Positions 1-64,000 of a stretch of DNA of 64,000 bases are shown one piece after another. The position numbers and the translations under genes are program-made. The notes under the pieces were generated by a model. It had not been told where the DNA came from, searched no databases, and saw only the letters and a program-made list of their open reading frames with translations. Source of the stretch: Thermoanaerobaculia bacterium (GTDB taxonomy: Bacteria; Acidobacteriota; Thermoanaerobaculia; Multivoradales; UBA5704). The stretch spans positions 596-64,595 of the forward strand of contig JBBRUC010000003.1 of the NCBI GenBank assembly GCA_038248205.1, read 5' to 3'. Every line of letters begins with the position of its first letter. Position 1 is the stretch's first letter.

Positions 1-27
1 TGCGGCTCCCATTCCGGACTCGCTTCT

Positions 28-1986
28 TTGGCGATGAGCACCATCACGGAAGTTCTCCGTCTAACGCTGCCCGATGGGGCGGTGCGCGAAGTCGCACCCG
101 GCACCACTGCGCTCGAAGTGGCGCACTCGATCGGTCCGCGGCTCGGCCGTGACGCGATCGGCGCGGAGTTGGACGGTAAGAAGATCGATCTGCGCGAGCC
201 TATCTTGGCGGACGCCAAGTTTCGCATCTTCACCGCCAAGAGCCCGGAAGCCGGCGAGTTCATTCGCCATAGCGCCGAGCATGTTCTCGCCGATGCGGTC
301 AAGCGGCTGTTCCCGCACGTCGAGATCGACGTCGGCCGGAAGGACCATAGCGAGAAGTTCCAGTACGACTTTCGGATCGACCACGCCTTTTCGCCCGAAG
401 ACCTGGAGCGGATCGAGGCCGAGATGCGAAGAATCGTCGCCGCAGGCGGCGACCTCTCGTTCGAGCGGAGCGAGATCTCGCGCGAAGAGGCGGCGGCCAA
501 GTTCGCCGCGATGGGCGAGCGCCTCAAAGTCGAGCGCTTGAAGGACATTCCGGCGGGCGCCCAGATCACCCTCTACCGGCACGGCGGCGCGGACGGCTTT
601 ACCGACCTCTGCCGCGGCCCGCACGTTCAGCGGCTGGCCCAGATCGGCGCGATCCAACTGCTCGAAGCCTCCGGCGTCTATTGGAAGGGCGACGAGAAGG
701 GTGAGCGGCTCCAGCGAATCTACGGTACGGCGTTCGGCTCGCAAGCGGAACTCGATGCCCATCTGGCGCTACAAGAAGAGGCGCGGGCGCGCGACCACCG
801 GCGGATCGGGCCGGAACTCGACCTGTTCAGCTTCAACCCGATGGCCCCGGCGATGCCGTTTTTTCACCCGAAAGGCGCGTTCGTCTACAACCGGTTGGTC
901 GACTACGTTCGCGAGCTGTACGTCCAATACGGCTACGGCGAGGTGCTGACCCCCCAGATCCTCGATCTGGAGCTGTGGAAGACCTCCGGCCATTACGCGA
1001 ACTACCAGGACGCGATGTTTTTCGTCGAAGTGGACGAGCGGGAGTTCGCGGTCAAGCCGATGAACTGCCCGACCCACTGCTTGATCTACGCCACCAAGAT
1101 GCGGTCGTACCGCGACCTGCCGATCCGCTATGCCGACTTCGGCCGCCTGCACCGCTACGAGCGGAGCGGCGTCACCTCCGGCCTGCTGCGGGTCCGGTCG
1201 TTCTGCCAGGACGACGGCCACATCTTCTGTACCGAAGAGCAGATCGAAAGCGAAGTGCTCGCGCTCGGGCGAATGATCTTGGAGCTGTACGCCACGTTCG
1301 GCTTCGACCAAGTCGAGATCGAGCTGTCGACTCGGCCGGCGAAATCGATCGGCACCGACGAGCTTTGGCAGCGCGCGGAAGCGGCGCTCGCCGCGGCGCT
1401 CGACAAGGCGGGGCTCGCCTATCGGATCAATCCTGGCGATGGGGCGTTTTACGGGCCGAAGATCGATTTTCACGTCCACGACGCGATCGGCCGCAGCTGG
1501 CAGCTCGGCACGATCCAGCTCGACTACCAGATGCCCGCGCGGTTCGGTTTGAGCTACGTGGGCGCCGACGGCGCGGAGCATTCGCCGGTGATGATCCACC
1601 GCGCGATCTTCGGCTCGGTCGAGCGCTTCCTGGGCATCCTGATCGAGCAGACCTCGGGTGCGTTTCCGGTCTGGCTGGCGCCGGTCCAGGGGATCGTGCT
1701 GCCGATCTCGGAAAAATTCGCCGAGTATGCCGAAGAGGTCCGCGCCCATCTCGCCGCCGCGGGCGTCCGCGTCGAAGTGGACAATCGAAACGAAAAGCTG
1801 GGCTATAAGATTCGTGAAGCGCAGCTCCAAAAAGTGCCCTACATGCTGGTGGTCGGTGCCCGCGAACAGGAGGAGCGCACCGTTTCGGCGCGCCGCCGAG
1901 CGGGAGCCGATCTCGGCGCGTTGGCCCTTGACGACTTCGCCGCGCGGGTGCAATCCCAAGTCGCGGCGCGCAGTCGGGAGCTTTGA
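28..1986 (+). CDS. thrS: threonyl-tRNA synthetase
   Basis: 652-aa ORF with class II aaRS motifs (RVRSFCQDDGHIF, GTIQLDYQMP, HRAIFGSVERF). It has an anticodon-binding C-terminus. The start is TTG at 28 or ATG at 34. It sits upstream of infC-rpmI-rplT, the classical arrangement. Confidence 0.95.
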   Translation: MAMSTITEVLRLTLPDGAVREVAPGTTALEVAHSIGPRLGRDAIGAELDGKKIDLREPILADAKFRIFTAKSPEAGEFIRHSAEHVLADAVKRLFPHVEIDVGRKDHSEKFQYDFRIDHAFSPEDLERIEAEMRRIVAAGGDLSFERSEISREEAAAKFAAMGERLKVERLKDIPAGAQITLYRHGGADGFTDLCRGPHVQRLAQIGAIQLLEASGVYWKGDEKGERLQRIYGTAFGSQAELDAHLALQEEARARDHRRIGPELDLFSFNPMAPAMPFFHPKGAFVYNRLVDYVRELYVQYGYGEVLTPQILDLELWKTSGHYANYQDAMFFVEVDEREFAVKPMNCPTHCLIYATKMRSYRDLPIRYADFGRLHRYERSGVTSGLLRVRSFCQDDGHIFCTEEQIESEVLALGRMILELYATFGFDQVEIELSTRPAKSIGTDELWQRAEAALAAALDKAGLAYRINPGDGAFYGPKIDFHVHDAIGRSWQLGTIQLDYQMPARFGLSYVGADGAEHSPVMIHRAIFGSVERFLGILIEQTSGAFPVWLAPVQGIVLPISEKFAEYAEEVRAHLAAAGVRVEVDNRNEKLGYKIREAQLQKVPYMLVVGAREQEERTVSARRRAGADLGALALDDFAARVQSQVAARSREL

Positions 1987-2025
1987 AGCACCCCTAGAAG
2001 AAGAGGGGAGACGAACCGCCGCGCT

Positions 2026-2604
2026 GTGCGGCGGGGCTTGTCGGTCAACAGGACCGAAAGGAAAGGTGAGTTAGCCATCGATAAGACCGCGAGAGTCAAC
2101 GAGCGAATCCGCGTCCGCGAGGTACGGCTGATCGACGCCGAAGGCGGCCAGGTCGGCATCGTGCCGATTGAGGAAGCCTTGCGGATGGCCAAAGAGAGCC
2201 TCCTCGACCTGGTGGAAGTGGCGGGGGAGGCCAAGCCGCCCGTGTGCCGAATCATGGATTTCGGCAAGTTCCTCTACCAGCAGAAGAAGAAGACGCACGA
2301 GTCGAGGAAGAAGCAGAAGATCATCCACGTCAAGGAAGTCAAGTTCCGGCCGAACATTGACGACCACGACTACGACTTCAAGCTGAAGAACGCCGTGCGC
2401 TTCCTCGGCGATGGCGACAAGGTCAAGGCGACGGTCCAATTTCGCGGCCGCGAGATGGCCCGCACCGATCTCGGTTTCAAGCTGATCCAGCGTCTGGCCG
2501 CCGATATCGGCGAGCAAGGCAACCTGGAAGGGCACCCCGAGATGGCGGGCAACCGCATGCATGCGATCTTTGGCGGGCCGAAGAACGCGCCGAAGAAGGT
2601 CTGA
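2026..2604 (+). CDS. infC: translation initiation factor IF-3
   Basis: Contains [23 protein letters not shown] and [19 protein letters not shown], typical IF-3 sequence. The real start is probably internal (in-frame ATC at 2077 after an aaaggaaaggtgag SD); see findings. Confidence 0.9.
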
Positions 2605-2794
2605 ACCCGGCAGGACGGATCGATCCGTCGGGCTTGAGGGCAAAAGTGGTGCGCTGGACCACGGCGACCTTGCGGTCGTCTGTGCTAGACTCTCGCGTCT
2701 TTTGCCAATGGGCCTGAGCGGTCGGGCCAAGGCGATCGACACGACCGAAGACGCGGGAAGACGTAGGAAAAATAGGAAAAACAAGGAGAAGCCC

Positions 2795-2989
2795 TTGCCA
2801 AAGCAAAAGACTCACAAGGGCGCCGCCAAGCGGTTCAAGATCACCGGGACCGGCAAAGTGATGCGCCACCAGGCGGAAGTTCGCCACGGTTTGACCCAGA
2901 AGTCTCAGAAACGGAAGCGGAAGCTGGGCAAGGCCGTTGAGTGCTCGCCTGCGTTCTCGGCGATCCTCAAGCAGATGCTTCACCGGTAG
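2795..2989 (+). CDS. rpmI: 50S ribosomal protein L35
   Basis: The last 64 codons of ORF 2561..2989 read (L)[35 protein letters not shown] start at 2795 is preceded by the SD caaggagaagccc. Confidence 0.85.
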
Positions 2990-3151
2990 AGCCCTTCGCG
3001 CCACGAGAGACAAGACGAAACCAGCCCGGCATCCGGTGGGACGAACCTGTCCATCGGCGCCGTCGGTCGATCCGGCCCGGCACAACGGGCCCGCGGGCGA
3101 CCCTGACCGCTCCCCGAGACGCTCGGCGAGCAGAAACGAGGTTCCTACGAG

Positions 3152-3532
3152 ATGGCACGCGTCAAGCGCGGTACCAAGCGGGTCCACCGCCGCAAGAAGA
3201 TTCTCAAGCTCGCCAAGGGCTATTACGGCACCAAGTCGAAGGCCCACCGGATCGCCAAACTGGCGGTCGACAAATCTCTCAACTACGCCTATCGCGACCG
3301 CCGGCAGCGCAAGCGCCAGATGCGCGCGCTCTGGATCGTGCGGATCAACGCCGCCGCGCGCATCAACGGCCTTTCCTACAGCCGCCTGATCGCCGGGTTG
3401 AAGGCGGTCGGTTCGACGCTCGACCGCAAGGTGCTCGCCGACCTCGCCGTGGTCGATCCGGACGCGTTCGGCCGCTTGGCCGAAGCCGCGAAGGAAGCTC
3501 TCGGTCAAGGCACGTCCGCCGCGGGAGCGTAG
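3152..3532 (+). CDS. rplT: 50S ribosomal protein L20
   Basis: [26 protein letters not shown]...[23 protein letters not shown] is a canonical L20 sequence. Confidence 0.95.
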
Positions 3533-3533
3533 G

Positions 3534-4604
3534 GTGTCTGCCGCGGGCGATCCCAATCCCGACGCAAGCGGCGGCGCCCCGGCGGTCCTTCCGGAAAACG
3601 TAGGTTCCGAGTTCGAAAGCGCCCTCGCGGCGGTCGTTGATCGACCGTCGTGGGAGGCGCTGCGCCTGCATTGGACCGGCAAGAAGCAGGGGGTGCTGCG
3701 CTCGCTGCTGGAGGCGATCGGCAAGATCGCGCCGGCCGACCGCAAGACCTATGGCGAACAGGTCAACCGCTTGAAGGTCCGGGTCGAGGCGGGACTCGCT
3801 GCCAAAGACGCCGAGTTGCTCGAGGCTGAGCGCGAGGCGGCGATCGCCGCCGCCGCGATCGACGTCACCCTGCCCGGCCGGCGGCCGATCCTCGGCAGCC
3901 TCCACCCGGTGACCCGGGTGATGCGCGAGATGGAGCAGATCTTCGCCGAACTCGGCTACAGCGTCGCCGAAGGCCCGGAAATCGAAGACGACTTCCACAA
4001 CTTCACGGCGCTCAACTTTCCGCCCGATCATCCGGCGCGCGACACGCAAGACACCTTCTTCGTCGAAGGGGGCCTTCTGCTGCGCACCCACACCTCGCCG
4101 GTGCAGATTCGGACCATGCTGTCGCGCAAGCCGCCGATTCGCGTGATCTGTCCCGGCCGGGTCTACCGCTGCGACAACGACTTGCGCCACTCGCCGATGT
4201 TTCACCAGATCGAATGCCTGGCGGTGGCCGAGGGGATCACGTTCGCCGACTTGAAGGGGACGCTGCTGGCGTTCGTCCGCCGGCTGTTCTCGGCCGATAC
4301 GGGGGTGCGGCTGCGGCCGAGCCACTTCCCGTTCACCGAGCCCTCGGCGGAGGTGGACATCACCTGCGTGTTCTGCCGCGGCAACGGTTGCGAGACCTGC
4401 TCCGGCACCGGCTGGATGGAGATTCTCGGCTCCGGCATGGTCGACCCCAGGGTGCTGGAAGAGTGCGGGATCGACCCTTTGGTCTACAGCGGATTCGCCT
4501 TCGGCATGGGGGTCGATCGGGTCGCGATGCTGCGCTACGGCATCCCGAACATCCGAATGCTGTTCGATAATGACGAGCGCCTGCTGCGCCAGGTGAACCG
4601 CTGA
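3534..4604 (+). CDS. pheS: phenylalanyl-tRNA synthetase alpha subunit
   Basis: 356 aa with HPARDTQDTFF, LLRTHTSPVQIR and FPFTEPSAEVD motifs. The GTG start lies directly after the rplT stop. Confidence 0.95.
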   Translation: MSAAGDPNPDASGGAPAVLPENVGSEFESALAAVVDRPSWEALRLHWTGKKQGVLRSLLEAIGKIAPADRKTYGEQVNRLKVRVEAGLAAKDAELLEAEREAAIAAAAIDVTLPGRRPILGSLHPVTRVMREMEQIFAELGYSVAEGPEIEDDFHNFTALNFPPDHPARDTQDTFFVEGGLLLRTHTSPVQIRTMLSRKPPIRVICPGRVYRCDNDLRHSPMFHQIECLAVAEGITFADLKGTLLAFVRRLFSADTGVRLRPSHFPFTEPSAEVDITCVFCRGNGCETCSGTGWMEILGSGMVDPRVLEECGIDPLVYSGFAFGMGVDRVAMLRYGIPNIRMLFDNDERLLRQVNR

Positions 4605-6787
4605 TGCGCTTCTCTCGCGAATGGCTCGCCCGATACGTCGACCTGCCGTCGGATCCGGTCGAGCTGTCTCTCCGGCTCACCTCGGCGGGGCTCGCGGTCG
4701 AGCAGATCGAAAAGTTTGCCTCTCCACAGGGCGACGACACGATCTTCGATATCGAAGTGACCACCAACCGACCGGACGTGATGTGCCACGTCGGGCTGGC
4801 GCGCGAGATCGCGACGATCCTCGATCGCCCGTTACGCCTGCCGGAGGTGGCTCCCGATGGGGGGGGCGCGAGCGGTGCGTCGACCGCCGGCTCGATCTCG
4901 GTCGAAATCGCCGAGCCCGACCTCTGCCCGCGCTTCGTCGGCCGGGTGGTGCGCGGCGTGCGGATCGGCCCCAGCCCGGACTGGCTTCGACGAGCGCTCG
5001 AATCGATCGGCTCGCGCTCGATCAGCAACGTGGTCGACGTCACCAACTTCGTTCTTTGGGAGCTGGGCCAGCCGCTTCACGCCTACGATCTCGCGAAGCT
5101 CGAACAGGGCCGGATCATCGTTCGGCGGGCACGGGACCGCGAGCGGATCAAGACCCTCGACGGGGTCGAGCGGACTCTCGATCCGGAGACGCTGATCATC
5201 GCCGATGCGCAGGTTCCCGTGGGGATCGCCGGGGTGATGGGCGGCCTCGACAGCGAGGTCACTTCCGCGACCGTCGACCTGTTGATCGAGGGGGCGCACT
5301 TCGATCGCGCGGCGGTCCGCCGGGCGAGCCGGAAGCTCAACTTGAAGACCGACGCCAGCCATCGCTTCGAGCGTGGGGCCGACCTTGAAATCTGCCGCGT
5401 CGCCGTCGATCGCGCGGCGTTCCTGATCGCCGAGATCGCGGGAGGCGAGGTGCTCGCCGGTGCCGTCGATGAGCGGCCGGTGCGTCGCCTGCCACGTCGC
5501 GGCCGGGTGGATCACGCCAAGCTCGAAAGTTTCGTCGGGGCGCGGATCGCCCCCGGTTCGGTCGAGCGGTGGCTTGAAGGTTTGGGTTTCTCTCCCCGCC
5601 CGGCCGGTTCGGCGTCGGGGACCGGGAAAGCCTGGGAGGTCGAGGTTCCCTCCTGGCGCTATTTCGACTTCGCGCCGCGCCCGTTCGAGCCGGACGCCGA
5701 GGCGGCCGAGGTCTACCCGGCCGACCTGTACGAGGAGATCCTTCGCCTGCACGGCTTCGATCCGGTGGCGCCAACTCTTCCCGCCCTGTCCGGGGCCGAT
5801 GCGCCGAAGAACCCGATCCTCGCCCGCCGCGCCCGGATTCAAGACCACCTCGCGGCGTGCGGACTGGCCGAAACGATCCAATATTCATTCATCGACCCGC
5901 GCGACGAAGCGGCGCTGCCGCTGCTCGCCCCCGAGGGGGTGGCCGTGCCGCTCGTGAACCCGCTGTCGGAGCGGCTGGCGGTGATGCGCCGGTCGCTGCT
6001 GCCCGGCTTGGTCGAGACCGCCCGCTTCAACAAGCGCCGCGGCGCCGCCGCCGTCCGCCTGTTCGAGGTCGGGAGGGTGTTTTATCGAGCCGCCGGCGAA
6101 CCGGTGGACGACGGCTCGTTGCCGGTCCAGCCGGAACGGATCGGCATCGTCGTCGGCGGCCGGGTCGGAACCTCTTGGGAGCATCAGGTTGAACTCGATT
6201 TCTTCGATCTCAAAGGGGCGTTGGAGAGTTTGGCCGCGGAATTTTCCGTCGCGTTCGGCTTCCGCACCGCGGCCCCCCGCGGTCTGGTGCCGGGGCTCGC
6301 GGCCGAGGTTCTGCTCGACGGCCGGGTAGTCGGCGTGATCGGTCGGCTCTCCGGTGAGGACGGCTATCCGCTCTTCGTCGCCGAACTCGAAGCCGATGCG
6401 CTCCAACAAGAGCCCGCCGGATTTCTGGCCAGGGGCGGTGCCCCCGACGCAAAGAGTGCCGCCCAAGCCTCGGCCGCGATCGTCGGCCTCACGGTCGAGG
6501 CACCGTCGCGTTTCCCGAGCGTTGCGGCGGACGTAACGATTACCCATGCGCTGTCGGTCGCCTGGCAGGAGATCGCCGCGGCGGTCGCCGAGCTGGCGCC
6601 GGCCGATCTGGTCGCCCACGGGCTCAAGGATCGCTATCGGGGCCAGGGTGTGCCCGAAGGCGCGGTCAACACCACCCTCTACTTCCTCTATAACGCGGGC
6701 GATCGTTCGTTGACGCAAGAAGAGGTCAACGAGCGGCAGGTCGCACTCGTCCGCGCGCTTCAAAGCCGTTTTGGCTGGAAAGGATGA
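4604..6787 (+). CDS. pheT: phenylalanyl-tRNA synthetase beta subunit
   Basis: 727 aa with the N-terminus MRFSREWLARYVDL and FDIEVTTNRPD, plus B3/4 and B5-like regions. Its start overlaps the pheS stop (TGATG). Confidence 0.95.
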   Translation: MRFSREWLARYVDLPSDPVELSLRLTSAGLAVEQIEKFASPQGDDTIFDIEVTTNRPDVMCHVGLAREIATILDRPLRLPEVAPDGGGASGASTAGSISVEIAEPDLCPRFVGRVVRGVRIGPSPDWLRRALESIGSRSISNVVDVTNFVLWELGQPLHAYDLAKLEQGRIIVRRARDRERIKTLDGVERTLDPETLIIADAQVPVGIAGVMGGLDSEVTSATVDLLIEGAHFDRAAVRRASRKLNLKTDASHRFERGADLEICRVAVDRAAFLIAEIAGGEVLAGAVDERPVRRLPRRGRVDHAKLESFVGARIAPGSVERWLEGLGFSPRPAGSASGTGKAWEVEVPSWRYFDFAPRPFEPDAEAAEVYPADLYEEILRLHGFDPVAPTLPALSGADAPKNPILARRARIQDHLAACGLAETIQYSFIDPRDEAALPLLAPEGVAVPLVNPLSERLAVMRRSLLPGLVETARFNKRRGAAAVRLFEVGRVFYRAAGEPVDDGSLPVQPERIGIVVGGRVGTSWEHQVELDFFDLKGALESLAAEFSVAFGFRTAAPRGLVPGLAAEVLLDGRVVGVIGRLSGEDGYPLFVAELEADALQQEPAGFLARGGAPDAKSAAQASAAIVGLTVEAPSRFPSVAADVTITHALSVAWQEIAAAVAELAPADLVAHGLKDRYRGQGVPEGAVNTTLYFLYNAGDRSLTQEEVNERQVALVRALQSRFGWKG

Positions 6788-7056
6788 CCGCCACCGTGAA
6801 GGCCCCGGAGATCGATTTCCTCGATTCGCTCGAAGCGAAAGTTCATGAAGCGTCGGAACGCCTGCGCACGCTGCGCAACGAAAACCGCACCCTGGCCGAA
6901 AAGGTCTCCGACCTCGAAGCGCAGTTGGCGGAGCGGGAAGAAGCCGGTTCGAGCGACGAAGCCGCCGCCTGGCAGCAAGAGCGAGAAGCGATCCGGGAGC
7001 GCGTCGAAACCTTGGCCGGCCGGCTGGAGGAGCTGCTAGAGGAGGAGGCGGAGTAG
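6784..7056 (+). CDS. small coiled-coil protein (ZapB/DUF904-like, tentative)
   Basis: 90-aa ORF coupled to pheT by an ATGA overlap. The sequence is almost entirely heptad-like and charged (LRTLRNENRTLAEKVSDLEAQLAEREE). The function is inferred only from composition and position. Confidence 0.55.
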   Translation: MTATVKAPEIDFLDSLEAKVHEASERLRTLRNENRTLAEKVSDLEAQLAEREEAGSSDEAAAWQQEREAIRERVETLAGRLEELLEEEAE

Positions 7057-7073
7057 GGGAGATCAGCGCGAAC

Positions 7074-7314
7074 GGATGGCACAGCCCTTCAGGCCTTCGA
7101 TAGTTTCGGCGCAGTACCCTGGGGCGATGCCCCAGGCTAGTATCGGGCGCGCCTGTGGCGCTCAAAATGCGCCCGACGGTAGAGGGGTAGAGGGGTAGAG
7201 GGTGGTTGGGCGGTCCGGGGTCAGGGCCGAAGGCCCGCCCAATACTAGCCTAGGGCAACGCCCTAGGTACCGGTTCGAACCGTATTTCCCAAGGGCTGAA
7301 GGCCCGTTCCATCC
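7074..7314. repeat. composite inverted repeat (two ~76-79 bp arms, MITE/REP-like)
   Basis: The left arm is 7074-7149 and the right arm is 7236-7314. The right arm is the reverse complement of the left at roughly three-quarters identity by eye. Each arm carries its own hairpin (cctggggcgatgccccagg / cctagggcaacgccctagg). The centre holds gtagaggg x3 (7179-7202) and the hairpin gggccgaaggccc. Confidence 0.8.
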
Positions 7315-7332
7315 ACCGCCCAACCGCGGGCC

Positions 7333-8439
7333 TCAACCCCCGATCGACATGAAGTTCGCCAGGTTGCCGCTGTTGCCTTGGAGCAGCAGGTGCTCCGCGG
7401 GCTTCTCTTGCAACACCCGCAGGATCTCCGCTTCGAGCACCCGCTCAGGGTTCGGCTCATCGAGCAGGTGGCGGAGCGGGTGGTTTCTCTCATCGAACAG
7501 GCAGAGACGCAGCTCCCCTCGGGCGGTCAATCGCAGGCGGTTGCAATCGGCGCAGAACGTGTGGGAAAGCGGGGTGATGAAGCCGATCTCGCCTTCTGCG
7601 CCTGCGAACCGATACGCCTGCGCCGGTCCGGTGCGGGGCCGGTCGGTTGCGACCTCCGCGAGCGGCCCCCAGCGATGTTCGAGCCGGGCGCGCACGGTGT
7701 CGCAGGTGAGACGGCCCACGACCAGGGCGCGGTTCGCCGGGGTGGGCATCATTTCGATGAAGCGGACGGAGAGCGGGCGGTGAAGCGTCAGCTCGGCGAG
7801 GCGCTCGATGTCTTCGAACCGGCCGTCGGCGAGCAGCACCGCGTTCAGCTTGACCGGCGCGAGCCTCGCGGCGAGAGCGGCTTCGATGCCGCGCCAGACC
7901 TGTTCCAACTCGCCGCGTCGGGCGATCCGGGCGAATTCTTCTGGGTCGAGGGTGTCGAGACTGACGTTGACCCGATCGAGACCGGCCGCTTTGAGCGCGG
8001 GTGCTAAGCGTTCCAGCTCCGTGCCGTTGGTCGAAAGGGACAGGTCTTCCACCCCCGGCAACGCCTTGATCCGGCGGACGATCTCCAACAGGTCCTTGCG
8101 TACCAGCGGCTCGCCGCCGGTCAGGCGGACCCGCCGGATGCCTAAGGAGACGAGACTGCCGACCAGGGTCTCGATCTCCTCGGGAGAGAGGAAATCGCGA
8201 TCGCCGAACGGAAACTCGGCATCCTCCGGCAGGCAGTAGACGCAACGCAGATTGCAGCGGTCGGTGACTGAAACCCGGAGGTAGGTGAGCCGGCGGCCGA
8301 AGGCGTCGATCAGCCGGCTTTCCTCTGGGGCGACCCCCGTGCGGACGAACGCGGGGAGGCCGGCGGACGGCCCGGAGGGCGTCGCGTCGGGCTTTGCCGC
8401 GCCGATCTGGTAGAGGTGTTCGTTCTTCATCCGCGTCAT
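7333..8439 (-). CDS. moaA: GTP 3',8-cyclase MoaA (molybdenum cofactor biosynthesis, radical SAM)
   Basis: Contains LRVSVTDRCNLRCVYCLP (CxxxCxxC), RLTGGEPLVR and a C-terminal CADCNRLRLTARGELRLCLF second cluster motif. An alternative ATG start is at 8430. Confidence 0.9.
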   Translation of the reverse strand: MTRMKNEHLYQIGAAKPDATPSGPSAGLPAFVRTGVAPEESRLIDAFGRRLTYLRVSVTDRCNLRCVYCLPEDAEFPFGDRDFLSPEEIETLVGSLVSLGIRRVRLTGGEPLVRKDLLEIVRRIKALPGVEDLSLSTNGTELERLAPALKAAGLDRVNVSLDTLDPEEFARIARRGELEQVWRGIEAALAARLAPVKLNAVLLADGRFEDIERLAELTLHRPLSVRFIEMMPTPANRALVVGRLTCDTVRARLEHRWGPLAEVATDRPRTGPAQAYRFAGAEGEIGFITPLSHTFCADCNRLRLTARGELRLCLFDERNHPLRHLLDEPNPERVLEAEILRVLQEKPAEHLLLQGNSGNLANFMSIGG

Positions 8440-8504
8440 CCGCCTGTCTCGTCGCCCGGCTGCAAAGGCGGAGCCGGACGGCGGGAGCGCGTCTTCTGCG
8501 TTCC

Positions 8505-8640
8505 AGCGGACCGGCCCACCTTTCCGAACACGGGAGGCGATCGGGTTTCCCCGACCACCCTAAAGATGCACTTTCTGGCGGTTCGGCCTCCCGCCGATGT
8601 CTCCGGGGAGGGTGGGCCGAACTCGGAGGGCCGTCTTCAT
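8505..8640 (-). promoter_or_regulatory. candidate Moco (molybdenum cofactor) riboswitch in the moaA leader
   Basis: The minus strand reads GGCCCUCCGAGUUCGGCCCACC...GGUCGGGGAAACCCGAUCGCCUCCCGUGUUCGGAAAGGUGGGCC. I recall CCUCCGAG, GCCUCCC and GGAAAGG as conserved blocks of the Moco RNA motif. GGCCCACC and GGUGGGCC can close a helix, and there is a GAAA-capped hairpin. The element lies upstream of moaA, as in E. coli. Confidence 0.55.
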
Positions 8641-8764
8641 ACTATGCTCTGGCGCGCGGGATCGTCACCCACGTCCTTGATTCGAGCCGGTCCTGTTCTT
8701 AGAATGGCGCCCGAGCCTCGGCTTTCCGCCACAAAACGCCCAACTTGCGAATCGAAACCGCCCG

Positions 8765-9511
8765 ATGATCACCGGCTACAACACGGACGTGCGGCACAAC
8801 GACGTCGTGTTCCACGTTCAGACGGAGGACAAAGGGGAGGCCAACCCCCAGATCGAGAGCCTCGTCTACGTGAGCGGCCAGGTTCTCGTGAGCAAGAAGG
8901 CGAGCTATGCGAGCCTGCTCGCCGAAGGGCATGGCGACAAGGCGATCCTGGCGCTCATGGACCAGCAGCACCGGACGATGATCGCCGCGATCCGCCACGG
9001 CAAGCTGGATGAGAAGTGGGCGGCGATGGCCGCGGCCCGCGGAGGCCAGACCTCTGTGCGGGTACCGATCGTCAAGCCTCCTCCTCCCCCCCCTCGGGTT
9101 GAGGAAGACCGGGCGGAAGAAACCCGCGCGCCGATGCGGGGAGAGACCGCCCCGGCGGCACCCGAGCGCAGTCTCGACCAGGTGATCCTGGAGTATCTGA
9201 CCCACGAGGCGGATCAAGAGCAGCTCATCGTGACCCTCGAAGGCGAGCGCGACCTGTCGATCGGCCAGGCCGCGAGCCTGATGCTGCGCGCCAGCTCGTC
9301 GAAAAGCGGTCAGCCGGTCACCGGGGCGCAGGTCACGGTCAAAATGATTTCGACGATCACCGAACCGCGGATGCTCGCGATAGGGCAGAGCGACGACCTG
9401 GGGATGGTCGCGCTGCGCTTCGAGATTCCCTCGCTCGGCCGCGGCACCGCGGCGTTGATCGTCTCCGCGGTTTCGGCGATCGGCCGGGCCGAACTCAAGC
9501 ACCTGCTCTAG
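8765..9511 (+). CDS. hypothetical protein (conserved N-terminal TGYNTDV..HVQTEDKG domain, Pro-rich linker, Ig-like C-terminus)
   Basis: 248-aa ORF with protein-like composition. I recognise no family with certainty. Confidence 0.6.
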   Translation: MITGYNTDVRHNDVVFHVQTEDKGEANPQIESLVYVSGQVLVSKKASYASLLAEGHGDKAILALMDQQHRTMIAAIRHGKLDEKWAAMAAARGGQTSVRVPIVKPPPPPPRVEEDRAEETRAPMRGETAPAAPERSLDQVILEYLTHEADQEQLIVTLEGERDLSIGQAASLMLRASSSKSGQPVTGAQVTVKMISTITEPRMLAIGQSDDLGMVALRFEIPSLGRGTAALIVSAVSAIGRAELKHLL

Positions 9512-9518
9512 GCGGTCC

Positions 9519-9752
9519 ATGGATCGAATGACGATGGACGCGACGGACGGTTTGGAGATCGCCTTGAACGGCGAGGCGCGGCGGATCGCGGCGGGAGAGA
9601 CGCTGCTCGATCTGCTCGCGGCGCTCGGGCGCGATCCGCGCACCGTGGCGATCGAGAAAAACGGTGTGATCGTGCCGCGCGGCGACTACGGCGCGGCGCC
9701 GCTCGCGGCGGGCGATTCGGTCGAAGTCGTCCATTTCGTCCAAGGGGGCTAA
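9519..9752 (+). CDS. thiS: sulfur-carrier protein ThiS
   Basis: LEIALNGE...AIEKNGVIVPRGDY...GDSVEVVHFVQGG ends in the Gly-Gly typical of ThiS/MoaD beta-grasp carriers. The real start may be Met at 9528 or 9534. Confidence 0.8.
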   Translation: MDRMTMDATDGLEIALNGEARRIAAGETLLDLLAALGRDPRTVAIEKNGVIVPRGDYGAAPLAAGDSVEVVHFVQGG

Positions 9753-9878
9753 GCGATCTTTCGCTCCGACGATCGCGGTTTGGAATATCCCGGGAGGAGG
9801 TCCGGTTCTCGTTCGCCGCGCCGGGTTGTTCCTCCAGGGTTGCTTCCTGCGGGCGCACTGACTAAAATCACTTCCGAC

Positions 9879-9954
9879 GGGCCGATAGCTCAACTGGCAG
9901 AGCAGCAGACTCTTAATCTGCGGGTTGAAGGTTCGATTCCTTCTCGGCTCACCA
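9879..9954 (+). tRNA. tRNA-Lys (anticodon CTT)
   Basis: Hand-folded cloverleaf. The acceptor is gggccga/tcggctc and the D arm is gctc-aactggca-gagc. The anticodon stem gcaga/tctgc carries the loop ctCTTaa. The T arm is gaagg-ttcgatt-ccttc. CCA is encoded. Confidence 0.9.
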
Positions 9955-10006
9955 TCCCTTATCTGCCGGCAATTTTCGGGTATCCTGCTTCGTTCGAGCA
10001 CCTCTC

Positions 10007-10092
10007 GCGAAAGTGGCGGAATCGGTATACGCGCTAGACTTAGGATCTAGTCCTGAGAAATCGGGTTGGGGGTTCGAGTCCCCCCTTTCGCA
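10007..10092 (+). tRNA. tRNA-Leu (anticodon TAG), type II with long variable arm
   Basis: The acceptor is gcgaaag/ctttcgc. The anticodon stem ctaga/tctag carries the loop ctTAGga. There is a long variable arm. The T arm is ggggg-ttcgagt-ccccc. The discriminator is A and no CCA is encoded. Confidence 0.9.
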
Positions 10093-10152
10093 CTCGCGCC
10101 GCGGGATCCCCTCTACAGCGTTTCCCGGTGCACTTCCTGGAGTCCAAGATCG

Positions 10153-11454
10153 ATGAGCGTGGTCCTATCGGTAGAGGACGTCGGTCCTTGCCGCAAACAG
10201 TTGACGATCGAAATCCCGGCTCCGGCGGTCGAAGCCGAAACCGCACGCGTCGTACGCGAGTACGGCGCCAAGGCCAAAATCCCCGGTTTCCGCCAGGGCA
10301 AAGTGCCGAGTGGCGTCATCAAGCGTCACTTCGGCAAAGAGATCGATCAGGAAGTGATCGAGCGTCTGGTGCCCCGCTATTGGCGGCAGGCGCAGGCGGA
10401 AGCGGAGATCGAACCGCTGATGTCGCCCGACGTCGACTCGGTCGACGAGGCCAAGCCCGGCGAGCCGATGAAGTTCACCGCCACCGTCGAGGTACGGCCG
10501 AAGATCGAACTCGGTAACCTCTCCGGCTTCGAGCTGCCCGATCCGCCGACCGAGCCGGCGCCGATCGAAGTGGAAGAGGCGCTCGACGACCTGCGCAAGC
10601 GGGTCGCGGAGTGGCTCGCGGTCGATCGCCCCGCGGTGCGCGGCGACCTGGCGGTCGGCAAGATCTTCGAGCGCTTTCCGGCGGAAGAGGATCGAGAGAC
10701 CGAAGGCAACCCGTTCGAGGTGGAGATCGGCGACCCGCGGGTCTGGGAAGAGCTGACGATAGCGCTCACCGGCCTGGCCGCCGGGCGCGAAGGGCGTTTC
10801 GAACGGAAAGAGCCCGCGGCCGAGGGCGCGCCCGAAGCCGGCGAGACGCTCCGCCATTTTCGGATCGTCGTCGACGAGGTGCGCGAGCGCGATCTGCCGG
10901 CCTTGGACGACGCGTTCGCCCAGAAAATCAACGCCTCGTTCGAAAACGTCAAGGCGCTCGAAGAGGCGCTCGCGGGGCGCATCCGCAACGACAAGACCCA
11001 GAATCGCCGCGAGCTGCGCGAGCGTACCCTGCTCGATCAGTTGCGCGAGCGCCATCCGATCGAGCTGCCGGCCGGAGTCGTTCGCCGGGAGACCGAGTCC
11101 CTGCTGCGCGATTACGCCGAAAACATGGCGCGCAGCGGCGTCGACGTCGAGAAGGCCGAGATCGACTGGCACCGGCTGGGGCACGACATGCAGCCGATGG
11201 CCGAGAAGCGCGTCCATGCCCGTCTGGTGCTCGACGCGGTGGCCGACGGTGAGAAGATCGCGGTCTCCGAAGCCGAGTTCGAGTCCGCGCTCAGCACCCT
11301 CGCGCGGTCTCAAAACGCTTCGACTCCGGCGCTTAGGAAGGCGCTCGATTCCGACGGACGCCTCCAGGCGCTTCGCCAGCAGCTGCGCCGCGACAAGACG
11401 ATCCGCCACCTGCTCGGGGAAGAGCCGGCGGCCGACGAAAAGCAAAAGACGTAA
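10153..11454 (+). CDS. tig: trigger factor
   Basis: [23 protein letters not shown]...[10 protein letters not shown] is the trigger factor N-terminal signature. ATG at 10153 is chosen because the ORF-track start (10066) lies inside tRNA-Leu. The gene precedes clpP-clpX. Confidence 0.9.
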
Positions 11455-11464
11455 GGAGAGCCTG

Positions 11465-12055
11465 ATGCTGATCCCGATGGTCCTCGAACAGACGAACCGC
11501 GGCGAGCGTTCGTACGACATTTTCTCCCGGCTGCTCAAAGACAACATCATCTTCCTCGGTCGCCCGATCGACGACGACCTGGCGAGCCTGCTGATCGCGC
11601 AGATGTTGTTTCTGGAGGCCGAGAACCCCGAGAAGGACATTTCGATCTACATCAATTCGCCCGGCGGCTCGGTTTCGGCCGGCCTCGCGGTCTACGACAC
11701 GATGCAGTACATCAAGCCCGACATCGCCACCTACTGCGTGGGCCAGGCGGCGTCGATGGCCGCGGTTCTGCTCGCGGCGGGCGCCAAGGGTAAGCGGACG
11801 CTGTTGCCCAACTCCCGGGTGCTGATCCATCAGCCCTGGCTCCAAGGGCTCGGCGGCCAACAGTCCGACATCGAGATCCACGCCCGAGACCTGCTGCAGA
11901 TGCGCGGCCGGCTGGACGAGATCCTGGCGTTTCACACCGGCAGGAACAAAGAAGAGGTCCACCACGATACCGAGCGCGACCGCATCCTCTCCGCGGACGA
12001 GGCCGTCGCCTACGGCATCGTCGATCGCGTGATGCAGAAGCGTCGCGCCGCTTAA
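11465..12055 (+). CDS. clpP: ATP-dependent Clp protease proteolytic subunit
   Basis: Contains [52 protein letters not shown] and IHQP. The ATG is at 11465. Confidence 0.95.
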
Positions 12056-12221
12056 AGAACGCCGCCGGTTTTCGGCGGGTGAAATAGCGCTCCGCGGCAT
12101 GGGTGTTGTAGGGGATGGTTCGAAGATTCACCCGAGGTTGGCGAGTGTTGACAGGGCCGGGGATCGCTCCTAGCATGACTGAAACGACCCTGACCTTCGC
12201 AGCGGCCGCACTGGAGAAGAA

Positions 12222-13463
12222 ATGCCGAAGAAAGAAAGCGGCGACGAAGTTCTGAGGTGCTCGTTCTGCAATAAGAGCCAGCGTGAGGTGAAAAAACTCA
12301 TCGCCGGCCCGACGGTCTTCATCTGCGACGAATGCGTCGACATCTGCATCGACATCATCGCGGAAGACCGGATGCTCGAGCAGCAGCAGGACACTTCGTT
12401 GCCGAAGCCGAAGGAGGTCAAGGCGCTCCTCGACGACTACGTAATCGGCCAGGAGACGGCGAAGAAGAAGCTCGCGGTCGCGGTCTACAACCACTACAAG
12501 CGCATCGACTTCGCCGAAAAGGCGCCGCACGGTGAGGTCGAGCTGTCGAAGTCGAACATCATGCTGATCGGCCCGACCGGTACGGGCAAGACCTTGCTCG
12601 CGCAGACCCTCGCGCGGCTGCTCTCCGTGCCGTTCACGATCGCCGACGCGACGACGCTCACCGAAGCCGGCTACGTCGGCGAGGATGTCGAAAACATCAT
12701 CCTCAAGCTCTACCAAGCCTCCGGCAGCGACAAAGAGAAGACCCAGCGCGGCATCGTCTACATCGACGAAGTCGACAAGATCTGTAGGAAGAGCGACAAC
12801 CCCTCGATCACGCGGGACGTCTCCGGCGAAGGCGTGCAGCAGGCGCTGCTCAAAATCCTCGAAGGGACGCAGTGCAACGTGCCGCCCCAAGGCGGTAGGA
12901 AGCACCCCCACCAGGAGTTCCTGCAGATCGACACCACCAACATCCTGTTCATCTGCGGCGGCGCGTTCGTGGGCTTGGACGACGTGATCGAGCGGCGGCT
13001 GAACCAGAAATCGCTCGGCTTCGGAGCTGAGATCCGGGGCAAGAAAGAGCGCTCGAAAGGCGAGATCCTGGAGCAGGTGCTGCCCGAAGATCTGATCCGC
13101 TACGGCTTGATCCCCGAGTTCGTCGGCCGTCTACCGGTGGTGGCGACTCTGGAGCAGCTCGACGAGGAGGCGCTGGTGCGCATCCTCCGGGAGCCGAAGA
13201 ACAGCTTGATCAAGCAGTACCAGACGATGTTCGAGTTCGAAGGGGTTGAACTCAAGTTCACCGACGAGGCGATCGTCGCGATCGCCCGCGAGGCGCTCAA
13301 TCGAAACGTCGGCGCGCGGGGCTTGCGGATCATCCTCGAAGACTTGATGCTCGACCTGATGTATACGGTCCCGTCGCAGCGCGATATCAAACAGTGCGTG
13401 ATCAATGAGGAAGTCGTCTCGAGTCGGATTCAGCCGATCATGCTCTACAAGAAGGCGGGTTAG
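12222..13463 (+). CDS. clpX: ATP-dependent Clp protease ATP-binding subunit ClpX
   Basis: Has the zinc-ribbon [27 protein letters not shown], the Walker A GPTGTGKT and [10 protein letters not shown]. Confidence 0.95.
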
Positions 13464-13507
13464 ACTCAGGGGTATCCCTGGGTTTTGAGCCGCGGAAGCG
13501 AGGACCG

Positions 13508-15925
<2,418 letters not shown>

Positions 15926-15986
15926 AGTCTCCGGGGCCGGGCGGCAGAGTGCCGTGCGGTCTCGATGAAATGTTCGCGGGGCTTAA

Positions 15987-16667
15987 ATGGCCGCCGCGAA
16001 CGCCCTACGAAAGCTGGCTTCCCCAGGACCCGCGGAGCGGGGTTTCTACCCTGCTCCGACGCAGTCCGGTACGGTGACTTACAACTTGAAAATAGAGAAG
16101 GCGGAGTTCGTTCGTGCCGGGCACCGGACGGAGGACTACCTGCGCGACGGGCGCCCTGAGTTCGCGTTCGTCGGTCGCTCCAACGTCGGCAAGTCGAGCC
16201 TGCTCAATCGGCTCCTTGGACGCCGGGGCCTCGCGCGGATCAGTTCGACCCCCGGTCGAACGCGGTCGATCAACTACTTCTTGATCAATGACCGCGTCTA
16301 TTTCGTCGACCTGCCCGGCTATGGGTATGCCAAGGCGGGGCGTGCGGATCGAGCCGAATGGGCGGCGCTGGTGGACGGCTATTTGCAATGCGAGGTGCCC
16401 CGGCGGACGGTGTTGCTGCTGATCGATGGCAAGGTTGGTGCAACACCGCTCGATCAACAGGCATTTCGCTACCTGACCGAGATGGAGGCCGTGACGGTGA
16501 TCGTCGTGACCAAGATCGATCAGGTGAAGAAGGGCAAGCGGCAGGCGCAACTGCAAGAGATTCGGCGCACCTTGGGTGCCGCCGAGGAAGCCCAAATCCT
16601 GCCTGTCTCGTCCGAGTCGGGCGACGGGATTCGGGAACTCTGGAGCACACTGGATTCTCGGGCGTAA
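15987..16667 (+). CDS. engB: ribosome biogenesis GTPase EngB/YsxC/YihA
   Basis: Contains EFAFVGRSNVGKSSLLN, DLPGYGYA and VVTKIDQV (G1, G3 and G4). It lies downstream of lon, as in Bacillus. The true start may be the in-frame TTG at 16086. Confidence 0.85.
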   Translation: MAAANALRKLASPGPAERGFYPAPTQSGTVTYNLKIEKAEFVRAGHRTEDYLRDGRPEFAFVGRSNVGKSSLLNRLLGRRGLARISSTPGRTRSINYFLINDRVYFVDLPGYGYAKAGRADRAEWAALVDGYLQCEVPRRTVLLLIDGKVGATPLDQQAFRYLTEMEAVTVIVVTKIDQVKKGKRQAQLQEIRRTLGAAEEAQILPVSSESGDGIRELWSTLDSRA

Positions 16668-16746
16668 ACCCCCATCCTCCGGTCCGTCATCCGGTTTTCC
16701 CGGGGATGGCCGAGAACCGAGTACAACGTAATTTGTGAGGAACGTC

Positions 16747-18039
<1,293 letters not shown>

Positions 18040-18054
18040 GGGGAGGGGAGGGCC

Positions 18055-18849
18055 GTGCCCAAGCTGCGAGTCGGCATTGTCAATTACCTCAACAGCAAGC
18101 CGCTGGCGTGGGGGTTCTTGAAGGGGCACCATGCGGACCTCTTCGCGCCGAGCTTTCATCCGCCGGCCCAGGTGGCCCGTCTGCTCGCCGAAGGATCGCT
18201 CGACGTCGGCCTGATCCCCTCGATCGAGGTCCAGCGCATCCCGCGGCTCCGCGTGCTGCCCGACTTGTGCGTCGCGGCGACCCACGAGGTGAAAAGCGTC
18301 CTCCTGGTTGCCAAGGGGCCGATCGAAGAGGTCCGGCGCCTGGCGCTCGACCAGAACAGCCGTACTTCGGCCGGGCTGGTGCGCATCCTCCTCGCCGAGC
18401 GCTGGGGCATCCGCCCCGAGACCGTCCCTCAGCGGGCCGAAATCGAGCGGATGATGGCCGACGCCGACGCCGCGTTGATCATCGGCGACCCGGCGCTCAA
18501 AGTGGATCGCGAGCGCTATTTCGTCTACGACCTCGCCGCGGAGTGGCGCGCCCTCACCGGCCTGCCGTTCGTCTTCGCGGTCTGGGCCGTACGGCCGGAG
18601 GTCGATCTGTCCGAGCTGTCGTTCTACTTCAAGAGCAGCTTGCGCTACGGGCTTTCCTCGCTCGACGTCCTGGTGCGCGAAGCCGCGGCCGAACTCGATT
18701 TAGACTCCGCGGACATCCGCTCCTACCTGACGGAAAACCTGAGTTTCTTCCTGCGCGAAGACGAGATCGCGGGCCTCGAAGAGTACTACCGCCGCGCCCA
18801 CGCCCACGGCTTGATCCTGGAGCCGCGTCCGCTCGAATTCTGGGAGTGA
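18055..18849 (+). CDS. mqnA: chorismate dehydratase MqnA (futalosine menaquinone pathway)
   Basis: LRVGIVNYLNSKPLAWGF...LDVGLIPSIE...ALIIGDPAL...PFVFAVWAV follows the MqnA/DUF178 periplasmic-binding-fold pattern. Confidence 0.85.
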   Translation: MPKLRVGIVNYLNSKPLAWGFLKGHHADLFAPSFHPPAQVARLLAEGSLDVGLIPSIEVQRIPRLRVLPDLCVAATHEVKSVLLVAKGPIEEVRRLALDQNSRTSAGLVRILLAERWGIRPETVPQRAEIERMMADADAALIIGDPALKVDRERYFVYDLAAEWRALTGLPFVFAVWAVRPEVDLSELSFYFKSSLRYGLSSLDVLVREAAAELDLDSADIRSYLTENLSFFLREDEIAGLEEYYRRAHAHGLILEPRPLEFWE

Positions 18850-18970
18850 AGCTCATACTTCCAGTAGTGTGCTGTCACTTCTTACTTTTGCGAAGTGGCA
18901 ATCCTGCTTGCTGAGGCGTATACACTCCATGCTGCGGTGCTGGACCGGACCAGTCTTGGAGGGCTCTTCC

Positions 18971-21900
18971 ATGCCGAGTTGCCTCTCGTCGCTTTCGAGT
19001 GCTCGACGCGCCTGGATTCTTTGCGCGCTTTCCCTGTTCGTCGTCTTCGTGCTCGGCGCGCCACTGGCCGCCCAGCCTTGTGGAACCTGTCCAGGCGCGG
19101 ATCTCAACGTCTTCGTATGCAATCTTGCCGAGATCCCCAGCGCTTCGAATCCAAGCTGCAACACTTTGCCGGAGACCCAGAATTGCCGCACGCCCGTGAT
19201 TATTGCTCAGGCCGTCGAGGTAGTCTCCCAAGGAGGAGGCTTATTCACGGCTCGACTGCCGGTCCGGCTCGAGACCCTGGGCAACACTATGATCACGCCC
19301 AACGGCCGCTTGGATCTGTTCTGGAACCAGGGGCCTCCAGTCTCGCTTTCGACCTCCTTGTGCGAGAACAACACGACCGACGTTACAAAGACCTATCTGG
19401 AGCGCAGCAACCTTTCGTGTGCGGGCGCTCCCTATGACTTCGGAGTCTTTTCGGTGAGAGCATTCGTTTGCAGGGGCGCCGGCTCCTGCGAACGGTTCGC
19501 CGATGCAGCCAATTTGCCCTTTCGAGTGACCAAAGCTGATCTTGGTTGCCCCGAGCCACCGCTGTTCGGCTGCGACGACGACGCCTCTTGCACGACTTGC
19601 CTTGCGCTCGGTGGCGGCGGTTGTGGGGCGAGCTTGAGCGTCTCGGGCGAAGGTGCTGCTGTCACGCCCTGCCAAAGTGGGCCAGGAGCCCTGCTGCGCT
19701 ACCGTGCCGGAGGAGCAGGGGGTCCGGGCCTCCCCGGCTCGACCGCCTGGAACGCCACCCTCGGTCAATATTGGTCGCACGACTACGCGGAGCGCCTCGT
19801 CACCGACCCACCGGGTGACAATTCGCACGTCTGGCTGACCACCCGCTTCGCTACCTTTCGCGAATTTCGAGACCTGAACGGTGACAACGTTTACGAAAAG
19901 ATCCTTCCGAGCGACGAACACCGGACTCTCACCCGTGTTCCCGGAATCGGCTGGAGGCTGGAGGAACTCGACGGCACGTCCCGCGAATTCGATGTGACCG
20001 GCCGATGGACGCGCACCACCGACCGCAACGGCAATGCCAAATCGGGGTTCTACGGTGCCGGGGGACTGGAGCACGTCGATTTTCCGGACGGCCGGAAGGA
20101 GGAACTCACTTACGTAGGGGGCCTCCTGGCGACCATCACCGAAGTCGGTGTAGACGGCTCCCGGCGCTCGTGGGGTTATGCCTGGTCCGGTCTCGATCTG
20201 CAACGGATCACCCGCCCAGACAGCACGAAGTGGGAATTCTTCTACGCCGATCCCAGCCATCCGGGCTTCCTCACCCGAATGGATCTGGTCGGCACCGACG
20301 GCTCGCGGCGAGTCGAAGCGGCATATAGCTATGATGCGAGAGGTAACGTGGTCGAAATGTGGAGGGGGGCGCTCGTCTCGACGGACCCGTCGGCGGTCGA
20401 TCGTTGGCAACTCACCTATGACAATCCGATCCGACCAACCCGAACCGAGGCGAAGGATGCTCTCGGCGTTACTTCGGTCTACACCATTGGCCGCGATGTG
20501 ACCGGATCTTCGAAGCCGAAAATCCTGCAAATCCAGGGCGACTGCCCTACCTGCGGCACCGGCCCGAACTCCACTTTTGAGTACAACGATGCCGCAAACC
20601 CGCTGCTACCAACCGCCATTACGAGCGGTCGCGTGTTGCGAACCGAGATGGACTACGACGGGGTCGGCATGCTCTTGCGCCGCCGCGAGGCGGTGGGGAC
20701 TCCGAGGCAGCGCGAGACGACCTACACGTACTCGCTGATGTTTCGGGCGCTTCTGACTTCAATGGCCAAGCCCTCGACGTCCGGCGGTGTCGCGCAGCGA
20801 ACCTCGACCTACTTGCTTGATCCTCAAGGTAATCCGACGACGAGCCGCATCCAAGGGGTCGAAGCGGGCAGCGCCTTTCTGTTCGACACGATCACGACGT
20901 ACAGCGGCGTGGGTCAACCGCTCTCGTTCGATCCGCCCGGTTTTGCCTTAACCGACCAGACCACCTATACCTACAACTTCGCGGGTCGCAACGGTTTGAT
21001 CGCTGATTCGCGTACCGATCCTCTCGATCTGGGTACGACGCGCTTCGAGGTGGACGGCTGGAACCGTCGGACCCGTACGATCGATCCCAATGGGGTGGGA
21101 ACGACCACCTCCTTCGACACTTTGAACCGAATCGAATCGATCCGCCAGGAAGGCGCCGGGGCGGCTCCGGATCTGATCACCACCTCGACCTACAATCCAT
21201 TTGGCGATCTGATCTGGATGACCCTTCCTCGCGGCAACGTGATCGAGTACGGCTATGACAATGCTGGGAGGCTGATTTCGGTTGAGCGAAAGCCGGATGC
21301 GGCAACGTCCAAAGAGCGCACCCTCTACGCCCTCGACACGGTGGGCCACCGTTCGAGGGAAGATCGGCAGCGCTGGACCGGCACGGCCTGGGAAACACGG
21401 GCCACCACGAGCTTCGATTATTCGACCCGTTGCCACCTGGACCGCGTTCGTTTTCCGGATGGGTCAGCTTCAGAATACCGCTACGATTGCGACGGCAACT
21501 TGAGCGAGACGTGGGACTCCAATCATCCGATGGAGTCCAACCCGACCGCGACGATGCGCTACGACTACGATCCGTTGAATCGGCTCACTTCGGTCACCCA
21601 ACCGTGGGAGGGCACCGGCTCTGCGGTGACCACCTACGACTACGACGTTCAGGATCACCTGACCGCGGTTGTCGACGCGAACCAAAATCCGACCACCTAT
21701 ATTTATTCTGACCGCGATCGAATGACCTTGGAAGACTCGATTGTCACGGCGGTAAAGAGCTTTACCTACAACCCGCATGGAGAGCTGATTCAGGAGACCG
21801 ACGCCCGTCCGGTGACCACGACCCGCACGGTCGATGCGGCGGATCGGGTCACGCGGATCAGCTATCCGGACCCGTCTCTGGAAACCACCTACACGTACGG

Positions 21901-23584
21901 TACGACGTCAACGAGCTTCGACGTAGGCCGCCTGACCTCGATCGAACGTCCTGAGGCGATCGTAACCTACGCCTACGATCGATTCGGACGGATGATCGGC
22001 GACGGCGAGATGAATTATCAGTACGACGCCAACGGCAACCGGCAGACGCTTACGTATCCGAACGGAGTCCAGGCCCAGCAGAGCTTCGACTTCGCGGATC
22101 GGCCGCTCGGAGCAATGCTGGTCGATGGCGCGAACTCGCCGCAAATGCTGGCAAGCGATGCGATCTACGAACCGTTCGGACCGCTCGCGAGCTTGACGCT
22201 CGGCAACGGGCTCGTCGAAACGAGAACGTTCGATCAGCGCTATTTTCCGCAATCCATCGTGGTTCCCGGCCGACTCTCCTGGACTTACGACCAAGACAAG
22301 GTGGGTAATCCGCTGGCGATCACGGACACGTTGGTCCCAGCGAACAGCCGGACCTTCACGTATCAGGATCCCCAATACTTCCTCCGGGGGAGCACGGGTC
22401 CATGGAACCCGGAGATTTTCACCTACGACAAGATCGGCAACCGGCTGACCGATGGCGGCAATGCCTACCTCTACCGCTTGAATTCTACTGGCGGCAATAC
22501 ACCGGTGCTCCTCAGCCGGGGAGGCTTGGCCTACACCTACGATTCAATCGGCAATGCGACATCGATCAATTCGACGTCTATCATCTACGGCGACGACCGG
22601 GCGATGCAGGAGCTGGGCAAGGCGCGCTCGGCCTACTACGACGGGCGAGGCTTCCTCTCGAGCTTCAGCTACTCGAAGTACGGACCGATCGCCGTGCCAG
22701 CTTTCACAGCTCCGGTTTACGGCTCCGAAGGGCGCCTCTACGCCCGCACGGATCGCGATGACTTGCTTGGCACGAACACCACGGCTCATGTCTTCTACTT
22801 CGGAGATCGCCCGATTACAACCCTTGAAAAAGGGACGATCAACCGCCTGCTGTACCTGACGACCGATCATCTGGGTACGCCGGCATTGGCGACCGACGGA
22901 ACTGGAGGGATTGTTTGGCGCGGAGTCTTTCGTTCCTTTGGCGTCGACGATAGCGGGGCGCAGGCGGCTGGAGTCTTCCTGCGGTTCCCGGGCCAGTGGC
23001 AAGATGACTACTGGCTGGGATTGGGAAAGTTTGAACTCAGCTACAACGTACACCGGTGGTACGAGGCGGGGGTTGGGCGGTATACGACTCCGGATCCGGT
23101 GGCACCTCCGGCAGTTGGCCACCTCTATTCGTACGGTATCTCGAACCCAAGCCATTATGTCGACCCGGATGGGCGAGCGCCTCGACTGATCAATTCGGCC
23201 TGGTTTCCTCCGGAGGTTCCCTGTCTCACCGCGGCTGGCATTGGAACCGCCTGGCATTGGATTGTCCGCGGTAGCGGTCCGCGCTTCGCCCACTGCTACG
23301 CCAGCTGCCTGCTGGCCAAGTGCGGAGGGCAGAACCTGGCGATTCAGATGGGAGCGAACAAGGAATTCTTCGACCTTGCGGTTTGTGCAGGCATCAAGAG
23401 TTCGTCGGGCGGCATGCTGGCGTTTGTGCGCGAAAAGCACTGCCATAGTGCATTCCAAGACAGCGACATCGGGGACAATAAGTTTGGCATCAACTGTCCG
23501 ATGAACATCTCTTGTGGCCAACGGTGTGGCGACCTCTTCCCCGAACCGGACACACCAGGAGGGCCCTTCTCAAATGTGCGCTAA
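18971..23584 (+). CDS. RHS/YD-repeat polymorphic toxin with Sec signal peptide and orphan C-terminal domain
   Basis: There are many YD repeats (YDANGN, YDYDVQDHLT, YGYDNAGRL, YTYDSIGN). The RHS core end reads DHLGTPALATDGTGGIVWRGVFRSFG ... RWYEAGVGRYTTPDPV ... YVDPDGR. The start is taken at ATG 18971, which gives MPSCLSSLSSARRAWILCALSLFVVFVLGAPLAAQ. 133 residues follow the DPDGRAP boundary. Confidence 0.9.
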   Translation: MPSCLSSLSSARRAWILCALSLFVVFVLGAPLAAQPCGTCPGADLNVFVCNLAEIPSASNPSCNTLPETQNCRTPVIIAQAVEVVSQGGGLFTARLPVRLETLGNTMITPNGRLDLFWNQGPPVSLSTSLCENNTTDVTKTYLERSNLSCAGAPYDFGVFSVRAFVCRGAGSCERFADAANLPFRVTKADLGCPEPPLFGCDDDASCTTCLALGGGGCGASLSVSGEGAAVTPCQSGPGALLRYRAGGAGGPGLPGSTAWNATLGQYWSHDYAERLVTDPPGDNSHVWLTTRFATFREFRDLNGDNVYEKILPSDEHRTLTRVPGIGWRLEELDGTSREFDVTGRWTRTTDRNGNAKSGFYGAGGLEHVDFPDGRKEELTYVGGLLATITEVGVDGSRRSWGYAWSGLDLQRITRPDSTKWEFFYADPSHPGFLTRMDLVGTDGSRRVEAAYSYDARGNVVEMWRGALVSTDPSAVDRWQLTYDNPIRPTRTEAKDALGVTSVYTIGRDVTGSSKPKILQIQGDCPTCGTGPNSTFEYNDAANPLLPTAITSGRVLRTEMDYDGVGMLLRRREAVGTPRQRETTYTYSLMFRALLTSMAKPSTSGGVAQRTSTYLLDPQGNPTTSRIQGVEAGSAFLFDTITTYSGVGQPLSFDPPGFALTDQTTYTYNFAGRNGLIADSRTDPLDLGTTRFEVDGWNRRTRTIDPNGVGTTTSFDTLNRIESIRQEGAGAAPDLITTSTYNPFGDLIWMTLPRGNVIEYGYDNAGRLISVERKPDAATSKERTLYALDTVGHRSREDRQRWTGTAWETRATTSFDYSTRCHLDRVRFPDGSASEYRYDCDGNLSETWDSNHPMESNPTATMRYDYDPLNRLTSVTQPWEGTGSAVTTYDYDVQDHLTAVVDANQNPTTYIYSDRDRMTLEDSIVTAVKSFTYNPHGELIQETDARPVTTTRTVDAADRVTRISYPDPSLETTYTYGTTSTSFDVGRLTSIERPEAIVTYAYDRFGRMIGDGEMNYQYDANGNRQTLTYPNGVQAQQSFDFADRPLGAMLVDGANSPQMLASDAIYEPFGPLASLTLGNGLVETRTFDQRYFPQSIVVPGRLSWTYDQDKVGNPLAITDTLVPANSRTFTYQDPQYFLRGSTGPWNPEIFTYDKIGNRLTDGGNAYLYRLNSTGGNTPVLLSRGGLAYTYDSIGNATSINSTSIIYGDDRAMQELGKARSAYYDGRGFLSSFSYSKYGPIAVPAFTAPVYGSEGRLYARTDRDDLLGTNTTAHVFYFGDRPITTLEKGTINRLLYLTTDHLGTPALATDGTGGIVWRGVFRSFGVDDSGAQAAGVFLRFPGQWQDDYWLGLGKFELSYNVHRWYEAGVGRYTTPDPVAPPAVGHLYSYGISNPSHYVDPDGRAPRLINSAWFPPEVPCLTAAGIGTAWHWIVRGSGPRFAHCYASCLLAKCGGQNLAIQMGANKEFFDLAVCAGIKSSSGGMLAFVREKHCHSAFQDSDIGDNKFGINCPMNISCGQRCGDLFPEPDTPGGPFSNVR

Positions 23585-24194
23585 TTCCCGAGGTCGATCT
23601 CGGGCTGGTGCATTAGGTTGCATTCTAGTTCTGCTCCTCAACGGTACCTGCCGCCCTACTGATTGCCCAGCCGAACCGGCCGACTCAAGAGCAACATCGG
23701 CGGTATGTCGGGGAACCCTTGAGGATAGAGCTGGCTATCTGCACCGGTTGGTCTTCCGACCTCTGTCGGGCTCCTCGTGGAAGCGCTGCGTAGATATTTC
23801 GCTGCTCGAAGGGTTCTGGCCGGGAATGACGATTCGGCAAGCAAGGAAGGTAATCGGACCCGAGAACTCGGAGGGTAGGAGCCGGTTCGGAACCTTCTGG
23901 CTCTATGAACGACCCGGCGGGACGATCCGAATCTCTCTGGAAGACATCGGTTCGACCATCTTGCCGGTAGATCGAGCGTGGAGATTGAGCGCGCTTCCTC
24001 GCGACCGCAGGATCGAGGCGGTTTTCGGTCCAGAGATCGTGGGGAAGATTCCGTCGGGGCTTACGGACTATGAAGCCGTCGTGCTCACGCAGTGCGGCGT
24101 TCCGGCGATTCATGTAGATGTGAAGAGTGGGCGAGTTGCAAGGGTGGCCTGGAACCGGAACCGAGGCTCAATGCCAAGCCCGCGCGAAAAGTGA
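23574..24194 (+). CDS. putative immunity protein 1 (exported)
   Basis: ATG at 23574 overlaps the RHS stop. The N-terminus has a hydrophobic segment, ALGCILVLLLNG. It is a paralog of the next gene (shared GF.PGMT..AR, RP.GT..ISLED.GS, W.LSA.P, RVAR..W). Confidence 0.6.
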   Translation: MCANSRGRSRAGALGCILVLLLNGTCRPTDCPAEPADSRATSAVCRGTLEDRAGYLHRLVFRPLSGSSWKRCVDISLLEGFWPGMTIRQARKVIGPENSEGRSRFGTFWLYERPGGTIRISLEDIGSTILPVDRAWRLSALPRDRRIEAVFGPEIVGKIPSGLTDYEAVVLTQCGVPAIHVDVKSGRVARVAWNRNRGSMPSPREK

Positions 24195-24284
24195 TAGCTT
24201 CGGACTGACCTTCGGTGCAGGCGCATCAGGCCGAACCGCCGGGGAGGCTTGGCTTACACCTACTGGCCCGTTTGGAATTCGGCC

Positions 24285-24956
24285 GTGACCAAGCTCGTGA
24301 TTTGCTGCTCGAACTTCTTGTTTAGGTTCAGGTTCTGTTTCCTGGCCACCCTTCTTGGGTGTGGCGACTTTCGCCCTGAGAGCTGCGCAGAAGATGGCCT
24401 CCGCGACTTGGCTTACACAGGCCCGTGTGTCGCGGGGGTACGTCAGCACGGGAGGAACGAGTTCTATGTCAGTTCTCGCCCTCGCTGCGCCTGGGAACGC
24501 ATGGTGAATCTCACGTATTTCGAGGGATTCCGTCCCGGCATGACCAACCTTGAAGCTCGGCGGCTACATGGCACCCCCACGAGCGTTGAACGTAACGGCC
24601 GGACTGCCATTTGGAACTTTCAGAGACCGATGGGTACGGTCTCGATCAGCCTTGAGGACCAAGGGTCGTCGCTTCTTGTCGACCGTTGGTGGCTCTTGAG
24701 CGCCTACCCCTTGAACCAAGCGCCTGCGCAGTCTCTTTCCGCGGAAGTGCTTCAAAGCGTAGGATCAAGAGGCAACGATTTTCAGATCGTCATTTTAAAC
24801 GGCTGTGGATTCCCGGCTGCAGAGATATCATTCGAGCGAAATCGCGTAGCACGAATCAGGTGGCTAGAGAATGCCGGATCATGGCATTCAAGAATGGCGA
24901 GCTTCGATGGAACAAGAGAGGCTTCCGACGGAGATTCTCGGAACGGAGGCCGGTGA
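24285..24956 (+). CDS. putative immunity protein 2 (lipoprotein, paralog of 23574..24194)
   Basis: A GTG start at 24285 gives VTKLVICCSNFLFRFRFCFLATLLGC with an LLGC lipobox. By eye it is about 35-40% identical to the preceding gene over the C-terminal ~130 aa. Confidence 0.6.
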   Translation: MTKLVICCSNFLFRFRFCFLATLLGCGDFRPESCAEDGLRDLAYTGPCVAGVRQHGRNEFYVSSRPRCAWERMVNLTYFEGFRPGMTNLEARRLHGTPTSVERNGRTAIWNFQRPMGTVSISLEDQGSSLLVDRWWLLSAYPLNQAPAQSLSAEVLQSVGSRGNDFQIVILNGCGFPAAEISFERNRVARIRWLENAGSWHSRMASFDGTREASDGDSRNGGR

Positions 24957-24999
24957 CCGGCGCGGCAACCAGTTCTCCGGTGCGTAGAATGGGCCGCCA

Positions 25000-26472
25000 T
25001 CACCGCGCCGGAACGAACCGCTCCCGGGCCAACGATCGCAATTCTTCCAACTCTTCGGCCCGTGTGCGGGAAAGCGGCAACGTCGCCGCCAACTCGGCGC
25101 TCAAGCCCTCCGTCGTCAGTCGATCGCCGTTGCCGTCGAGCAGGCCATAGAGGGCGGCTACGACGGCTTGTTCGATCTCGGCGCCGCTCCACCCTTCGGA
25201 TTCCTGCGCCAGGCGTTCCAGGTCGACTTCCGCGGGATTCTGGCGGCGTAGGCGGAGGTGAATCTCGAAGATCTCCCGGCGTTCTTCCCGGGTGGGCAGG
25301 TCGATGAAGAAGATCTCGTCGAAGCGCCCTTTGCGCAGTAGCTCGGGCGGCAGGGAGTCGAGGTCGTTGGCGGTCGCGACGACGAACACCGGTTCCTTGT
25401 GCTCTTGAAGCCAGGTGAGAAAGCTGCCGAACAGCCGGCGGGAAAGGCCCGCGTCGGCCGTGCCGTCGCCTTGGGCGAAAGCTTTTTCGATCTCGTCGAT
25501 CCAGAGGACGATCGGTGCCTGGGCTTCGGCGGTCTCTAGCGTGAGACGAAGGTTCTTCTCCGTTTCGCCGACGAACTTGTCGAACAGGCGCGACGGGTCG
25601 AGGCGGGCGAGCGGCAACCCCCACGAGCGGGCGATCGCCTTGGCGCTCAGGCTCTTGCCGCACCCTTGAACGCCCACCAACAGCAGGCCGCGCGGCGCCG
25701 GAAGCCCGAGGGTACGGGCCTTGGCGCCGAATCCGGCGTGGTGGCGCCGTAGCCATTCTTTGAGTCGGGCGGCGCCGCCGAGGTCGGCGATCTCGCCGCC
25801 CACTTCGCAGAGTTCGAGCACGCCGGTCTGCTCGATCTCCTCCCGCCGCGCGGCGAGCACGAGCGGCAGGTCGGCGGCGCAAAGCGCACCGTCCGACAGG
25901 GTCGCCCGGGTGATCAACCGCCGAATCTCGGCGATGGTCAGACCGCGCAATGCCTGGACCATCCGCTCCAGCTCTTCGCCTTGGAGTTCGAAGCGCAGCT
26001 TCGTCGTTCCGCGAAGGGCGCGGAACGTGTCGATGATCGACCTTCGGATCTCGTCGGCGTCCGGCCATTCCAGGCGGTAGCGGGCGGCGACCCGCGCCAG
26101 CTCACGCGGTAGGTCGAGGGACGGGGCGGAGAGGACGAGTGTGAGCAGTCGTCCCGGCGAGCCTTCCGCCAGCTCGCGCAGAGCCCGCACGACCCCCGGA
26201 GTTTCAAGGTAGGGATGGAAATCCTGAAGCAGGAAAATCGACGGCCAGGCGGTCGTGCGAATCGCGGCCAGGACCGCGAGCGGCTCGCACGCCTCGGGCG
26301 TCGAGGGGCGTGCACCTTCGCAGATCATCCCGGCCGAAACCGACCAGGTGTAGAACGTAAACCCCAACGCCTTGGCCGCGCGGGCGAGCCGTTCCCGCAG
26401 CCGCTCCTCGTCATACGTCTCGACGTAGAGGATCGGATAGCGGGACTGAAGGAGAAGGGAGAGATCTTCCAA
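25000..26472 (-). CDS. AAA+ ATPase, Ycf46-like
   Basis: The N-terminus [19 protein letters not shown] resembles Ycf46-type proteins. Walker A is GVQGCGKS and Walker B is [12 protein letters not shown]. There is an [28 protein letters not shown] second region of homology. Confidence 0.85.
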
Positions 26473-26702
26473 ACCAGGCGGGAGTTTCTCAGACCCAACC
26501 GCCGGGCGGCAAGGCGCGCGCGGTCCGGGGCGGAATTCTTTGCCTATCCGAGGGGCGAGAGTTGCCGGTATTCAGGCCCTGCGGGGCCGTTTTCCCTCGA
26601 AGAAACGTTCTGGCATGTCGGTTGCTCCTTACCTCGATCAGACAAAACAAGACCCTCGCACTTTCACAGACCCGCGCGGGTCACAAATGGAGGTTCTAAA
26701 CT

Positions 26703-27209
26703 ATGAGAATCCATCGAATCTCTCTGGGCCTCGCGCTCGTCGGGGCCTTGAGTTTCGCGGGCTGCAAGCACGAAGAGCCGCAGGCTGAAGCCACCCCGGC
26801 CGTGACCGAATCAGAAATTCCGGGCACCGCCGCACAAGATGACCTTTCTCCCATTGAGGCTGAAACCCGTGTCGACGATGTAACGATCGGCCATTCGCTG
26901 GCTGCCGACGGCTCGATCGACAGCTCCCAGGTCGGCGACAATTTCGCTCCGGGCGAAATGGTTCACATCGCAATGAAGGTCGGCGATACCCCGCCGGGCT
27001 CTGCGATCAAGATCGTCTGGTACGGACCGGAAGACAAGCGCATCGACGAGGCCACCAAGACTGTCGAGGCGGGGCAGATGTACCTCAACTTCGACGCCGA
27101 TACCAAGGGCTGGGCCAAGGGCGATTATCGAGCTGAGATCTGGATCGGTGACGAGAACGTGAACACCGAGCGGTTTCAGATCGTCGACGCCGAAAACGCA
27201 GGTAAGTAA
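26703..27209 (+). CDS. lipoprotein of unknown function
   Basis: The signal peptide MRIHRISLGLALVGALSFAGC has an FAGC lipobox. The protein is 168 aa. Confidence 0.7.
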   Translation: MRIHRISLGLALVGALSFAGCKHEEPQAEATPAVTESEIPGTAAQDDLSPIEAETRVDDVTIGHSLAADGSIDSSQVGDNFAPGEMVHIAMKVGDTPPGSAIKIVWYGPEDKRIDEATKTVEAGQMYLNFDADTKGWAKGDYRAEIWIGDENVNTERFQIVDAENAGK

Positions 27210-27333
27210 AGCAGGAGCAGTACACCCCGCACACATGTAGGTCTTCTCCCGCCGGGTGTCTCGCGTGTGCCTTCGCGAGGCGCCCGGCCCTTTTTCGTTC
27301 TGCCCAGAACGTTTAGACCCGAAAGGAACGACC

Positions 27334-27825
27334 ATGAGTCAAGGATTCCGCGACCTCTTCATCTCCGAGCTCCGCGATGTCTATAGCGCCGAAAGTCAGA
27401 TCCTCAAAGCGTTGCCGAAGATGGTCAAGGTGGCCCGCAACAAGGAGTTGAAGCAGGCCTTCTCCGACCATCTGGCGGCGACCAAGGTTCATGTCGAGCG
27501 GCTCGGCGGCATCTTCCAAACCCTCGGAGTCGCCAAGAAGGGCAAGCTGTGCAAGGGCATGGAAGGGCTGCTCGCCGAAGGGGCGGAAGTGATCGCCGAG
27601 GACATGCCGGCGGAGGTCAAAGACGCCGCATTGATCTCGGCCGCCCAGCGGGTCGAGCACTACGAGATGGCCGCCTACGGCTGCCTTCGGGCCTTCGCCA
27701 AGGCGCTCGGCGAGTTGGAGATCGCGCGCGTCCTGCAGGCCACCCTCGACGAAGAAGGCGACGCCGATCGCCTGCTCTCCCAGATCGCCGAGTTCGCGGT
27801 CAACCTGGAGGCGTCGACGCAGTAG
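27334..27825 (+). CDS. ferritin-like YciE/YciF family protein (DUF892)
   Basis: LFISELRDVYSAESQILKALPKM...AAQRVEHYEMAAYG...LDEEGDADRLLSQIAE matches the DUF892 pattern. The ATG is at 27334. Confidence 0.85.
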   Translation: MSQGFRDLFISELRDVYSAESQILKALPKMVKVARNKELKQAFSDHLAATKVHVERLGGIFQTLGVAKKGKLCKGMEGLLAEGAEVIAEDMPAEVKDAALISAAQRVEHYEMAAYGCLRAFAKALGELEIARVLQATLDEEGDADRLLSQIAEFAVNLEASTQ

Positions 27826-30508
27826 CCGACGCAGCCGGTGGAGTCGGGTTTGCCGCTTTCCGTGAGTTCCCCTTCTTTCGCGGCACACGGAAGTGAAGCG
27901 GTTCCTCCTCGGTGAGCGGCAGACCTTCCGCGTTCAAGACCCTTAAGTAGACCGAGAACGGGTGCCGATCGTCGACCCGCTCCGCAAGCTTTCTCGGCAA
28001 GCTCACGTCGTAACGGAACTTGCTGAGCGCAAACGGACCCTCGGGCACCGCCTGAGGCTGGCCGACGGGCACCTGAGCCACCGCCAGCGGTAGGTCCGCG
28101 CGAATGCGCGAGCGGCGCAGCTCGATACGCAGGCGATGATTCGGCGCGAAGCGAAGGTCGCTATAGAGCGAGACGTAAAAGACCTTCGGCAACCGAACGT
28201 TGACTTCCGGAGCTTCAGGTTGGACGTAAAACATTCGACCGGCGATCAGGCGCGGCGCAGAAGAGCGCAAGCTGTCGATGTCGCGCGCCTGCGCCGCGGT
28301 TTCAACGGTCGAGCCATCGAGCCGTTGCGGCGACCCGTTGGTGCCCGGCGTGGAAGCCACGGTGCCCACGGGAGCGGCCTCGGGCTCGGCCGCGAGGCCT
28401 CCTAAATTAGAGATCGGCGAACGGCCGCGAGTCAGGCGCATCGGTCGGGGCATCTGGTCGGTCCAAATCTCGCCGCTGCTGCTGGCACCCGCCTGGGCGG
28501 TTCCGTCGGCCGCTTTGCCTGCCGCGAGGATCAGGCGCGAAACGATCCGGTAATCTTCGCGCCGGAGCGACTGCTTGGTCCAGCCGCGCGCGTCGATTTC
28601 ACCGTGCGCCGCACGAAACCGAAAACCATCGAACCAGGACACGAAGCGCTCGGCGTCGGTCAAGCGTCGCCGCTCGCGGAACCCATGGGCCGCCTTCCAG
28701 GCGGCGCGCCGCTCGGGATTGAGCCACGATTCGCCTTCCTCCTCCCCGAGAAACGCCTGGGCCACCGTGCGCCATACCTCTTCGGAATGCAGCGTAAGAA
28801 GGCGGGCGAGAGCCTGGCCGCGGGCACCCACCGTAAACGACGCGACTACGCCGATCGTTTCCTCGCCGAGCAACTCCGGTGGCGGCGCCGGGTTGCCCGG
28901 CAGCGTACGCCAGAGGTCCGCCACCTTGGCGCGCGGCTCCGCCCGGGCCTGGCGATCCCGGATCGTCGTGCGAACCTCGATCGCGCGCGGCTGCGCCGCT
29001 TCCGTGCCGTCTGGATGGGTGGCCTGGAGGGTCAAGACTTCACTCGATCCCTGATCGCGACGGCGGCCGATGTTGCGGACCTTCAAGCTGCTTCGCTGGC
29101 CCTGGGTCGCTTCGCGCACTATCGCTTTGCCGATTTCGACGTCCTGCACGACCGCCAGCCCCTGGCGTTTGGCGCGGAACCAGGAAGGGAAGCGAGCCAA
29201 AAAGTTCAGATCGCGCCGATCTCCCGATCGTAATTCCGCGGTGAGGATCTCCACCCCGCGGCCCCGCTTCGCCGCTTCGATCGGGCTTTTGAGCCGAACT
29301 CGATTCTTGGCGCCGAGAAGGTCATCCAACGCCGCGCGCCCCTCCGGGGTGCGGAGGTCGAACCGGTAGACCAGGTCGGCGGCGCGAAACTGGTTGGTGT
29401 TGCGGCGGTCCTGGAGGAACGTGTAGCCGTAGCGCAGAAACAGCAGCCGTATCTCCGGCCGGATCTTGATCGGCGTCAGCTCCCGGCCCTTTGCCGCGAT
29501 CGTCCGGATCCGCACCAGCACGTGGTCGTTTTCCTGCTCGATCACCGTGGTCTCGCGGATCAGGCGGTAGAAATACTCGAAGCTCGCCCGCAATCCGATC
29601 TCGTGGGCGCTCAGGCGCAGCGGCGAGATGCCGACGAACGCCGTGTAGGTTGCGCCGTCGCCCGGCTGAAGTCGCCGGTCGGCCGAGGTGAACAGATCCG
29701 TCTTGAGCGGAAAGCCGAGGTCGACGTAAAGGGTCATCGGCTCGACGAACCCCTCGAAATAGAGCGCGCCCTTTTCCGTGTCCTCAAAGCCCAGGTTGAT
29801 CTCGGTCGCGAGGCCGTCGAGCAGCGCGAGGACGGTTCGGCCGACGCGCGGCAGGATGCGCTTTCTAAAGCGGGCGTCGCGCGAGTCCCAGTAACCGGCC
29901 AGCTCGGCGCGCAGATTCTCTCGGGTCGCCGTCCGCGAAAAGGCGGGGCCGAGTTGGCGCGGCGGCTGCGTCTCCGCGGCGGTCAGCACGAAGCCCGACT
30001 CGGCGTGAAGGCCGATGTTGATCGTCGAATTCGAGTCCGGCAGGTAGTCGACGTCGACCGTGGTCTTGGCCCGCGCCGAGTTGACCGTTTGAAACCAGGA
30101 GAGATCGCGCTCCTTGACGGTGCTGCCGGGCGCCATTTCGAGATGCTTGTCGAGCACGCGGCGCGAATAGGTGATCGCGGCGTCGAGCTTGGTGCCCGAC
30201 CAGGTTTGGCCGAACGAAATATCGAGATCGCCCAGCTCCTGGAACAGGTCGCCGCTGCGCGCTTCGCGGAACAGCTCGTTGTCGAAAAACTCTCCCGCCC
30301 CTTCGAACGAGGCGCCGTTGAACGAACCGATGCGAACCCAATTCGTCTGGGGCGGCGCCTCGGTTTCATCGGCGATCGTGCCCACGGGGAAACCGAGGAC
30401 GAAGGCGGCCAGGGCGAACGATGCGAGCCGGAGGCGGCGCTTCGATCGCTGGCCCGGACATCGCAAGAGGGGGGCGGATGATTCGAGAGGGAGCGAGTTC
30501 GTGGTCAT
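27800..30508 (-). CDS. large secreted/membrane-anchored hypothetical protein
   Basis: The long ORF has protein-like composition throughout. The start is taken at Met 30508, which gives MTTNSL...RLRLASFALAAFVLGFPVG (signal/anchor). I recognise no family. Confidence 0.6.
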   Translation of the reverse strand: MTTNSLPLESSAPLLRCPGQRSKRRLRLASFALAAFVLGFPVGTIADETEAPPQTNWVRIGSFNGASFEGAGEFFDNELFREARSGDLFQELGDLDISFGQTWSGTKLDAAITYSRRVLDKHLEMAPGSTVKERDLSWFQTVNSARAKTTVDVDYLPDSNSTINIGLHAESGFVLTAAETQPPRQLGPAFSRTATRENLRAELAGYWDSRDARFRKRILPRVGRTVLALLDGLATEINLGFEDTEKGALYFEGFVEPMTLYVDLGFPLKTDLFTSADRRLQPGDGATYTAFVGISPLRLSAHEIGLRASFEYFYRLIRETTVIEQENDHVLVRIRTIAAKGRELTPIKIRPEIRLLFLRYGYTFLQDRRNTNQFRAADLVYRFDLRTPEGRAALDDLLGAKNRVRLKSPIEAAKRGRGVEILTAELRSGDRRDLNFLARFPSWFRAKRQGLAVVQDVEIGKAIVREATQGQRSSLKVRNIGRRRDQGSSEVLTLQATHPDGTEAAQPRAIEVRTTIRDRQARAEPRAKVADLWRTLPGNPAPPPELLGEETIGVVASFTVGARGQALARLLTLHSEEVWRTVAQAFLGEEEGESWLNPERRAAWKAAHGFRERRRLTDAERFVSWFDGFRFRAAHGEIDARGWTKQSLRREDYRIVSRLILAAGKAADGTAQAGASSSGEIWTDQMPRPMRLTRGRSPISNLGGLAAEPEAAPVGTVASTPGTNGSPQRLDGSTVETAAQARDIDSLRSSAPRLIAGRMFYVQPEAPEVNVRLPKVFYVSLYSDLRFAPNHRLRIELRRSRIRADLPLAVAQVPVGQPQAVPEGPFALSKFRYDVSLPRKLAERVDDRHPFSVYLRVLNAEGLPLTEEEPLHFRVPRKKGNSRKAANPTPPAASATASTPPG

Positions 30509-30696
30509 GGTCGCCTTCGAGGGAGTGCAGATCTTACGCCTCGCGGGCCTCAAACGAAGAGAGGGCGCACAAACGTCGAAAATCGGGTCGGCTCCGGCAA
30601 GTGTTGCGTACTTCTTCCGTCGAACGGGCGCAGGTTTTTCCGGTGCGCGGTTTGACCTCCCTGATATAGCATCCTCCTCCTCCAACGGAAAAGTCT

Positions 30697-32616
30697 TTGG
30701 CCGATCTCGAGCTTACCTGGTCGCCCCCGCGGCGCCGCTTTCGCAAGGTGCTGATCGCGATGTGCGGAATTTTCGGTTTGGCCAGCGCAAATTTTCTCTA
30801 CGTTCGCGCCGCGGCGTCGTGGCTTCGTTCGCCCGAATTGGCGCGACGGCTCAACCATCGGCCGGAGCGGTTCCGCATCTCCTGGCGCGAGGCGAAAAGC
30901 CCGTTTCCCGGTTGGCTTGTGGTTCGAGATCTGGAGCTTGCCGGGCGGACCAGGAGGGCGCGCTGGAGCCTCCATGCCGACGAGGCCCACGGTTTTTTGA
31001 GCCTGCCGTCGCTCCTGCGCCGCCGTGTCGTCGTAGACGATCTCGTGGGGGCGGGCGTGGTGATCCGGGTCGCGCGGATGCTGCCGCCCGGCGCGCCGCC
31101 GATCGCGGGGCAGCCCCCGATCGTGCCGGACTTTCCCCAGAGCGCGGCGGAGTTCGAAGCGTCGCTGGATGCCCCTTCCGATCGCCCCCGATGGACGATC
31201 GAGCTGCCGGACGTAACCCTCGAACGGGTTCGCGAGCTATGGCTCGAACGTTGGCGGTTCGCCGGAGCGATGAAGGCCCACGGCGGCCTGCGTTTGCGCC
31301 TGCGGCGCGACGCCGAGGTGTTCGCCAGCCGGTTGGATCTCCTGCATGCGAATTTGACCGTCGTCGGCCGGCCGGCCGGTGTGCTGCGCGGCTCGGTCAA
31401 GGCGCTCGCCTCCCCTTACTCGCCGCGCGAAGAACGAGGCTGGGCGGCGGTTCGGCACGTCTCCGGCGAAGGGCGCCTTCGAGGCGAGCTTTCCTCGCTC
31501 AACTTTCTGGTCGGTTTGATGCCGAACGTGCCCTGGTTCTCGGTCGAAGGGGGGGTGGGGAGCTTTACGGCGCGGCTTCTCCTCGCCCGAGGCAAGCTCG
31601 GGCCGGGCAGCACGGCCAAGATCGAGGCGCGTAGCGCCAACGTCTCCTTCCTCGACTATCAGGCCAAGGGCCGGGCGCTCCTCTCCTGGCAGGTCGGGCG
31701 GCAGGGCGCCGTCGGCCGGGTGGATCTTTCCGATTGCGAGATCCGTCGCCGGGGGGCGGCGGCTCCGTTCGCCCGCGCGCCGAAGCTCCATGTAGGCGTC
31801 ACCTCGCGCGATCTGGAACTCGACGGCCGGCTCACCGACATCGCGGGCGAAGCCGATCTGCCGCGCGCCGAGGTACCGGACCTCCGCACCTACAACGCCT
31901 ATCTGCCCGCTGGATCGGGGGTTGAGATCACCGGCGGTACGGGGGTCTTTAGCACCCGGTTGAAGATCGCCCCTTCCGGCCGGGCAAGCGGCGCCATGGA
32001 CCTCACCGCGAAGAACGTCGCCGCGACCGGCAGGGGCCTTACCCTACGCGGAGGCTGTCGAATCTCTCTGGCGCTCGCGAGCCGCGATGTCCGGAGCCGC
32101 CGCTTCGACCTCGACGGCAGCCGAATGCGCTGCGACGACGTCGAGGTCCGCGACGGCCGGCAAGGCACGGGGGACCCCTCGTCCACCGGCTGGTGGGTGG
32201 AAGGCCGGGTGCTCGACGGGGTGGCCGCCGCCGGGGCGGAAAACTACCTTTCCTTGGCCGGAAAGATCCAGGCGCGCGACGCGCTGCCGATCTTCGCCCT
32301 GTTCGGCGACCGGCCGGCCGCCAAGATCGCCGCGCTGTTCTTTCGCGAAAAGAGCATCGCCGCCACCGGCAGAGTCGATCTGGCGAGCGCTTCGTGGCGG
32401 GCGCAAGGCGAGGGGAAGGCCGGCGCACGGCTGACCGCCGCCGCCCGCCTTTCCGGCCGCCGCGGCCAGATCGACGGCGCGCTGCTCGCCGGGATCGGCA
32501 AACGCCGGATCGGTATCGAGCTGGACGGAGCGGAGCGAACGATCCACTGGCGCCATGCCGCGGACTGGTTCGCGGCCGGCGAATCGGGGATCCGAAAGAG
32601 CGGAGCACACCGGTGA
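30697..32616 (+). CDS. membrane-anchored AsmA/TamB-like protein (tentative)
   Basis: There is an N-terminal TM segment (VLIAMCGIFGLASANFLYV). It is followed by long beta-rich repetitive sequence with a L.L.G......L pattern reminiscent of AsmA-family proteins. The family call is tentative. Confidence 0.5.
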   Translation: MADLELTWSPPRRRFRKVLIAMCGIFGLASANFLYVRAAASWLRSPELARRLNHRPERFRISWREAKSPFPGWLVVRDLELAGRTRRARWSLHADEAHGFLSLPSLLRRRVVVDDLVGAGVVIRVARMLPPGAPPIAGQPPIVPDFPQSAAEFEASLDAPSDRPRWTIELPDVTLERVRELWLERWRFAGAMKAHGGLRLRLRRDAEVFASRLDLLHANLTVVGRPAGVLRGSVKALASPYSPREERGWAAVRHVSGEGRLRGELSSLNFLVGLMPNVPWFSVEGGVGSFTARLLLARGKLGPGSTAKIEARSANVSFLDYQAKGRALLSWQVGRQGAVGRVDLSDCEIRRRGAAAPFARAPKLHVGVTSRDLELDGRLTDIAGEADLPRAEVPDLRTYNAYLPAGSGVEITGGTGVFSTRLKIAPSGRASGAMDLTAKNVAATGRGLTLRGGCRISLALASRDVRSRRFDLDGSRMRCDDVEVRDGRQGTGDPSSTGWWVEGRVLDGVAAAGAENYLSLAGKIQARDALPIFALFGDRPAAKIAALFFREKSIAATGRVDLASASWRAQGEGKAGARLTAAARLSGRRGQIDGALLAGIGKRRIGIELDGAERTIHWRHAADWFAAGESGIRKSGAHR

Positions 32617-33821
32617 AAAGACGCTACAGCTATTGGGCGAGCGTTCTGATGGCTGTCATCTTGCCCGTCCTGCTTGTCAGCCTGCGGCTGATTCTCGAAA
32701 AGGTACCCGAGAAGACCCCGTTCCTGCACTCCGGGTGGGTCACCCTTCTCTGCGCGTGGCTCGGTGGGCTGGTGCCGGGATTGATCGCAACGGCGACCAT
32801 GATCACTTCCGTCTCTGTGATGCTCGTTCCGCCTTCGGCGCCGATGGCCGTCAGCTTCGTCGTCGTCTTTTTTCAAGGATTGATGGTGGCTTGCTTCGGC
32901 GAGGCCCGCCTGCGGGCGGTGGAACGATGGCGCCAGCTCACCCGAGAGCTGGAGACCCGGGTGGCGGAACGGACCTCGGCACTGTCCCGCTCGAACGCCA
33001 AGCTGGAGAACGAAGCCGCCGAGCTGGAGCGGGCGATCACCGACCTTACCGATGCAGGGCGCCAGCTCCAGGCGAGCAACCGGGAGCTGGAGACCTTCGC
33101 CTCGGTGGCCTCGCACGACCTGCAGGAGCCTCTGCGCAAGATCCGCACCTTCTCCGATCGCCTGATGCAGCGCCAATCCGACCGGCTCGACGAGGAAGGG
33201 CGCGACTACCTCGCCCGCTCGGCAAAGGCGGCGGAACGGATGTCTCATCTGATCGACGACCTCCTTACCTATTCGCGGGTTACCACGCGCGGCCAGCCGC
33301 TGCGGCCGGTCAGCCTGTCGGAGGTAGTGGAGGGTGTGCTTTCGGACCTTGAAGACCGGATCGCCGAGTCGCAGGCGTGGATCGAGTTCGGGCCGCTGCC
33401 GTCGATTTGCGCGGACGCCGCCCAGATGCGCCAGCTGTTCCAAAACCTGATCGCCAACGCGCTAAAATTCGTGGCCCCAGGAGAGCCTCCGATGGTGCGG
33501 ATCTTCGCGCGGATCGACGAAACGGTCGAACCGGCGATCTGTCACCTGTCAGTCGCGGACCATGGGATCGGCATCGAGCCCCAATATCGTGAGAGGATCT
33601 TCGAGATGTTCCAGCGCCTTCACGGCCGCGACGCCTATGAAGGGACCGGCATCGGCCTGGCCATCTGCCGCAAGATTGCAGAGCGCCATGGCGGTACGAT
33701 CGGTCTAGAGGACAGTCCCGGCGGCGGCTCGATCTTCGTCGTGTCGTTGCCCGTCGTGTCGTTACCCGTCGACGCGCAATCCAACCAAGTCGAGGAAGTT
33801 TCCGATGTTGCGAGTTCCTGA
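32613..33821 (+). CDS. sensor histidine kinase
   Basis: A GTG start overlaps the upstream stop (GTGA). There are multiple TM segments, a coiled coil, the HisKA box FASVASHDLQEPLRKI, and an HATPase_c region (NLIANALKF, DHGIGI, GTGIGLAICRKI). Confidence 0.85.
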   Translation: MKRRYSYWASVLMAVILPVLLVSLRLILEKVPEKTPFLHSGWVTLLCAWLGGLVPGLIATATMITSVSVMLVPPSAPMAVSFVVVFFQGLMVACFGEARLRAVERWRQLTRELETRVAERTSALSRSNAKLENEAAELERAITDLTDAGRQLQASNRELETFASVASHDLQEPLRKIRTFSDRLMQRQSDRLDEEGRDYLARSAKAAERMSHLIDDLLTYSRVTTRGQPLRPVSLSEVVEGVLSDLEDRIAESQAWIEFGPLPSICADAAQMRQLFQNLIANALKFVAPGEPPMVRIFARIDETVEPAICHLSVADHGIGIEPQYRERIFEMFQRLHGRDAYEGTGIGLAICRKIAERHGGTIGLEDSPGGGSIFVVSLPVVSLPVDAQSNQVEEVSDVASS

Positions 33822-34275
33822 AAGCGCCACGATCGTCCTTGCCGACGACGATCCGGAGGACCGGATGTTTACCCGTCAGGCGTTGACCGAGGGGCAGGTT
33901 GTCAATCCCCTGGTCGAAGTGGAGGACGGCGAGCAGCTGCTCGACTATCTGGCCGGGCGCGGGCGCTTTGCGGAAGCCGGTCCGGCGCCGGTGCCGGGGT
34001 TGATCCTGCTCGATCTCAACATGCCGAAGAAAGACGGCCGGCAGACCCTACGCGAACTCAAACAGAACCCGTCGTTGCGACGCATCCCGGTGGTGGTCCT
34101 GTCGACCTCGACGGCCGATGACGATGTCGCTTCGAGCTACGACTTGGGGAGCAATTCGTTTATCACCAAGCCCGCGATCTTTGCCGAATACGTTCATGCG
34201 ATGGCCTGTTTGGGGCGCTACTGGTTCGGGGTGGTCCGCCGCCCCGACGAAATTCTTGCCCAGGAGGTCGGCTGA
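33805..34275 (+). CDS. single-domain response regulator (REC)
   Basis: Contains IVLADDDPED, LILLDLNMPKKDG and VVVLSTS. It overlaps the kinase stop. Confidence 0.85.
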   Translation: MLRVPESATIVLADDDPEDRMFTRQALTEGQVVNPLVEVEDGEQLLDYLAGRGRFAEAGPAPVPGLILLDLNMPKKDGRQTLRELKQNPSLRRIPVVVLSTSTADDDVASSYDLGSNSFITKPAIFAEYVHAMACLGRYWFGVVRRPDEILAQEVG

Positions 34276-34278
34276 CCG

Positions 34279-35847
34279 GTGCATCGGCTTCGCATCCTGC
34301 TGGTCGAGGACGATGAAGACGATTTCGTCGTCGCGCGCGACCTGCTCTCGGAAATCCCGGACCTCTCGGTGGAGCTGGACTGGGTGCGCGGCTACGACGA
34401 AGGCCTCGCCCGGGTGCGTTCCGGCGGCTACGGGCTCTGCCTGGTCGACCATTTTCTCGGCGATCGGACGGGGGTTGCGTTCATTGGCGACCTGCGGCAG
34501 CTGCCGGAAGGGCCGCCCGCGATCCTGCTCACCGGCACCGCCTCGCGCGAGGTCGACCTCGCGGCGATGGCGGCCGGCGCCTCGGACTTCCTCGACAAGT
34601 CGGGGCTCACCGCGGCGCTGCTCGATCGCTCGATCCGCTACACCCTCCAGAAAGAGCGCGAGGCCGAAGCGCAGGTGGACCTCGCCGTGGAGCGCGCCGC
34701 GCGAACCGCGGCCGAGGAGGCCAACCGGGCCAAGGATCAGTTCCTCGCCCGCCTGAGCCACGAGCTGCGCACCCCGATGGCGCCGATCCTCGGCATCTCC
34801 TCGATGCTGGAGATCGACGAGACGCTGTCGGCCGAGGTGCGGGAGCAGCTCCACGTCGTACGCCGCAACGCCGAGCTGGAATCGCGTCTGATCGACGACC
34901 TGCTCGACCTCACGCGCATCACCCGCGGCACCTTCGCTTTGAATCGCGAGGTGGTCGACCTCGAACGCCTGATCAAAGAGGCGATCGAAACCGCCGCGGG
35001 GGCGACGTTCGCCGCGGGCAAGCGCCGTTTGGTGATCGAGCTCGACGCGGAGGTTTCCGTCGCCTGGGGCGATCCGATCCGCCTTACTCAGGCGCTGTGC
35101 AACCTGCTGACGAATGCGGTCCGCTATTCCGCGGAGGGGGGCACGATCACCGTCCGCTCCTGGCGCAAGGCGCCCGACGGGGCCGTGATCGAGATCCGCG
35201 ACGACGGGCGTGGATTCGAGGCCCACGATCTGCCGCGCCTGTTCGAGGCGTTCGAGCGCGCGGCCGGGTCCGACGGCGAGGGGTTGGGGCTCGGCTTATG
35301 GATCGCCCGCTCGATCATCGACGATCATGGCGGCGTCCTGTGGGCGCACAGCCCGGGGGTAGGCCAGGGGGCTTCGTTCTTCGTGTACCTCCCCACCACC
35401 CTCCCGGATGGCGAAGACGCCGAGCCAGCCGACTCTCGGCCGCGGCCCGAGCCCACCCCGTCCGCCGAAAAGCTGACGCTGCACATCCTCCTGGTCGAAG
35501 ATCATTCCGATACCGCGTTCGCCATCTCCCACCTGCTCGCCCGTCTCGGGCATCGGGTCACCCACGCGGACAGCCCCGCCGCGGCGCTCGCCGCGGTCGA
35601 GGCCGAACCGACGATCGACTTCGTGGTGAGCGACCTCTGGTTGCGTTCCGGCAGCGGCCTCGACCTGATGCCCGAATTGGCGAGCCGGTACGGCCTGCCC
35701 GGCATCGCGATGTCCGGCCTCGGCGGCGACGGGGCGATCGCGCGCAGCCGGGCAGCGGGTTTCTCCCGCCATCTGACGAAGCCGGTCACCTTCGCCACGC
35801 TGCGCGATGCGATCCGCGAATTCGCGGACGGTCGCCGCAAGACCTGA
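34279..35847 (+). CDS. hybrid histidine kinase (REC-HisKA-HATPase-REC)
   Basis: The N-terminal REC reads ILLVEDDEDDF...CLVDHFLGDRTG. The H-box is LARLSHELRTPMAPI. The ATPase region has NLLTNAVRYS, DDGRGF and GLGLGLWIARSI. The C-terminal REC reads ILLVEDHSDT...VVSDLWL. Confidence 0.85.
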   Translation: MHRLRILLVEDDEDDFVVARDLLSEIPDLSVELDWVRGYDEGLARVRSGGYGLCLVDHFLGDRTGVAFIGDLRQLPEGPPAILLTGTASREVDLAAMAAGASDFLDKSGLTAALLDRSIRYTLQKEREAEAQVDLAVERAARTAAEEANRAKDQFLARLSHELRTPMAPILGISSMLEIDETLSAEVREQLHVVRRNAELESRLIDDLLDLTRITRGTFALNREVVDLERLIKEAIETAAGATFAAGKRRLVIELDAEVSVAWGDPIRLTQALCNLLTNAVRYSAEGGTITVRSWRKAPDGAVIEIRDDGRGFEAHDLPRLFEAFERAAGSDGEGLGLGLWIARSIIDDHGGVLWAHSPGVGQGASFFVYLPTTLPDGEDAEPADSRPRPEPTPSAEKLTLHILLVEDHSDTAFAISHLLARLGHRVTHADSPAAALAAVEAEPTIDFVVSDLWLRSGSGLDLMPELASRYGLPGIAMSGLGGDGAIARSRAAGFSRHLTKPVTFATLRDAIREFADGRRKT

Positions 35848-35884
35848 TCCATCCGCGGTCTTGGCACCGCGCGCCGTCCCCTCC

Positions 35885-35900
35885 TGGCATCTCGCTTGCT
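35885..35900 (+). promoter_or_regulatory. candidate sigma-54 (-24/-12) promoter
   Basis: TGGCAT-ctcgc-TTGCT has the exact GG-N10-GC spacing of the TGGCAC-N5-TTGCW consensus. It lies ~87 nt upstream of the L,D-transpeptidase ATG. Confidence 0.45.
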
Positions 35901-35986
35901 AAAGTTGGTTCCCACGGAGTTTGTTTCCACGCGGCTTGTACCTACCCATGCCCGTGGCCTACCTGAATATCGAAAGCGAGTCCCTG

Positions 35987-37021
35987 ATGATCCAACAGCG
36001 CAGACGCAGCATCCATATTCTCCTCGGCGGGCTTCTCGCCGTCTCGTGGTGGGGCGCCTGCCCCCCGGCTCATGCCGCGGACCCCAAGCCCGCGTCTTCC
36101 TCCACGGCTCCCGCGGCCGCCAAGGCAACCGCCAAGCCGGGTGAGGTGACCCCGCTGCTCAAGGCCCAGATCTGGCTCGATCGCCTAGGGATCTCGCCGG
36201 GGGAGATCGATGGCGTCGAGGGGGACAATACGACTCGGGCGATCGTCGAATTCCAGCGCCGCGTTCGGCGCCGGAAGGCCGAGGGGCGGCTCGACTGGCT
36301 GACCCGGCGCCAGCTGCGGCGCAGGGCCAATGCCCCGGCCCTCACGTCCTACACGATCACGCCGGAAGATGCCGCCGGGCCGTTCGCTGCCATCCCAGCC
36401 GATCCTGCCGAGAAGGCGAAGCTCGACCGTCTGGGCTACACGTCCCTTCTCGAAGCGCTCGGCGAGCGCTTCCACGCCAGCCCCGAGCTGCTTCAAGAAC
36501 TCAATCCGAACGCCCGGTTCGTCGCGGACGAAGCCCTGCGGGTACCCAACGTCCTGCCGTCGCCCCCGGAGCCCGCCCAGGAGGCGGACGCCGCGAAGAG
36601 CCCGCCAACCCTGGTCAAAGTGATCGTCTCCAAAAGCGCCCACAACATGCGGGGAGTAAACGCCGCGGGGGAGACCGTGTTCTACGCGCCGGCCTCCTCG
36701 GGAAGCGAGCATGACCCGTTGCCGATCGGTTCCTGGAAGGTCGTCTCGGTTACCCGCAATCCCGTCTTCCACTACAACCCGGATCTTTTCTGGGATGCCG
36801 AGCCGACGCAGGAAGAGGCTCTCCTGCCGGGCGGACCGAACAATCCCGTGGGGGTTGGTTGGGTGGGGATCTCGAAAGCGCACTACGGTTTGCACGGCAC
36901 GCCGTCCCCCGGCGCGATCGGCCATACGGAATCGCACGGCTGTGTGCGGCTGACCAACTGGGATGCCCGGAGATTGATGGCGGGGGTCGAGGCGGGAACT
37001 CCGGTCGAGTTCGTCGAGTGA
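35987..37021 (+). CDS. L,D-transpeptidase (YkuD) with peptidoglycan-binding domain
   Basis: The signal peptide is MIQQRRRSIHILLGGLLAVSWWGACPPAHA. The PG-binding-like region reads GEIDGVEGDNTTRAIVEFQRR. The catalytic motif is GHTESHGCVRLTNWDA. Confidence 0.85.
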   Translation: MIQQRRRSIHILLGGLLAVSWWGACPPAHAADPKPASSSTAPAAAKATAKPGEVTPLLKAQIWLDRLGISPGEIDGVEGDNTTRAIVEFQRRVRRRKAEGRLDWLTRRQLRRRANAPALTSYTITPEDAAGPFAAIPADPAEKAKLDRLGYTSLLEALGERFHASPELLQELNPNARFVADEALRVPNVLPSPPEPAQEADAAKSPPTLVKVIVSKSAHNMRGVNAAGETVFYAPASSGSEHDPLPIGSWKVVSVTRNPVFHYNPDLFWDAEPTQEEALLPGGPNNPVGVGWVGISKAHYGLHGTPSPGAIGHTESHGCVRLTNWDARRLMAGVEAGTPVEFVE

Positions 37022-37037
37022 CGGGCTCGCCCAAGGC

Positions 37038-37880
37038 TTACTTGGCGGCTGCGGACGACGCGAGGAAGGGGTACGGATCGATCGGCTGGCCCTCCCACCA
37101 ATGCTTCTCGGGGGTCAGGCGAAAGATCTGAAAATGCAGGTGGGGGGTGTTCGGCGGGGCGTTGCCCGACGTGCCGACATAGCCGATCAGGTCGCCCCGA
37201 CGCAGCTCTTGGCCGGCGACCACCCCGGGGGCGTAGGCATCGAGATGGGCGTAGTAATAGGCGTAGGTCCGGGTCGGATCGAACTGATAGAGGGTCGTGC
37301 CCCCGCGCTGGCTGAAGAACAGCTTCTCCACCTTGCCGTCATCTACCGCGAGGATCGGCGTGCTGCGCGGCGCCAGGATGTCGATCGCCTCGTGCTTGCG
37401 CTCGCCGCTCCGCATCTCGGTGAAAGAGTCGCGCAGATCGCCGGCTTTAACGCCGACGACCGGAATCGCCAACCGGCGCGGCCCTCGGGGGGTGGGCAAC
37501 AGGTTCGCGTCGGAGAGGATCGGTACGGGCACCGCGGCCGGTGGCGCCCCGGGGGGGATGGTGCCGGCCGCGGGCGGCGCCGTCGCCACCTCGGGCGGCA
37601 GATCGCTCGCCAGATCACTGGAAAGATCGGCCGGAGCCTGCCGCCCGTCGGCAGGGGGAACGCTCGGCGCTGGCGGGGCGGTTTCGGCGACGGTGGCCTC
37701 GGCCGGCGTACCGGAAAGGCGGAACGTCAAGCCCTTGCGGGCGACCAGGTAGAGGACGGTTCCCGCTCCCAGCAGGAAGCCCGCCAGAAGGGCTGCAACC
37801 ACCGCAAAAACGTACGGCGAGACCTTCGCTCGGTTCCTGGGTTCTTTCTTGGTATCGTTGGTGATCGGGTCTTGATCCAT
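37038..37880 (-). CDS. M23 family metallopeptidase
   Basis: There is an N-terminal TM anchor and a Pro/Ala-rich linker. HEAIDILAP ... YYAHLD ... [15 protein letters not shown] is the M23 HxxxD/HxH signature. Confidence 0.85.
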
Positions 37881-37954
37881 TCCGAGCCTCCTTCTGGCTG
37901 AGCCGCTGCGACCGGCACTCGGGGGTCAACCTGTCCGAACAAGGAGACAGCAAG

Positions 37955-38701
37955 ATGAGTGCCTTGAACGAACTTCCGTCGGCCACACCCGACGAAAGCG
38001 AGAAAAAACGCTTGGATACCGCGTTGCTTGCGTCCCATCTTAGCGCCTTGCGCTGTCTCCATTCGTCGATGGAACACCTGCTGCGCAGCCCGCTCAACTC
38101 GATCGGGCTGAACCTGGAGCTTCTGGCGGTTGAAATTGCCGATCACGCCGCTCGCGGACCCCAGACCGGTACCGAGCGCGTGTCGCTCAACGCCGTGCAC
38201 CAAGCGCTACGCGCCGGCTACGCCCGGCTGCTCCACAGCACGGACACCGTGCTGACGGCGATCCTCGCCCAGACCTCTCAGCGGGTAGAAGTGGTCGATC
38301 TCGCGGACCTCTGCCGCCGGATCGCCGACTTGGGGGAAACTGAATCGGTGCTGCTTCATGCCACCTGGAAGACGGAGATCCCGCCCGGGCCGCAGAATCT
38401 GGAGACGCGCCGCAACCTGCTGGTCTCCGCGATGCTGGGCGTCATCTGCACGGTGCTGGAGCCGGCGGGGGACGGCTCGAAGATCAACTTTTTCCTGCGC
38501 GCGAGCAAAGAGTCGCTCGACATCGAGGTCGATGTCGCACCGTGCCGGGAGCCGAAAGGCACCGCGTTTTCCCGGGAAGCCCGTCCCGATTTGCCCATGC
38601 TGATGGGCCTACTGGGAGGCTCGCACGCTGAGAGCACCCAAGGGGACGTGTTTAGGTTACATTTATCTCTACCTAGACTTTTCGGAGCCGCTGAATGCTG
38701 A
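37955..38701 (+). CDS. histidine-kinase-like protein with degenerate ATPase domain
   Basis: The H-box-like segment is SMEHLLRSPLNSIGLNLELL. The C-terminal half shows only a weak N-box (RNLLVSAMLGV), and I see no clear DxGxG or GxGxGL. It overlaps the start of the NtrC-type regulator. Confidence 0.5.
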   Translation: MSALNELPSATPDESEKKRLDTALLASHLSALRCLHSSMEHLLRSPLNSIGLNLELLAVEIADHAARGPQTGTERVSLNAVHQALRAGYARLLHSTDTVLTAILAQTSQRVEVVDLADLCRRIADLGETESVLLHATWKTEIPPGPQNLETRRNLLVSAMLGVICTVLEPAGDGSKINFFLRASKESLDIEVDVAPCREPKGTAFSREARPDLPMLMGLLGGSHAESTQGDVFRLHLSLPRLFGAAEC

Positions 38702-40098
38702 CTGCGTTGATCGTTGAGGACGACGAGATTTCCGCGCGCGCCCTCGAATCGTTGCTCAAGGATGAGGGTTTCGTGCCCTACACCGTGACGACGCTCGCCG
38801 CCGCCCGCCGCCGCATCGCCGAAATGCCCCCGAGCCTTGCGCTGGTGGACATGGTGCTGCCCGACGGCAATGGCCTCGACCTGTCCAAGGTCTTGGAAGA
38901 GCTGGCTCCCGAAGCGTCGTTCGTGCTGATCACCGGTTTCGCCTCGATCGAGACCGCGGTCGAGGCGTTGCGCTGCGGCGTCGCGGACTATCTAACCAAG
39001 CCGATCGACCTCGGCCGGCTGAAGCTCGTCTTCGCCCACCTGCGCCGCGAGCGGGAGCTTCACCAAGAGATCGGCGCGCTGCGTAGCGAGCTGCTCGGCC
39101 TCGGTCGCTTCGAGGGGCTGGTCGGCTCGTCGCCGCCGATGCAGCAGGTCTTCGAGATGATCCGCAAGGTCGCGCCGACCCAGGCTTCGGTCTTGATCCT
39201 CGGCGAGAGCGGAACCGGTAAGGAGCTGGTCGCCGAAGCGATTCACCGCCTGAGCAAGCGGCGCAGCCAGCCGTTCGTCGCGGTCAACTGCGGCGCGATC
39301 TCGCCCCAACTGATCGAGAGCGAGCTGTTCGGCCACGAGAAGGGGAGTTTCACCGGGGCCGAGCGGCAGCACCGCGGCTATTTCGAGCGCGCCTCGGGCG
39401 GCACGATGTTCTTCGATGAGGTCTCCGAGATGCCGCCGGAGCTGCAGGTCAAGCTCTTGCGCGTGCTGGAGACCGGGCAGGTTCTGCGGGTCGGCGGCGA
39501 CCGGCCGGTGAGCGTGGATCTGCGCGTGATCGCTGCCTCGAACCGCGATTTGGAGCAAGCCGTCGCCGAGGGCAAGTTCCGGCAGGATCTGCTCTATCGA
39601 CTGAAGGTTTTTCCCCTTTCGCTGCCCCCGCTGCGGCAGCGGGCCGAAGACGTCGATGCGATCGCCGATTTTTTTCTCTTGGAGCACAATCGCCGCGAGG
39701 GGCGCCAGCAGCGCTTCGCCGTCGCCGCGCTCGCTGCGCTCCGCTCCTACGCTTGGCCGGGCAACGTCCGCGAGCTTAAAAACGTCGTCCATCGGGCCGC
39801 GATCCTCGGCGGCGACGAGATCGGCGTCGGCGATCTGCCGGCCGAGGTCCACGGCGGCCACTGGCCGGAAGAGGCGGGCGGCGACCTCCGCTTCGCTCCG
39901 GGGACTCCGGTGGCGGTGGTCCAGAAGCGCTTGGTGCTCGCGACGCTCGACACGTTCGACGGCGATCGGTCGCGTACCGCCGAGGCGCTCGGCATCAGCG
40001 TCCGGACGCTCTACAACTGGCTCAAGGAGTACCAGGGCGATATGGACTTCGTCGATCCGGACCCAGACGACTCGCCGACCTCGGCCCGGGCGAACTGA
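38695..40098 (+). CDS. sigma-54-dependent response regulator (NtrC family enhancer-binding protein)
   Basis: The REC domain reads ALIVEDDE...[11 protein letters not shown]. The AAA+ module has [21 protein letters not shown]-like GSFTGAE, and the [10 protein letters not shown]-type motif. The C-terminal Fis-type HTH reads [18 protein letters not shown]. Confidence 0.9.
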
Positions 40099-40161
40099 GC
40101 CGCCCGCGGCCTTCCGGCAACGAGGTTGCCGCCCCCGGCCGATCTCGGTAGAGTCGCGCGC

Positions 40162-41358
40162 ATGAGCTTCGCACCGTCCGGACGCCCCGTTTCCGAAATC
40201 CTCGAAGATACCTATGCCGGCCGCCGCATCTCGGCCGGCGATGCCCATACGCTGTTGCTCGACGGCGACCTGTTGGAGTTGGGAGAGGCCGCCAACGAGG
40301 TCCGCAACCGGTGGAACGACCCAGAGGTCGCCACCTACAACGTCGACCGCAACATCAATTACACCAACATTTGCGTCTACAAGTGCCGGTTCTGCGCGTT
40401 CTACCGCGCGCCCGGCGATCCGGAAGGGTACCTTCTGTCGAACGAAGAGATCGGCAAGAAGATCGAAGAGACGATCGCCCTAAACGGCACCGGCATCCTG
40501 ATGCAGGGGGGCGTCCACCCGGATCTGCCACTCTCCTACTACGAGGATCTGCTGCGCTTCTTGAAGGAGCGCTACCCGAGCGTCCACCTCCACGCGTTCT
40601 CGCCGCCCGAGGTGAAGTTCATCGCCAAGAAGGAGCGGATGAGCTTCTACGACGTGATCGCCCGCCTCAAAGCCGCGGGCCTCCAGTCGATCCCCGGCGG
40701 CGGCGCCGAGATCCTTTCGGATCAGATCCGCAAAGAGGTTTTGGCCTACCCGAAGTGCTCGTCGGACGAATGGATCGACATCATGCGCCAGGCCCACGCC
40801 AACGGCCTGCGCACCTCGGCGACGATGATGTACGGCATGGGCGAAACGATCGAAGCGCGCATCGAGCACCTCCAGCGCGTCCGCGACCTGCAAGACGAGA
40901 CGGGCGGCTTCACCGCCTTCATCTCCTGGACCTTCCAGCACGAGCACACGGACCTGCCCGACATCCCGGAGACCTACGCCGAAGAATACCTGCGCACGCT
41001 GGCGGTCACCCGGCTGTTCTTCGACAACGTCGTCCACCTCCAGACCAGCTGGGTCACCCAAGGCAAAAAGATCGGCCAGCTCGCCCTCTCCTTCGGCGCC
41101 GATGACATGGGCTCGATCATGATCGAAGAAAACGTCGTCTCCTCCGCCGGCACCGCCTACCGCATGAGCCAGGACGAGATGGAACACCTGATCGAATCGG
41201 GCGGCTATATCCCCAAGCAGCGCACCAACCTCTACGAACGAATCGTCAGCCGAGAAGATACGGCGGATCTGGCGAAGCAGTACCGGCATGCTTTGACACC
41301 GGCCAACCGGGATCTTGTCTCCGGGCAGGTCGGGGCGCTGCTGCCGGTCTTGAGCTAG
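40162..41358 (+). CDS. radical SAM enzyme of the futalosine pathway (MqnC/MqnE family)
   Basis: NVDRNINYTNICVYKCRFCAFYR is the CxxxCxxC cluster motif of MqnC/MqnE. GILMQGGVHPDL and TATMMYGMGET are also present. I cannot discriminate C from E by eye. Confidence 0.85.
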   Translation: MSFAPSGRPVSEILEDTYAGRRISAGDAHTLLLDGDLLELGEAANEVRNRWNDPEVATYNVDRNINYTNICVYKCRFCAFYRAPGDPEGYLLSNEEIGKKIEETIALNGTGILMQGGVHPDLPLSYYEDLLRFLKERYPSVHLHAFSPPEVKFIAKKERMSFYDVIARLKAAGLQSIPGGGAEILSDQIRKEVLAYPKCSSDEWIDIMRQAHANGLRTSATMMYGMGETIEARIEHLQRVRDLQDETGGFTAFISWTFQHEHTDLPDIPETYAEEYLRTLAVTRLFFDNVVHLQTSWVTQGKKIGQLALSFGADDMGSIMIEENVVSSAGTAYRMSQDEMEHLIESGGYIPKQRTNLYERIVSREDTADLAKQYRHALTPANRDLVSGQVGALLPVLS

Positions 41359-41373
41359 TCCCAAGGAGATCCT

Positions 41374-42030
41374 ATGAACCATCCCGAACGAAGATTTCTC
41401 CGTCTGTTCGCCTCCTGGGCGGCGACGACGTTGATCGCAGTAAGCACCGGATGGGCGGCGCAGGCCCCGGAGCCGGCGCCCGAACTCTCGGCCGCCGCTC
41501 CGGCGCCGCATGCGCTTCCCTCCGTCACCGGCACCATCGTTAAAGCCAACGCTTCGCGGATCGACCTCAAGCTCAAGGACGGGAAGACCCAAAAGGTCGC
41601 CATCAACAAGGATACGCAGCAGCTGGTGGAGTTGGAAAAAGGCGTCGAGGTGACTGTCGAGTTCCGCCGCAGGATCAGCACTTTCATCATCGCCGAGCGG
41701 GTCCTCCCGGCCCAAGACCCAGTGACGGAACCGGTGCCGGCTCCCGTCCTCCAGACCGCGATGGCGACCGGCAAGATTCTGTCCGCCTCCAGCGCGTCTC
41801 TCGTGCTGCGCACCGAAGAAGGGGACGTCACCTTCTACCTCGTCCCCACCACCGAAATCCTGATCCAGCCCCTCCTGCCCGAACTGCGGGTCACCGTGGA
41901 ATATCGGGAAGACGCGAACCAGACCAAAGTGGCGGTACGCATCGTGGCTGCCGCGGCCGAGGAACCGACAGACCTTCCCGGCAATGTCGAGCCGCCGCCC
42001 ACCCCAGTCGAGCCGCCGCCCAACCGATAG
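41374..42030 (+). CDS. secreted hypothetical protein with internal duplication
   Basis: The signal peptide ends ...AVSTGWAAQA. Two ~60-aa repeats each end in VTVE(F/Y)R. The tail is Pro-rich. Confidence 0.55.
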   Translation: MNHPERRFLRLFASWAATTLIAVSTGWAAQAPEPAPELSAAAPAPHALPSVTGTIVKANASRIDLKLKDGKTQKVAINKDTQQLVELEKGVEVTVEFRRRISTFIIAERVLPAQDPVTEPVPAPVLQTAMATGKILSASSASLVLRTEEGDVTFYLVPTTEILIQPLLPELRVTVEYREDANQTKVAVRIVAAAAEEPTDLPGNVEPPPTPVEPPPNR

Positions 42031-42050
42031 GCGCTTCCGGCACGGTCGGG

Positions 42051-42338
42051 ATGCTTGGGGAAAGGCTCAATGACGAGGCCGGGTGTACTGCGCCACCTCT
42101 GGCTCAGCCCAGTGATGATCTGGCTCAGTTCAGTGGTGACCTGGGACAGCTCAGCAGTGATTTGAGCCAGATAAGTAGTGATCTGAGTCAGATCGGTAGT
42201 GACCTAGGCGAGCTAAGTAGTGATCTGGGCCAGATCTGTGGTGATCTGGGCCAGCTAAGTAGTGATCTGGGCCAGCTAAGTGGTGATCTGGTCCAGCTGA
42301 GTGGTGATCTGGTTCAGCTCAGTGGTGATCTGGTCTAG
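42051..42338 (+). CDS. possible heptad-repeat (S-x-D-L-x-Q-hydrophobic) small protein, ends at in-frame TAG inside the repeat array
   Basis: The 21-bp repeats are in frame. Differences between units are synonymous or conservative in this frame only: Asp gat/gac, Leu ctg/ttg/cta, Ser agt/agc, Val gtc/gtt, and F/L/I at position 7. The opposite-strand frame acquires stops. Confidence 0.35.
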   Translation: MLGERLNDEAGCTAPPLAQPSDDLAQFSGDLGQLSSDLSQISSDLSQIGSDLGELSSDLGQICGDLGQLSSDLGQLSGDLVQLSGDLVQLSGDLV

Positions 42339-42379
42339 CTGAGTGGTGATCCGGTCCAGCTCAGTGGTGATCTGGACCC
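42090..42379 (+). repeat. tandem array of ~13 copies of a 21-bp unit (consensus agtggtgatctgggccagctc)
   Basis: Units were counted by hand from 42111 in exact 21-nt register (U1 42111-42131 through U13 42363-42379). A degenerate copy lies at 42090-42110. The 3' copies are more homogeneous than the 5' copies. Confidence 0.95.
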
Positions 42380-42821
42380 ATTGCGGCGCCCGCAACTGCT
42401 TCATTCTGAATACTTTCCCGGGGACACGAACCGCCTGGCGGAGGCGGCGCCGCTGATGCTTAGGGTGCTGGCGATCCTCCTCGGGTATCGCCGATCGGGT
42501 CCAACACGGCCACACGTTTCTCGACCGCGATGTCGCCGGAACGAGAAATCGGCCCCTGACGGGCCGGCTTCTGCGTCGAACTCTGCCGCTCCCCGCGGCC
42601 CGTGGCGCCCGTCCGCCCCCTCCCCAAAAAAGAATCTTCGCGGCGCTATCGTTTTACCGGACACCTCTCCCTTAGGGTTCGTCCTGTGATGAGAACGACG
42701 GCAAGCCCAGGTCCTTCGGACACTCGCCGCGCAGCTTGGCTGGCGGCACTTTTGGGCGGTTCCCCGACTCATCGGTAGGGCGGTACCCGCTCGGCCGGAA
42801 TTTCCCGGCTGGGCAATTTAG

Positions 42822-43169
42822 ATGGAGGTGCTCGTCATGAACTCCCGCGTTGCTCCTGTGCCCACTCAGTCCCTGACCCCCGTCCCGACCCGCCTCAAGG
42901 CGGAGCGGATCCAACTGCGGCAGATGCCCGGCTGGAATCTTTCCCACAACAAGCGGCAGCTGCGGCGCTCGTTCCGCTTCCCGACCCAGAAGGCGGCGGT
43001 CGCGTTTCTGCAGCTTGCGCTCGCGACGGCGGAGGGCAGTCCCGGCTGCCACCGGGGTCCGACGTTCGTGTTTTGCGGCGAGGTGGTCACGGTGACCTTC
43101 TCGGCCCAGGGCCGGGCGGTCACTCGGGCGGAACTCGATCTCGCGAAGTCCGTCAGCCTTGCGGCTTGA
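42822..43169 (+). CDS. pterin-4a-carbinolamine dehydratase (PCD/DCoH)-like protein, catalytic HHP motif altered
   Basis: LRQMPGWNL...LRRSFRFPTQKAAVAFLQLALATAEG...VTVTF parallels the PhhB layout (IPDWN, F.F..F..A.AF, AE..HHP, VTVT). CHRGP replaces HHP. Confidence 0.5.
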   Translation: MEVLVMNSRVAPVPTQSLTPVPTRLKAERIQLRQMPGWNLSHNKRQLRRSFRFPTQKAAVAFLQLALATAEGSPGCHRGPTFVFCGEVVTVTFSAQGRAVTRAELDLAKSVSLAA

Positions 43170-43242
43170 GCCTCAGGGTATCCACGCAGCAGCCAACGAC
43201 CCGACCGCATTTCGCGGTCGGAAACAAGAAAGGAGAATCGCC

Positions 43243-43605
43243 GTGCCTGATCTTTCGTATGCCGACAAAATCAACACCTGGCAGATCACCGTCCAGAACA
43301 TCCAGGCGGTACTGCCCGACATCCCGGGGGTCGATCCGACGTTTACCGACCTCCGGCAGAAAGTCACCGAGCTGCGCACCGCTCACGACACCGTCCAGAT
43401 GCTCACCGGCAAGCTGCGCGATGCGGTGGTCGCGCGTCGCAAGCTGGATAGCGACACCCGCCGGTCGGCGCGCCGCCTCGCGGCGGTCGCCCGCGGCCAA
43501 CTGGGTTTCGACAATCCGATTCTGGAGACCTTCAAGGTTCGCACGGAAGGCATCCGGAACCGGAAGAAGACGGCAACCCCGAAACCGGAGGTGATCGCCG
43601 CCTAG
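43243..43605 (+). CDS. hypothetical helical protein
   Basis: A GTG start at 43243 lies 5 nt after the strong SD aaaggag. The protein is 120 aa. I recognise no family. Confidence 0.45.
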   Translation: MPDLSYADKINTWQITVQNIQAVLPDIPGVDPTFTDLRQKVTELRTAHDTVQMLTGKLRDAVVARRKLDSDTRRSARRLAAVARGQLGFDNPILETFKVRTEGIRNRKKTATPKPEVIAA

Positions 43606-43689
43606 AGAAACTGGAGTAGTACGTGCCGTGCGAAGGTCTTCCGGGGACCGTTCGTACGACCGGTAGGACATACCGAAGGCGCAGCAAAA

Positions 43690-43711
43690 AGTTGGAGGTG
43701 CACCTCCAACT
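43690..43711. repeat. perfect 22-bp palindrome agttggaggtgcacctccaact
   Basis: Read directly from the sequence. It lies in the AT-richer spacer between two small hypothetical genes. It could be a hairpin terminator or an operator. Confidence 0.6.
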
Positions 43712-43940
43712 GTCGAAGTTCTCACTTTCCGAGCCGAAGTTCTCGATCTCAGGTGCTGTTCAGAGGTGACAAATGCGCCGTGATGGCTTACGATCGTTGT
43801 CGGCAGAAAGATAGGGTCAGCAACGGCAAGATCGATGCAGGATCAGTCTTATCCTGTATCAGAGAAAAAAATTTACCGCTTCAGGGTGAAGCACCACCCA
43901 TGAACCTGGATCTACGACGAGACTGCGGCGAGGCGAACCC

Positions 43941-44330
43941 ATGAAGACTGTCGAGCTCAAGAAGCACCGCAAGCTGCTTCGGTCGAATGTGGATGACTTT
44001 GATGCGATCAAGGCTGCCCTGGACGCGGCGGGCCATGCTTTGAAGAGCGTCCCGGGTATGCGACAAAAGCTCCAGCTGCTCAAGGTGGCCGACGAAGCGC
44101 TCCAAAACCTTGGAAACACGGTTTCGATCGTCATTGAGCTGACCGACGAGCTTGAGTGGCTCCAGGAAATCGTCGATGCCTATCGCGAATCGATCAAAGA
44201 TACTGGAGCCACGATCCGGTTCGATCGCGACATCGGATCAGGAAAGGTCACCGTGAGAATTGGGCCGCCTGGGCCTTGCAATTCCGCTGATGAGGCGGGA
44301 ATGGCCTGCGAAACGTTTGGCGCTGTCTAA
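43941..44330 (+). CDS. hypothetical protein
   Basis: 129-aa ORF in a lower-GC context with plausible helical sequence. I recognise no family. Confidence 0.4.
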   Translation: MKTVELKKHRKLLRSNVDDFDAIKAALDAAGHALKSVPGMRQKLQLLKVADEALQNLGNTVSIVIELTDELEWLQEIVDAYRESIKDTGATIRFDRDIGSGKVTVRIGPPGPCNSADEAGMACETFGAV

Positions 44331-44433
44331 GGTGGCGACGGCCAGACACACAGCGTGCCGCCTGGCGCTAGGACCGTGCCTTGCAAGAAAACAGGGAGCG
44401 TCAATGAATCTCGATTGTTGAATCGGAGCGTGG

Positions 44434-44462
44434 TTGTTACAGTGTAAGTGTGCATCTATATG
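44434..44462 (+). promoter_or_regulatory. possible sigma-70-type promoter of vapB
   Basis: TTGTTA, then 17 nt, then TATATG, ending 10 nt before the vapB ATG. The spacer holds a direct repeat, cAGTGTaAGTGTg. The call is weak and made by eye only. Confidence 0.3.
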
Positions 44463-44471
44463 TGAGGACGC

Positions 44472-44726
44472 ATGGCTCTCAACATCAGACATCGTGAGAC
44501 GGAAGAACTGGCCCAAGCGCTGGCCAGCCTTACCGGCGAGACGAAGACCGAGGCGGTCCGGCGTGCTCTTCGCGACCAGTTGGTGCGGATTCAGCGTGAG
44601 CGGAAAGAGCGCCGCCTTGCCGACGAGCTCGATGAGATCGCTGTCCATTGTGCCAATCTGCCGGTACTCGACTCGCGGCCGGCTGATGAGATCTTGGGGT
44701 ACGACGAAAACGGCCTGCCCAGCTAA
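44472..44726 (+). CDS. vapB: type II antitoxin VapB (Rv0623-like / PSK family)
   Basis: MALNIRHRETEELAQALASLTGETKTEAVRRALRDQL matches the Rv0623-like antitoxin N-terminus. The stop overlaps the vapC ATG (TAATG). Confidence 0.8.
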   Translation: MALNIRHRETEELAQALASLTGETKTEAVRRALRDQLVRIQRERKERRLADELDEIAVHCANLPVLDSRPADEILGYDENGLPS

Positions 44727-45019
44727 TGGTGATCGATACCTCGGCCTTGGTCGCAATTCTCCAGGATGAGCCGGAACGCCGTACGTTCAACGAGGCGATC
44801 GAGGCGGCCTCGTCGAGGAAGATCTCGGTGGCGAGCTTCGTCGAGTGTTCGCTGGTGATCGAGTCCCGCCAGGGCGCCGAGGGGTTGCGCGATCTCGATT
44901 ACTTTCTCGAACAGGCAGGGATCAGTCTGGTCGCCGTCGACGCCGAGCAAGGGAAGGCGGCACGCCGGGCGTTCAGCCGGTTCGGCAAAGGGCGCCCCTC
45001 CCGGCGCTCTCACCACTGA
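44726..45019 (+). pseudogene. vapC: truncated/decayed PIN-domain toxin VapC
   Basis: MVIDTSALVAILQDEPE...FGKGR is a normal PIN N-terminal two-thirds. The ORF then stops at 97 aa. A shifted frame still reads a degraded ...PALSPLNGFGVAAQ... remnant of the expected LNFGDC segment. The last conserved acidic residues are missing. Confidence 0.65.
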
Positions 45020-45729
45020 ATGGTTTCGGAGTTGCCGCCCAGACCTACGACAAGTAGAGAGCCGTGAAGGCCGTGATCTGTGACGACCCCTCGAACCGAT
45101 ACCGGAGGAACGGCAGTGCGGACGGCCGAGTCGACGTACTGCCTCAGCCTGGCCAATTGCCGTAGGTCGCCGCCGACCGTGATTTGAACTTGTGCTGAGT
45201 CGAGTCCCCCGGTCGTGATCGCGCCAGAAAACGGTACCACCTCACCATGGGAAAGCTGCCCGGTCTGTTCATCGTAATAGCTGTCGTGAAGCAAGCCCTG
45301 TACGGGCCCTACGACCCAACCACCAGACTGTTCGAGTGCATCGATCAGAGAGGCGACATAAGGATTGCGTCCCTCTAGAACCTGCGCCATCGCACGACCC
45401 TTGGACAGAGCTTCCGAATCGGCAGCGAGCTGCCGGTCCGAGGTATCGGCAGCGGCACACCGGGCCGAAGGATTCTTCGCCGGCCCTGAGACTCGACACC
45501 AAGAAGAATAGGTCTCGCCCGACCATGGCAGGGCCGCGCTCTGACACTGGCAGAATCCCTCTGTGGAAACCGCTTCTCCGCAACTCACTTGCCTGCAATC
45601 CTTCCCGTTACAGCTCTGTAAGCAAGCGGCGCCGTCGGCTTTTGTAGGCAGAGGCGTATACGCTAGGGTTACCAGCAAGATCGCCGAAATCCTTGGAAAA
45701 CTTAGAGATCGAAACGATCTAGCGCTCAT
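45010..45729 (-). CDS. secreted cysteine-rich hypothetical protein
   Basis: The start is taken at Met 45729 (MSARSFRSLSFPRISAILLVTLAYTPLPTKADG signal). The N-terminal module is Cys-rich (CLQSCNGKDCRQVSCGE...CQCQ). It is the last gene of a three-gene minus-strand operon. Confidence 0.5.
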   Translation of the reverse strand: MSARSFRSLSFPRISAILLVTLAYTPLPTKADGAACLQSCNGKDCRQVSCGEAVSTEGFCQCQSAALPWSGETYSSWCRVSGPAKNPSARCAAADTSDRQLAADSEALSKGRAMAQVLEGRNPYVASLIDALEQSGGWVVGPVQGLLHDSYYDEQTGQLSHGEVVPFSGAITTGGLDSAQVQITVGGDLRQLARLRQYVDSAVRTAVPPVSVRGVVTDHGLHGSLLVVGLGGNSETIQW

Positions 45730-47035
45730 TTGGTTCCCCGCTCGCGTTGGGCGCGTTGTTCTGCGCTGCCTTTTGAAGGGACTGCGCATCGTCCGGCGTC
45801 ACCGTGATTAAGCTGAAACGGCCTCCAAAAACCTGATCGTGCCGGGTGGGCCAAGCGATGACTCCGCGGCCTGTGCTGTTGATCGCCAGAACGGGTCCGG
45901 CCGATATCTGATCCGCCGCTACGAGGATCGGCTCTCCCAAACGTGTACCGGAAGCATTGATTTGGCGCAGATAGACCGCTGCTGTTGCGCCGCCTTGTGA
46001 GAAAACAAGCCACGAAGCAAGGAACCCTCCGTCGCCGGTGTTTTCGAGAATCGTCGTGCTGATCGGATCGCTGCCGGTCTCAGCGATTACCATCGGTGAA
46101 GCTGTAGGCATACCACTGCGATTATAAGGTCGCATGAGAAACCGGAAGTCGCCTGCCTCGAACCCCTCGATCCAACTCAGCAAGTAGGATCCATTGCCAC
46201 GGAGGCCGACGTGAAAGCTTACCGCTCGGTCAGGTCCAGAGGAGAGTTGCTGGATTCCCTTGGTCGAGAAGGCTTTGAGGACACGACCGGCTCGATCGAA
46301 TACTTGAACGCCTCGCAGGCAGGGTCGCTGCGACCAAGGACTCCCAGGGCACTGGAGCGAGACCACGAGAAACCGCCCGTTGCCATTGATCGCCAAAGCT
46401 TCGATTTCGATCGTTCGATTCGCCGAGATCGGTTTAAGGTCGAACGCGGCTCCCAAGGGATGGGCTCGCCGGTCGAAAACCTGGACGATCGGCTTGAAGA
46501 TCGGACGGTCCGAGCTGTCGGTCCCGACTTGGCGGAAAACCAGAGGCAAGATAGGGTGGCTCGGTTCAGGTGCAAATCGGTACCAGCGAGGGAAGTAGGA
46601 TGCCTCCGAGCGCGGCCAGGAGAACGGTCGGCCTAGGCGCTCGCCCTGAGAGTCGTAAAACCCGGACGTCGTCACCCCACGGAAATTCTCCCAGGTTACG
46701 AAGTAGCGGTCACCCACCGACCCCACGCCGCCCCGCGGAACATAGGAATTGCCTCCGGGAGAAACCGGCTCCCCCAGGGGCATGCCCTCCGGGCTATAGA
46801 ACTGCACGGCGAAACGAAACCGCGGATTGCCTGGCTGGAAGGGCCGAACCTCGTTCGCTCCGATCGCGAAGCTCCCATCCTCCAGCATGGCAATGCTGAG
46901 CGAGAAGGGATCGCTGGTTCGCAAGAGTGCGATATCCTGTGAAGGAGCGACCGCGACTTCGGCTCGAGCGTTGCGCGAGCCGATTGCGAAAAGCACCAGA
47001 ACGGAAAGAAGCGCGAGGCTTTGCCGACGAGTCAT
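45719..47035 (-). CDS. secreted repeat (beta-propeller-like) hypothetical protein
   Basis: The signal peptide is MTRRQSLALLSVLVLFAIGSRNARA. There are recurring DG.F.. / VQ(F/V)(Y/F)...G..LG modules. Confidence 0.6.
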   Translation of the reverse strand: MTRRQSLALLSVLVLFAIGSRNARAEVAVAPSQDIALLRTSDPFSLSIAMLEDGSFAIGANEVRPFQPGNPRFRFAVQFYSPEGMPLGEPVSPGGNSYVPRGGVGSVGDRYFVTWENFRGVTTSGFYDSQGERLGRPFSWPRSEASYFPRWYRFAPEPSHPILPLVFRQVGTDSSDRPIFKPIVQVFDRRAHPLGAAFDLKPISANRTIEIEALAINGNGRFLVVSLQCPGSPWSQRPCLRGVQVFDRAGRVLKAFSTKGIQQLSSGPDRAVSFHVGLRGNGSYLLSWIEGFEAGDFRFLMRPYNRSGMPTASPMVIAETGSDPISTTILENTGDGGFLASWLVFSQGGATAAVYLRQINASGTRLGEPILVAADQISAGPVLAINSTGRGVIAWPTRHDQVFGGRFSLITVTPDDAQSLQKAAQNNAPNASGEPNER

Positions 47036-47047
47036 TTTCAGCCTCTC

Positions 47048-48781
47048 CTAGAGCCCCGTGGGGCAGCTGTGGGTGACGAAGAACAACATGTCGTGAGTGA
47101 ATCGAGGGATTGTTACCGGGGTGTTCCAGATGCTGGTTGCGAGATTGCTCCGATAGGTTGACGCTTTTACGAGACCGGTTTTCGGATCAATCCATCTTTC
47201 AGCCCAGCAACCCGCCTGAGGAACTCGATATTGAAACGGTTGAGGGATCGGTGCAACCGGCAGGCGATATCCAGAGGTCGTTCCATTTCCACATAGCCTG
47301 GCCTGGTACGCGTCGAACTTTCCTCCAGACAGATCGCTCTGAAAAACTCCATGATGAACGTAGAGGGCGAAATCGGTGCCGGACTTCATGCTGGACCAAA
47401 AGATGCGCGCTCCAGACCCACCGCAATCGCCCTCATCCAAATTGCCCCACTGCGGTACGCCCCGGCACCAATCCGAAGAGCCGTTGCAGCTCGTCTGCTG
47501 CATGGCATCGAGGCTCTGAAGCCCGATGTTCCCCGAATAGATGGGGTTCAGGAAGGTAGTTAGAACGCCGAGCTGAGGAACCACTTTCTTGCTCTCTACG
47601 CCGGCCCGGTCAAGGGTATATCCGTCGAAGGCTCCACCTCCATTGAGCATGAATTCCCAGGCCTCGGAACGCACGCCATCAGCGGTTCGATAGAGAGGGT
47701 TAGTCGTTGAGACGCCGAGGATCGAGGCCCACCGGTTCTCATTGAAGGCCAACACTCGGGTGGCACGACCGCTGACGATCGAGGCGGTCGTGCTTAGCGC
47801 CGTTTCGATGGCGCCGTTGAGAGAGGAATCCCGGACCACCTGCGTGTAGTGCGAACTGGACATCTGGGATGCCGGTACGGTCCATGCGAACGACGAAGTC
47901 GTATGGCCGTTGATCTCGATCATGTGGGGGGGAGTGGAATCGTTGGCCTGGACAATCGCGAGCATCGCGTTCTGCCAGTCCATCACGTTCGCGATGGTGA
48001 CGCCCGTGATCGGGATGAAGTCAGGTTCGTTGGCGATCTCAAAGATTACGTTCGGATATTTTCGCAGAGCGAGGACGGTTCGTGCGACAGCGTCCTTTTG
48101 GGCGTTCCGGGTCAGTAAGTAGGTAGGGTCAGTCTTCGTCGTCGTGTTTTCGAACGAGGCGAAAAGGCGCCTTCCTGTACTGTTGGGAAACCCCAACTGG
48201 GTGCCCGAAGAGGGTGCTACCGTGTTAGCGCTATTGAACGGGCTGCTGGTCCACGGGTTGCACCATGGGTCGAGCAGCGTGACTTCGACAATGATGCCTC
48301 GGTTATAAGCCTCGCAGACTACTTTCTCCAGATTTGAGTAGAAGGTGGGATTTGCCTCGCTCAAATCCCATTTTCCATCCATCAGTATAAAAGGCTGCTC
48401 GTCGGGGTAAGGTGTCAAAGGGGGCATGCGGTCCGGAAAGGCGACGCCAGGACTGTTGTTGAGTACCGACCAGAGGCGAAGCAAGTTGTTCTTGTTGGCT
48501 TGCATCGTATTGAGAATCGCGACGTAGTTGTCCAGCGTACAGTACTGCGCCGCGCGATCGGGCTGAGTGACGTGACAGAGGTACTCGTTCGACTGACCCA
48601 GCAGCGGGATCGGAGCGCCGAGGTAGAAAGCATATCGATGGCTGGCGCTCCAGGTAACCGGATTACCGGGCACGGTGGTAGCTGCGGGACAGGCAACTCC
48701 ACGAGCAGGTTCGACCGAGCCTAGAAGGAACAGGAACGACACGAAGAGAGGGACGATCACTCGCTGACTTTGGTTGGTCAT
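47048..48781 (-). CDS. secreted TIM-barrel glycoside hydrolase-like protein (GH5-like, tentative)
   Basis: It has a signal peptide. NVIFEIANEPDF resembles the GH5 acid/base NEP motif. The family assignment is tentative. Confidence 0.55.
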   Translation of the reverse strand: MTNQSQRVIVPLFVSFLFLLGSVEPARGVACPAATTVPGNPVTWSASHRYAFYLGAPIPLLGQSNEYLCHVTQPDRAAQYCTLDNYVAILNTMQANKNNLLRLWSVLNNSPGVAFPDRMPPLTPYPDEQPFILMDGKWDLSEANPTFYSNLEKVVCEAYNRGIIVEVTLLDPWCNPWTSSPFNSANTVAPSSGTQLGFPNSTGRRLFASFENTTTKTDPTYLLTRNAQKDAVARTVLALRKYPNVIFEIANEPDFIPITGVTIANVMDWQNAMLAIVQANDSTPPHMIEINGHTTSSFAWTVPASQMSSSHYTQVVRDSSLNGAIETALSTTASIVSGRATRVLAFNENRWASILGVSTTNPLYRTADGVRSEAWEFMLNGGGAFDGYTLDRAGVESKKVVPQLGVLTTFLNPIYSGNIGLQSLDAMQQTSCNGSSDWCRGVPQWGNLDEGDCGGSGARIFWSSMKSGTDFALYVHHGVFQSDLSGGKFDAYQARLCGNGTTSGYRLPVAPIPQPFQYRVPQAGCWAERWIDPKTGLVKASTYRSNLATSIWNTPVTIPRFTHDMLFFVTHSCPTGL

Positions 48782-48892
48782 TTCACGTAGCCCTCATGTG
48801 AAGAGATTCTACCAAAGTTCGGGCCGAAGGGGGGCTACTCTTCGTTTCTGCCAATCGCCCCCAGGTTTGTGGCGCTTAGCCGAACGCCCCCC

Positions 48893-49219
48893 TTACTCCC
48901 AAGGGATATCCGGCATTCGAAGCCGTTCCACCTCGCGCCGTTCGAGTACGCTCGCTTGGAGAATCTCTTCGACGTCGTCGAGCGTCACGGCGCGATACCA
49001 GAGGTTGAGCGGCCAGATCGCGACGGTGATGCCCTGGCTGCAATGTTTGAGGCAGCCGGTGCGGACGACCATCACCCGGTCGCGGATGCCCAGCTCTTTG
49101 ACCCGGTCTTTGAAGCGGTGATAGACCGCGAGCGCGCCGCGCGGTGCGCAGCTCGGTTTCGCGGCCCCTTCGGGGCGTTCGTTCAGGCAGACCAGGATTT
49201 GGATCTCAGGGCGCGACAT
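48893..49219 (-). CDS. thioredoxin-like [2Fe-2S] ferredoxin
   Basis: 108 aa with four Cys in the C-x12-C-x31-C-x3-C arrangement (ILVCLNERP..PSCAPRG...GCLKHCSQG). Confidence 0.75.
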   Translation of the reverse strand: MSRPEIQILVCLNERPEGAAKPSCAPRGALAVYHRFKDRVKELGIRDRVMVVRTGCLKHCSQGITVAIWPLNLWYRAVTLDDVEEILQASVLERREVERLRMPDIPWE

Positions 49220-49296
49220 AGGCGCGAGCCTAGCAGGCTGGGTGCTACGGCGGAGCGGGGCGTGGGTTTCCGCAGTAAGATCCCGCCCACTTTTCC

Positions 49297-50166
49297 ATGC
49301 TGCGATTTCTCGTCAATCCGTCGTCGGGGCGCGGTGCGGGCGCCCGGCACCTCGACCGCCTGCGCATTCTCGCCTCCCGCTACGGTGCGGGGCTGGCGGT
49401 GTCGCGCACGGCGTCCGACTTGCCCATGCAGGCGTACCGGGCGGCACAGGATGGAGTGGAGCGTCTGATCGTGGTCGGCGGTGACGGCACGATGCACTTC
49501 GCCCTGCAAGGGCTCGCGGGCTCGGACTGCGCGTTGGGGGTCGTCCCGCTCGGCAGCGGCAACGACCTCGCCGGAAGCCTGGGCGTTCCGGCCAAGCTCG
49601 ACGAAGCGGTCGAGCGCGCGATCTCGGGCCCGATCCGCCGGATCGACTTGATCCGGGTCGGTCCGATCGTCAGCGTGAGCTACTTGGGCGTCGGCTTCGA
49701 CAGCGAGGTGACCCGGACGGCGAACCAAGTTCGCCACCTGCGCGGGCCGCTGATCTACGTCTGGTCCGTAATCAAGACGCTCGCCACCTTCAAGGCGCCC
49801 CACCTGCGGGTGGAGCACGACGGCGGAGTGTTCGAGGGAAAGGCGATGTTCGCGGTCGCCGCAAACCTCCCGCGCTTCGGCGGCGGCATGAAGATCGCGC
49901 CGGATGCCCGATTCGACGACGGCCTGCTCGACCTGGTGATCGTCCGCGAGGTCTCCAGGCTCGGTCTCCTGCGCGTCTTTCCAAAGGTCTACCCCGGCAA
50001 GCACGTCGGACACCCGGCGGTCGAGATCCTCCGCACCCGCCGCGCGGTCCTCTCGATCGACCGCCCGCTGTACCTCTACGGCGGCGGGGAGCCGGTCCGT
50101 CCGATGGCTCCCGGCGATCGGGTCGAGCTGGAGGTCTTGCCTGGCGCGTTGGCGGTAGTGGGGTAG
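49297..50166 (+). CDS. diacylglycerol/lipid kinase family protein (YegS/BmrU-like)
   Basis: Contains FLVNPSSGRG, LIVVGGDGTMH and PLGSGNDLA. Confidence 0.85.
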   Translation: MLRFLVNPSSGRGAGARHLDRLRILASRYGAGLAVSRTASDLPMQAYRAAQDGVERLIVVGGDGTMHFALQGLAGSDCALGVVPLGSGNDLAGSLGVPAKLDEAVERAISGPIRRIDLIRVGPIVSVSYLGVGFDSEVTRTANQVRHLRGPLIYVWSVIKTLATFKAPHLRVEHDGGVFEGKAMFAVAANLPRFGGGMKIAPDARFDDGLLDLVIVREVSRLGLLRVFPKVYPGKHVGHPAVEILRTRRAVLSIDRPLYLYGGGEPVRPMAPGDRVELEVLPGALAVVG

Positions 50167-50235
50167 ACGCGTTTCGGAAGTCGGTTGTGCCCGGTGGGAA
50201 TGAAGACCCCGCCGCGCTTGTTCCACGAGCAGCAT

Positions 50236-50390
50236 CCCCGGTGGGGAGTAGCCACCCGAAGCTTTTCGAAAAGCGATCTTTCGGACGTTTCGGGGCCAAC
50301 GGTCGTCAACACGGAGCTTCGCCAAGATGCTCCCGGCTGTTTGCGAGCGCTTCGGATTCAGGTCGAAGCGCTACGGCGAGACCACCACGA
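50236..50390 (+). promoter_or_regulatory. yybP-ykoY (manganese) riboswitch
   Basis: cggtGGGGAGUAGCCaccc ... GUCGUCAAC ... CCCGGCUGUUUG-(hairpin)-CUACGGCGAGACCACC matches the conserved blocks GGGGAGUAGC / GUCGUCAAU / CCGGCUUUGUUGACA...AGCAAGACC. It lies directly upstream of a TerC-family gene, as for E. coli alx. Confidence 0.7.
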
Positions 50391-50460
50391 CACGAACCTT
50401 CGTGCCGTGGCGTCTCGTTTTCGGACCCCACGGCCGATCTGCAGGTAGGAGATTGGCGCC

Positions 50461-51429
50461 ATGTTCGACACCCCCCTCTGGCTTTGGATCGGCTTCAACG
50501 GCGCCGTGCTGGCGATGCTCGCCCTCGATCTCGGCGTCTTCCATCGAAAGGCTCATGCCGTTTCGGTCAAAGAGGCCGCGATCTGGAGCGGCGTCTGGAT
50601 CGCCCTGTCGCTGTTGTTCAACGTCTGGATCTGGCACGCTCGGGGGTCGCAGGCCGGGCTCGAATTCTTCACCGGCTATCTGATCGAAAAATCGCTCTCG
50701 ATCGACAACATCTTCGTCATTGCCCTGATCTTCGGCTACTTCAAGGTTCCCGAGAAGGTCCAGCACCGGGTTCTGTTCTGGGGCATTCTCGGCGCGTTGG
50801 TCCTGCGGGCGATCTTCATCTTTGCCGGGGCGGCGTTGATCGAGCAGTTCCACTGGATCATCTACGTCTTCGGCGGCTTCCTGATCTTCACCGGGATCAA
50901 GATGGCGTTCTTCGGCGACGAAGAGATCCATCCGGAAAAGAACCCGGTGCTCCGCCTCGCCCGCCGCCTGATGCCGGTGACCTCCGACTACCGCGAGGGG
51001 AAATTCTTCGTCCGCGAGGGGGGCAAGCGGTGGGCGACTCCGCTGTTCATGGTCCTGCTGCTGGTCGAGAGCACCGACCTGGTCTTCGCGGTCGATTCGA
51101 TCCCGGCGATCTTTGCGGTCACCCGCGATCCGTTTCTGGTCTACACCTCGAACATCTGCGCGATCCTCGGCCTGCGCTCGCTCTATTTCGTCCTCGCCGG
51201 GGTGATGGGCAAGTTCTCGTACCTGAAGCTCGGCCTGGCCGTGGTGCTGGTGTTCGTCGGTGTGAAGATGACCGTGGTCGACCTGTGGAAGATCCCGACA
51301 CCGATTTCGCTCGGGGTGATCGCGGCCGTGCTCACAATTTCGATCGTCGCCTCCCTGATCAAAGACCGTCGAGCGGCGTCGGTCGTGCGAGAATCCGCAG
51401 GAAATGTCGAGAATCCACCACCTGTCTGA
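50461..51429 (+). CDS. TerC/Alx family integral membrane protein
   Basis: 322 aa and multi-TM, with LWIGFNGAVLAMLALDLGVFHRKAH, EKSLSIDNIFV and VESTDLVFAVDSIPA. Confidence 0.9.
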   Translation: MFDTPLWLWIGFNGAVLAMLALDLGVFHRKAHAVSVKEAAIWSGVWIALSLLFNVWIWHARGSQAGLEFFTGYLIEKSLSIDNIFVIALIFGYFKVPEKVQHRVLFWGILGALVLRAIFIFAGAALIEQFHWIIYVFGGFLIFTGIKMAFFGDEEIHPEKNPVLRLARRLMPVTSDYREGKFFVREGGKRWATPLFMVLLLVESTDLVFAVDSIPAIFAVTRDPFLVYTSNICAILGLRSLYFVLAGVMGKFSYLKLGLAVVLVFVGVKMTVVDLWKIPTPISLGVIAAVLTISIVASLIKDRRAASVVRESAGNVENPPPV

Positions 51430-53335
51430 CACCCTGATCTCGCAGATCGCCGCGGGCGAGGTGGTCGAGCGCCCCGCCTCGGTGGTCAAGGAGCTGGTCG
51501 AAAACGCGCTCGATGCCGGGGCGACCGAGGTGCGGGTCGAGCTGGAGGCGGGGGGCAAGCAGAGGATTACGATTTCCGACGACGGCTGCGGCATGGATCG
51601 CGACGATGCGCTGCTCGCCTTCGACCGCCATGCGACGAGCAAGATCGGCAGCTTCGAGGATCTGGAGCAGGTCGGCACGCTCGGCTTTCGCGGCGAGGCG
51701 TTGGCGACGATCGGCGCCGTCTCTCGGGTCGCCTTGACCACGGCCGAGCGGCCGGGCGAGGGGACGCGCGTGGCGATCGAAGGAGGGCGGGTGACGGCGG
51801 CCGAGCCGTTCGCGCGCACCCGCGGCACGACGATCGAGGTGCGTTCGCTGTTTTGGAACGTGCCGGCACGGAGGAAGTTTTTAAAGACGCCGGAGACCGA
51901 GCTGCGGCGGTCGCTCGAAAGCGTCCAAGGGTACGCGCTCGCGCGGCCCGACGTGCGCTTCACCGTCCTCCACGACGGCCGGACGCTGCTCGACGCCCTC
52001 GTGGCGGACCCGGCAGAGGCAGGAGACGAGGCGGGTTCGAGCGCGCCGGGAGCCGCGCGCCGGATCGGCCAAATCTTCGGCGAGCCGTTCGCCCGCCAGC
52101 TGGTGGAGATCCCGGCCGTACCGCTCGGCGATACCGTGAACGGCCGCGACGGCGAGGTGATTTCGGGGTTGATCGGCGCGCCGTCCACCGGGCGGGGCCG
52201 GCGCCATTTCACCTTCGTCAATCGCCGCCTGCTGCGCGATCGGGCGATCCTCGCGACGTTTTACCGGGCGGTTCGCGAAGAGTGGCGGAGCGAGGATTTC
52301 CCCGCGCTGTTCCTGTTTCTCGACCTGCCGCCGACCGAGGTGGACGTGAACGTCCATCCGCAAAAGGCGGAGGTCCGCTTTCGCGATCCCGGTTTCCTCG
52401 GCCGGGTGGAGCGGGCGCTCCGGCGCGGGCTCGAACGGGCGCGCGGCGAAGAGGCGGCACCTCTGCGCGATCTCTCCTCCTCGCCTCCCGGGGCGCTGCT
52501 CGGCTCGTTCTCCTGGCAAGGGCTCGGCGGCCGGTCGCCGTACGGCTCGGGCGCGACGGGAACCCAGCCGTCCGAAATCGCCGAGCGGCCGCGGGCCTCC
52601 GAGCTGTGGGTGCCTTCCGCGCCGGGTGCTCAAACTTCGGGTCCGCCAAGTCCAGACGAATCGCGCCTGGCGACCGCCGCCTATGCCCCGATCGGCGAGC
52701 GCGCCGCCGTGCCGCTCTCCGGGAGGAGCGGCGAGCGCCGGCCGTTCCGCCTGCTCGGGCAATACAAGGGGACGCTGATCCTGCTCGAAGGGCCGGAGGG
52801 GCTCTACCTGATCGACCAGCACGTCGCCCACGAGCGAATCCTGTTCGAGCGCCTCCGCCGCTCGTTCGCGGCGACCAGCCGCTCGGCCCAGCGGCGGGTT
52901 CATCCGATCCTTCTGGAACTGTCGGCCGCGGAAAGGCTGCGCCTGCTGGAGATCGCTCCGGCGCTTGAAAAAGCAGGGTTCGAGATCGTCGAGATGTCCG
53001 GCTCCGAGGTGGGGCTCACATCGCTCCCCGCGGTGTTGTCGATCGATGAAGGGGAAAAACTCCTCCGCGCGCTCGCCTCGTCGGCGATCGGCGGCGGCGA
53101 GATCTCCGGCGCAGAGGGAGCCGAGATCTTGAGCCGCCAGATCCTCGACGCGCTCGCGGCCACCCAGTCGTGTAAATCAGCAATCAAGATGCACCACCCA
53201 CTCGCCCCGCTCGAAATGGAAGTCCTGGTCGCCGAGCTGTTCGCCGCCGAAAACCCCTACGCCTGCCCCCACGGCCGGCCGATCGTGTTGCAGATGACCG
53301 ATTCGGATCTGGAACGGCGGTTCGGGCGGCGGTAG
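51404..53335 (+). CDS. mutL: DNA mismatch repair protein MutL
   Basis: Contains IHHLSDTLISQIAAGEVVERPASVVKELVENALDAGA and GFRGEALA. The C-terminal dimerisation domain has the ACPHGRP motif. Confidence 0.95.
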   Translation: MSRIHHLSDTLISQIAAGEVVERPASVVKELVENALDAGATEVRVELEAGGKQRITISDDGCGMDRDDALLAFDRHATSKIGSFEDLEQVGTLGFRGEALATIGAVSRVALTTAERPGEGTRVAIEGGRVTAAEPFARTRGTTIEVRSLFWNVPARRKFLKTPETELRRSLESVQGYALARPDVRFTVLHDGRTLLDALVADPAEAGDEAGSSAPGAARRIGQIFGEPFARQLVEIPAVPLGDTVNGRDGEVISGLIGAPSTGRGRRHFTFVNRRLLRDRAILATFYRAVREEWRSEDFPALFLFLDLPPTEVDVNVHPQKAEVRFRDPGFLGRVERALRRGLERARGEEAAPLRDLSSSPPGALLGSFSWQGLGGRSPYGSGATGTQPSEIAERPRASELWVPSAPGAQTSGPPSPDESRLATAAYAPIGERAAVPLSGRSGERRPFRLLGQYKGTLILLEGPEGLYLIDQHVAHERILFERLRRSFAATSRSAQRRVHPILLELSAAERLRLLEIAPALEKAGFEIVEMSGSEVGLTSLPAVLSIDEGEKLLRALASSAIGGGEISGAEGAEILSRQILDALAATQSCKSAIKMHHPLAPLEMEVLVAELFAAENPYACPHGRPIVLQMTDSDLERRFGRR

Positions 53336-53367
53336 CCGTCAGGTCGTTCCTGGTAGCATTCACCACG

Positions 53368-54054
53368 ATGTTCGGACGCCAATCTCTCCCTCTCGAAGAG
53401 CGCCTCAAGTACCGTTTCAAGCGACCGGAGCTTCTGAAGCTCGCTTTGACCCATCGTTCCGCCGCGAACGAGCATGGGTTGGAGCGGCATTATGAACGCC
53501 TGGAGTTTTTGGGCGACGCGGTGCTTGGGCTGGTCGCGGCGTCGTGGCTATACGACCGCAATCCCACTTTGCCCGAAGGGCAGCTCTCGAAACTGAAGGC
53601 CCAGCTGGTCAGCCGGGCGACGCTCGCGCCGCATGCCGAACGGTTGGCGCTCGGGCCGGAGCTGGAGATGGGGATCGGCGAGGAACGCTCGGGCGGCCGG
53701 ACCAAGGCGTCTTTGCTCGCCAATTCGCTCGAAGCGGTGTTCGGCGCGATCTATTTGGACGGCGGGCTCGATCCGGCGCGGACGGCGATCGAGACCATGC
53801 TCGAAACGGCATCCACCACCGGTGCACCTTTGCTCTCGGTGGACGCCAAGACCCGCCTCCAGGAAGTCTCGCAGGCGCACGACGGCGAGCTACCCGAGTA
53901 TCGGCTGATCGGCCAGAAAGGCCCCGATCACGACAAGGTCTACGAGGTCGAAGTGTGGGTATCGGGGGCTCTCGCCGGAAGCGGCGAGGGTTCGAGCAAG
54001 AAAGCCGCCGAGCAGCGGGCAGCGGCCGACGCCTTGGAAAAAATGGGCAAATAG
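53368..54054 (+). CDS. rnc: ribonuclease III
   Basis: ERLEFLGDAVLG is the RNase III signature. The C-terminal dsRBD reads DHDKVYEVEVWV...GSSKKAAEQRAA. Confidence 0.95.
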   Translation: MFGRQSLPLEERLKYRFKRPELLKLALTHRSAANEHGLERHYERLEFLGDAVLGLVAASWLYDRNPTLPEGQLSKLKAQLVSRATLAPHAERLALGPELEMGIGEERSGGRTKASLLANSLEAVFGAIYLDGGLDPARTAIETMLETASTTGAPLLSVDAKTRLQEVSQAHDGELPEYRLIGQKGPDHDKVYEVEVWVSGALAGSGEGSSKKAAEQRAAADALEKMGK

Positions 54055-54070
54055 CCGCCGCACGGGTCCT

Positions 54071-54092
54071 GGGCGCACACACAGGTGCGCCC
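54071..54092. terminator. hairpin in the convergent gap between rnc and the HDAC-fusion gene
   Basis: gggcgcac-acacag-gtgcgccc forms an 8-bp GC-rich stem that exactly fills the 38-nt gap. There is no clear U-tract. Confidence 0.45.
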
Positions 54093-56006
54093 CTACAGCA
54101 CCCGAAACGCCCGCCGCACCGCCGCGTACCGCTCGTATTCCGGCGTTTCGAACCGCGCCGCAAGCTCCTCGCGAGTCGGCAGAATCATCACCATCGGCCG
54201 CCAGGCGAACGGCTCGCCCGTCTCCGCGTCGACCACCTTGCCTTCCGCGACTAGGCGGGTCGCCTCTGAAAGCGACCGATCGCCGAGCGCTTCTTCGAGG
54301 CTCGCGATGCGCGCCTCGTCGTCCGGATCCAAAAGGCGCAGCAGGCGCCTCCCTTTGGCCGCCAGGTGGTAATACGAGGGGACGAACGAGATCCCATCGA
54401 GCCCCAGTCGATCGCAGGCGGCGACCAGGAGCGCCATCACCTCGGCGAGCAGGCCGAGGCCCGGGTGCTGCTGACCAGGGAGCCCCGCCTTGCCGGGAGG
54501 AAAGCTCGCGCGCGGATCTTGGAGCAGCAGCCATTCGAGATGGAGGAGCGGCACGCCGGGCAGCAGGCGGCGGTCCAGGCGCACCCGAATCTCCATCAGC
54601 AGGTCGCGCTTCGCCGCATCGCCGTAGAGGCGCGCCGTGTCGCCTGCCGGTTGGCCGAGGTCGAGTTCGATCGTCGGCCGGTCGTAGCCGCGGGCGCGTA
54701 GGCGTTCGAGCAGCCCCGCCCGTTCTAGTGCCAGCTCGACCCCCGAGCGCGAATAAAAGCCCAGGAAGCGGCTCGGTTTGCCCAGCCCGGTGCCGGGTGC
54801 GGGGGCCAGATCGTCCGCGGTGAGCCCCCAGTCGTCGAATTCAGGGGGGGCGTCGGCCTCGCCCGCCGCCCTCGAACCCGCCGAGGGGCGATCCGACTCG
54901 TCCTCCGCCGTCAATTGGTGCGCCGAGAGGGTCCTCGCGAGCGTGCGGAAACGGAACAGGAGCGCCTCTTCCGAGCTGGGCGGTTCAATCTCTCGGCCGC
55001 TCGCGAGCCAGGCGAGGAAACGCGCCGGGTAGCGCCACGCTCCCTTGCCATAGCCTCCGGCGAGAACGATCGCGATCCGCGGCGGTGCCTTCAAGGCGCC
55101 CAGCCGCTCGATCACGAAGCGGTCGCGCGCGAGCATCCCCGCCGGGGAGAGCCGCCAGTCGCCGATCGCGTCGCCCGCGGCCGGATCGGCTCCCGCCAGG
55201 TAGATCGCGAGGTCCGGGGCGAACTTCTCGGCGAGTGGCGGGAGGGTCCGCCGGAGCGCCGCGAGATACGCGTCGTCTTCGACGTTCGGGCCGAGCTCGA
55301 CGATCGTCGAGTTCTCCGTCGCGGGCGCCGTGGTCAGGTTGTGGATCGAGAGCGTATGGGTCCGGGGATCGCCCACGAGGATCGATCGGGTGCCATCGCC
55401 GTCGTGCAGATCGAGATCGACGACCAGGATTTTGCCCGGATAGCCCCGGACGCGCAGCGAGGCGATCGCCGCCGCCACGTCGTTGAACGCGCAAAACCGC
55501 TCGCCCCGGTCACGGAACGCGTGATGGAACCCGCCGCCCAGATTGACCGCCGGCCGCGCCGGCCCTTTGAGCGCCGCCGCCGGCCATTGCGCGGCCGTGT
55601 CGCCGGGCGCGGCTCCTCCGAGCGCCAGCTCCAGGGCGAGCCGGGTGCCGCCGGCCATCGTGCGCTGCGCTTCGAGAAACGCCTCGGCAAGACCGTCGGG
55701 CGGAGCGAAGCCGAGGATCGGTACCAGCGCCCCCGGGCGGCTCAGCGCTTCGAGATAGTCGTCCGAGTGGACGCGCCGCAGGTCGTGAAACGACATCGAC
55801 TCCGGCCGCAGGACGTCCTCGCTGCCGATCAGCCCTTCGGCCGAAAGGAACCCGAGGATGCGCTCGCCGCGCCGAGGGTCGTAGCCGACGCCCGAAAGAT
55901 CAAGCGCGTAGCGCGGCTCGTAGATCAGTTGAAGCGTCGAGCCCGCGAAGCGCCGGGATAGACGTCGTAGCGCGCGACGCAGCGGGCCGGCCGGTGGGGA
56001 GGCCAT
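54093..56006 (-). CDS. histone-deacetylase-family (Zn amidohydrolase) protein fused to an uncharacterised ~300-aa C-terminal domain
   Basis: The N-terminal half has LGGGFHHAFRDRGERFCAFNDVA and VDLDLHDGDGT (HDAC motifs). The C-terminal half has LHLEWLLLQDP...LPGQQHPGLGLLAEV, which I cannot assign. Confidence 0.8.
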   Translation of the reverse strand: MASPPAGPLRRALRRLSRRFAGSTLQLIYEPRYALDLSGVGYDPRRGERILGFLSAEGLIGSEDVLRPESMSFHDLRRVHSDDYLEALSRPGALVPILGFAPPDGLAEAFLEAQRTMAGGTRLALELALGGAAPGDTAAQWPAAALKGPARPAVNLGGGFHHAFRDRGERFCAFNDVAAAIASLRVRGYPGKILVVDLDLHDGDGTRSILVGDPRTHTLSIHNLTTAPATENSTIVELGPNVEDDAYLAALRRTLPPLAEKFAPDLAIYLAGADPAAGDAIGDWRLSPAGMLARDRFVIERLGALKAPPRIAIVLAGGYGKGAWRYPARFLAWLASGREIEPPSSEEALLFRFRTLARTLSAHQLTAEDESDRPSAGSRAAGEADAPPEFDDWGLTADDLAPAPGTGLGKPSRFLGFYSRSGVELALERAGLLERLRARGYDRPTIELDLGQPAGDTARLYGDAAKRDLLMEIRVRLDRRLLPGVPLLHLEWLLLQDPRASFPPGKAGLPGQQHPGLGLLAEVMALLVAACDRLGLDGISFVPSYYHLAAKGRRLLRLLDPDDEARIASLEEALGDRSLSEATRLVAEGKVVDAETGEPFAWRPMVMILPTREELAARFETPEYERYAAVRRAFRVL

Positions 56007-56028
56007 GGTGATCTGATCCTAGGCTCGC

Positions 56029-56403
56029 CTAACTCAGCTCGACCCAGGTGGCGCCCCAGCCGCCCGCTTCGGCGGGCGGGTCGCCGAAGGAGACGACCCG
56101 CGGATCGGCGGCCAAAATCTTCCGCGTGATGTCGCGCTGCACCCCTTTGCCCTTGCCGTGGATGATCCGGACATGGCGAAAGCCGGCTCGGTGGGCGGCG
56201 TCTAAGTACTCGCTTACTACGTCGGCCACCTGGTTGGGCCGAAAGCTGTGCAGGTCGAAGACGTCGGAAAGGGCCAGGACGACCGTTTCCGGGAGGTTCT
56301 CGTCCTCCTCAAACGGTGCGGGCTCCGGTGACGGGAGATCGGAGGGCCGCTTGTCGGCGAGCCCTTCGATCCCTTCTCGTACCCGCTGCCAGATCCCCGC
56401 CAT
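56029..56403 (-). CDS. Smr domain protein
   Basis: DLHSFRPNQVADVVSEYLDAAHRAGFRHVRIIHGKGKGVQRD is the Smr signature. The start is taken at Met 56403 to avoid overlapping the upstream gene. Confidence 0.75.
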   Translation of the reverse strand: MAGIWQRVREGIEGLADKRPSDLPSPEPAPFEEDENLPETVVLALSDVFDLHSFRPNQVADVVSEYLDAAHRAGFRHVRIIHGKGKGVQRDITRKILAADPRVVSFGDPPAEAGGWGATWVELS

Positions 56404-56414
56404 CGATCGCGCGC

Positions 56415-59390
56415 CTACTTGAACAGCTTTAAGAAGACCACATAGACCACGAAGCCGTCGTCCGGCCCGGCGACCGGAACGCCTAGGTCCATGCTGACGA
56501 TCGTCTTCCACGGGCCGATGAAGGTACCGGCGATTCCGGCTCCGGCGAGCAGCTCGTTGTCGAGCCCGGTGTCTTTATCGGTCGCCCAGGCGGCATCGCC
56601 CAACACGTCGAGGCGGAACAGGTCGCCGAGGGCGAAGCCGTACGAGACGTGCGCGGCCGAAACATCGGTCGCGCGGACCCGATTGCTCTGGTAGCCGTGG
56701 ACCCGGGTCGCGCCGAAGAAGCCGAACTCGTACTTCGAGAAGCGATCGAGATCGCTGCCCGAGAGGTAGTTGACCTGCGCTGAGAAGCGGGTGAATTTCG
56801 GCAGGTTCCAGGTCTTCGCCAGCGACGCCTCCCAGCGTAGGTAGTCCTTCTTGTCGGGGTCGTAGTCCGAGTTGTCGGCAAATCCCCACGGCTCCCACTT
56901 CGAGCGCCGGTGGTAGCTCCCGCCGAGGTCGAGCCGGTAGCCGCTCCGGGCGTAGCGGCCGGACAGCTCGATCCGCTGCGCGATGTTGTTGCTCGGTAGG
57001 CGGAAGGAGGGATCGGCGGTGTCGACCTTGGAGTAGGTCGAGGAGACCAATCCGTACCGCAGGCCCCACTTGAAGAAGTTGCCCACCGGATGCCCCAGGT
57101 TCAGGGTGAAGCTCGCCGGGCGAACCTCCACCTCCTCGGCCGTCACCTCGCGATTGTCGCGGTACAGCTGATCCGAACCCGCGATCGCCAAGCCAAACAC
57201 GTCGGCGCCGAAGTCGAACTTAGTGCCGAACAGACGAGGCTGGGCGATGTTGCCGATCAGCAACAGGCCGCCGAAAAACAGGTTGACCTGTTGGCCGGTC
57301 CCTTTGAAGTCGAGCGAGAAATAGTTGATCCCGGCCAGCGGCAGCGGGTAGTCGAACGAGTCGTCGTAGAACAGCCCGCCGGCCAAGAACAGCTTGTCGC
57401 GGTCGAACCCTTCCTTCACCACCCGCTCGCCTTTCTCGTCCTTGACCAGATAGCGCAGGCCCTTGGCGGTGTCCCGTACGATCGTCGCATCGGAAGCGTT
57501 GGCGGCTTGGCGCGCCTCGCCAAAGCCGTCGGCGTTGACCTTAACTTCCGTCAGCTTGGTTTCGCGTTCGACGATGGTCGCCGTGTTGACCACCGAGAGG
57601 ATCTGCTGCGCGAGGACCTTGAGCGGGAGAATAAAGCTCCCGGGCTCCCAGGGGGCGGGAGCGCCGTCGGCTTCGATCGGGGAATAGAGCAGCGTCTCTT
57701 CGTTCGACAGCACCTCGCCTTCCAGGCCGAGCTGAACGGCGCGTGTCTTCAACCGGGACGACAACTGCTTGTCGATCCACACGGTCCCCTTGTACAGGCG
57801 ACCCTGCGCCGCGATCGCCTCGCCGACCGGTTCGAAATCGACCAGCCAGGCGGCGCGGCCGTCGATCGTGTCGCTGCCGCGTAGGCGGTAACGGTATTTC
57901 TTGTCGAACGTGATCTCGCCCGGCATGGTCGCCGCCTTTTCGGGCTGAATCAGCGGGATCTCGGGGATCTCTTTGCTCCGCCAGCGGACGCCGTTCAGGT
58001 ACAGGCTGGTCCAAACCCAGTCGGGCGGCGTGTCGCGCTCGACGAAGTACGGCCCTTCGAGCGTTACCTCGATCGTCTGGGTGCCCGCCGCGGGGAAGCG
58101 TAGCGAGGTCGTGTTGATCGCCTGGTAGTGATCGATCCGTCGGTTCTGCGCGTCCTCGAAGGCTTGCAGGCGGCGGAGGATCTCTTCCACCGTGATCTCG
58201 CGATCGCCCGAGACGGTGAGCTTTTCGGCGATCCCTTCCCGCTCCGCGGCGGTCGGCCGTTCGAGCGCCAGGATTTCAACCGGCGCGGGCTCGGAGAGCC
58301 GGATCTCCAGGCCGCCGCCCGCCAGTTTGCCGTTCGGCGCCCCGACCTTGCGCGCGAAGTAGCTATAGCGAACCGGCCGGCGCAGCTCGGCGTCGGGAAA
58401 CTGGAGCACCAGCTCCGGGGAGCCCGGGGGAGTGACGGCGATCACCCGCAACCCGAGATCCTTACCGCGCACGAAAGCCCAAGCGTCGGCGCCCGAAGGG
58501 GTGGAGGTCGGGTCGTAGGAGAGATCGCCCGCAAATTCGCGCGCCAGCAGCACGAGCGGAGCCAGGAGCGGGTTCGTGCCCGGCGTTTCGCCATCGGCCG
58601 GTTCGGGAGCCGCGGGGGCCGCGATCAGGGTGAGGGCGAGGCCCCGGGTGAGATTGCGCGCCGCTTCGGAGAGCACCGCGCCCGGTTCGTCCGGCGCGGG
58701 CGCCGCGTCGAGCACCACGGGGCGGCCCGGATCGAGTTCGGCGAGCTTGGCCGTGGCGGCCTCGATCGCCGCGGAATCGGCCGGCGCGAGCGCCACCGCT
58801 TCGAGATAGGCGGCGATCTCCTCGGCGTAGAAAGCGGTCAAGAATGCCGGGTCCGCCGGTAGCGGCCCGGCCGCCACCTTGCCCTCCGGCGCGGCACCGG
58901 TCAAAACGACCGCCGCGCGCTTGAGCAGGAATCCGTATTGGGCCGGGTCGAGCGCCGTCGTTTCGCCGGGCGTTCCACCGTCCGGACGCCAAGACACTTC
59001 AAAATACGCGCCCGCCGGAGCCGCGGCCGCGATCTTCGCCGCCTGGCCGAGTTCCCCCTGCAAGCGGTCGAGATTCTGGGTGAGGGGGGCCGGGGTACGA
59101 AAGACGAGCGACATCCAGGGGGTCGCACCGATGCCGAACAGCTCGGCGGCCGGAGCCGGATCGGCCGTGCCGTCAAGTTCCAGATCCCAGGCGACGAACA
59201 GGGGGCTTCCCGGTTCGAGCGTACCGGCCGAGAGGGTGGCGATGTCGCCTTGGATGGCGGCGAGGTCGGTCCCCGCGGGAACGCGAATTCCACCGCACGG
59301 CTGACAGGGCAGCGAGATCGCTCCGAGCGGGCCGGAAGCGAAAGCGATCAGGGAGAGGAGAGGGAGGGTGAGCGAGAGCGTGCGCTTCAT
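56415..59390 (-). CDS. large outer-membrane protein: Ala/Pro-rich N-region, LolA/RseB-like middle domain, Omp85-type beta-barrel
   Basis: A signal peptide follows Met 59390 (MKRTLSLTLPLLSLIAFASG). The middle reads YRLRGSDTIDGRAAWLVDFEP...GTVWIDKQ. The C-terminus has alternating beta-strand sequence with ATRVHGY...HVSYGF...LGDAAWA and ends LKLFK. Confidence 0.7.
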   Translation of the reverse strand: MKRTLSLTLPLLSLIAFASGPLGAISLPCQPCGGIRVPAGTDLAAIQGDIATLSAGTLEPGSPLFVAWDLELDGTADPAPAAELFGIGATPWMSLVFRTPAPLTQNLDRLQGELGQAAKIAAAAPAGAYFEVSWRPDGGTPGETTALDPAQYGFLLKRAAVVLTGAAPEGKVAAGPLPADPAFLTAFYAEEIAAYLEAVALAPADSAAIEAATAKLAELDPGRPVVLDAAPAPDEPGAVLSEAARNLTRGLALTLIAAPAAPEPADGETPGTNPLLAPLVLLAREFAGDLSYDPTSTPSGADAWAFVRGKDLGLRVIAVTPPGSPELVLQFPDAELRRPVRYSYFARKVGAPNGKLAGGGLEIRLSEPAPVEILALERPTAAEREGIAEKLTVSGDREITVEEILRRLQAFEDAQNRRIDHYQAINTTSLRFPAAGTQTIEVTLEGPYFVERDTPPDWVWTSLYLNGVRWRSKEIPEIPLIQPEKAATMPGEITFDKKYRYRLRGSDTIDGRAAWLVDFEPVGEAIAAQGRLYKGTVWIDKQLSSRLKTRAVQLGLEGEVLSNEETLLYSPIEADGAPAPWEPGSFILPLKVLAQQILSVVNTATIVERETKLTEVKVNADGFGEARQAANASDATIVRDTAKGLRYLVKDEKGERVVKEGFDRDKLFLAGGLFYDDSFDYPLPLAGINYFSLDFKGTGQQVNLFFGGLLLIGNIAQPRLFGTKFDFGADVFGLAIAGSDQLYRDNREVTAEEVEVRPASFTLNLGHPVGNFFKWGLRYGLVSSTYSKVDTADPSFRLPSNNIAQRIELSGRYARSGYRLDLGGSYHRRSKWEPWGFADNSDYDPDKKDYLRWEASLAKTWNLPKFTRFSAQVNYLSGSDLDRFSKYEFGFFGATRVHGYQSNRVRATDVSAAHVSYGFALGDLFRLDVLGDAAWATDKDTGLDNELLAGAGIAGTFIGPWKTIVSMDLGVPVAGPDDGFVVYVVFLKLFK

Positions 59391-59451
59391 GCGATCAAGC
59401 ATATCTAGATTCCCCGACGGCCTTCGACCGAGATAGACTCCGTACATTCCT

Positions 59452-60564
59452 ATGGAATTCTCCGGACGCATCGAAGCATTCCCACCGGGCGATCTTCTCC
59501 AGTGGGCGAAGAACGAGCGCAGCTCCGGCGCCCTCGTCTTCCGGAGGAGCGATCGCGAAAAACGGGTCTATTTCAACCACGGCGAGATCGTCTCCTGTCT
59601 GTCGAACGATCCGGCCGAATATTTCGGCCAGCACCTTCTCTTGAGCGGCGCGATCACCGAGGACCAGCTGTTCTCGGCGCTCACCCACTGTACGCGGAAA
59701 GGGGGGCGCCTCGGCTCCGCCTTGTCCGATCTCGGCATCCTGGAGCCGGAGGCCGTGCAGGCCGCCCTTCATGAGCACATCCACGACCTGATCTGCGATC
59801 TCTTCCTCTGGGAGCACGGGGTTTTCTACTTCGAGGCCGAGCTGCCCCCGGAGGAGGAGATTCTGCCCCACCCGATCGACTCGATGGGCGTCGTGCTCGA
59901 AGGCACCCGCTGGGTGGACGAGCGGGGGCGCATGCGCAAGGTGTTCGTCCACGACAACGTGGTCCTTCGCCGCGGGCGCAATTGGCCGGGCAAGAACCTC
60001 TCCGCGGCGCAGAGGAAGATCTCCGAGGCGGTAGACGGCAAGCGCACCCTGCGCGAGCTGTACCAGGTGGTCCGGGGCTCGTATTTCCGCTTCCTGGAAA
60101 CCGGCTTCGGCCTGTGCGTCAATGAGACGCTCGACATTGAGGACGTCGGCGATCCGGTCGAGTCCGGGACTCTTCAACTGTCGGTTCTGGACCTTCTGCT
60201 CGAACGCGCGGCCGAGGAGCAGTCGCTGATCGCCCGCAGGCACATGGCGATCCCGCTCGACCTGCTGGAGCGCGCGGTGCCGATCTGGGTATTCGAGCCG
60301 GCGGAGGAAGAAAAGAAGCGGATGCCCACGCGGGCAAGAGAGTTCTACGACCGGATCGACGGCGTCACCGCTCTCGCCCAGGCGTTTTCGGGCGATCCGC
60401 GCCTTCGCGGCAAGGAGATGGACCTGTTGCTCCACCAGATGCAAAAAGGGCGCATCGCACTCCTTCCTGCCCCTCTGGCCGAACTCGATCGCGGCGCCGA
60501 CGAGGTCGACATGCCGCAGCCGAAGCGGTGGTGGCGGCGGGTGTTTCCCGGTTCCGCGAGCTGA
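59452..60564 (+). CDS. DUF4388 (PATAN-like) domain protein
   Basis: The N-terminus GRIEAFPPGDLLQWAKNERSSGALVF...VYFNHGEIV matches the DUF4388 pattern as I recall it. Confidence 0.65.
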   Translation: MEFSGRIEAFPPGDLLQWAKNERSSGALVFRRSDREKRVYFNHGEIVSCLSNDPAEYFGQHLLLSGAITEDQLFSALTHCTRKGGRLGSALSDLGILEPEAVQAALHEHIHDLICDLFLWEHGVFYFEAELPPEEEILPHPIDSMGVVLEGTRWVDERGRMRKVFVHDNVVLRRGRNWPGKNLSAAQRKISEAVDGKRTLRELYQVVRGSYFRFLETGFGLCVNETLDIEDVGDPVESGTLQLSVLDLLLERAAEEQSLIARRHMAIPLDLLERAVPIWVFEPAEEEKKRMPTRAREFYDRIDGVTALAQAFSGDPRLRGKEMDLLLHQMQKGRIALLPAPLAELDRGADEVDMPQPKRWWRRVFPGSAS

Positions 60565-60653
60565 TTCGCGCGCACGTTCCCGCCCAGGGCGTGTCTTTCC
60601 CGTCGAGACGAGGGAGAATAGACCCGACACCAAGACGCTTCCGGGAGGACGAA

Positions 60654-61067
60654 ATGTCCGGCATGCTGGTCCAACACCTGATGACAACCGATGTTTTCGC
60701 CCTTTCGCCGGACGACGACCTCGCCGCGGTGCGCGACCTGATGGTCGAGCGGCACATTCGCCACGTACCGGTGCTCGACATCGAAGGCGAACTGGTCGGC
60801 CTGGTCACCCACCGCGACCTGCTCCGCTTCACCCGCGTACCGCCCTCCGGTCCTCCGGCCGCGGAAGGCGATCCCCTGACGCTCGTCTCGATCGAAGAGG
60901 CGATGGTGCGCGAAGTCCGTACCGTAACGCCCGCGACCGACCTCCGCGAAGCGGCGCAGATCATGTACGAGAACAAATTCGGCTGTCTCCCCGTGCTCCA
61001 CGGCCGGCAGCTAGTGGGAATCCTGACCGAGGCCGACTTCGTGCAGCTGATGGCTCGGGGGAATTGA
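60654..61067 (+). CDS. CBS-pair domain protein
   Basis: There are two CBS motifs (MTTDVFALSPDDDL...HVPVLD..GELVGLVTHRDL and MVREVRTVTP...CLPVLHGRQLVGILTEADF). The ATG is at 60654. Confidence 0.85.
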   Translation: MSGMLVQHLMTTDVFALSPDDDLAAVRDLMVERHIRHVPVLDIEGELVGLVTHRDLLRFTRVPPSGPPAAEGDPLTLVSIEEAMVREVRTVTPATDLREAAQIMYENKFGCLPVLHGRQLVGILTEADFVQLMARGN

Positions 61068-61082
61068 GGGGCGGCCGAGACT

Positions 61083-61544
61083 TCAGCCGTAGCTCTGCAG
61101 GTGCTCGTCCAACGACCAGATCCGAACCGGCCGGCCCGGGTTCAGTTGGCGCTGGCGCTCCCACTCCTGGACGATGCTCAAATCTCCGAAGCCGCTGCCG
61201 CGCCCGCGGGAGTCGGTTCGCTTAACCCAGTCGGGGAACTGTTCCAACCAGGCGAGCACCTGTTCGGATTCGAAGAACGGAGTGGGCCGGAAGGGTGCTT
61301 CTCCCTGAATCGCCTGGCGGACGAGCTGCACGAATCGCTGGGCCGCCTGCCTTCGTTGGGTGCCCTTGCCGTTCTGCCCGATCAGGTTGCCGGTCTCGAA
61401 GATCGAGGTCATCGGCAGGAGGAGCGTGTCCCGACGTTCGATCTTCCTCTTGATCTCGTCGCTGATCTCCCGGTGCCGATCCGAGCAATTCGGCACCTGG
61501 AGCAGCTCGCAGAGGATGCTCGTATCGAGCAGCCAGATGTTCAC
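61083..61544 (-). CDS. PIN-domain nuclease-like protein, partner of the upstream ABC ATPase
   Basis: 153 aa with a GTG start overlapping the ATPase stop (GTGA). Acidic residues sit at PIN-like positions: D7 (IWLLDTSIL), E50 (SIFETGN), D121 (GFGDLSIV) and D146 (WSLDEHL). Confidence 0.65.
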   Translation of the reverse strand: MNIWLLDTSILCELLQVPNCSDRHREISDEIKRKIERRDTLLLPMTSIFETGNLIGQNGKGTQRRQAAQRFVQLVRQAIQGEAPFRPTPFFESEQVLAWLEQFPDWVKRTDSRGRGSGFGDLSIVQEWERQRQLNPGRPVRIWSLDEHLQSYG

Positions 61545-62842
61545 GAGGCGATGCGAGCCAGGTTGTCGACCCAGGCAAGGTCGCGCCGGATGCTGGCCTC
61601 GTCGTCGGCCGGCATCCTTAAGTAGCGGTCGAGAATCCCTTTGGTGACCAAGCGTCCGATGGTGCCTTGGGCGATCAGTTCCGGATAGCGCGACAGATCT
61701 TGCAATCGAACCAGGCGGCTCTCACCGCTCTTGGGATCGCGGTAGCAGGCGGTGGCATCCGGGATGGCATCGACCGGGATCGCGTCGAGCAGTGCGGGGT
61801 TGTGCGTGGTCAGCAGTACACGGAGCTTTCTTTTCGCCGCGACGTTGCGGATGTTCCGGAGCAATTGTTCGGCCCGGCTCGGGTGGACACCATTGTCGAT
61901 CTCTTCGACCACTACGGTTGTGCCCTCGGCGACCGAGAGAAGCGCGGCAGCCACCGCGAGAACGCGAAGCGTACCGTCCGAAAGGAGCGCCGCTTCGCGC
62001 GCTTGGGTTATTCCGCCGAAAGTCTCGTGCAACTGAACCATCACCTCGTTGCGCTCGGTTTCGAGGAACGTGATGTCGGTGATGTCTTGCTCCGGAAGGG
62101 AGCGAATGAAGTCGAGCAGGCGGCCCTTCGAGGTCCGATCCTGGCAAAGGCGGTAGAGTACCGCCGAGAGCGCCGCACCATCGCCCGAGAGATGCTGTTC
62201 CTCTTTGAAGCTGTAGCTTCGCATGCGCCGTGGCGAAGGGTCGAGGAAGAGAATGTCAGCCAGATTGGCTCGAACAACGGCTGCGGCAAACGGTATCGCC
62301 CGCTGGGCCTGGGGATGCGCAAAACGGGTGGGAGTGGTCAGCTGGGTAAAGACAGGCTGTTGATCGATGCCCAGGATGCGAGGTTTCTTGCCACCCCGAG
62401 CGAAGTTGTTATAAGCGATCGAGATTTCGTTGCCTCCCGGGCGTGCCGGCTCGGCGATCTCGTAGAGAGGGACACTCGAATCTGAGGCCCGATCGTGGAG
62501 TGCCTCCGCACTTACTCGCATCCCCGAACGATTGATCGCCAGCTCAAGATCCAGGTTCAGCGGAGGCCCATTTCCACCGAAGGTGCAGGAAAAAGCGATT
62601 CGTCCACCGGCGTGTTGCAAATCTGAGAGCCCTCCGCGGATGTTCAACTCCTGCTCGCGGATTGCATAGAGAAGATCGGCCAGGCGCCGTCCGGATGCCG
62701 CCCAAGAGAGCAGCTGCATCGCTTCGAGATAGTTGCTCTTGCCCGAGGCGTTCGCGCCGATCAGAACCGTAAGGGGCGCGAGATGAAGCGTCGCCGCCTT
62801 GCCAAAGCTCTTGAAGTTGCGGACGCCAAACGATTTGAGCAT
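61541..62842 (-). CDS. ABC/SMC-type ATPase (AAA_15/AAA_21-like)
   Basis: The N-terminus is MLKSFGVRNFKSFG. Walker A is GANASGKSN and the ABC signature is LSDGTLRVL. Walker B/D-loop is VVVEEIDNGVHP and the H-loop is LLTTHNP. Confidence 0.85.
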   Translation of the reverse strand: MLKSFGVRNFKSFGKAATLHLAPLTVLIGANASGKSNYLEAMQLLSWAASGRRLADLLYAIREQELNIRGGLSDLQHAGGRIAFSCTFGGNGPPLNLDLELAINRSGMRVSAEALHDRASDSSVPLYEIAEPARPGGNEISIAYNNFARGGKKPRILGIDQQPVFTQLTTPTRFAHPQAQRAIPFAAAVVRANLADILFLDPSPRRMRSYSFKEEQHLSGDGAALSAVLYRLCQDRTSKGRLLDFIRSLPEQDITDITFLETERNEVMVQLHETFGGITQAREAALLSDGTLRVLAVAAALLSVAEGTTVVVEEIDNGVHPSRAEQLLRNIRNVAAKRKLRVLLTTHNPALLDAIPVDAIPDATACYRDPKSGESRLVRLQDLSRYPELIAQGTIGRLVTKGILDRYLRMPADDEASIRRDLAWVDNLARIAS

Positions 62843-62935
62843 GGCGTTTAGCTTACCAGGCTCAGTTCAGCTTGTAGCGCTCGGTGGGTTCGGCCGAGGA
62901 GTCGAATAGCACCAGGCTCCAGAGGAGGGGGTCGC

Positions 62936-63997
62936 TCACGGCTTCGCCGGCCGCTTTTGCGGTAGGGATTTCTGGATCTTTTCGGCTTCGGTGGCGATCG
63001 CTCCGAGTAGTTTGTCGGTCCGTCGTTTCCAGTCCGCCGCGCTCATCCGTTCGACCGGGGCGCTCACCTCGACTGACCCGGGCTGGTTCGGTTCTCCCGC
63101 GACCTTGATTCGCAGATCGCCCCAGAGGATCGTCCAGCCGCGACCGCTCTCAAAGGTCGGTTCGAGCTTCTCGCCCGCCGCGCGCATCGCGAGGACCACC
63201 GCCTGGACCAGCCGGCCGTCTTCCGAATAGGGGAGCGGGTAGGTGCGGCGCACCGAATAGGCGCCTGGGGGTAGCTGGTAGGAGTCGGTCGCGAGCAGAT
63301 CGAGATAGGCCTTGTTTTCGTCCAGCGTTGAGAAGTTGGGGTCGTTCCTCGCCCGCACCCGGATGCGTTCGTCCAGCTCGACCGCGCGGCGCAGCGTCTC
63401 GACCGCCAAGGCGGCGTAGCCGGCGAGGGCATAGTTGCTCGCCACCAGGTAGTGCGCCTCGGCCGAGCTCGGTTGCGCTTCGAGGTAGCGGCGGAAGCGC
63501 TCGCTCGCGCCTTTGAGGTCGCTTTTGAGCAGTAGTACCGCTCCGACATTGATGTCGTTGTCGGGGGCGTTCGGGTCGAGCTTCTCCCCCTCTCCGAACG
63601 CTTCGAGAGCCCGGTCGTAGTGCTTCTCCGCCAGATCGAGCGCGCCGCGGTTGAGCCACGCCTGGCGCTGCCTGGGATCGATCGCGAGGGAGCGCTCCAA
63701 GTCTTTCTTACCCCCAGGGAGGTCGCCGGTCTGAAAGCGCGCGGTGCTGCGCAAAAGGAGCGCCAGGGCGTCCGACGGGTTTGAGGCGAGGACCTGATCG
63801 AGCAGCGGCAGCGCCTGGCCGGCCCGACCCGCATCGATCAGCTCGCGGGCGCGCGCGAGTTTCGGGTTGACCGCCTTTACGGGTTTGACCGTCTGGGGGG
63901 CCTTTTGCGCCACGGCCGGCGTAGGGATCGCGACGACGGAGGCCGCTGCGAGGGCAAGGTGAAGTGCGAGCGCGGGGAGCGACGGCTGAAGCTTCAA
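62936..63997 (-). CDS. periplasmic TPR-repeat protein
   Basis: The signal peptide ends ...VAIPTPAVAQ. Several TPR-like units follow (e.g. GQALPLLDQVLASNPSDALALLLRS, YDRALEAFGEGEKLDPNAP). The TTG start lies 3 nt from the window edge, so the true start may lie outside the window. Confidence 0.7.
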   Translation of the reverse strand: MKLQPSLPALALHLALAAASVVAIPTPAVAQKAPQTVKPVKAVNPKLARARELIDAGRAGQALPLLDQVLASNPSDALALLLRSTARFQTGDLPGGKKDLERSLAIDPRQRQAWLNRGALDLAEKHYDRALEAFGEGEKLDPNAPDNDINVGAVLLLKSDLKGASERFRRYLEAQPSSAEAHYLVASNYALAGYAALAVETLRRAVELDERIRVRARNDPNFSTLDENKAYLDLLATDSYQLPPGAYSVRRTYPLPYSEDGRLVQAVVLAMRAAGEKLEPTFESGRGWTILWGDLRIKVAGEPNQPGSVEVSAPVERMSAADWKRRTDKLLGAIATEAEKIQKSLPQKRPAKP

Positions 63998-64000
63998 CGA

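Follow-up and report, generated by a model that had tools for sequence, protein, structure and literature searches.

A cysteine-rich RHS toxin tip related to bacterial serum amyloid A-like Lipocone domains, with candidate lipoprotein immunity genes

Bacterial relatives of serum amyloid A (prok-SAA) belong to the SAA-Wnt clade of the Lipocone superfamily (Burroughs, Nicastro & Aravind, eLife 2025, PMC12419801). The Lipocone active-site pattern comprises a His (H2), a Glu (H3), an acidic residue (H3 end), an Asp (H4), the sNxxGR motif, itself a feature of the SAA-Wnt clade, and a Gly cap; no prok-SAA member has been assayed biochemically (PMC12419801). More is known of other members of the superfamily. 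The toxin TelC cleaves lipid II at the undecaprenyl-pyrophosphate (Und-PP) linkage, is toxic only outside the cytoplasm and is neutralised by the membrane-anchored extracytoplasmic immunity protein TipC (PMC12419801). YfiM, a pyrophosphatase of lipid-linked oligosaccharides, depends on Ca and on residues K28, H31, E72 and D91, and its overexpression leads to osmotic lysis (bioRxiv 10.64898/2026.09.16.752124). The immunity proteins of Lipocone toxins are as a rule transmembrane (TM) proteins or lipoproteins, and those resembling BamE combine a membrane anchor with a hairpin of two helices and, after it, three beta-strands (PMC12419801).

We analysed a stretch of 64,000 nucleotides from a Thermoanaerobaculia bacterium (hereafter the window), in which an RHS protein ends in a cysteine-rich tip that very probably belongs to this bacterial family. 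Standard annotation leaves the tip blank, and the family in which it can be placed was defined only in 2025. In the locus, a 135-residue tip whose candidate catalytic residues can be named and two putative immunity genes form a compact cassette (Table 1).

The RHS protein and its C-terminal tip

By its sequence, the ORF is an RHS polymorphic toxin, with YD/RHS repeats, a core ending in a DPxG motif and a variable C-terminal tip. Its profile matches were RHS_repeat (3e-24, 10 stretches), RHS (1e-7), YD_repeat and Rhs_assc_core, the last of which stops at DPDG. This agrees with the preliminary description, made from the sequence alone, in which the RHS core ended canonically at YVDPDGR and gave way to a variable payload. 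The longest version of the ORF uses the GTG start at 18869; we infer that the ATG at 18971 (MPSCLSSLSSARRAWILCALSLFVVFVLGAPLAAQP) is the likelier start, which would give a signal-peptide-like N-terminus. The Kyte-Doolittle peak of the N-terminus is 2.56 (19-residue window). Near the ORF, no secretion system genes are encoded, T6SS and PAAR genes included.

Translating positions 23162-23584, the in-frame end of the RHS ORF, gave DPDGRAPRLINSAWFPPEVPCLTAAG...RFAHCYASCLLAKCGG...KHCHSAFQDSD...CPMNISCGQRCG...SNVR*, confirming the 133 residues beyond DPDGRAP (135 beyond DPDGR), the nine cysteines and the motifs quoted earlier. The cysteines lie at tail positions 16, 40, 44, 49, 70, 89, 107, 113 and 117. 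With a GRAVY of -0.02, a top 19-residue Kyte-Doolittle window of 1.16 and no TM-like segment, the tip is predicted to be soluble and of low hydrophobicity, as prok-SAA domains are.

Table 1. Features of the RHS locus, in window coordinates
Feature	Position	Strand	Basis or remark
RHS/YD-repeat polymorphic toxin ORF	18869..23584	+	1571 codons; RHS-family profile matches
RHS-associated core, ending in YVDPDGR (boundary of shell and toxin tip)	22937..23176	+	TIGR03696 over ORF residues 1357-1435
Toxin tip, 135 residues; Cys-rich, prok-SAA-like Lipocone domain	23177..23581	+	Homology, conservation, model; stop codon 23582-23584
Tip core aligning to the prok-SAA profile, tail residues 32-123	23270..23545	+	hmmsearch residues 37-123, hhalign 32-122
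R36-F-A-H39, predicted catalytic His on helix 2, basic residue at -3	23282..23293	+	H 77/77, R 67/77; aligned to prok-SAA (K)YFH
K62-E63-F-F-D66, predicted catalytic Glu on helix 3, acidic residue near helix end	23360..23374	+	E 77/77, K 71/77, D 71/77
D97-I-G-D100-N101-K-F-G104, helix 4, predicted catalytic Asp and sNxxG(R) motif	23465..23488	+	D97 76/77, D100 75/77, N101 73/77, G104 77/77
Candidate immunity gene 1, 206 aa	23574..24194	+	ATG overlaps last 11 nt of RHS ORF; AGGAGG 11 nt upstream
Candidate immunity gene 2	24249..24956	+	Paralogue of gene 1, 35% identical, E=6e-32

Searches of the tip against Pfam, NCBIfam, PADLOC and PHROGs gave no match, nor did searches of PDB sequences (phmmer, then the family profile) or a word-indexed search of 5.8 billion proteins. 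At the level of Pfam, NCBIfam, PADLOC, PHROGs and PDB sequences, the earlier statement that the tip bears no common toxin signature therefore held. An exhaustive HMMER scan recovered a module of ~110 residues in 92 clusters (50% identity) at E<1e-3, 35 of them at E<1e-10. The module stood at the C-terminus without exception, and the full-length carriers tested were all RHS proteins (6/6). That 92 clusters carry it, C-terminal each time, shows the tip to be a genuinely conserved domain rather than an accidental extension. Residue-conservation counts given here rest on 77 family members. Among these, the named weak Pfam matches that recurred were SAA (6/77, best E=0.0076) and DUF6973 (2/77); weak zinc-finger matches appeared in a few members, one member each. 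A genome scan with an 8-sequence alignment returned four loci only, so that the taxonomic spread is under-sampled. The closest relatives of the tip so far come from Acidobacteriota genomes.

Placement among the prok-SAA domains

We built a prok-SAA HMM from 64 published prok-SAA sequences (PMC12419801). It matched the window tip at 32.1 bits and all family members (77/77), and when the window and seven loci were translated in all six frames, its only matches were toxin tips. In the reverse test, an HMM of the tip family matched 58 of the 64 prok-SAA sequences, with a best score of 52.7 bits, and hhalign aligned the two families with 98.4% probability (P=1e-14). Sister families scored lower. 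Min-Wnt reached 4.3 bits against the tip and 32.8% in hhalign, on which values membership in Min-Wnt / DUF6973 was rejected. Animal SAA reached 9% in hhalign against the tip family, with the alignment in register, and the Pfam SAA model (PF00277) gave no match to the window tip at E<=10; with the Pfam model silent and the direct similarity to animal SAA weak, the tip was rejected as a Pfam SAA member. Because its similarity to the published set is significant and above that to sister families, the tip very probably represents a divergent, extra-cysteine subfamily of prok-SAA. The motifs of this subfamily (SAFQP, AHCM/W/Y, PPGPF and others) are absent from the SAA-Wnt-clade source data of PMC12419801. 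The preliminary description had called the tip an orphan and had named a confident profile match to a described toxin family as the result that would speak against this; the family of at least 92 clusters and the prok-SAA match overturn that label.

H39, E63, D66, D97, N101 and G104 coincide with the active-site positions published for the Lipocone superfamily, with the His, Glu, acidic residue and Asp on the matching helices of the model. Across the 77 members, H39, E63 and G104 are invariant and R36, D66, D97 and N101 near-invariant; D97, N101 and D66 are kept in 92-99% of sequences that share only ~30% overall identity. Such conservation at this level of divergence points to an active-site pattern. 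Position 105 varies more (R in 41/77, I in 11/77), and the window copy has I105 (DNKFGI) where the family consensus reads DNxxGR. All nine cysteine positions are conserved family-wide, C70 and C89 being missing together in one member. The H39-C40 pair is invariant within the extra-cysteine subfamily, and H88 and H90 (KHCHS) vary across the family.

An AlphaFold model of the tip was all-helical (pLDDT 93.9, pTM 0.85), with helices at 14-29, 35-50, 52-72, 79-91 (an insert), 95-105 and 113-120. As modelled, the tip fits the prok-SAA layout of four long helices and a short fifth, with one inserted helix extra. The i,i+4 spacing of C40/C44 on helix 2 and of C113/C117 on helix 5 suggests paired helix-to-helix disulfides, C40/C44 with C113/C117, and a further bond would be expected between C70 and C89. 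The cysteine count is odd, leaving one unpaired if disulfides form. Foldseek searches of PDB and BFVD with the model gave no significant match, and TelC was not among the PDB matches. The top PDB TM-scores belonged to human SAA1 (4ip8, 4ip9; TMq 0.42-0.43, TMt 0.52-0.54), at a probability of ~0.3 and a non-significant E of ~5. Together with a phage DUF6973 protein, which also ranked among the top TM-scores, SAA1 is a consistent hint only, these matches being non-significant.

Candidate immunity genes, proposed action and alternatives

The two genes downstream of the tip are candidate immunity genes. The N-terminus of the gene 1 product is hydrophobic and carries a degenerate lipobox (LNGTC), and an identical 206-aa protein is called in a public record. 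Gene 2 likely starts at GTG 24285 (MTKLVICC...FLATLLGC), which would give a canonical lipobox. Homologues of these genes adjoin related toxin tips at four other loci (L001, L002, L004 and L005), where the lipobox Cys is invariant; at the remaining loci a 4-TM protein or a signal-peptide protein lies downstream of the tip instead. Two paralogues downstream of the tip in the window, with homologues next to related tips, are the arrangement expected of cognate immunity genes that co-vary with a tip; protection itself is predicted. The downstream genes of the window and of the other loci fit the published rule cited above, by which a Lipocone toxin is paired with a TM or lipoprotein immunity protein.

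The immunity protein was modelled with a pLDDT of 82 as two units, each of a helix and 3-4 strands. It had no match in Pfam and no significant match in PDB-profile or Foldseek searches. Its weak, non-significant matches were BamE (9pxg_E, E=2) and DUF4309 (4ygt, probability 0.6, E=0.34), and a BamE-like reading of the lipoprotein family is a hint. No counterpart to this family was found among the immunity types listed in PMC12419801; the type there described by "4 absolutely conserved Cys" was considered and rejected, the lipobox Cys alone being invariant.

We favour, with moderate confidence, the reading that the RHS protein carries a prok-SAA-type tip that acts extracytoplasmically on phosphate-linked lipid head groups and is countered by lipoprotein immunity. 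RHS proteins self-cleave at the DPDG motif, and we infer the same for this ORF: its shell would presumably hold the tip and release it there. The tip, a small helical domain that is probably stapled by disulfides, would then act outside the cytoplasm of the target cell, either within the periplasm or on the outer side of the inner membrane. We consider extracytoplasmic action probable. The preliminary description had offered either a Cys/His hydrolase or a disulfide-stabilised extracytoplasmic fold, and the second is the better option because nine cysteines are conserved family-wide and the products of the adjacent genes all look exported or membrane-bound. With its predicted pocket (R36, H39, E63, D66, D97 and N101), and probably a divalent cation, the tip would cut off a lipid head group linked by phosphate or swap it for another; an enzymatic role on lipid head groups seems somewhat better than an even bet. 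By analogy with TelC and YfiM, we tentatively take the likeliest substrates to be Und-PP-linked precursors of the envelope, lipid II among them. Loss of these precursors would stop wall synthesis and lyse the cell, and the two downstream paralogues, which look exported and lipoprotein-like, would bind the tip in the periplasm and protect the producer. The reading in full, an active SAA-family enzyme in RHS shells that destroys periplasmic Und-PP-linked precursors and is countered by a previously undescribed lipoprotein immunity family, stands a little short of even. Points against the favoured reading are the Ile in place of the clade-motif Arg (GI vs GR), the degenerate lipobox of gene 1, the lack of a significant Foldseek match and of TelC among the matches, the silence of the Pfam SAA model on the window tip, the one cysteine left over and the missing secretion system nearby.

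The same fold and family could instead act on bulk phospholipid, taking the head group off PE, PG or cardiolipin or exchanging it, by phospholipase-D-like chemistry or transphosphatidylation, and sparing undecaprenyl-linked precursors. The Lipocone enzymes PTDSS1/2 do swap phospholipid head groups, and PMC12419801 explicitly allows that the toxin families may have other lipid targets; against this, polyprenyl-pyrophosphate-linked substrates are what the experimentally characterised toxin TelC and also YfiM act on, the YfiM preprint describes VanZ/Llp1 likewise (bioRxiv 10.64898/2026.09.16.752124), and we regard a bulk-phospholipid target as unlikely. Nothing in the tip sequence tells the two substrate classes apart. 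Less probable again is a non-catalytic, SAA-like binder of lipid or membrane that kills by entering the membrane or disturbing its order, or by tying up a lipid or an outer-membrane protein. It would suit the missing motif Arg of the window copy, the animal SAA literature, which holds no demonstrated enzymatic activity but only E. coli OmpA binding and a claimed opsonin role, and the animal Wnts of the same clade, described as catalytically inactive (PMC12419801). The tip nevertheless lacks amphipathic and TM-like hydrophobic segments, and the conservation of H39, E63, G104, D97, N101 and D66 described above argues for catalysis.

Readings outside the Lipocone framework fare far worse. Many periplasm-acting effectors are Cys/His amidases, and with H39-C40 invariant in the subfamily, a papain or NlpC/P60 type peptidase or amidase might use the AHC or HCH pairs. 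Such enzymes have an alpha+beta fold in which a helix bears the catalytic Cys and a beta-strand the His, whereas the confident model is all-helical, without a beta-sheet, and no peptidase family or structure was matched in Pfam, PDB sequence and profile, or Foldseek searches. In addition, C40 is dispensable among relatives, missing in some prok-SAA (FHAKANC, YHSVAHC) and in most animal SAAs (FHARGNY) while the His is kept; the spacing of C40/C44 and C113/C117 suggests disulfides; and neither His of the HCH pair is conserved. The hydrolase option is thus highly improbable. We judge equally remote a toxin acting in the cytoplasm, such as a nuclease or translation inhibitor, whose nine cysteines bind zinc rather than form disulfides. 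Many RHS tips do act in the cytoplasm, cysteine-rich helices can make zinc sites, and the scattered weak zinc-finger matches in the family point the same way. Yet the neighbouring immunity candidates are lipoproteins, 4-TM or signal-peptide proteins, none of them cytoplasmic-looking; the family to which the tip is homologous consists of soluble, secreted domains directed at lipids; and Pfam, NCBIfam and PADLOC/PHROGs returned no cytoplasmic toxin family, nucleases included. A secreted phospholipase A2 was also considered and rejected, as its CCxxHDxC motif is absent and searches of Pfam, with PDB profiles and with Foldseek brought up no PLA2.

Biochemical evidence for a bacterial SAA-like toxin would come for the first time from a positive assay, which would also touch on the proposal of a lipid-head-group enzyme as the ancestor of animal serum amyloid A, an activity that the animal protein may still have. 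If our reading is true, the small, well-modelled tip and its immunity protein form a tractable pair for working out the ancestral biochemistry of serum amyloid A, the molecular function of the animal protein being still debated. Known Lipocone toxin and immunity pairs also become more diverse through this subfamily, with its nine conserved cysteines, inserted helix and SAFQPSDFxDN motif, and through its lipoprotein partner.

Comparison with described Lipocone systems

TelC of Streptococcus intermedius (prok-TelC family) is, like the tip, a toxin tip of the same superfamily (PMC12419801). It belongs to another clade, rides on an LXG carrier secreted by a T7SS and comes from a Gram-positive source. 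The Lipocone lipid-linked oligosaccharide pyrophosphatases YfiM, VanZ and Llp1, tied to the tip only at the superfamily level, have an essential K(-3)/His, Glu and Asp that correspond to R36/H39, E63 and D97 of the tip; unlike it, they are integral-membrane housekeeping enzymes and not soluble secreted toxins. Min-Wnt / DUF6973, a sister family, shares the H...E...NNxxGR motifs and the use as polymorphic-toxin tips, but it has no cysteines and a longer fifth helix. Animal SAA (PF00277; PDB 4IP8, 4IP9) has the same helix order, with the His, Glu and Asp-Asn-Gly motifs in register. Most of its members are without the cysteines, and they are acute-phase apolipoproteins rather than RHS cargo.

The closest likeness is to prok-SAA itself. 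The tip subfamily differs from the published family in five extra conserved Cys positions (16, 49/50, 70, 89 and 107), in a helix inserted between helices 3 and 4 and ending in C-x-SAFQ, and in helix 1, and the window copy differs further in the Ile that replaces the motif Arg. The two share the (K/R)xxH-C...C pattern of helix 2, (K/R)ExxD of helix 3, D...sNxxG of helix 4, a short fifth helix with CxxxC and a proline/glycine-rich C-terminal tail (RPxGL in prok-SAA, PPGPF in the tip). Both are soluble domains, and the published family, too, serves as a polymorphic-toxin tip accompanied by membrane or lipoprotein immunity.

A cysteine-rich RHS tail and its relatives

Window positions 23162-23584 translate to DPDGRAPRLINSAWFPPEVPCLTAAGIGTAWHWIVRGSGPRFAHCYASCLLAKCGGQNLAIQMGANKEFFDLAVCAGIKSSSGGMLAFVREKHCHSAFQDSDIGDNKFGINCPMNISCGQRCGDLFPEPDTPGGPFSNVR followed by a stop, the in-frame 3' end of a 1571-codon ORF that matches RHS_repeat (3e-24, ten stretches), RHS (1e-7) and YD_repeat and encodes an RHS protein. 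The RHS-associated core match covers ORF residues 1357-1435 and ends exactly at the DPDG motif, and the 135 residues after DPDGR (the tail, along which residues are numbered) contain nine cysteines, bearing out the preliminary description of a nine-cysteine tail behind the RHS core. Its statement that the tail lacks any common toxin signature also held, with no match to the tail in Pfam, NCBIfam, PADLOC, PHROGs or a PDB sequence search, even at E<=10. The likely N-terminus of the protein (window 18971-19080, reading MPSCLSSLSSARRAWILCALSLFVVFVLGAPLAAQP) has a strongly hydrophobic, signal-peptide-like stretch preceded by a twin-arginine-like SARRAW motif, and the roughly 300 residues after it are cysteine-rich and without a Pfam domain.

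A word-indexed search of 5.8 billion proteins gave no match to the tail. When 1.84 billion cluster representatives were scanned exhaustively with HMMER, 92 proteins matched at E<1e-3, of which 35 reached E<1e-10 and three E<1e-30; in every match the module spans about 110 residues and lies 0-44 residues from the C-terminus (at most 31 in all but one). All six long matches scanned (1099-1721 aa) were RHS-repeat proteins, and many others were fragments or short "orphan" cassettes retaining just the tail of an RHS core. Aligning the tail with 76 trimmed domains (alignment A1, 77 sequences) gave the consensus RYAHCxASCxIxKxCG...KExxD...C...CxSAFQPSDFxDNxxGRxCP...SC...C...PPGPF. H39, C40, C44, E63, G104 and C113 are invariant, and C16, K62, D66, C70, C89, S91, A92, Q94, D97, D100, N101, C107, C117, G129 and P130 are at least 90% conserved; R36 occurs in 67 of the 77 sequences and a cysteine at position 49 or 50 in 76. 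These per-position counts establish that the nine cysteine positions are kept across the family, although overall identity is only about 30%.

Placement in the prok-SAA family and predicted fold

A Pfam scan of the 77 members returned recurring weak named matches, including SAA (six members, best E 0.0076) and DUF6973 (two members, best E 0.0023); the tail itself falls below the Pfam SAA threshold. These weak matches led to the work of Burroughs, Nicastro and Aravind (eLife 2025, PMC12419801), which defines the Lipocone superfamily and, within it, a SAA-Wnt clade of prok-SAA, Min-Wnt, animal SAA and animal Wnt. In the ancestral Lipocone active site, helix 2 supplies a His; helix 3 supplies a Glu and, at its end, an acidic residue; and helix 4 supplies an Asp, after which come a polar residue and a Gly that caps the helix. 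The SAA-Wnt clade is recognised by its short fifth helix and by the motif sNxxGR (PMC12419801). The published active-site positions are all conserved in the family.

We built HMMs from the 64 prok-SAA and 34 Min-Wnt sequences in the Figure 1 source data of PMC12419801. The prok-SAA HMM matched the tail over residues 37-123 with a score of 32.1 bits (conditional E 8e-12), and it matched all 77 family members; the Min-Wnt HMM scored 4.3 bits against the tail. In reverse, the family HMM matched 58/64 prok-SAA sequences at E<1e-3 (best 52.7 bits) and only 3/34 Min-Wnt sequences. With hhalign, the family aligned to prok-SAA with 98.4% probability (P=1e-14), to Min-Wnt with 32.8%, and to 24 animal SAA sequences with only 9% (P=0.0035), the His, Glu and D..N..G motifs being in register in the last case. 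As a specificity control, the whole 64-kb window and seven related loci were translated in all six frames, and there the prok-SAA HMM matched toxin tips alone. By profile, the tail domain belongs to prok-SAA, and its relation to animal SAA runs only via prok-SAA. The 92 relatives and this placement, obtained from profile searches that the preliminary description had itself proposed, refute its view of the tail as an orphan.

AlphaFold2 on A1 gave a very confident all-helical model (mean pLDDT 93.9, pTM 0.85) with helices at 14-29, 35-50, 52-72, 79-91, 95-105 and 113-120. The second helix carries H39, with R36 three residues earlier; the third carries K62, E63 and D66; helix 95-105 carries D97, D100, N101 and the capping G104; and the short last helix carries C113 and C117. 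The layout is that published for Lipocone and SAA-Wnt proteins, except that an extra helix (79-91) separates helices 3 and 4. Two helices each carry two cysteines spaced i,i+4, C40/C44 on one and C113/C117 on the other, and the fifth helix of the clade packs between H2 and H4 (PMC12419801). The joint absence of C70 and C89 from one family member suggests that these two form a pair. Foldseek found no significant match to the model in PDB or BFVD; the highest non-significant TM-scores, for human SAA1 (4ip8/4ip9; TMq 0.42-0.43, TMt 0.52-0.54, probability ~0.3) and a phage DUF6973 protein (TMq 0.41), are consistent with the prok-SAA placement, short of proof.

Candidate immunity genes and cassette organization

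Two ORFs 3' of the RHS gene, imm1 and imm2, are candidate lipoprotein immunity genes; the imm1 product is identical to a 206-aa protein called in a public record (P0097). Homologues adjoin related toxin tips at four other loci (L001, L002, L004 and L005). In L001, from a Thermoanaerobaculia MAG, toxin and partner are 67% and 66% identical to those of the window; L002 and L004 are from a Holophagales MAG, and the L004 partner gene is convergent with its toxin gene. A five-sequence partner alignment shows an invariant lipobox Cys, with canonical lipoboxes LLGC, IAGC, ILGC and LLGC in imm2, L001, L002 and L004, respectively, and a degenerate LNGTC in imm1. The family model (pLDDT 82) has two units, each made of helices and then 3-4 strands. 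It had no significant Pfam, PDB-profile or Foldseek match (best hints BamE, E=2, and DUF4309, probability 0.6), and no counterpart was matched among the immunity types listed in PMC12419801.

The genes downstream of the L003 and L006 tips differ from the imm1/imm2 family yet still encode membrane or exported proteins, which may be other types of immunity protein against this toxin subfamily. This fits the published statement that immunity to Lipocone toxins is always provided by TM proteins or lipoproteins (PMC12419801). In L006 the domain is part of a 205-aa protein that has a signal peptide of its own and an RHS core reduced to a stub. In L005, the lipoprotein homologue begins right after the stop of a stand-alone cassette; toxin and immunity gene here form a displaced "orphan" module. 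L004 contains toxin and immunity cassettes in an array; directly upstream of its SAA-like tip lies another RHS C-terminal tip, with a HEIGH metallopeptidase motif and a small ORF of its own downstream. In L001 the immunity homologue is followed by a second small ORF, with a membrane anchor at the N-terminus and a BamE-like motif (GTSQSEVLAVLGPP); it may be an orphan immunity gene directed at some other toxin.

Coordinates of features in the window and at related loci
Feature	Sequence	Positions	Strand	Description
Acido-Lenti-1 RNA	window	7118-7162	+	Rfam
Acido-Lenti-1 RNA	window	7223-7267	-	Rfam
ORF	window	7333-8439	-	downstream of riboswitch
Molybdenum-cofactor riboswitch	window	8501-8640	-	62 bits
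tRNA gene	window	9879-9951	+	near riboswitch
tRNA gene	window	10007-10092	+	near riboswitch
ORF	window	16735-18039		Rho-like by eye
RHS ORF	window	18869-23584	+
Tail	window	23177-23581	+	after DPDGR
imm1	window	23574-24194	+	ATG overlaps last 11 nt of RHS ORF; AGGAGG 11 nt upstream
imm2	window	24249/24285-24956	+	imm1 paralogue, 35% identity over 184 residues, E=6e-32
Long ORF	window	27800-30685	-	961 aa
Long ORF	window	30697-32616	+	639 aa
Second small ORF	L001	7071-7463	+
Tip ORF	L003	81-881
Overlapping gene	L003	878-1273		hydrophobic 131-aa protein, four-TM-like by eye
HEIGH-motif tip	L004	99-1196	+
Small ORF	L004	1221-1697	+
Lipoprotein partner	L004	3114-2392
SAA-like tip cassette	L005	3001-3750		249 aa, downstream of 1717-aa RHS gene
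Lipoprotein homologue	L005	3751-4386
Tip ORF	L006	3001-3618
Overlapping gene	L006	3587-4501		signal-peptide protein with FGE-sulfatase domain

The wider neighbourhood in the window is housekeeping (ClpX, Lon, GTPase, MqnA, AAA ATPase, with a Rho-like ORF upstream of the RHS gene), and no secretion-system gene, PAAR or T6SS included, lies near the RHS gene in the window. GC is 0.56-0.60 over 23200-25000 (tip and two immunity genes) versus 0.62-0.71 in flanking housekeeping genes, which fits a horizontally exchanged cassette. Two Acido-Lenti-1 RNAs that score 37 and 41 bits (gathering score 37) lie on opposite strands with about 60 nt between them and suggest an acidobacterial origin of the window. 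A molybdenum-cofactor riboswitch and two tRNA genes were also found, as were two long putative ORFs without a Pfam match at 1e-5.

Proposed activity and relation to known Lipocone proteins

The tip domain is soluble, has nine conserved cysteines and is consistently paired with genes for exported- or membrane-looking proteins. We propose that the RHS shell would release the tip, which would act in the target periplasm, where disulfides can form. There, R36, H39, E63, D66, D97 and N101, probably aided by Ca2+ or Mn2+, may enable it to cleave off a phosphate-linked lipid head group or to exchange it; the lipoproteins would block the tip in the producer periplasm. This substrate is suggested by characterised superfamily relatives. 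TelC, which cleaves lipid II, exerts its toxicity only from outside the cytoplasm (PMC12419801). The Ca-dependent enzyme YfiM, a lipid-linked oligosaccharide pyrophosphatase, needs K28, H31, E72 and D91, and its overexpression leads to osmotic lysis; VanZ and Llp1 are assigned to the same pyrophosphatase family (2026 preprint, 10.64898/2026.09.16.752124).

Bulk phospholipid as the substrate is an unlikely alternative. Lipid binding without catalysis is distinctly improbable, as the invariant polar residues argue against it. We give very little credence to a Cys/His hydrolase, an option raised in the preliminary description: the model fold is all-helical, and C40 is missing in most animal SAAs as well as in some sequences of prok-SAA. 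A toxin that binds zinc and acts in the cytoplasm seems just as far-fetched given that the partner proteins are exported. The reading we favour is a periplasmic, lipid-head-group-directed tip.

SAA-like Lipocone domains as polymorphic-toxin tips were already described in 2025 (PMC12419801), and a search of the literature turned up no subsequent experiments on the prok-SAA branch. The present subfamily is absent from the SAA-Wnt-clade source data of that paper and escapes detection by Pfam; it is set apart by the inserted helix, five additional cysteines, the motifs SAFQPSDFxDN and PPGPF, and the frequent absence of the motif Arg. Judged by sequence, the tail is a new, divergent member of the prok-SAA Lipocone toxin tips, and the locus is well placed to provide the first bacterial SAA-like toxin for biochemical testing; R36/H39, E63 and D97 of the tail correspond to the K(-3)/H, E and D pattern of YfiM.

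Follow-up and report, generated by a model that had tools for sequence, protein, structure and literature searches.

The window (the whole 64,000-nucleotide stretch of Thermoanaerobaculia DNA that was analysed) contains a gene for an RHS polymorphic toxin, followed by two immunity-like genes of a single family, which we call Imm1 and Imm2. The toxin gene (18971–23584, + strand) matches Pfam RHS_repeat (E 3e-24) and RHS (E 1e-7). From ATG 18971 it encodes 1537 residues, which is also the length in the collection's gene call; the longest open reading frame begins at GTG 18869. The protein has a Sec-type signal peptide, MPSCLSSLSSARRAWILCALSLFVVFVLGAPLAAQP, and no TssC/VipB was found in the genome. 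It would be a Sec-exported RHS polymorphic toxin that acts independently of a T6SS. Its C-terminal toxin tip, which begins after the sequence YVDPDG, is 136 residues long (23174–23581, + strand).

Imm1 (23574–24194, + strand) is a 206-residue protein, predicted to be exported and membrane-tethered. The preliminary description placed its start on the toxin stop codon; the ATG at 23574 is instead 8 nt upstream of the TAA (ATGTGCGCTAA), and the two genes overlap by 11 nt. Imm1 therefore has the position of a cognate immunity gene, immediately 3′ of the tip on the same strand with an overlapping start, and it would be translationally coupled to the toxin. Imm2 (24285–24956, + strand, from GTG 24285) is a 223-residue paralog of lipoprotein type and a probable orphan immunity gene. 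It is preceded by a short stub (24253–24288, + strand), considered below as a putative 3′ end of a former toxin gene. Both immunity genes have a GC3 of 62%, compared to approximately 87% in the neighbouring housekeeping genes. No terminator-like site was found within 23400–25200, which includes both of them.

The toxin tip

The tip has no match in a Pfam scan, is not matched by the Pfam SAA model (PF00277) when this is searched over the genome, and gives no match to the PDB when its predicted structure is submitted to Foldseek. It contains nine cysteines, of which eight are invariant across the eight homologs in our tip alignment (A5). Three motifs, AHC, KE..D, and D..D[ND]..G, are likewise invariant or nearly so in eight tips. 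When the alignment was compared using hhalign to a prok-SAA profile of 22 sequences, taken from the source data of PMC12419801, the match was 98.3% (E 2.6e-14, 80 columns). In this comparison the three motifs align with the prok-SAA motifs HC, RE..D, and D..AN..GR, except that the final R is not conserved. The active site of prok-SAA is defined by a histidine in H2, an acidic residue in H3, and an aspartate together with the sNxxG(R) motif in H4, and in the motif alignment of the eight tips these positions are present in the tip family.

The AlphaFold2 model of the tip (pLDDT 83.3) is all-α, with five to six helices (residues 15–31, 36–51, 53–73, 81–92, and 96–106), as expected for prok-SAA, which has an all-α core of four or five helices. 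By sequence, then, the tip is a member of the prok-SAA family within the Lipocone superfamily, and a bacterial relative of serum amyloid A. For toxins of this family, the predicted targets are lipid head groups on the periplasmic side (Burroughs et al., eLife 2025, PMC12419801). We suggest that the tip is an all-α, disulfide-rich enzyme that would attack lipid head groups, or envelope precursors linked to a lipid carrier, from the periplasmic side. The earlier proposal that the toxin acts in the periplasm or cell envelope is thus supported, because the tip matches a Lipocone family whose published context is periplasmic (PMC12419801). No second tip of the same family was found elsewhere in the genome.

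The immunity protein family

A search with the immunity proteins found 205 cluster representatives at E ≤ 1e-3, mostly 180–210 residues long, although a few of these are false positives from repeat proteins (WD40, Ig, and ankyrin, with multi-stretch matches in large proteins). There is no Pfam or NCBIfam model for the family at threshold, as judged by scanning both proteins and 68 members. Of 400 other genomes sampled from the phylum, 399 lack the family, and the match in the remaining one is weak and partial (E 7.6e-4). The preliminary description suggested a search of other genomes for RHS tips followed by this family. Such pairs do occur: in nine independent loci (L001/L002, L007, L013, L006, L014, L015/L016, L017, L038, and the window itself) the same Cys-rich RHS tip family lies directly 5′ of a family member, and in most of the foreign loci the two genes overlap by 4 nt. 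The search for related loci with the tip alignment gave one locus per collection. This conserved order of genes supports an immunity role for the family, as had been proposed. Intact family members also occur as orphans, after unrelated tips, in L008 and L037.

We took a lipoprotein to have a positively charged n-region, a hydrophobic h-region, and a lipobox of the form [LVI][ASTVI][GAS]C. A cysteine preceded by at least 8 uncharged residues is found within the first 45 residues of 91 of the 116 full-length representatives, with A, G or S at position −1 in 67 of these 91. The strict PROSITE pattern PS00013 is matched by 63/126 family members; the L006 member has a canonical VVGC lipobox, and the tip-linked members for which the N-terminus is in hand all have a hydrophobic signal segment ending in cysteine. 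The export proposed for the immunity proteins is hence supported at the level of the family, and Imm1 and Imm2 are both predicted to be exported proteins of lipoprotein type.

The two window proteins are less regular in this respect. The signal segment of Imm1 (23574–23651, + strand; MCANSRGRSRAGALGCILVLLLNGTC) has the n-region RGRSR followed by the hydrophobic stretch noted earlier, which is 12 residues long and leads to a cysteine. The sequence at the lipobox position is the atypical N-G-T-C, and the aligned cysteine in P0002, an ortholog of Imm1, lies in a canonical GIAGC. Without a canonical lipobox, Imm1 may be signal-anchored rather than lipidated. For Imm2 (24285–24362, + strand; MTKLVICCSNFLFRFRFCFLATLLGC) the preliminary description reported a textbook lipobox. 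The L-L-G-C core is indeed canonical, but Imm2 falls one residue short of the full PS00013 pattern, because the uncharged run between R16 and the cysteine is just 9 residues long; the hydrophobic stretch, which follows two arginines, is short. The cysteine aligns with an N-terminal cysteine cluster in the orthologs P0010, P0011, and that of L013, where it is preceded by a hydrophobic signal segment.

The AlphaFold2 model of Imm1 (pLDDT 88.6) has a helix at residues 9–23 and is predicted to consist of a β-hairpin and, after it, two lobes. In the first lobe the arrangement is ααβββ, resembling that of BamE (helices 75–78 and 87–93; strands 99–103, 106–113, and 116–124), and the second would repeat this order after one extra strand (134–142; helices 147–150 and 153–156; strands 166–171, 177–184, and 187–193). 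The BamE-type core of a two-helix hairpin and three strands is seen here as an order of elements, with no superposition. A test for an internal repeat detected no similarity between the two lobes. Pfam BamE matches 6 of 68 family members, all below threshold (best E 0.015), and the family profile reaches BamE chains among the PDB sequences at a non-significant E of 0.25–0.34. Foldseek of the Imm1 model against the PDB gave nothing significant, and its best match (E 0.23) is not BamE. BamE itself matches five loci in the phylum, too few for a profile–profile alignment. The resemblance to BamE is therefore a suggestion based on the order of secondary structure in the model and on matches below threshold.

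Relationship of Imm1 and Imm2

Imm1 and Imm2 were first described as tandem, diverged paralogs that align over about 130 residues. The reading frames are as quoted, and the alignment is longer: BLASTP of Imm1 (from ATG 23574) against Imm2 (from GTG 24285) gives 64 identities in 184 residues (35%, E 2e-32), extending into the N-terminal region (LLLNGTCRPTDC and TLLGCGDFRPESC). In the tree, Imm1 groups with P0002–P0005 (support 100/100; 62–80% identity) and Imm2 with P0010 and P0011 (support 100/99; 45–47% identity), P0010 being the protein directly after the tip in L007. Several nodes lie between the two clades, and further toxin-linked members of the family branch from them.

On these comparisons, Imm1 is probably the cognate antidote of the resident tip, because a single foreign module, L001, provides the closest match to both the window tip and Imm1; there P0002 comes after the tip, and the tips are 67% identical and the immunity proteins 62%. 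The assignment is based on eight tip sequences, with identities of 45–67%. It could be argued that Imm2 is instead the working immunity protein, or that a heteromer is needed, with Imm1 in the role of an accessory protein or a chaperone of the tip. Of the two proteins, Imm2 has the better lipobox, and the window tip is still 56–60% identical to tips that are paired with proteins of Imm2 type. We consider this improbable, since the gene coupled to the toxin is Imm1, an ortholog of Imm1 stands alone after the closest tip in L001/L002, and there is a single family member after the tip wherever the contig runs past the immunity gene (L001, L002, L006, L007, L015, and L017; the contigs of L013, L014, and L038 are too short to show a second one).

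The nearest relatives of Imm2 are the immunity proteins of L007, L013, and L008 (45–47% identity), and in L013 a tip is again followed by a gene of the Imm2 subtype. Elsewhere, genes of this subtype follow tips that form a separate sub-lineage within the family. A tandem duplication in situ, followed by divergence in an arms race, so that the resident toxin is the target of both proteins or one of them is acquiring a new specificity, would account for two neighbouring genes of one family that share strand and frame and are alike in length and GC3. We regard it as very improbable. Each protein is closer to orthologs elsewhere than to its neighbour, other toxin-linked lineages lie between them in the tree, a toxin-tail stub directly precedes Imm2, and the six loci above whose contigs run past the immunity gene have no second member. 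The comparison of substitution rates proposed earlier was made for the pair and gave a dN of 0.75–0.79, but dS is saturated in every comparison and the ratios are uninformative. A local duplication is thus not supported, because the clades are separate and well supported, closer orthologs exist elsewhere, and dS is saturated; the sequences point instead to subtypes that separated anciently.

The stub encodes LTPTGPFGIRP, about 11 codons, in frame +1 relative to Imm2, and its TGA stop overlaps the GTG start of Imm2 (GTGA). Thirteen of its nucleotides (GGCCCGTTTGGAA) are identical to the tail of the L014 tip (GPFGSAQ followed by stop), and in both cases the same number of codons leads to a stop that overlaps the immunity start. 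Among 1445 peptides in the six-frame translation of the window, only two carry GPF within the final 8 residues, namely the real toxin and the stub. The stub is visible only by such position-specific comparison, and its significance comes from position and phase: a whole-domain tip HMM did not detect it in the six-frame translation (rank 254 of 1445), and its unconstrained local DNA score of 26 is barely above the maximum of 25 in 300 shuffles. We have moderate confidence that it is a remnant of a former toxin gene upstream of Imm2.

Imm2 looks like an orphan because this stub of a toxin tail precedes its start. It belongs to a separate clade from Imm1, and the genome has one tip of the family and two members of the immunity family. 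Imm2 is probably an orphan immunity gene left after displacement of a tip, and of the two origins offered in the preliminary description, an arms race or an orphan, it is the second that is favoured by the stub and the separate clades. Imm2 has no obvious strong ribosome-binding site and no translated gene is now upstream to provide coupling; given this weak context and lost partner, it may be poorly expressed. This context, the lack of any promoter-like site found for Imm2, and its terminal branch (0.99), which is longer than any other in the clade, might suggest a decaying or silent relic with no current role. We give that reading the same slight probability as duplication, since the 223-codon frame of Imm2 is intact, all 14 columns that do not vary between the two subtypes (among them G95, W136, and W193) are kept along with the conserved cysteines, and the orphan members in L008 and L037 are also intact.

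The reading that we prefer, and consider likely, is of an RHS toxin with a prok-SAA tip, Imm1 as its probable cognate antidote, and Imm2 as an orphan left after displacement of the tip. The sequences themselves show that the two genes are paralogs of one family, that the family keeps its position after a tip homologous to prok-SAA, that Imm1 and Imm2 lie in separate clades, and that the stub is present; export, lipidation, binding, neutralisation, the choice of cognate, the toxin substrate, and the expression of Imm2 are inferred. A new cassette of tip and Imm1 would have replaced the previous tip by recombination, leaving Imm2 behind. Imm1, tethered to the membrane, would act in the periplasm of the producer and its siblings, binding and blocking the tip there. 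Should Imm2 still be produced by read-through from the rhs operon, it would guard the cell against neighbours armed with the other tip subtype.

Related systems and significance

A toxin with its own antidote and a leftover immunity gene is an ordinary arrangement for such loci. In Enterobacteria, orphan rhs-CT/immunity and cdiA-CT/cdiI modules are found downstream of the main toxin genes. Typical orphan modules are explained by displacement of the tip through recombination and retain a sizeable CT fragment. The window resembles them in having an extra immunity gene of another specificity downstream, together with a remnant of a former toxin, but here only about 11 codons of the old tip are left; L001 and L006, which belong to the same family, do keep such a larger fragment.

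The closest description is that of the LP+Imm-BamE immunity proteins of Lipocone toxins (Min-Wnt, CapCone, and prok-SAA), which were described computationally and are listed for prok-SAA toxins, including those of Acidobacteriota (PMC12419801). These are also lipoproteins or membrane-anchored proteins, directly downstream of a Lipocone tip, rapidly evolving, and with an ααβββ unit. Compared by description, the family here is larger, at about 200 residues, with an N-terminal Cys-containing β-hairpin and two lobes; it reaches Pfam BamE only below threshold and has no PDB match by Foldseek. BamE/SmpA_OmlA proteins (PF04355) are similarly lipoproteins with a helix–helix–three-strand unit and a G(M/I)T..(E/Q)(A/V)...(L/I)G.P motif, but the match is not significant and there is no link to the BAM complex. 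In the TelC–TipC pair of Streptococcus intermedius, a Lipocone toxin that is a lipid II phosphatase is matched by a lipoprotein immunity protein (PMC12419801). The toxin is of the same superfamily and acts outside the cytoplasm, and its immunity protein is extracytoplasmic and membrane-tethered, but the toxin belongs to the TelC clade rather than SAA-Wnt and is delivered by T7SS/LXG rather than as a Sec-exported RHS protein, and the immunity fold is unrelated.

The general principle is already published, and what is gained is annotation and a test system rather than a concept. Three unannotated Acidobacteriota genes acquire a function: a prok-SAA Lipocone tip with no Pfam match and two immunity genes, which belong to an unmodelled lipoprotein family of about 200 sequence clusters. 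The locus would be a clean natural example in which replacement of a cassette leaves behind an orphan immunity gene and a minimal toxin stub. It is also a small system in which periplasmic action of SAA-like Lipocone toxins, and the substrate involved, could be tested directly. A further reading, rather unlikely and put forward tentatively, is that this family of about 200 residues has a new fold for immunity proteins and is dedicated to SAA-like Lipocone toxins, with its subtypes forming a natural specificity-swap pair. The points cited for it are that there is no significant PDB neighbour, and that a Cys-stapled hairpin is combined with two lobes resembling BamE in the order of their elements. 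If true, the adjoining subtypes, with sequenced partner tips that are 56–67% identical, would be a tool for studying how a bacterial homolog of SAA is recognised and what it cleaves, and would bear on the ancestral biochemistry of serum amyloid A.

Gene pair and protein family

Two open reading frames, Imm1 and Imm2, directly follow the RHS toxin gene (18869/18971..23584, + strand) on the same strand, and their peptide sequences read exactly as quoted in the preliminary description. Imm1, from the ATG at 23574, is 206 residues long (23574..24194, +), and Imm2, from the GTG at 24285, is 223 residues long (24285..24956, +). Imm1 does not start on the toxin stop codon, as had been proposed: its ATG lies 8 nt ahead of the TAA, giving an 11-nt overlap. 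Pairwise alignment of the two proteins gives 35% identity (E 2e-32), which is far beyond chance; the paralogy described earlier therefore holds, over 184 residues rather than about 130. The alignment extends to the N-terminal region (…LLLNGTCRPTDC… in Imm1, …TLLGCGDFRPESC… in Imm2), which supports the long start choices for both genes. An AAA+ ATPase gene (25000–26472, −; Pfam AAA and AAA_lid_3) converges on Imm2 across a 43-nt gap; no link between it and the toxin locus was found.

Neither protein has a match in Pfam or NCBIfam. Word-based searches identified only a handful of close relatives, falling into an Imm1-like subtype (proteins P0002–P0005, 59–78% identical) and an Imm2-like subtype (P0010–P0012, 39–47% identical). 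Searching 1.8 billion cluster representatives with a profile extended the family to 205 members at E ≤ 1e-3, most of them 180–210 residues long, including a few multi-stretch matches that are repeat-protein artefacts. The distribution is sporadic: of 400 other genomes sampled from the phylum, 399 lack the family and one has a weak, partial match (E 7.6e-4); G266, a sampled genome of the same genus, has no match. Imm1 and Imm2 are the only copies in the genome of origin.

The AlphaFold2 model of Imm1, based on a 68-sequence alignment, is confident (pLDDT 88.6, pTM 0.81). In it the signal segment forms an N-terminal helix, which is followed by a β-hairpin and two lobes, the first arranged α-α-β-β-β and the second in the same order behind one extra strand. 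Internal comparison detected no similarity between the lobes, and Foldseek gave no significant match to the PDB (best E 0.23). Sequence signs of a relationship to BamE recur, though all lie below threshold: Pfam BamE matched 6 of the 68 members (best E 0.015) and was the only family to match more than two, and a sequence-profile search returned PDB BamE chains at E 0.25–0.34 on the segment F.GF.PGMT..EA....G.P.

Toxin tip and its pairing with the family

The C-terminal 136 residues of the RHS protein (the tip; 23174..23581, +) have no Pfam match, animal SAA included, and the all-α AlphaFold2 model (pLDDT 83) has no Foldseek match. We compared a profile of eight tips with one of the bacterial serum-amyloid-A-like (prok-SAA) family of the Lipocone superfamily, made from 22 domain sequences in the source data of Burroughs et al. 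2025 (PMC12419801). The two profiles match over 80 columns with 98.3% probability (E 2.6e-14), and AHC, KE..D and D..DN..G of the tip align with HC, RE..D and D..AN..GR of prok-SAA, the positions proposed to form the active site, in helices H2, H3 and H4 (PMC12419801). At the level of sequence, the match and the aligned motifs together identify the tip as a Lipocone domain of the prok-SAA type whose active site appears to be intact.

Toxins of this type are predicted to work outside the cytoplasm, on lipid head groups or on precursors linked to lipids (PMC12419801). Such a site of action, also put forward in the preliminary description, fits the prok-SAA match, the nine cysteines of the tip (eight invariant over eight aligned tips), the Sec-type signal peptide of the RHS protein (18971–19080), and the finding of no T6SS sheath gene (TssC/VipB) in this 93%-complete genome. 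The signal peptide and the lack of TssC/VipB also point to a T6SS-independent RHS protein. Pfam matches nothing in its first ~400 residues.

Genomic context was retrieved for ten family members, and eight of these are immediately preceded by a gene whose 3' end encodes the same Cys-rich tip (…GPRFAHCYASC..KCGG…GANKEFFDL…KHC.SAFQ.SD..DN..G..CP….C…C…GPF…). The pairing thus recurs in eight foreign loci, namely L001/L002 (with P0002), L007 (P0010), L013, L006 (P0012), L014 (P0018), L015/L016 (P0020), L017 (P0023) and L038 (P0031), making nine independent pairs with that of the window; toxin and immunity genes overlap by 4 nt in most of them. This conserved pairing supports an immunity role for the family. 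P0011 (L008) and P0041 (L037) are second genes behind an unrelated tip and that tip's own small partner, and are therefore orphans. The spacer ahead of P0041 (L037:3023-3112) reads …RLGPPFSHG…, with a faint likeness to the tip-family tail …GGPFS, and may be another decayed stub or chance.

Three of the foreign loci have genes for an ECF sigma factor and a Peptidase_S74-domain protein beside the RHS array; they lie upstream of rhs in two of them (L015:959-3027, L016:10-2078) and downstream of the array in the third (L006:12720-14864). This pair, absent beside the window's RHS gene, may form a conserved module with a regulatory or accessory role. The genome of origin (G000) also carries a second full RHS gene (L030:1-2994, contig C39), 76% identical in the core and with a different tip (…LDPLGLAALTNNSCRPIMVK…). 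Directly after it, L030:2946-3434 encodes a TM-anchored protein of 162 residues with a BamE-like motif, F.EI..GD....V...LG.P, a candidate for another membrane-anchored immunity protein.

Export and lipidation

A cysteine occurs within the first 45 residues, after at least eight uncharged residues, in 91 of 116 full-length family representatives, and is preceded by A, G or S in 67 of the 91. The strict PROSITE lipobox pattern is matched by 63 of 126 members; among the rest, many have a TM segment as anchor or come from truncated gene calls. The public gene call for P0012 (L006:9826-10459), for example, is too short at the N-terminus, and the true N-terminus, opening right behind the stop of the tip, is MILPSRSAPVLVSLCALMVVGC, a canonical lipoprotein signal.

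On the basis of this census and of their own N-terminal segments, Imm1 and Imm2 are both very likely exported and membrane-tethered, as had been suggested. Imm2 is likely to be lipidated: its L-L-G-C is canonical, although its hydrophobic stretch is short (9 residues past R16). Lipidation of Imm1 is uncertain; it has good n- and h-regions but N-G-T-C at the lipobox position, and the cysteine there aligns with that of GIAGC in the ortholog P0002.

Origin of the second immunity gene

The preliminary description offered two explanations for the pair, a duplication in an arms race or an orphan immunity gene left by a displaced tip, and the sequences favor the orphan. The window's tip is nearest to that of L001 (67%), and the closest full-length relative of Imm1 (62%) is P0002, the partner of that L001 tip; this correspondence marks Imm1 as the probable positional and phylogenetic cognate of the window's tip. 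The nearest relatives of Imm2 (45–47%) lie behind the L007 and L013 tips, or as the orphan in L008.

A putative remnant of a former toxin gene (the stub; 24253..24288, +) precedes Imm2. Read in a different frame, the 90-nt spacer there closes with …LTPTGPFGIRP and a TGA that overlaps the Imm2 GTG (GTGA). All tip-family tails have P.GPF with one to four further residues before the stop codon, which in most loci overlaps the immunity gene start. The L014 tail (…SPGPFGSAQ and stop) shares 13 consecutive identical nucleotides with the window (GGCCCGTTTGGAA) at equal phase and stop distance, and only 2 of the 1445 six-frame window peptides, the real toxin and the stub, have GPF in their last eight residues. 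Because the stub is short, is missed by the whole-domain tip HMM in the six-frame window translation and scores barely above shuffles in unconstrained local alignment, we take it as good but not conclusive evidence that Imm2 formerly lay behind a tip of its own.

A cassette of tip and Imm1 would then have displaced the older tip ahead of Imm2 almost completely. Orphan rhs fragments of the same tip family occur with an immunity gene in L001 and L006, and such a fragment is also present in a same-genus genome, which shows that these modules move as cassettes. GC3 in the island is 62–74%, well under the ~87% of flanking housekeeping genes. In the same-genus genome the fragment (G401:C46:5880-7379, L026; open frame of 632 residues) lies downstream of a full-length RHS gene with another tip, a layout that mirrors L001.

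In-situ duplication, by which one immunity gene gave rise to both, is not supported: the maximum-likelihood tree places Imm1 with P0002–P0005 (support 100/100) and Imm2 with P0010 and P0011 (100/99), other toxin-linked lineages separate these clades, and the pair has a dN of 0.75–0.79 with dS saturated.

The earlier interpretation was thus essentially right. The locus is best read as a Lipocone prok-SAA toxin with a lipoprotein BamE-like immunity protein and a probable orphan immunity gene; what is said here of neutralisation, localisation, substrate and expression is inferred. Loci of this kind, combining a Lipocone prok-SAA toxin with BamE-like lipoprotein immunity, are already known from computational description.

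Follow-up and report, generated by a model that had tools for sequence, protein, structure and literature searches.

An intact copy of the catalogued candidate defence pair PDC-M07, an ABC-type ATPase gene overlapping a predicted PIN-fold gene, in an acidobacterial genome

The primary classification of the ABC ATPases in conflict systems is reportedly that of Krishnan et al. in 2020. Among the described systems closest to the gene pair discussed here, PARIS works by the trigger-dependent release of a tRNA-cleaving nuclease, and with the PtuAB proteins (found in Septu and in retron Ec78/Eco7) host tRNA is degraded on infection. Dyads of an OLD-type ABC ATPase and a PIN protein embedded in BREX have also been described already. 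HEC-03 is a validated system consisting of an ATPase and a PIN protein, in which both genes are required and which is toxic on induction (10.1101/2024.01.29.577857). Payne et al. (2024, bioRxiv 10.1101/2024.01.29.577857) listed the family that concerns us most, PDC-M07, among 145 candidates, all untested, that they had found lying within BREX, DISARM or type I RM loci; it corresponds to the embedded two-gene cassette CAS_00050 (FAM_00005>>FAM_01367). A figure of 406, listed beside CAS_00050, is taken to be the number of its RefSeq instances. PDC-M07 is itself a candidate family without a described mechanism, and we found no experimental test of it in the literature; some PADLOC candidates have failed when they were tested, among them HEC-01 in a first study and, in a second, PDC-M63 and PDC-S04.

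In the window, by which we mean the whole stretch of 64,000 nucleotides that was analysed (contig JBBRUC010000003.1 of the Thermoanaerobaculia assembly GCA_038248205.1), two ORFs, here called A and B, were confirmed at the positions first given for them, on the minus strand and with four bases in common (Table 1); through this overlap the two genes are predicted to be translationally coupled. The pair is compact, at 1.76 kb. When searched against PADLOC-DB v2.0.0, A matched the PDC-M07A model PDLC04393 at 2.9e-168 (residues 1-429 on positions 1-430 of the 435 in the model) as well as four more M07A models, and B matched the PDC-M07B model PDLC04395 at 1.1e-56 (residues 2-152 on 3-155 of 161), all six PADLOC matches of B being to M07B models. 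The layout is also that of PDC-M07, with A followed directly by B on the same strand and a 4-base overlap. Nothing structural differs between this copy and the family (the A and B models, gene order, strand and adjacency are alike); it differs in lying outside any defence system, in a Thermoanaerobaculia-like acidobacterial genome. Judged by its sequence, the pair is an intact new copy of a catalogued candidate and not a new type of system. The preliminary description had held the combination of ATPase and PIN protein to be undescribed, and had named assignment of the pair to a known family by defence-system models as the result that would count against this; since the PADLOC models assign both proteins, end to end, to PDC-M07, that claim does not stand. 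The architecture that it proposed, an ABC/SMC-type ATPase coupled to a PIN protein, is upheld by the motifs, the structures and the conservation of the unit.

Table 1. Positions in the window of genes A and B, their overlap, and the motifs and residues assigned within the two proteins.
Feature	Position	Strand	Description	Basis
Gene A	61541..62842	-	433-aa ABC-type (OLD/PtuA-like) ATPase, ATG start, PADLOC PDC-M07A	ORF
Gene B	61083..61544	-	153-aa divergent PIN-fold protein, GTG start, PADLOC PDC-M07B, putative nuclease effector	ORF
A/B 4-base overlap GTGA	61541..61544	-	GTG start of B over TGA stop of A	sequence
Walker A / P-loop GANASGKSN	62732..62758	-	A residues 29-37; all nine invariant in 25 homologues	
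Probable Q-loop region DQQPVFTQL	62339..62365	-	A residues 160-168; Q162 and Q167 invariant	
ABC signature LSDGTLRVL	61958..61984	-	A residues 287-295; L287, S288, D289, G290 and T291 invariant	
Walker B and D-loop VVVEEIDNGVHP	61880..61915	-	A residues 310-321	
H-loop LLTTHNP	61796..61816	-	A residues 343-349; T345, H347, N348 and P349 invariant	
B Asp7, DTS motif, end of strand 1	61524..61526	-	First PIN acidic residue; at least 90% conserved, as are T8 and S9	
B Glu50, ETGN motif	61395..61397	-	Second PIN acidic residue; invariant in 40 homologues	
B Asp121, GDLSI motif	61182..61184	-	Third PIN acidic residue; invariant in 40 homologues	
B Asp146, IWSxD motif	61107..61109	-	Fourth PIN acidic residue; at least 90% conserved; I142 and W143 invariant	

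The complete set of ABC-ATPase motifs that had been read from A was recovered, every quoted motif being located by a translation check and its core found to be invariant. Conservation was judged from an alignment of 25 homologues with 53-85% identity, and because the core residues do not vary in any of the 25, the motifs cannot be put down to chance. In the Walker B and D-loop stretch VVVEEIDNGVHP, the invariant residues are V310, E313, E314, I315, D316, N317, G318, H320 and P321; DQQPVFTQL is the probable Q-loop region, an assignment made by position alone. Pfam returned the two families anticipated for A, AAA_21 at 1e-29 and AAA_15 at 3e-16, both above their cut-offs. The best structural match of A (AF2 model, pLDDT 84) was PtuA (E about 1e-12), followed by Rad50/SMC heads, and A would belong to the OLD clade, a placement drawn from its PADLOC neighbours. 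A C-terminal segment of A, at residues ~391-412, is conserved although of low model confidence, with G396, L398, T400, G402 and R406 invariant.

For B, the PIN-clan match that had been expected from Pfam did not materialise: the protein scored 13.4 bits (E=0.12) against a cut-off of 23.6. Among 40 members of the B family there were seven matches to PIN-clan models at E<=0.01, the best being PIN_4 at 1.8e-5, and none of the 40 matched a Pfam family outside the PIN clan. Searching PDB sequences with a profile of B gave noise only (E about 1), so the PIN call was made from the predicted structure. The AF2 model of B (pLDDT 94.4, pTM 0.87) has the three-layer alpha/beta/alpha arrangement and parallel beta-sheet of the PIN fold, and the comparison by AlphaFold and Foldseek that had been proposed matched this fold to PIN domains only: the best ~40 matches in the PDB (probability 1.0, TM 0.56-0.68, E about 1e-3) were all PIN structures, PAE0151, VapC20, FitB, VapC15 and SMG6 among them. 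Four acidic residues of B had been thought to fall where a PIN domain has its catalytic site, and D7, E50, D121 and D146 are indeed present at those positions, conserved in an alignment of 40 homologues, as a canonical D-E-D-D set. In the model, D7 lies at the end of strand 1, E50 within the helix spanning residues 45-57, D121 at the N-terminus of a helix and D146 just past the last strand. On the predicted model and the alignment, B is a PIN-fold protein, divergent in sequence, that retains all four acidic residues and is a putative nuclease.

HEC-03 resembles the pair in layout, with an ABC ATPase gene that overlaps a downstream gene encoding a PIN protein of about 155 aa. However, its ATPase carries DUF3696, for which A has no Pfam match, and aligns with A at only 24% identity (E=1e-10), with many gaps and around the generic ABC motifs. 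Compared with the profile of B, the HEC-03 PIN protein gave an hhalign probability of 1.5%, and it matches its own PADLOC model only; B matched none of the HEC-03 models, and none was among the best 25 PADLOC matches of A. We therefore rejected assignment of the pair to HEC-03: the two are analogous in logic, but their PIN and ATPase sequences are unrelated beyond the generic ABC motifs.

PARIS is also a two-gene sensor-effector system, with an ATPase of the same AAA_15/AAA_21 clade (AriA models match A at 6e-29 and 7e-18), but the AriA matches are partial, covering the protein ends only, and the effector is the DUF4435/TOPRIM protein AriB where a PIN protein stands here; neither Pfam nor PADLOC gave a match to TOPRIM or DUF4435 in the downstream gene. 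Septu and retron Ec78/Eco7 likewise pair an ATPase with a small nuclease, and their PtuA leads the structural matches of A, though with a TM of only 0.4-0.5 and 13-15% identity; the NCBIfam PtuA model scores 29.1 bits on A against a 500-bit cut-off, the PtuAB effector is the HNH protein PtuB and not a PIN protein, and no HNH gene, retron or reverse transcriptase is present at the pair. The ATPases of AbiL and HEC-01 belong to a related clade (HEC-01A matches A at 5e-33 and AbiLi at 2.4e-29), whereas their effectors are DUF4276/RloB-type TOPRIM proteins. Membership in PARIS, Septu or AbiL was rejected because of the different effectors and the sub-threshold scores.

The unrelated flanking genes that had been described were both found: a convergent CBS gene (Pfam 9e-31), whose end lies 15 nt from the stop of B, and a TPR gene upstream of A. 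The neighbours of the pair in the source genome are CBS, DUF4388 and TPR genes, with no defence genes among them. The same synteny is retained in a relative with an 83% identical A, and so the pair is stably inherited in this lineage; in relatives with a flanking DUF4388 gene of 75% and 64-65% identity, the corresponding site lacks the pair. The suggestion that the pair is lower in GC than its flanks survives only for the third codon positions of A (0.71, versus 0.81-0.85 in the neighbours), B being no outlier at 0.85. Raw GC is not significantly low (0.617 for the pair, the mean over the window being 0.644 with an sd of 0.031, and 21% of same-size windows being equally low), and we rejected it as a sign of recent transfer; overall, the anomaly in composition is weak. 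Scanning positions 60900-63100 for promoter and terminator consensus sequences returned no match, such a scan being uninformative at 64% GC.

Our census of homologous loci was seeded with the alignment of A, and its count of adjacent genes is thus unbiased as to B. B lies directly downstream of A and on the same strand at 32 of the 34 informative loci (those with a close A), which bears out the co-localisation implied when the two genes were proposed as a module. The loci with the pair belong to Pseudomonadota, Cyanobacteria, Bacteroidota, Planctomycetota, Spirochaetia, Bacillota and Methanothrix, a patchy distribution over distant phyla of both bacteria and archaea, and the B family comprises 1,106 representative clusters at 50% identity, again bacterial and archaeal. 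Among 31 complete pairs, the genes overlap by four bases in 16 and have a start/stop overlap or no gap at all in 27, the remaining four having gaps of at most 10 nt. The two proteins have also diverged together (Mantel r 0.587 between A and B identities, a value reached by 0 of 2000 permutations). The pair is carried on nine plasmids, including small mobilizable ones of 9 kb and 11 kb, one of which has a RelE/HTH TA pair beside it; one prophage copy adjoins a large terminase, and the copies at loci L007 and L031 are decayed (pseudogenised, or with the partner lost).

The idea that the pair might sit in a defence island holds for many homologous loci (with BREX, type I RM or Wadjet) and not for the source genome, where a check of the neighbouring genes revealed no such island. 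At one locus (L006) the order is BrxC, A-B, PglX; BrxC lies upstream of the pair at L039 and JetC upstream at L021, and HsdR adjoins it at L018. Further matches among the neighbours are to type I MTase and specificity subunits, BrxA/B/P, MADS and IetA, all of these being observations at the surveyed loci, made without a matched random-locus control. The surveyed loci reproduce the BREX/RM embedding that led to the discovery of PDC-M07, and the census supports A-B as a defence module, a unit that is conserved and associated with defence loci elsewhere. More distant relatives of A among the loci are partnered with DUF4276/HEC-01B proteins, and a sister ATPase clade is coupled to an uncatalogued partner of ~187 aa, for which hhalign gave probabilities of 0.2% against PIN and 0.7% against DUF4276.

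On balance, we lean towards the view that the pair is an intact chromosomal PDC-M07 operon working as an abortive-infection module with an ATPase sensor and a PIN effector, the mechanism being proposed by analogy with PARIS (AriA/AriB), with the PtuAB of Septu and retrons, and with HEC-03. An oligomer of the ATPase would keep B inactive and at the same time serve as the sensor of infection; the factor that it senses may be a phage protein, for example an anti-restriction factor. Binding of this trigger, or the binding or hydrolysis of ATP, would then release or activate B, which most probably would cut an RNA of the host or the phage (tRNA or rRNA, the targets of VapC-type PINs), thereby aborting the infection.

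The same two genes could instead form a toxin-antitoxin or addiction module, with B as a VapC-like toxin and the ATPase in the place of VapB, stabilising plasmids or islands by post-segregational killing. The fold of B is closest to the VapC toxins and shares their four-acidic-residue site, the upstream partner and 4-nt overlap mimic the order of VapBC operons (neutraliser first, PIN second), copies occur on the small mobilizable plasmids, in one case beside a RelE/HTH TA pair, and HEC-03 offers a precedent for toxicity on induction. Yet the partner of B is a 433-aa enzyme and no VapB-like DNA-binding antitoxin; its ATP-binding and hydrolysis motifs are all invariant, which would be unexpected for a labile stoichiometric antitoxin, and Pfam detected no DNA-binding or autoregulatory domain in it. 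No small ORF with an AbrB, MetJ/RHH, PhD or HTH domain lies between A and B, and many copies are found inside BREX or adjoining RM/Wadjet loci. B also differs from VapC in falling below the Pfam PIN threshold, in its family-specific motifs (ETGNHIGQ, RR, WLxxFPD and IWSxD) and in having ~20 extra residues. We consider an addiction module unlikely as the explanation of the pair. Toxin-antitoxin and abortive-infection roles are not mutually exclusive.

Some members of the PIN-like superfamily, FEN1/ExoIX and Mut7-C for example, are DNA nucleases, and B might likewise act on DNA (as a FEN/5'-nuclease-like or restriction-like effector), degrading invader DNA in a sensor-effector defence that is not abortive. 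Such a role would suit the best structural relatives of A, PtuA and Rad50/SMC, which are DNA-handling families, and the association of the pair with DNA-targeting systems. Against it, the best structural matches of B are all RNase PINs of the VapC, FitB or SMG6 type, the 153-aa model has neither a FEN-type helical arch nor an H3TH element, and PtuAB and PARIS cleave tRNAs despite the DNA-type folds of their nucleases, so that action on DNA strikes us as improbable.

That A and B are a housekeeping pair for nucleic-acid repair or RNA processing, in which a nuclease partners a RecF/Rad50-like ATPase and neither takes part in conflict with mobile elements, would fit the weak matches of A to RecF, SMC and Rad50 at its N-terminal Walker A region and the conserved chromosomal synteny among non-defence genes in the source lineage, but is very hard to credit given RecF/SMC scores far under the family cut-offs (31.9 versus 172 bits), the patchy spread over distant phyla and archaea, the plasmid and prophage copies, the pseudogenised or partnerless ones, and the absence of the pair from the same site in sister genomes.

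Returning to the abortive-infection module, we suggest more tentatively, as a real possibility for the family as a whole, that PDC-M07 is a working anti-phage system, whose effectors form a PIN clade of their own, with no sequence relationship to the PINs of VapC and HEC-03, and cut a specific RNA of the host or the phage after a phage factor has been sensed by the ATPase. If PDC-M07 is such an anti-phage system, anti-restriction proteins may be what the ATPase detects; the pair would then act as a second defensive layer, and this would account for its being so often nested in BREX and placed next to RM and Wadjet loci. The sister clade with its ~187-aa partner would in that case represent another swap of effector on the same sensor chassis.

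The pair in this window does not overturn current understanding. For annotation, the label of the two "hypothetical/AAA ATPase" genes can be changed to that of a candidate defence pair, PDC-M07. Mutational handles are at hand in K35 and E314 of A and in D7, E50, D121 and D146 of B, and, being widespread and compact as well as clear in its handles, the pair is an easy target for validation. If PDC-M07 proves functional, it would add another type of effector to the systems that join an ABC-ATPase sensor to a nuclease (PARIS, Septu, Gabija, HEC-01 to HEC-04), and it would provide a second, independent solution of the ATPase and PIN kind to set against HEC-03.

Two genes on the minus strand of the window, A (encoding an ABC-type ATPase) and B (its small partner), overlap by four bases (GTGA on the coding strand). 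Both ORFs and the stop/start overlap were found where the preliminary description had placed them, together with all the motifs it had quoted: Walker A (residue 29), signature (287), Walker B (310) and H-loop (343) in A, and the acidic residues D7, E50, D121 and D146 in B. The flanks were also as described, with a TPR gene upstream of A and, next to B, a convergent CBS-domain gene (Pfam 9e-31) ending 15 nt from the B stop codon. The suggestion that the pair is lower in GC is weakly supported by raw GC (0.617, where the window averages 0.644 with sd 0.031; a value this low occurs in 21% of stretches of the same size); A alone stands out, with a GC3 of 0.71 vs. 0.81-0.85 in its neighbours.

Positions of the genes in the window and of related features in the fetched loci (L-numbers; coordinates internal to each locus)
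Feature	Location	Position	Strand
A, 433-aa ABC-type ATPase, ATG start	window	61541..62842	minus
B, 153-aa predicted PIN-fold protein, GTG start	window	61083..61544	minus
1018-aa ORF	window	56415-59471	minus
Intact A without B	L001	11302-14418	
Intact A without B	L015	6670-10667	
C-terminal half of B	L007	11320-11550	
Frameshifted A and B	L031	9914-11782	
IIG enzyme and 225-aa ORF	L086	7249-11177	
PIN gene, 67-aa ORF and ATPase	L081	7012-9946	
Pair on plasmid p10FS3-1-10	L083	3167-5713	
Pair on IMG/VR contig	L089	2300-11653	
Sister ATPase clade	L041	10001-11898	
Sister ATPase clade	L053	10001-11814	

While this reading of the sequence was accurate and its functional logic reasonable, the module is not undescribed as had been proposed: PADLOC-DB v2 already assigns both proteins, end to end, to the candidate phage-defence family PDC-M07 (A to PDC-M07A, 2.9e-168; B to PDC-M07B, 1.1e-56). 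Payne et al. (2024, bioRxiv 10.1101/2024.01.29.577857) use the term PDC for 145 untested candidates that they detected inside BREX, DISARM or type I RM systems, and the supplementary table of that study carries the cassette CAS_00050 (FAM_00005>>FAM_01367), with 406 listed alongside and the entry “Assign as candidate PDC-M07.” Our literature search found no paper naming or testing PDC-M07.

A matches AAA_21 (1e-29) and AAA_15 (3e-16) above the Pfam cut-offs, as anticipated, and the core residues of its ABC motifs are all invariant among 25 homologues of 53-85% identity. No solved structure was close by sequence comparison alone; the AlphaFold model (pLDDT 84, pTM 0.83) is most similar to PtuA of Septu and retron Ec78/Eco7 (E ~1e-12, TM 0.4-0.5), with Rad50 and SMC heads ranking next. 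The C-terminal segment at residues 391-412, conserved but modeled with low confidence, is, speculatively, a candidate partner-binding element.

The expected assignment of B to the PIN clan was borne out in part: B itself misses the Pfam PIN threshold (E=0.12) and has no NCBIfam match, but PIN, PIN_4 and PIN_12 are the only Pfam models reached by any member of its family. AlphaFold models it with confidence (pLDDT 94.4), every one of the ~40 highest-ranking PDB matches is a PIN domain (PAE0151, VapC20, VapC15, FitB, SMG6), and the acidic residues are conserved (E50 and D121 invariant, D7/T8/S9 and D146 kept in at least 90% of a 40-member family). B is accordingly predicted to adopt a divergent PIN fold in which the acidic tetrad is intact. 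In an exhaustive profile search the family comprised 1,106 representative clusters, 820 of which reached E<=1e-10; the best 150 of these 1,106 matches are almost all stand-alone proteins of ~150-165 aa.

That the two genes form a unit is evident from a census of 80 genomic loci, seeded with the ATPase and hence unbiased for B. A close A (profile score >250 bits) was present in 36. Two of these gave no information, because the contig stops at A; of the other 34, 32 have a B homologue directly downstream on the same strand. No trace of B was found beside the intact A of the last two (L001 and L015). The module decays in some genomes: one of the 32 (L007) is left with just the C-terminal half of B, and both genes are frameshifted in a more distant copy (L031). 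Coupling is tight: of the 31 pairs that are complete, the 4-base overlap recurs in 16, a further 11 overlap differently or abut without a gap, and four are separated by 6-10 nt. The proteins have diverged together, the pairwise identities among A proteins tracking those among their B partners (Mantel r=0.587, equalled by 0/2000 permutations). The hosts come from many bacterial phyla and include Methanothrix archaea. A housekeeping role is unlikely because the distribution is patchy, mobile and sometimes decayed.

A sister ATPase clade (L035-L065 and L079; Dehalococcoidia, Vicinamibacterales, Caldilineaceae, Binatia) has ~30% identity to A, and among PADLOC models it, too, scores best with PDC-M07A (4.8e-66). 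Its translationally coupled partner, a conserved protein of ~187 aa, matches nothing in Pfam or PADLOC; the motifs of this partner (IPED, CVDRDG, AWEExExWxLAG) are TOPRIM/DUF4276-like, a resemblance that hhalign did not confirm (0.7%). This appears to be an uncatalogued ATPase-effector pair.

The order TPR, A, B, CBS, DUF4388, ~1000-aa protein is retained in a relative that shares 83% identity in A; the pair is thus stably inherited in this Thermoanaerobaculia-like lineage. No recognizable defence island surrounds it in this genome. The CBS-B-A-TPR block is absent from the site in three more distant relatives (flanking DUF4388 gene 75%, 65% and 64% identical), one of which, from Thermoanaerobaculia, instead carries a 1083-aa MmeI-type IIG restriction-modification enzyme and a 225-aa ORF beside the DUF4388/PatA_N gene. 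This is consistent with a variable site, perhaps one prone to hold defence genes, and with the pair having been acquired some time ago. In a close relative (L081), a second PIN-containing small operon lies just upstream of the pair (a canonical 146-aa Pfam PIN, a 67-aa ORF and an AAA_2/Mg-chelatase-like ATPase gene that overlaps the one for TPR); the corresponding position in this genome would fall beyond the window end at 64000. The 1018-aa ORF has no Pfam match; its syntenic counterparts in relatives (990-1074 aa) are divergent from the DUF4388 gene and adjoin an Smr-domain gene.

Elsewhere, pairs are mobile and associated with defence loci. PADLOC identified, among 229 neighbouring ORFs, type I methyltransferase, restriction and specificity subunits, BrxA/B/C/P, PglX, JetC, MADS components and IetA, a qualitative enrichment: the pair sits between BrxC and PglX (L006), directly downstream of BrxC (L039) or JetC (L021), or beside HsdR (L018). 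No deposited phage genome searched carries the pair; two IMG/VR contigs do, one of which (39 kb) has a gpA-type large terminase followed immediately by A-B and then by DUF3800 and an 869-aa SMC_N/AAA_21 ATPase, an arrangement suggestive of a small defence cluster at the end of a prophage. Nine plasmids carry it, including the 11-kb Lactococcus lactis dairy plasmid pUC06D and the 9-kb MOBQ plasmid p10FS3-1-10 of Acinetobacter, where a qac-type SMR efflux gene also adjoins. The RelE/ParE toxin and HTH antitoxin adjoining the latter copy bear on a purely addictive (toxin-antitoxin) role, plausible for plasmid copies but a poor fit with the fully conserved ATPase site and with embedding in BREX.

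By analogy with PARIS (where sensing of Ocr by AriA releases AriB, which cuts tRNA), PtuAB (which degrades host tRNA-Tyr) and HEC-03, A would act as sensor and restrainer and B as a conditional toxin. B may be a DNA-targeting PIN; RNA is the more likely substrate, since the structural neighbours of the modeled B are all RNase-type PINs, including VapC20, which cleaves the sarcin-ricin loop.

HEC-03 itself is an experimentally validated ABC ATPase plus VapC-like PIN that needs both genes and is toxic on induction (bioRxiv 10.1101/2024.01.29.577857). We retrieved its proteins and compared them with A and B: the PINs are unrelated in sequence (hhalign probability 1.5%) and the ATPases share only a generic 24% identity, ruling out membership and making the pair, as far as sequence comparison indicates, an analogue of HEC-03. 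(The HEC-03 PIN, the second gene in the table of Payne et al., matches PADLOC-DB model PDLC04147, labeled HEC-03A; PADLOC A/B labels are not always in gene order.) A 2026 comparative study described OLD-type ABC ATPases whose partners within BREX are HNH, PD-(D/E)xK or PIN nucleases, and read them as backup suicidal effectors (PMC12839542). The window pair adds a copy to PDC-M07, a candidate family that is already on record and still untested, and the ATPase-PIN concept has already been demonstrated in the non-homologous HEC-03. The pair would be a convenient target for validation rather than a surprise.
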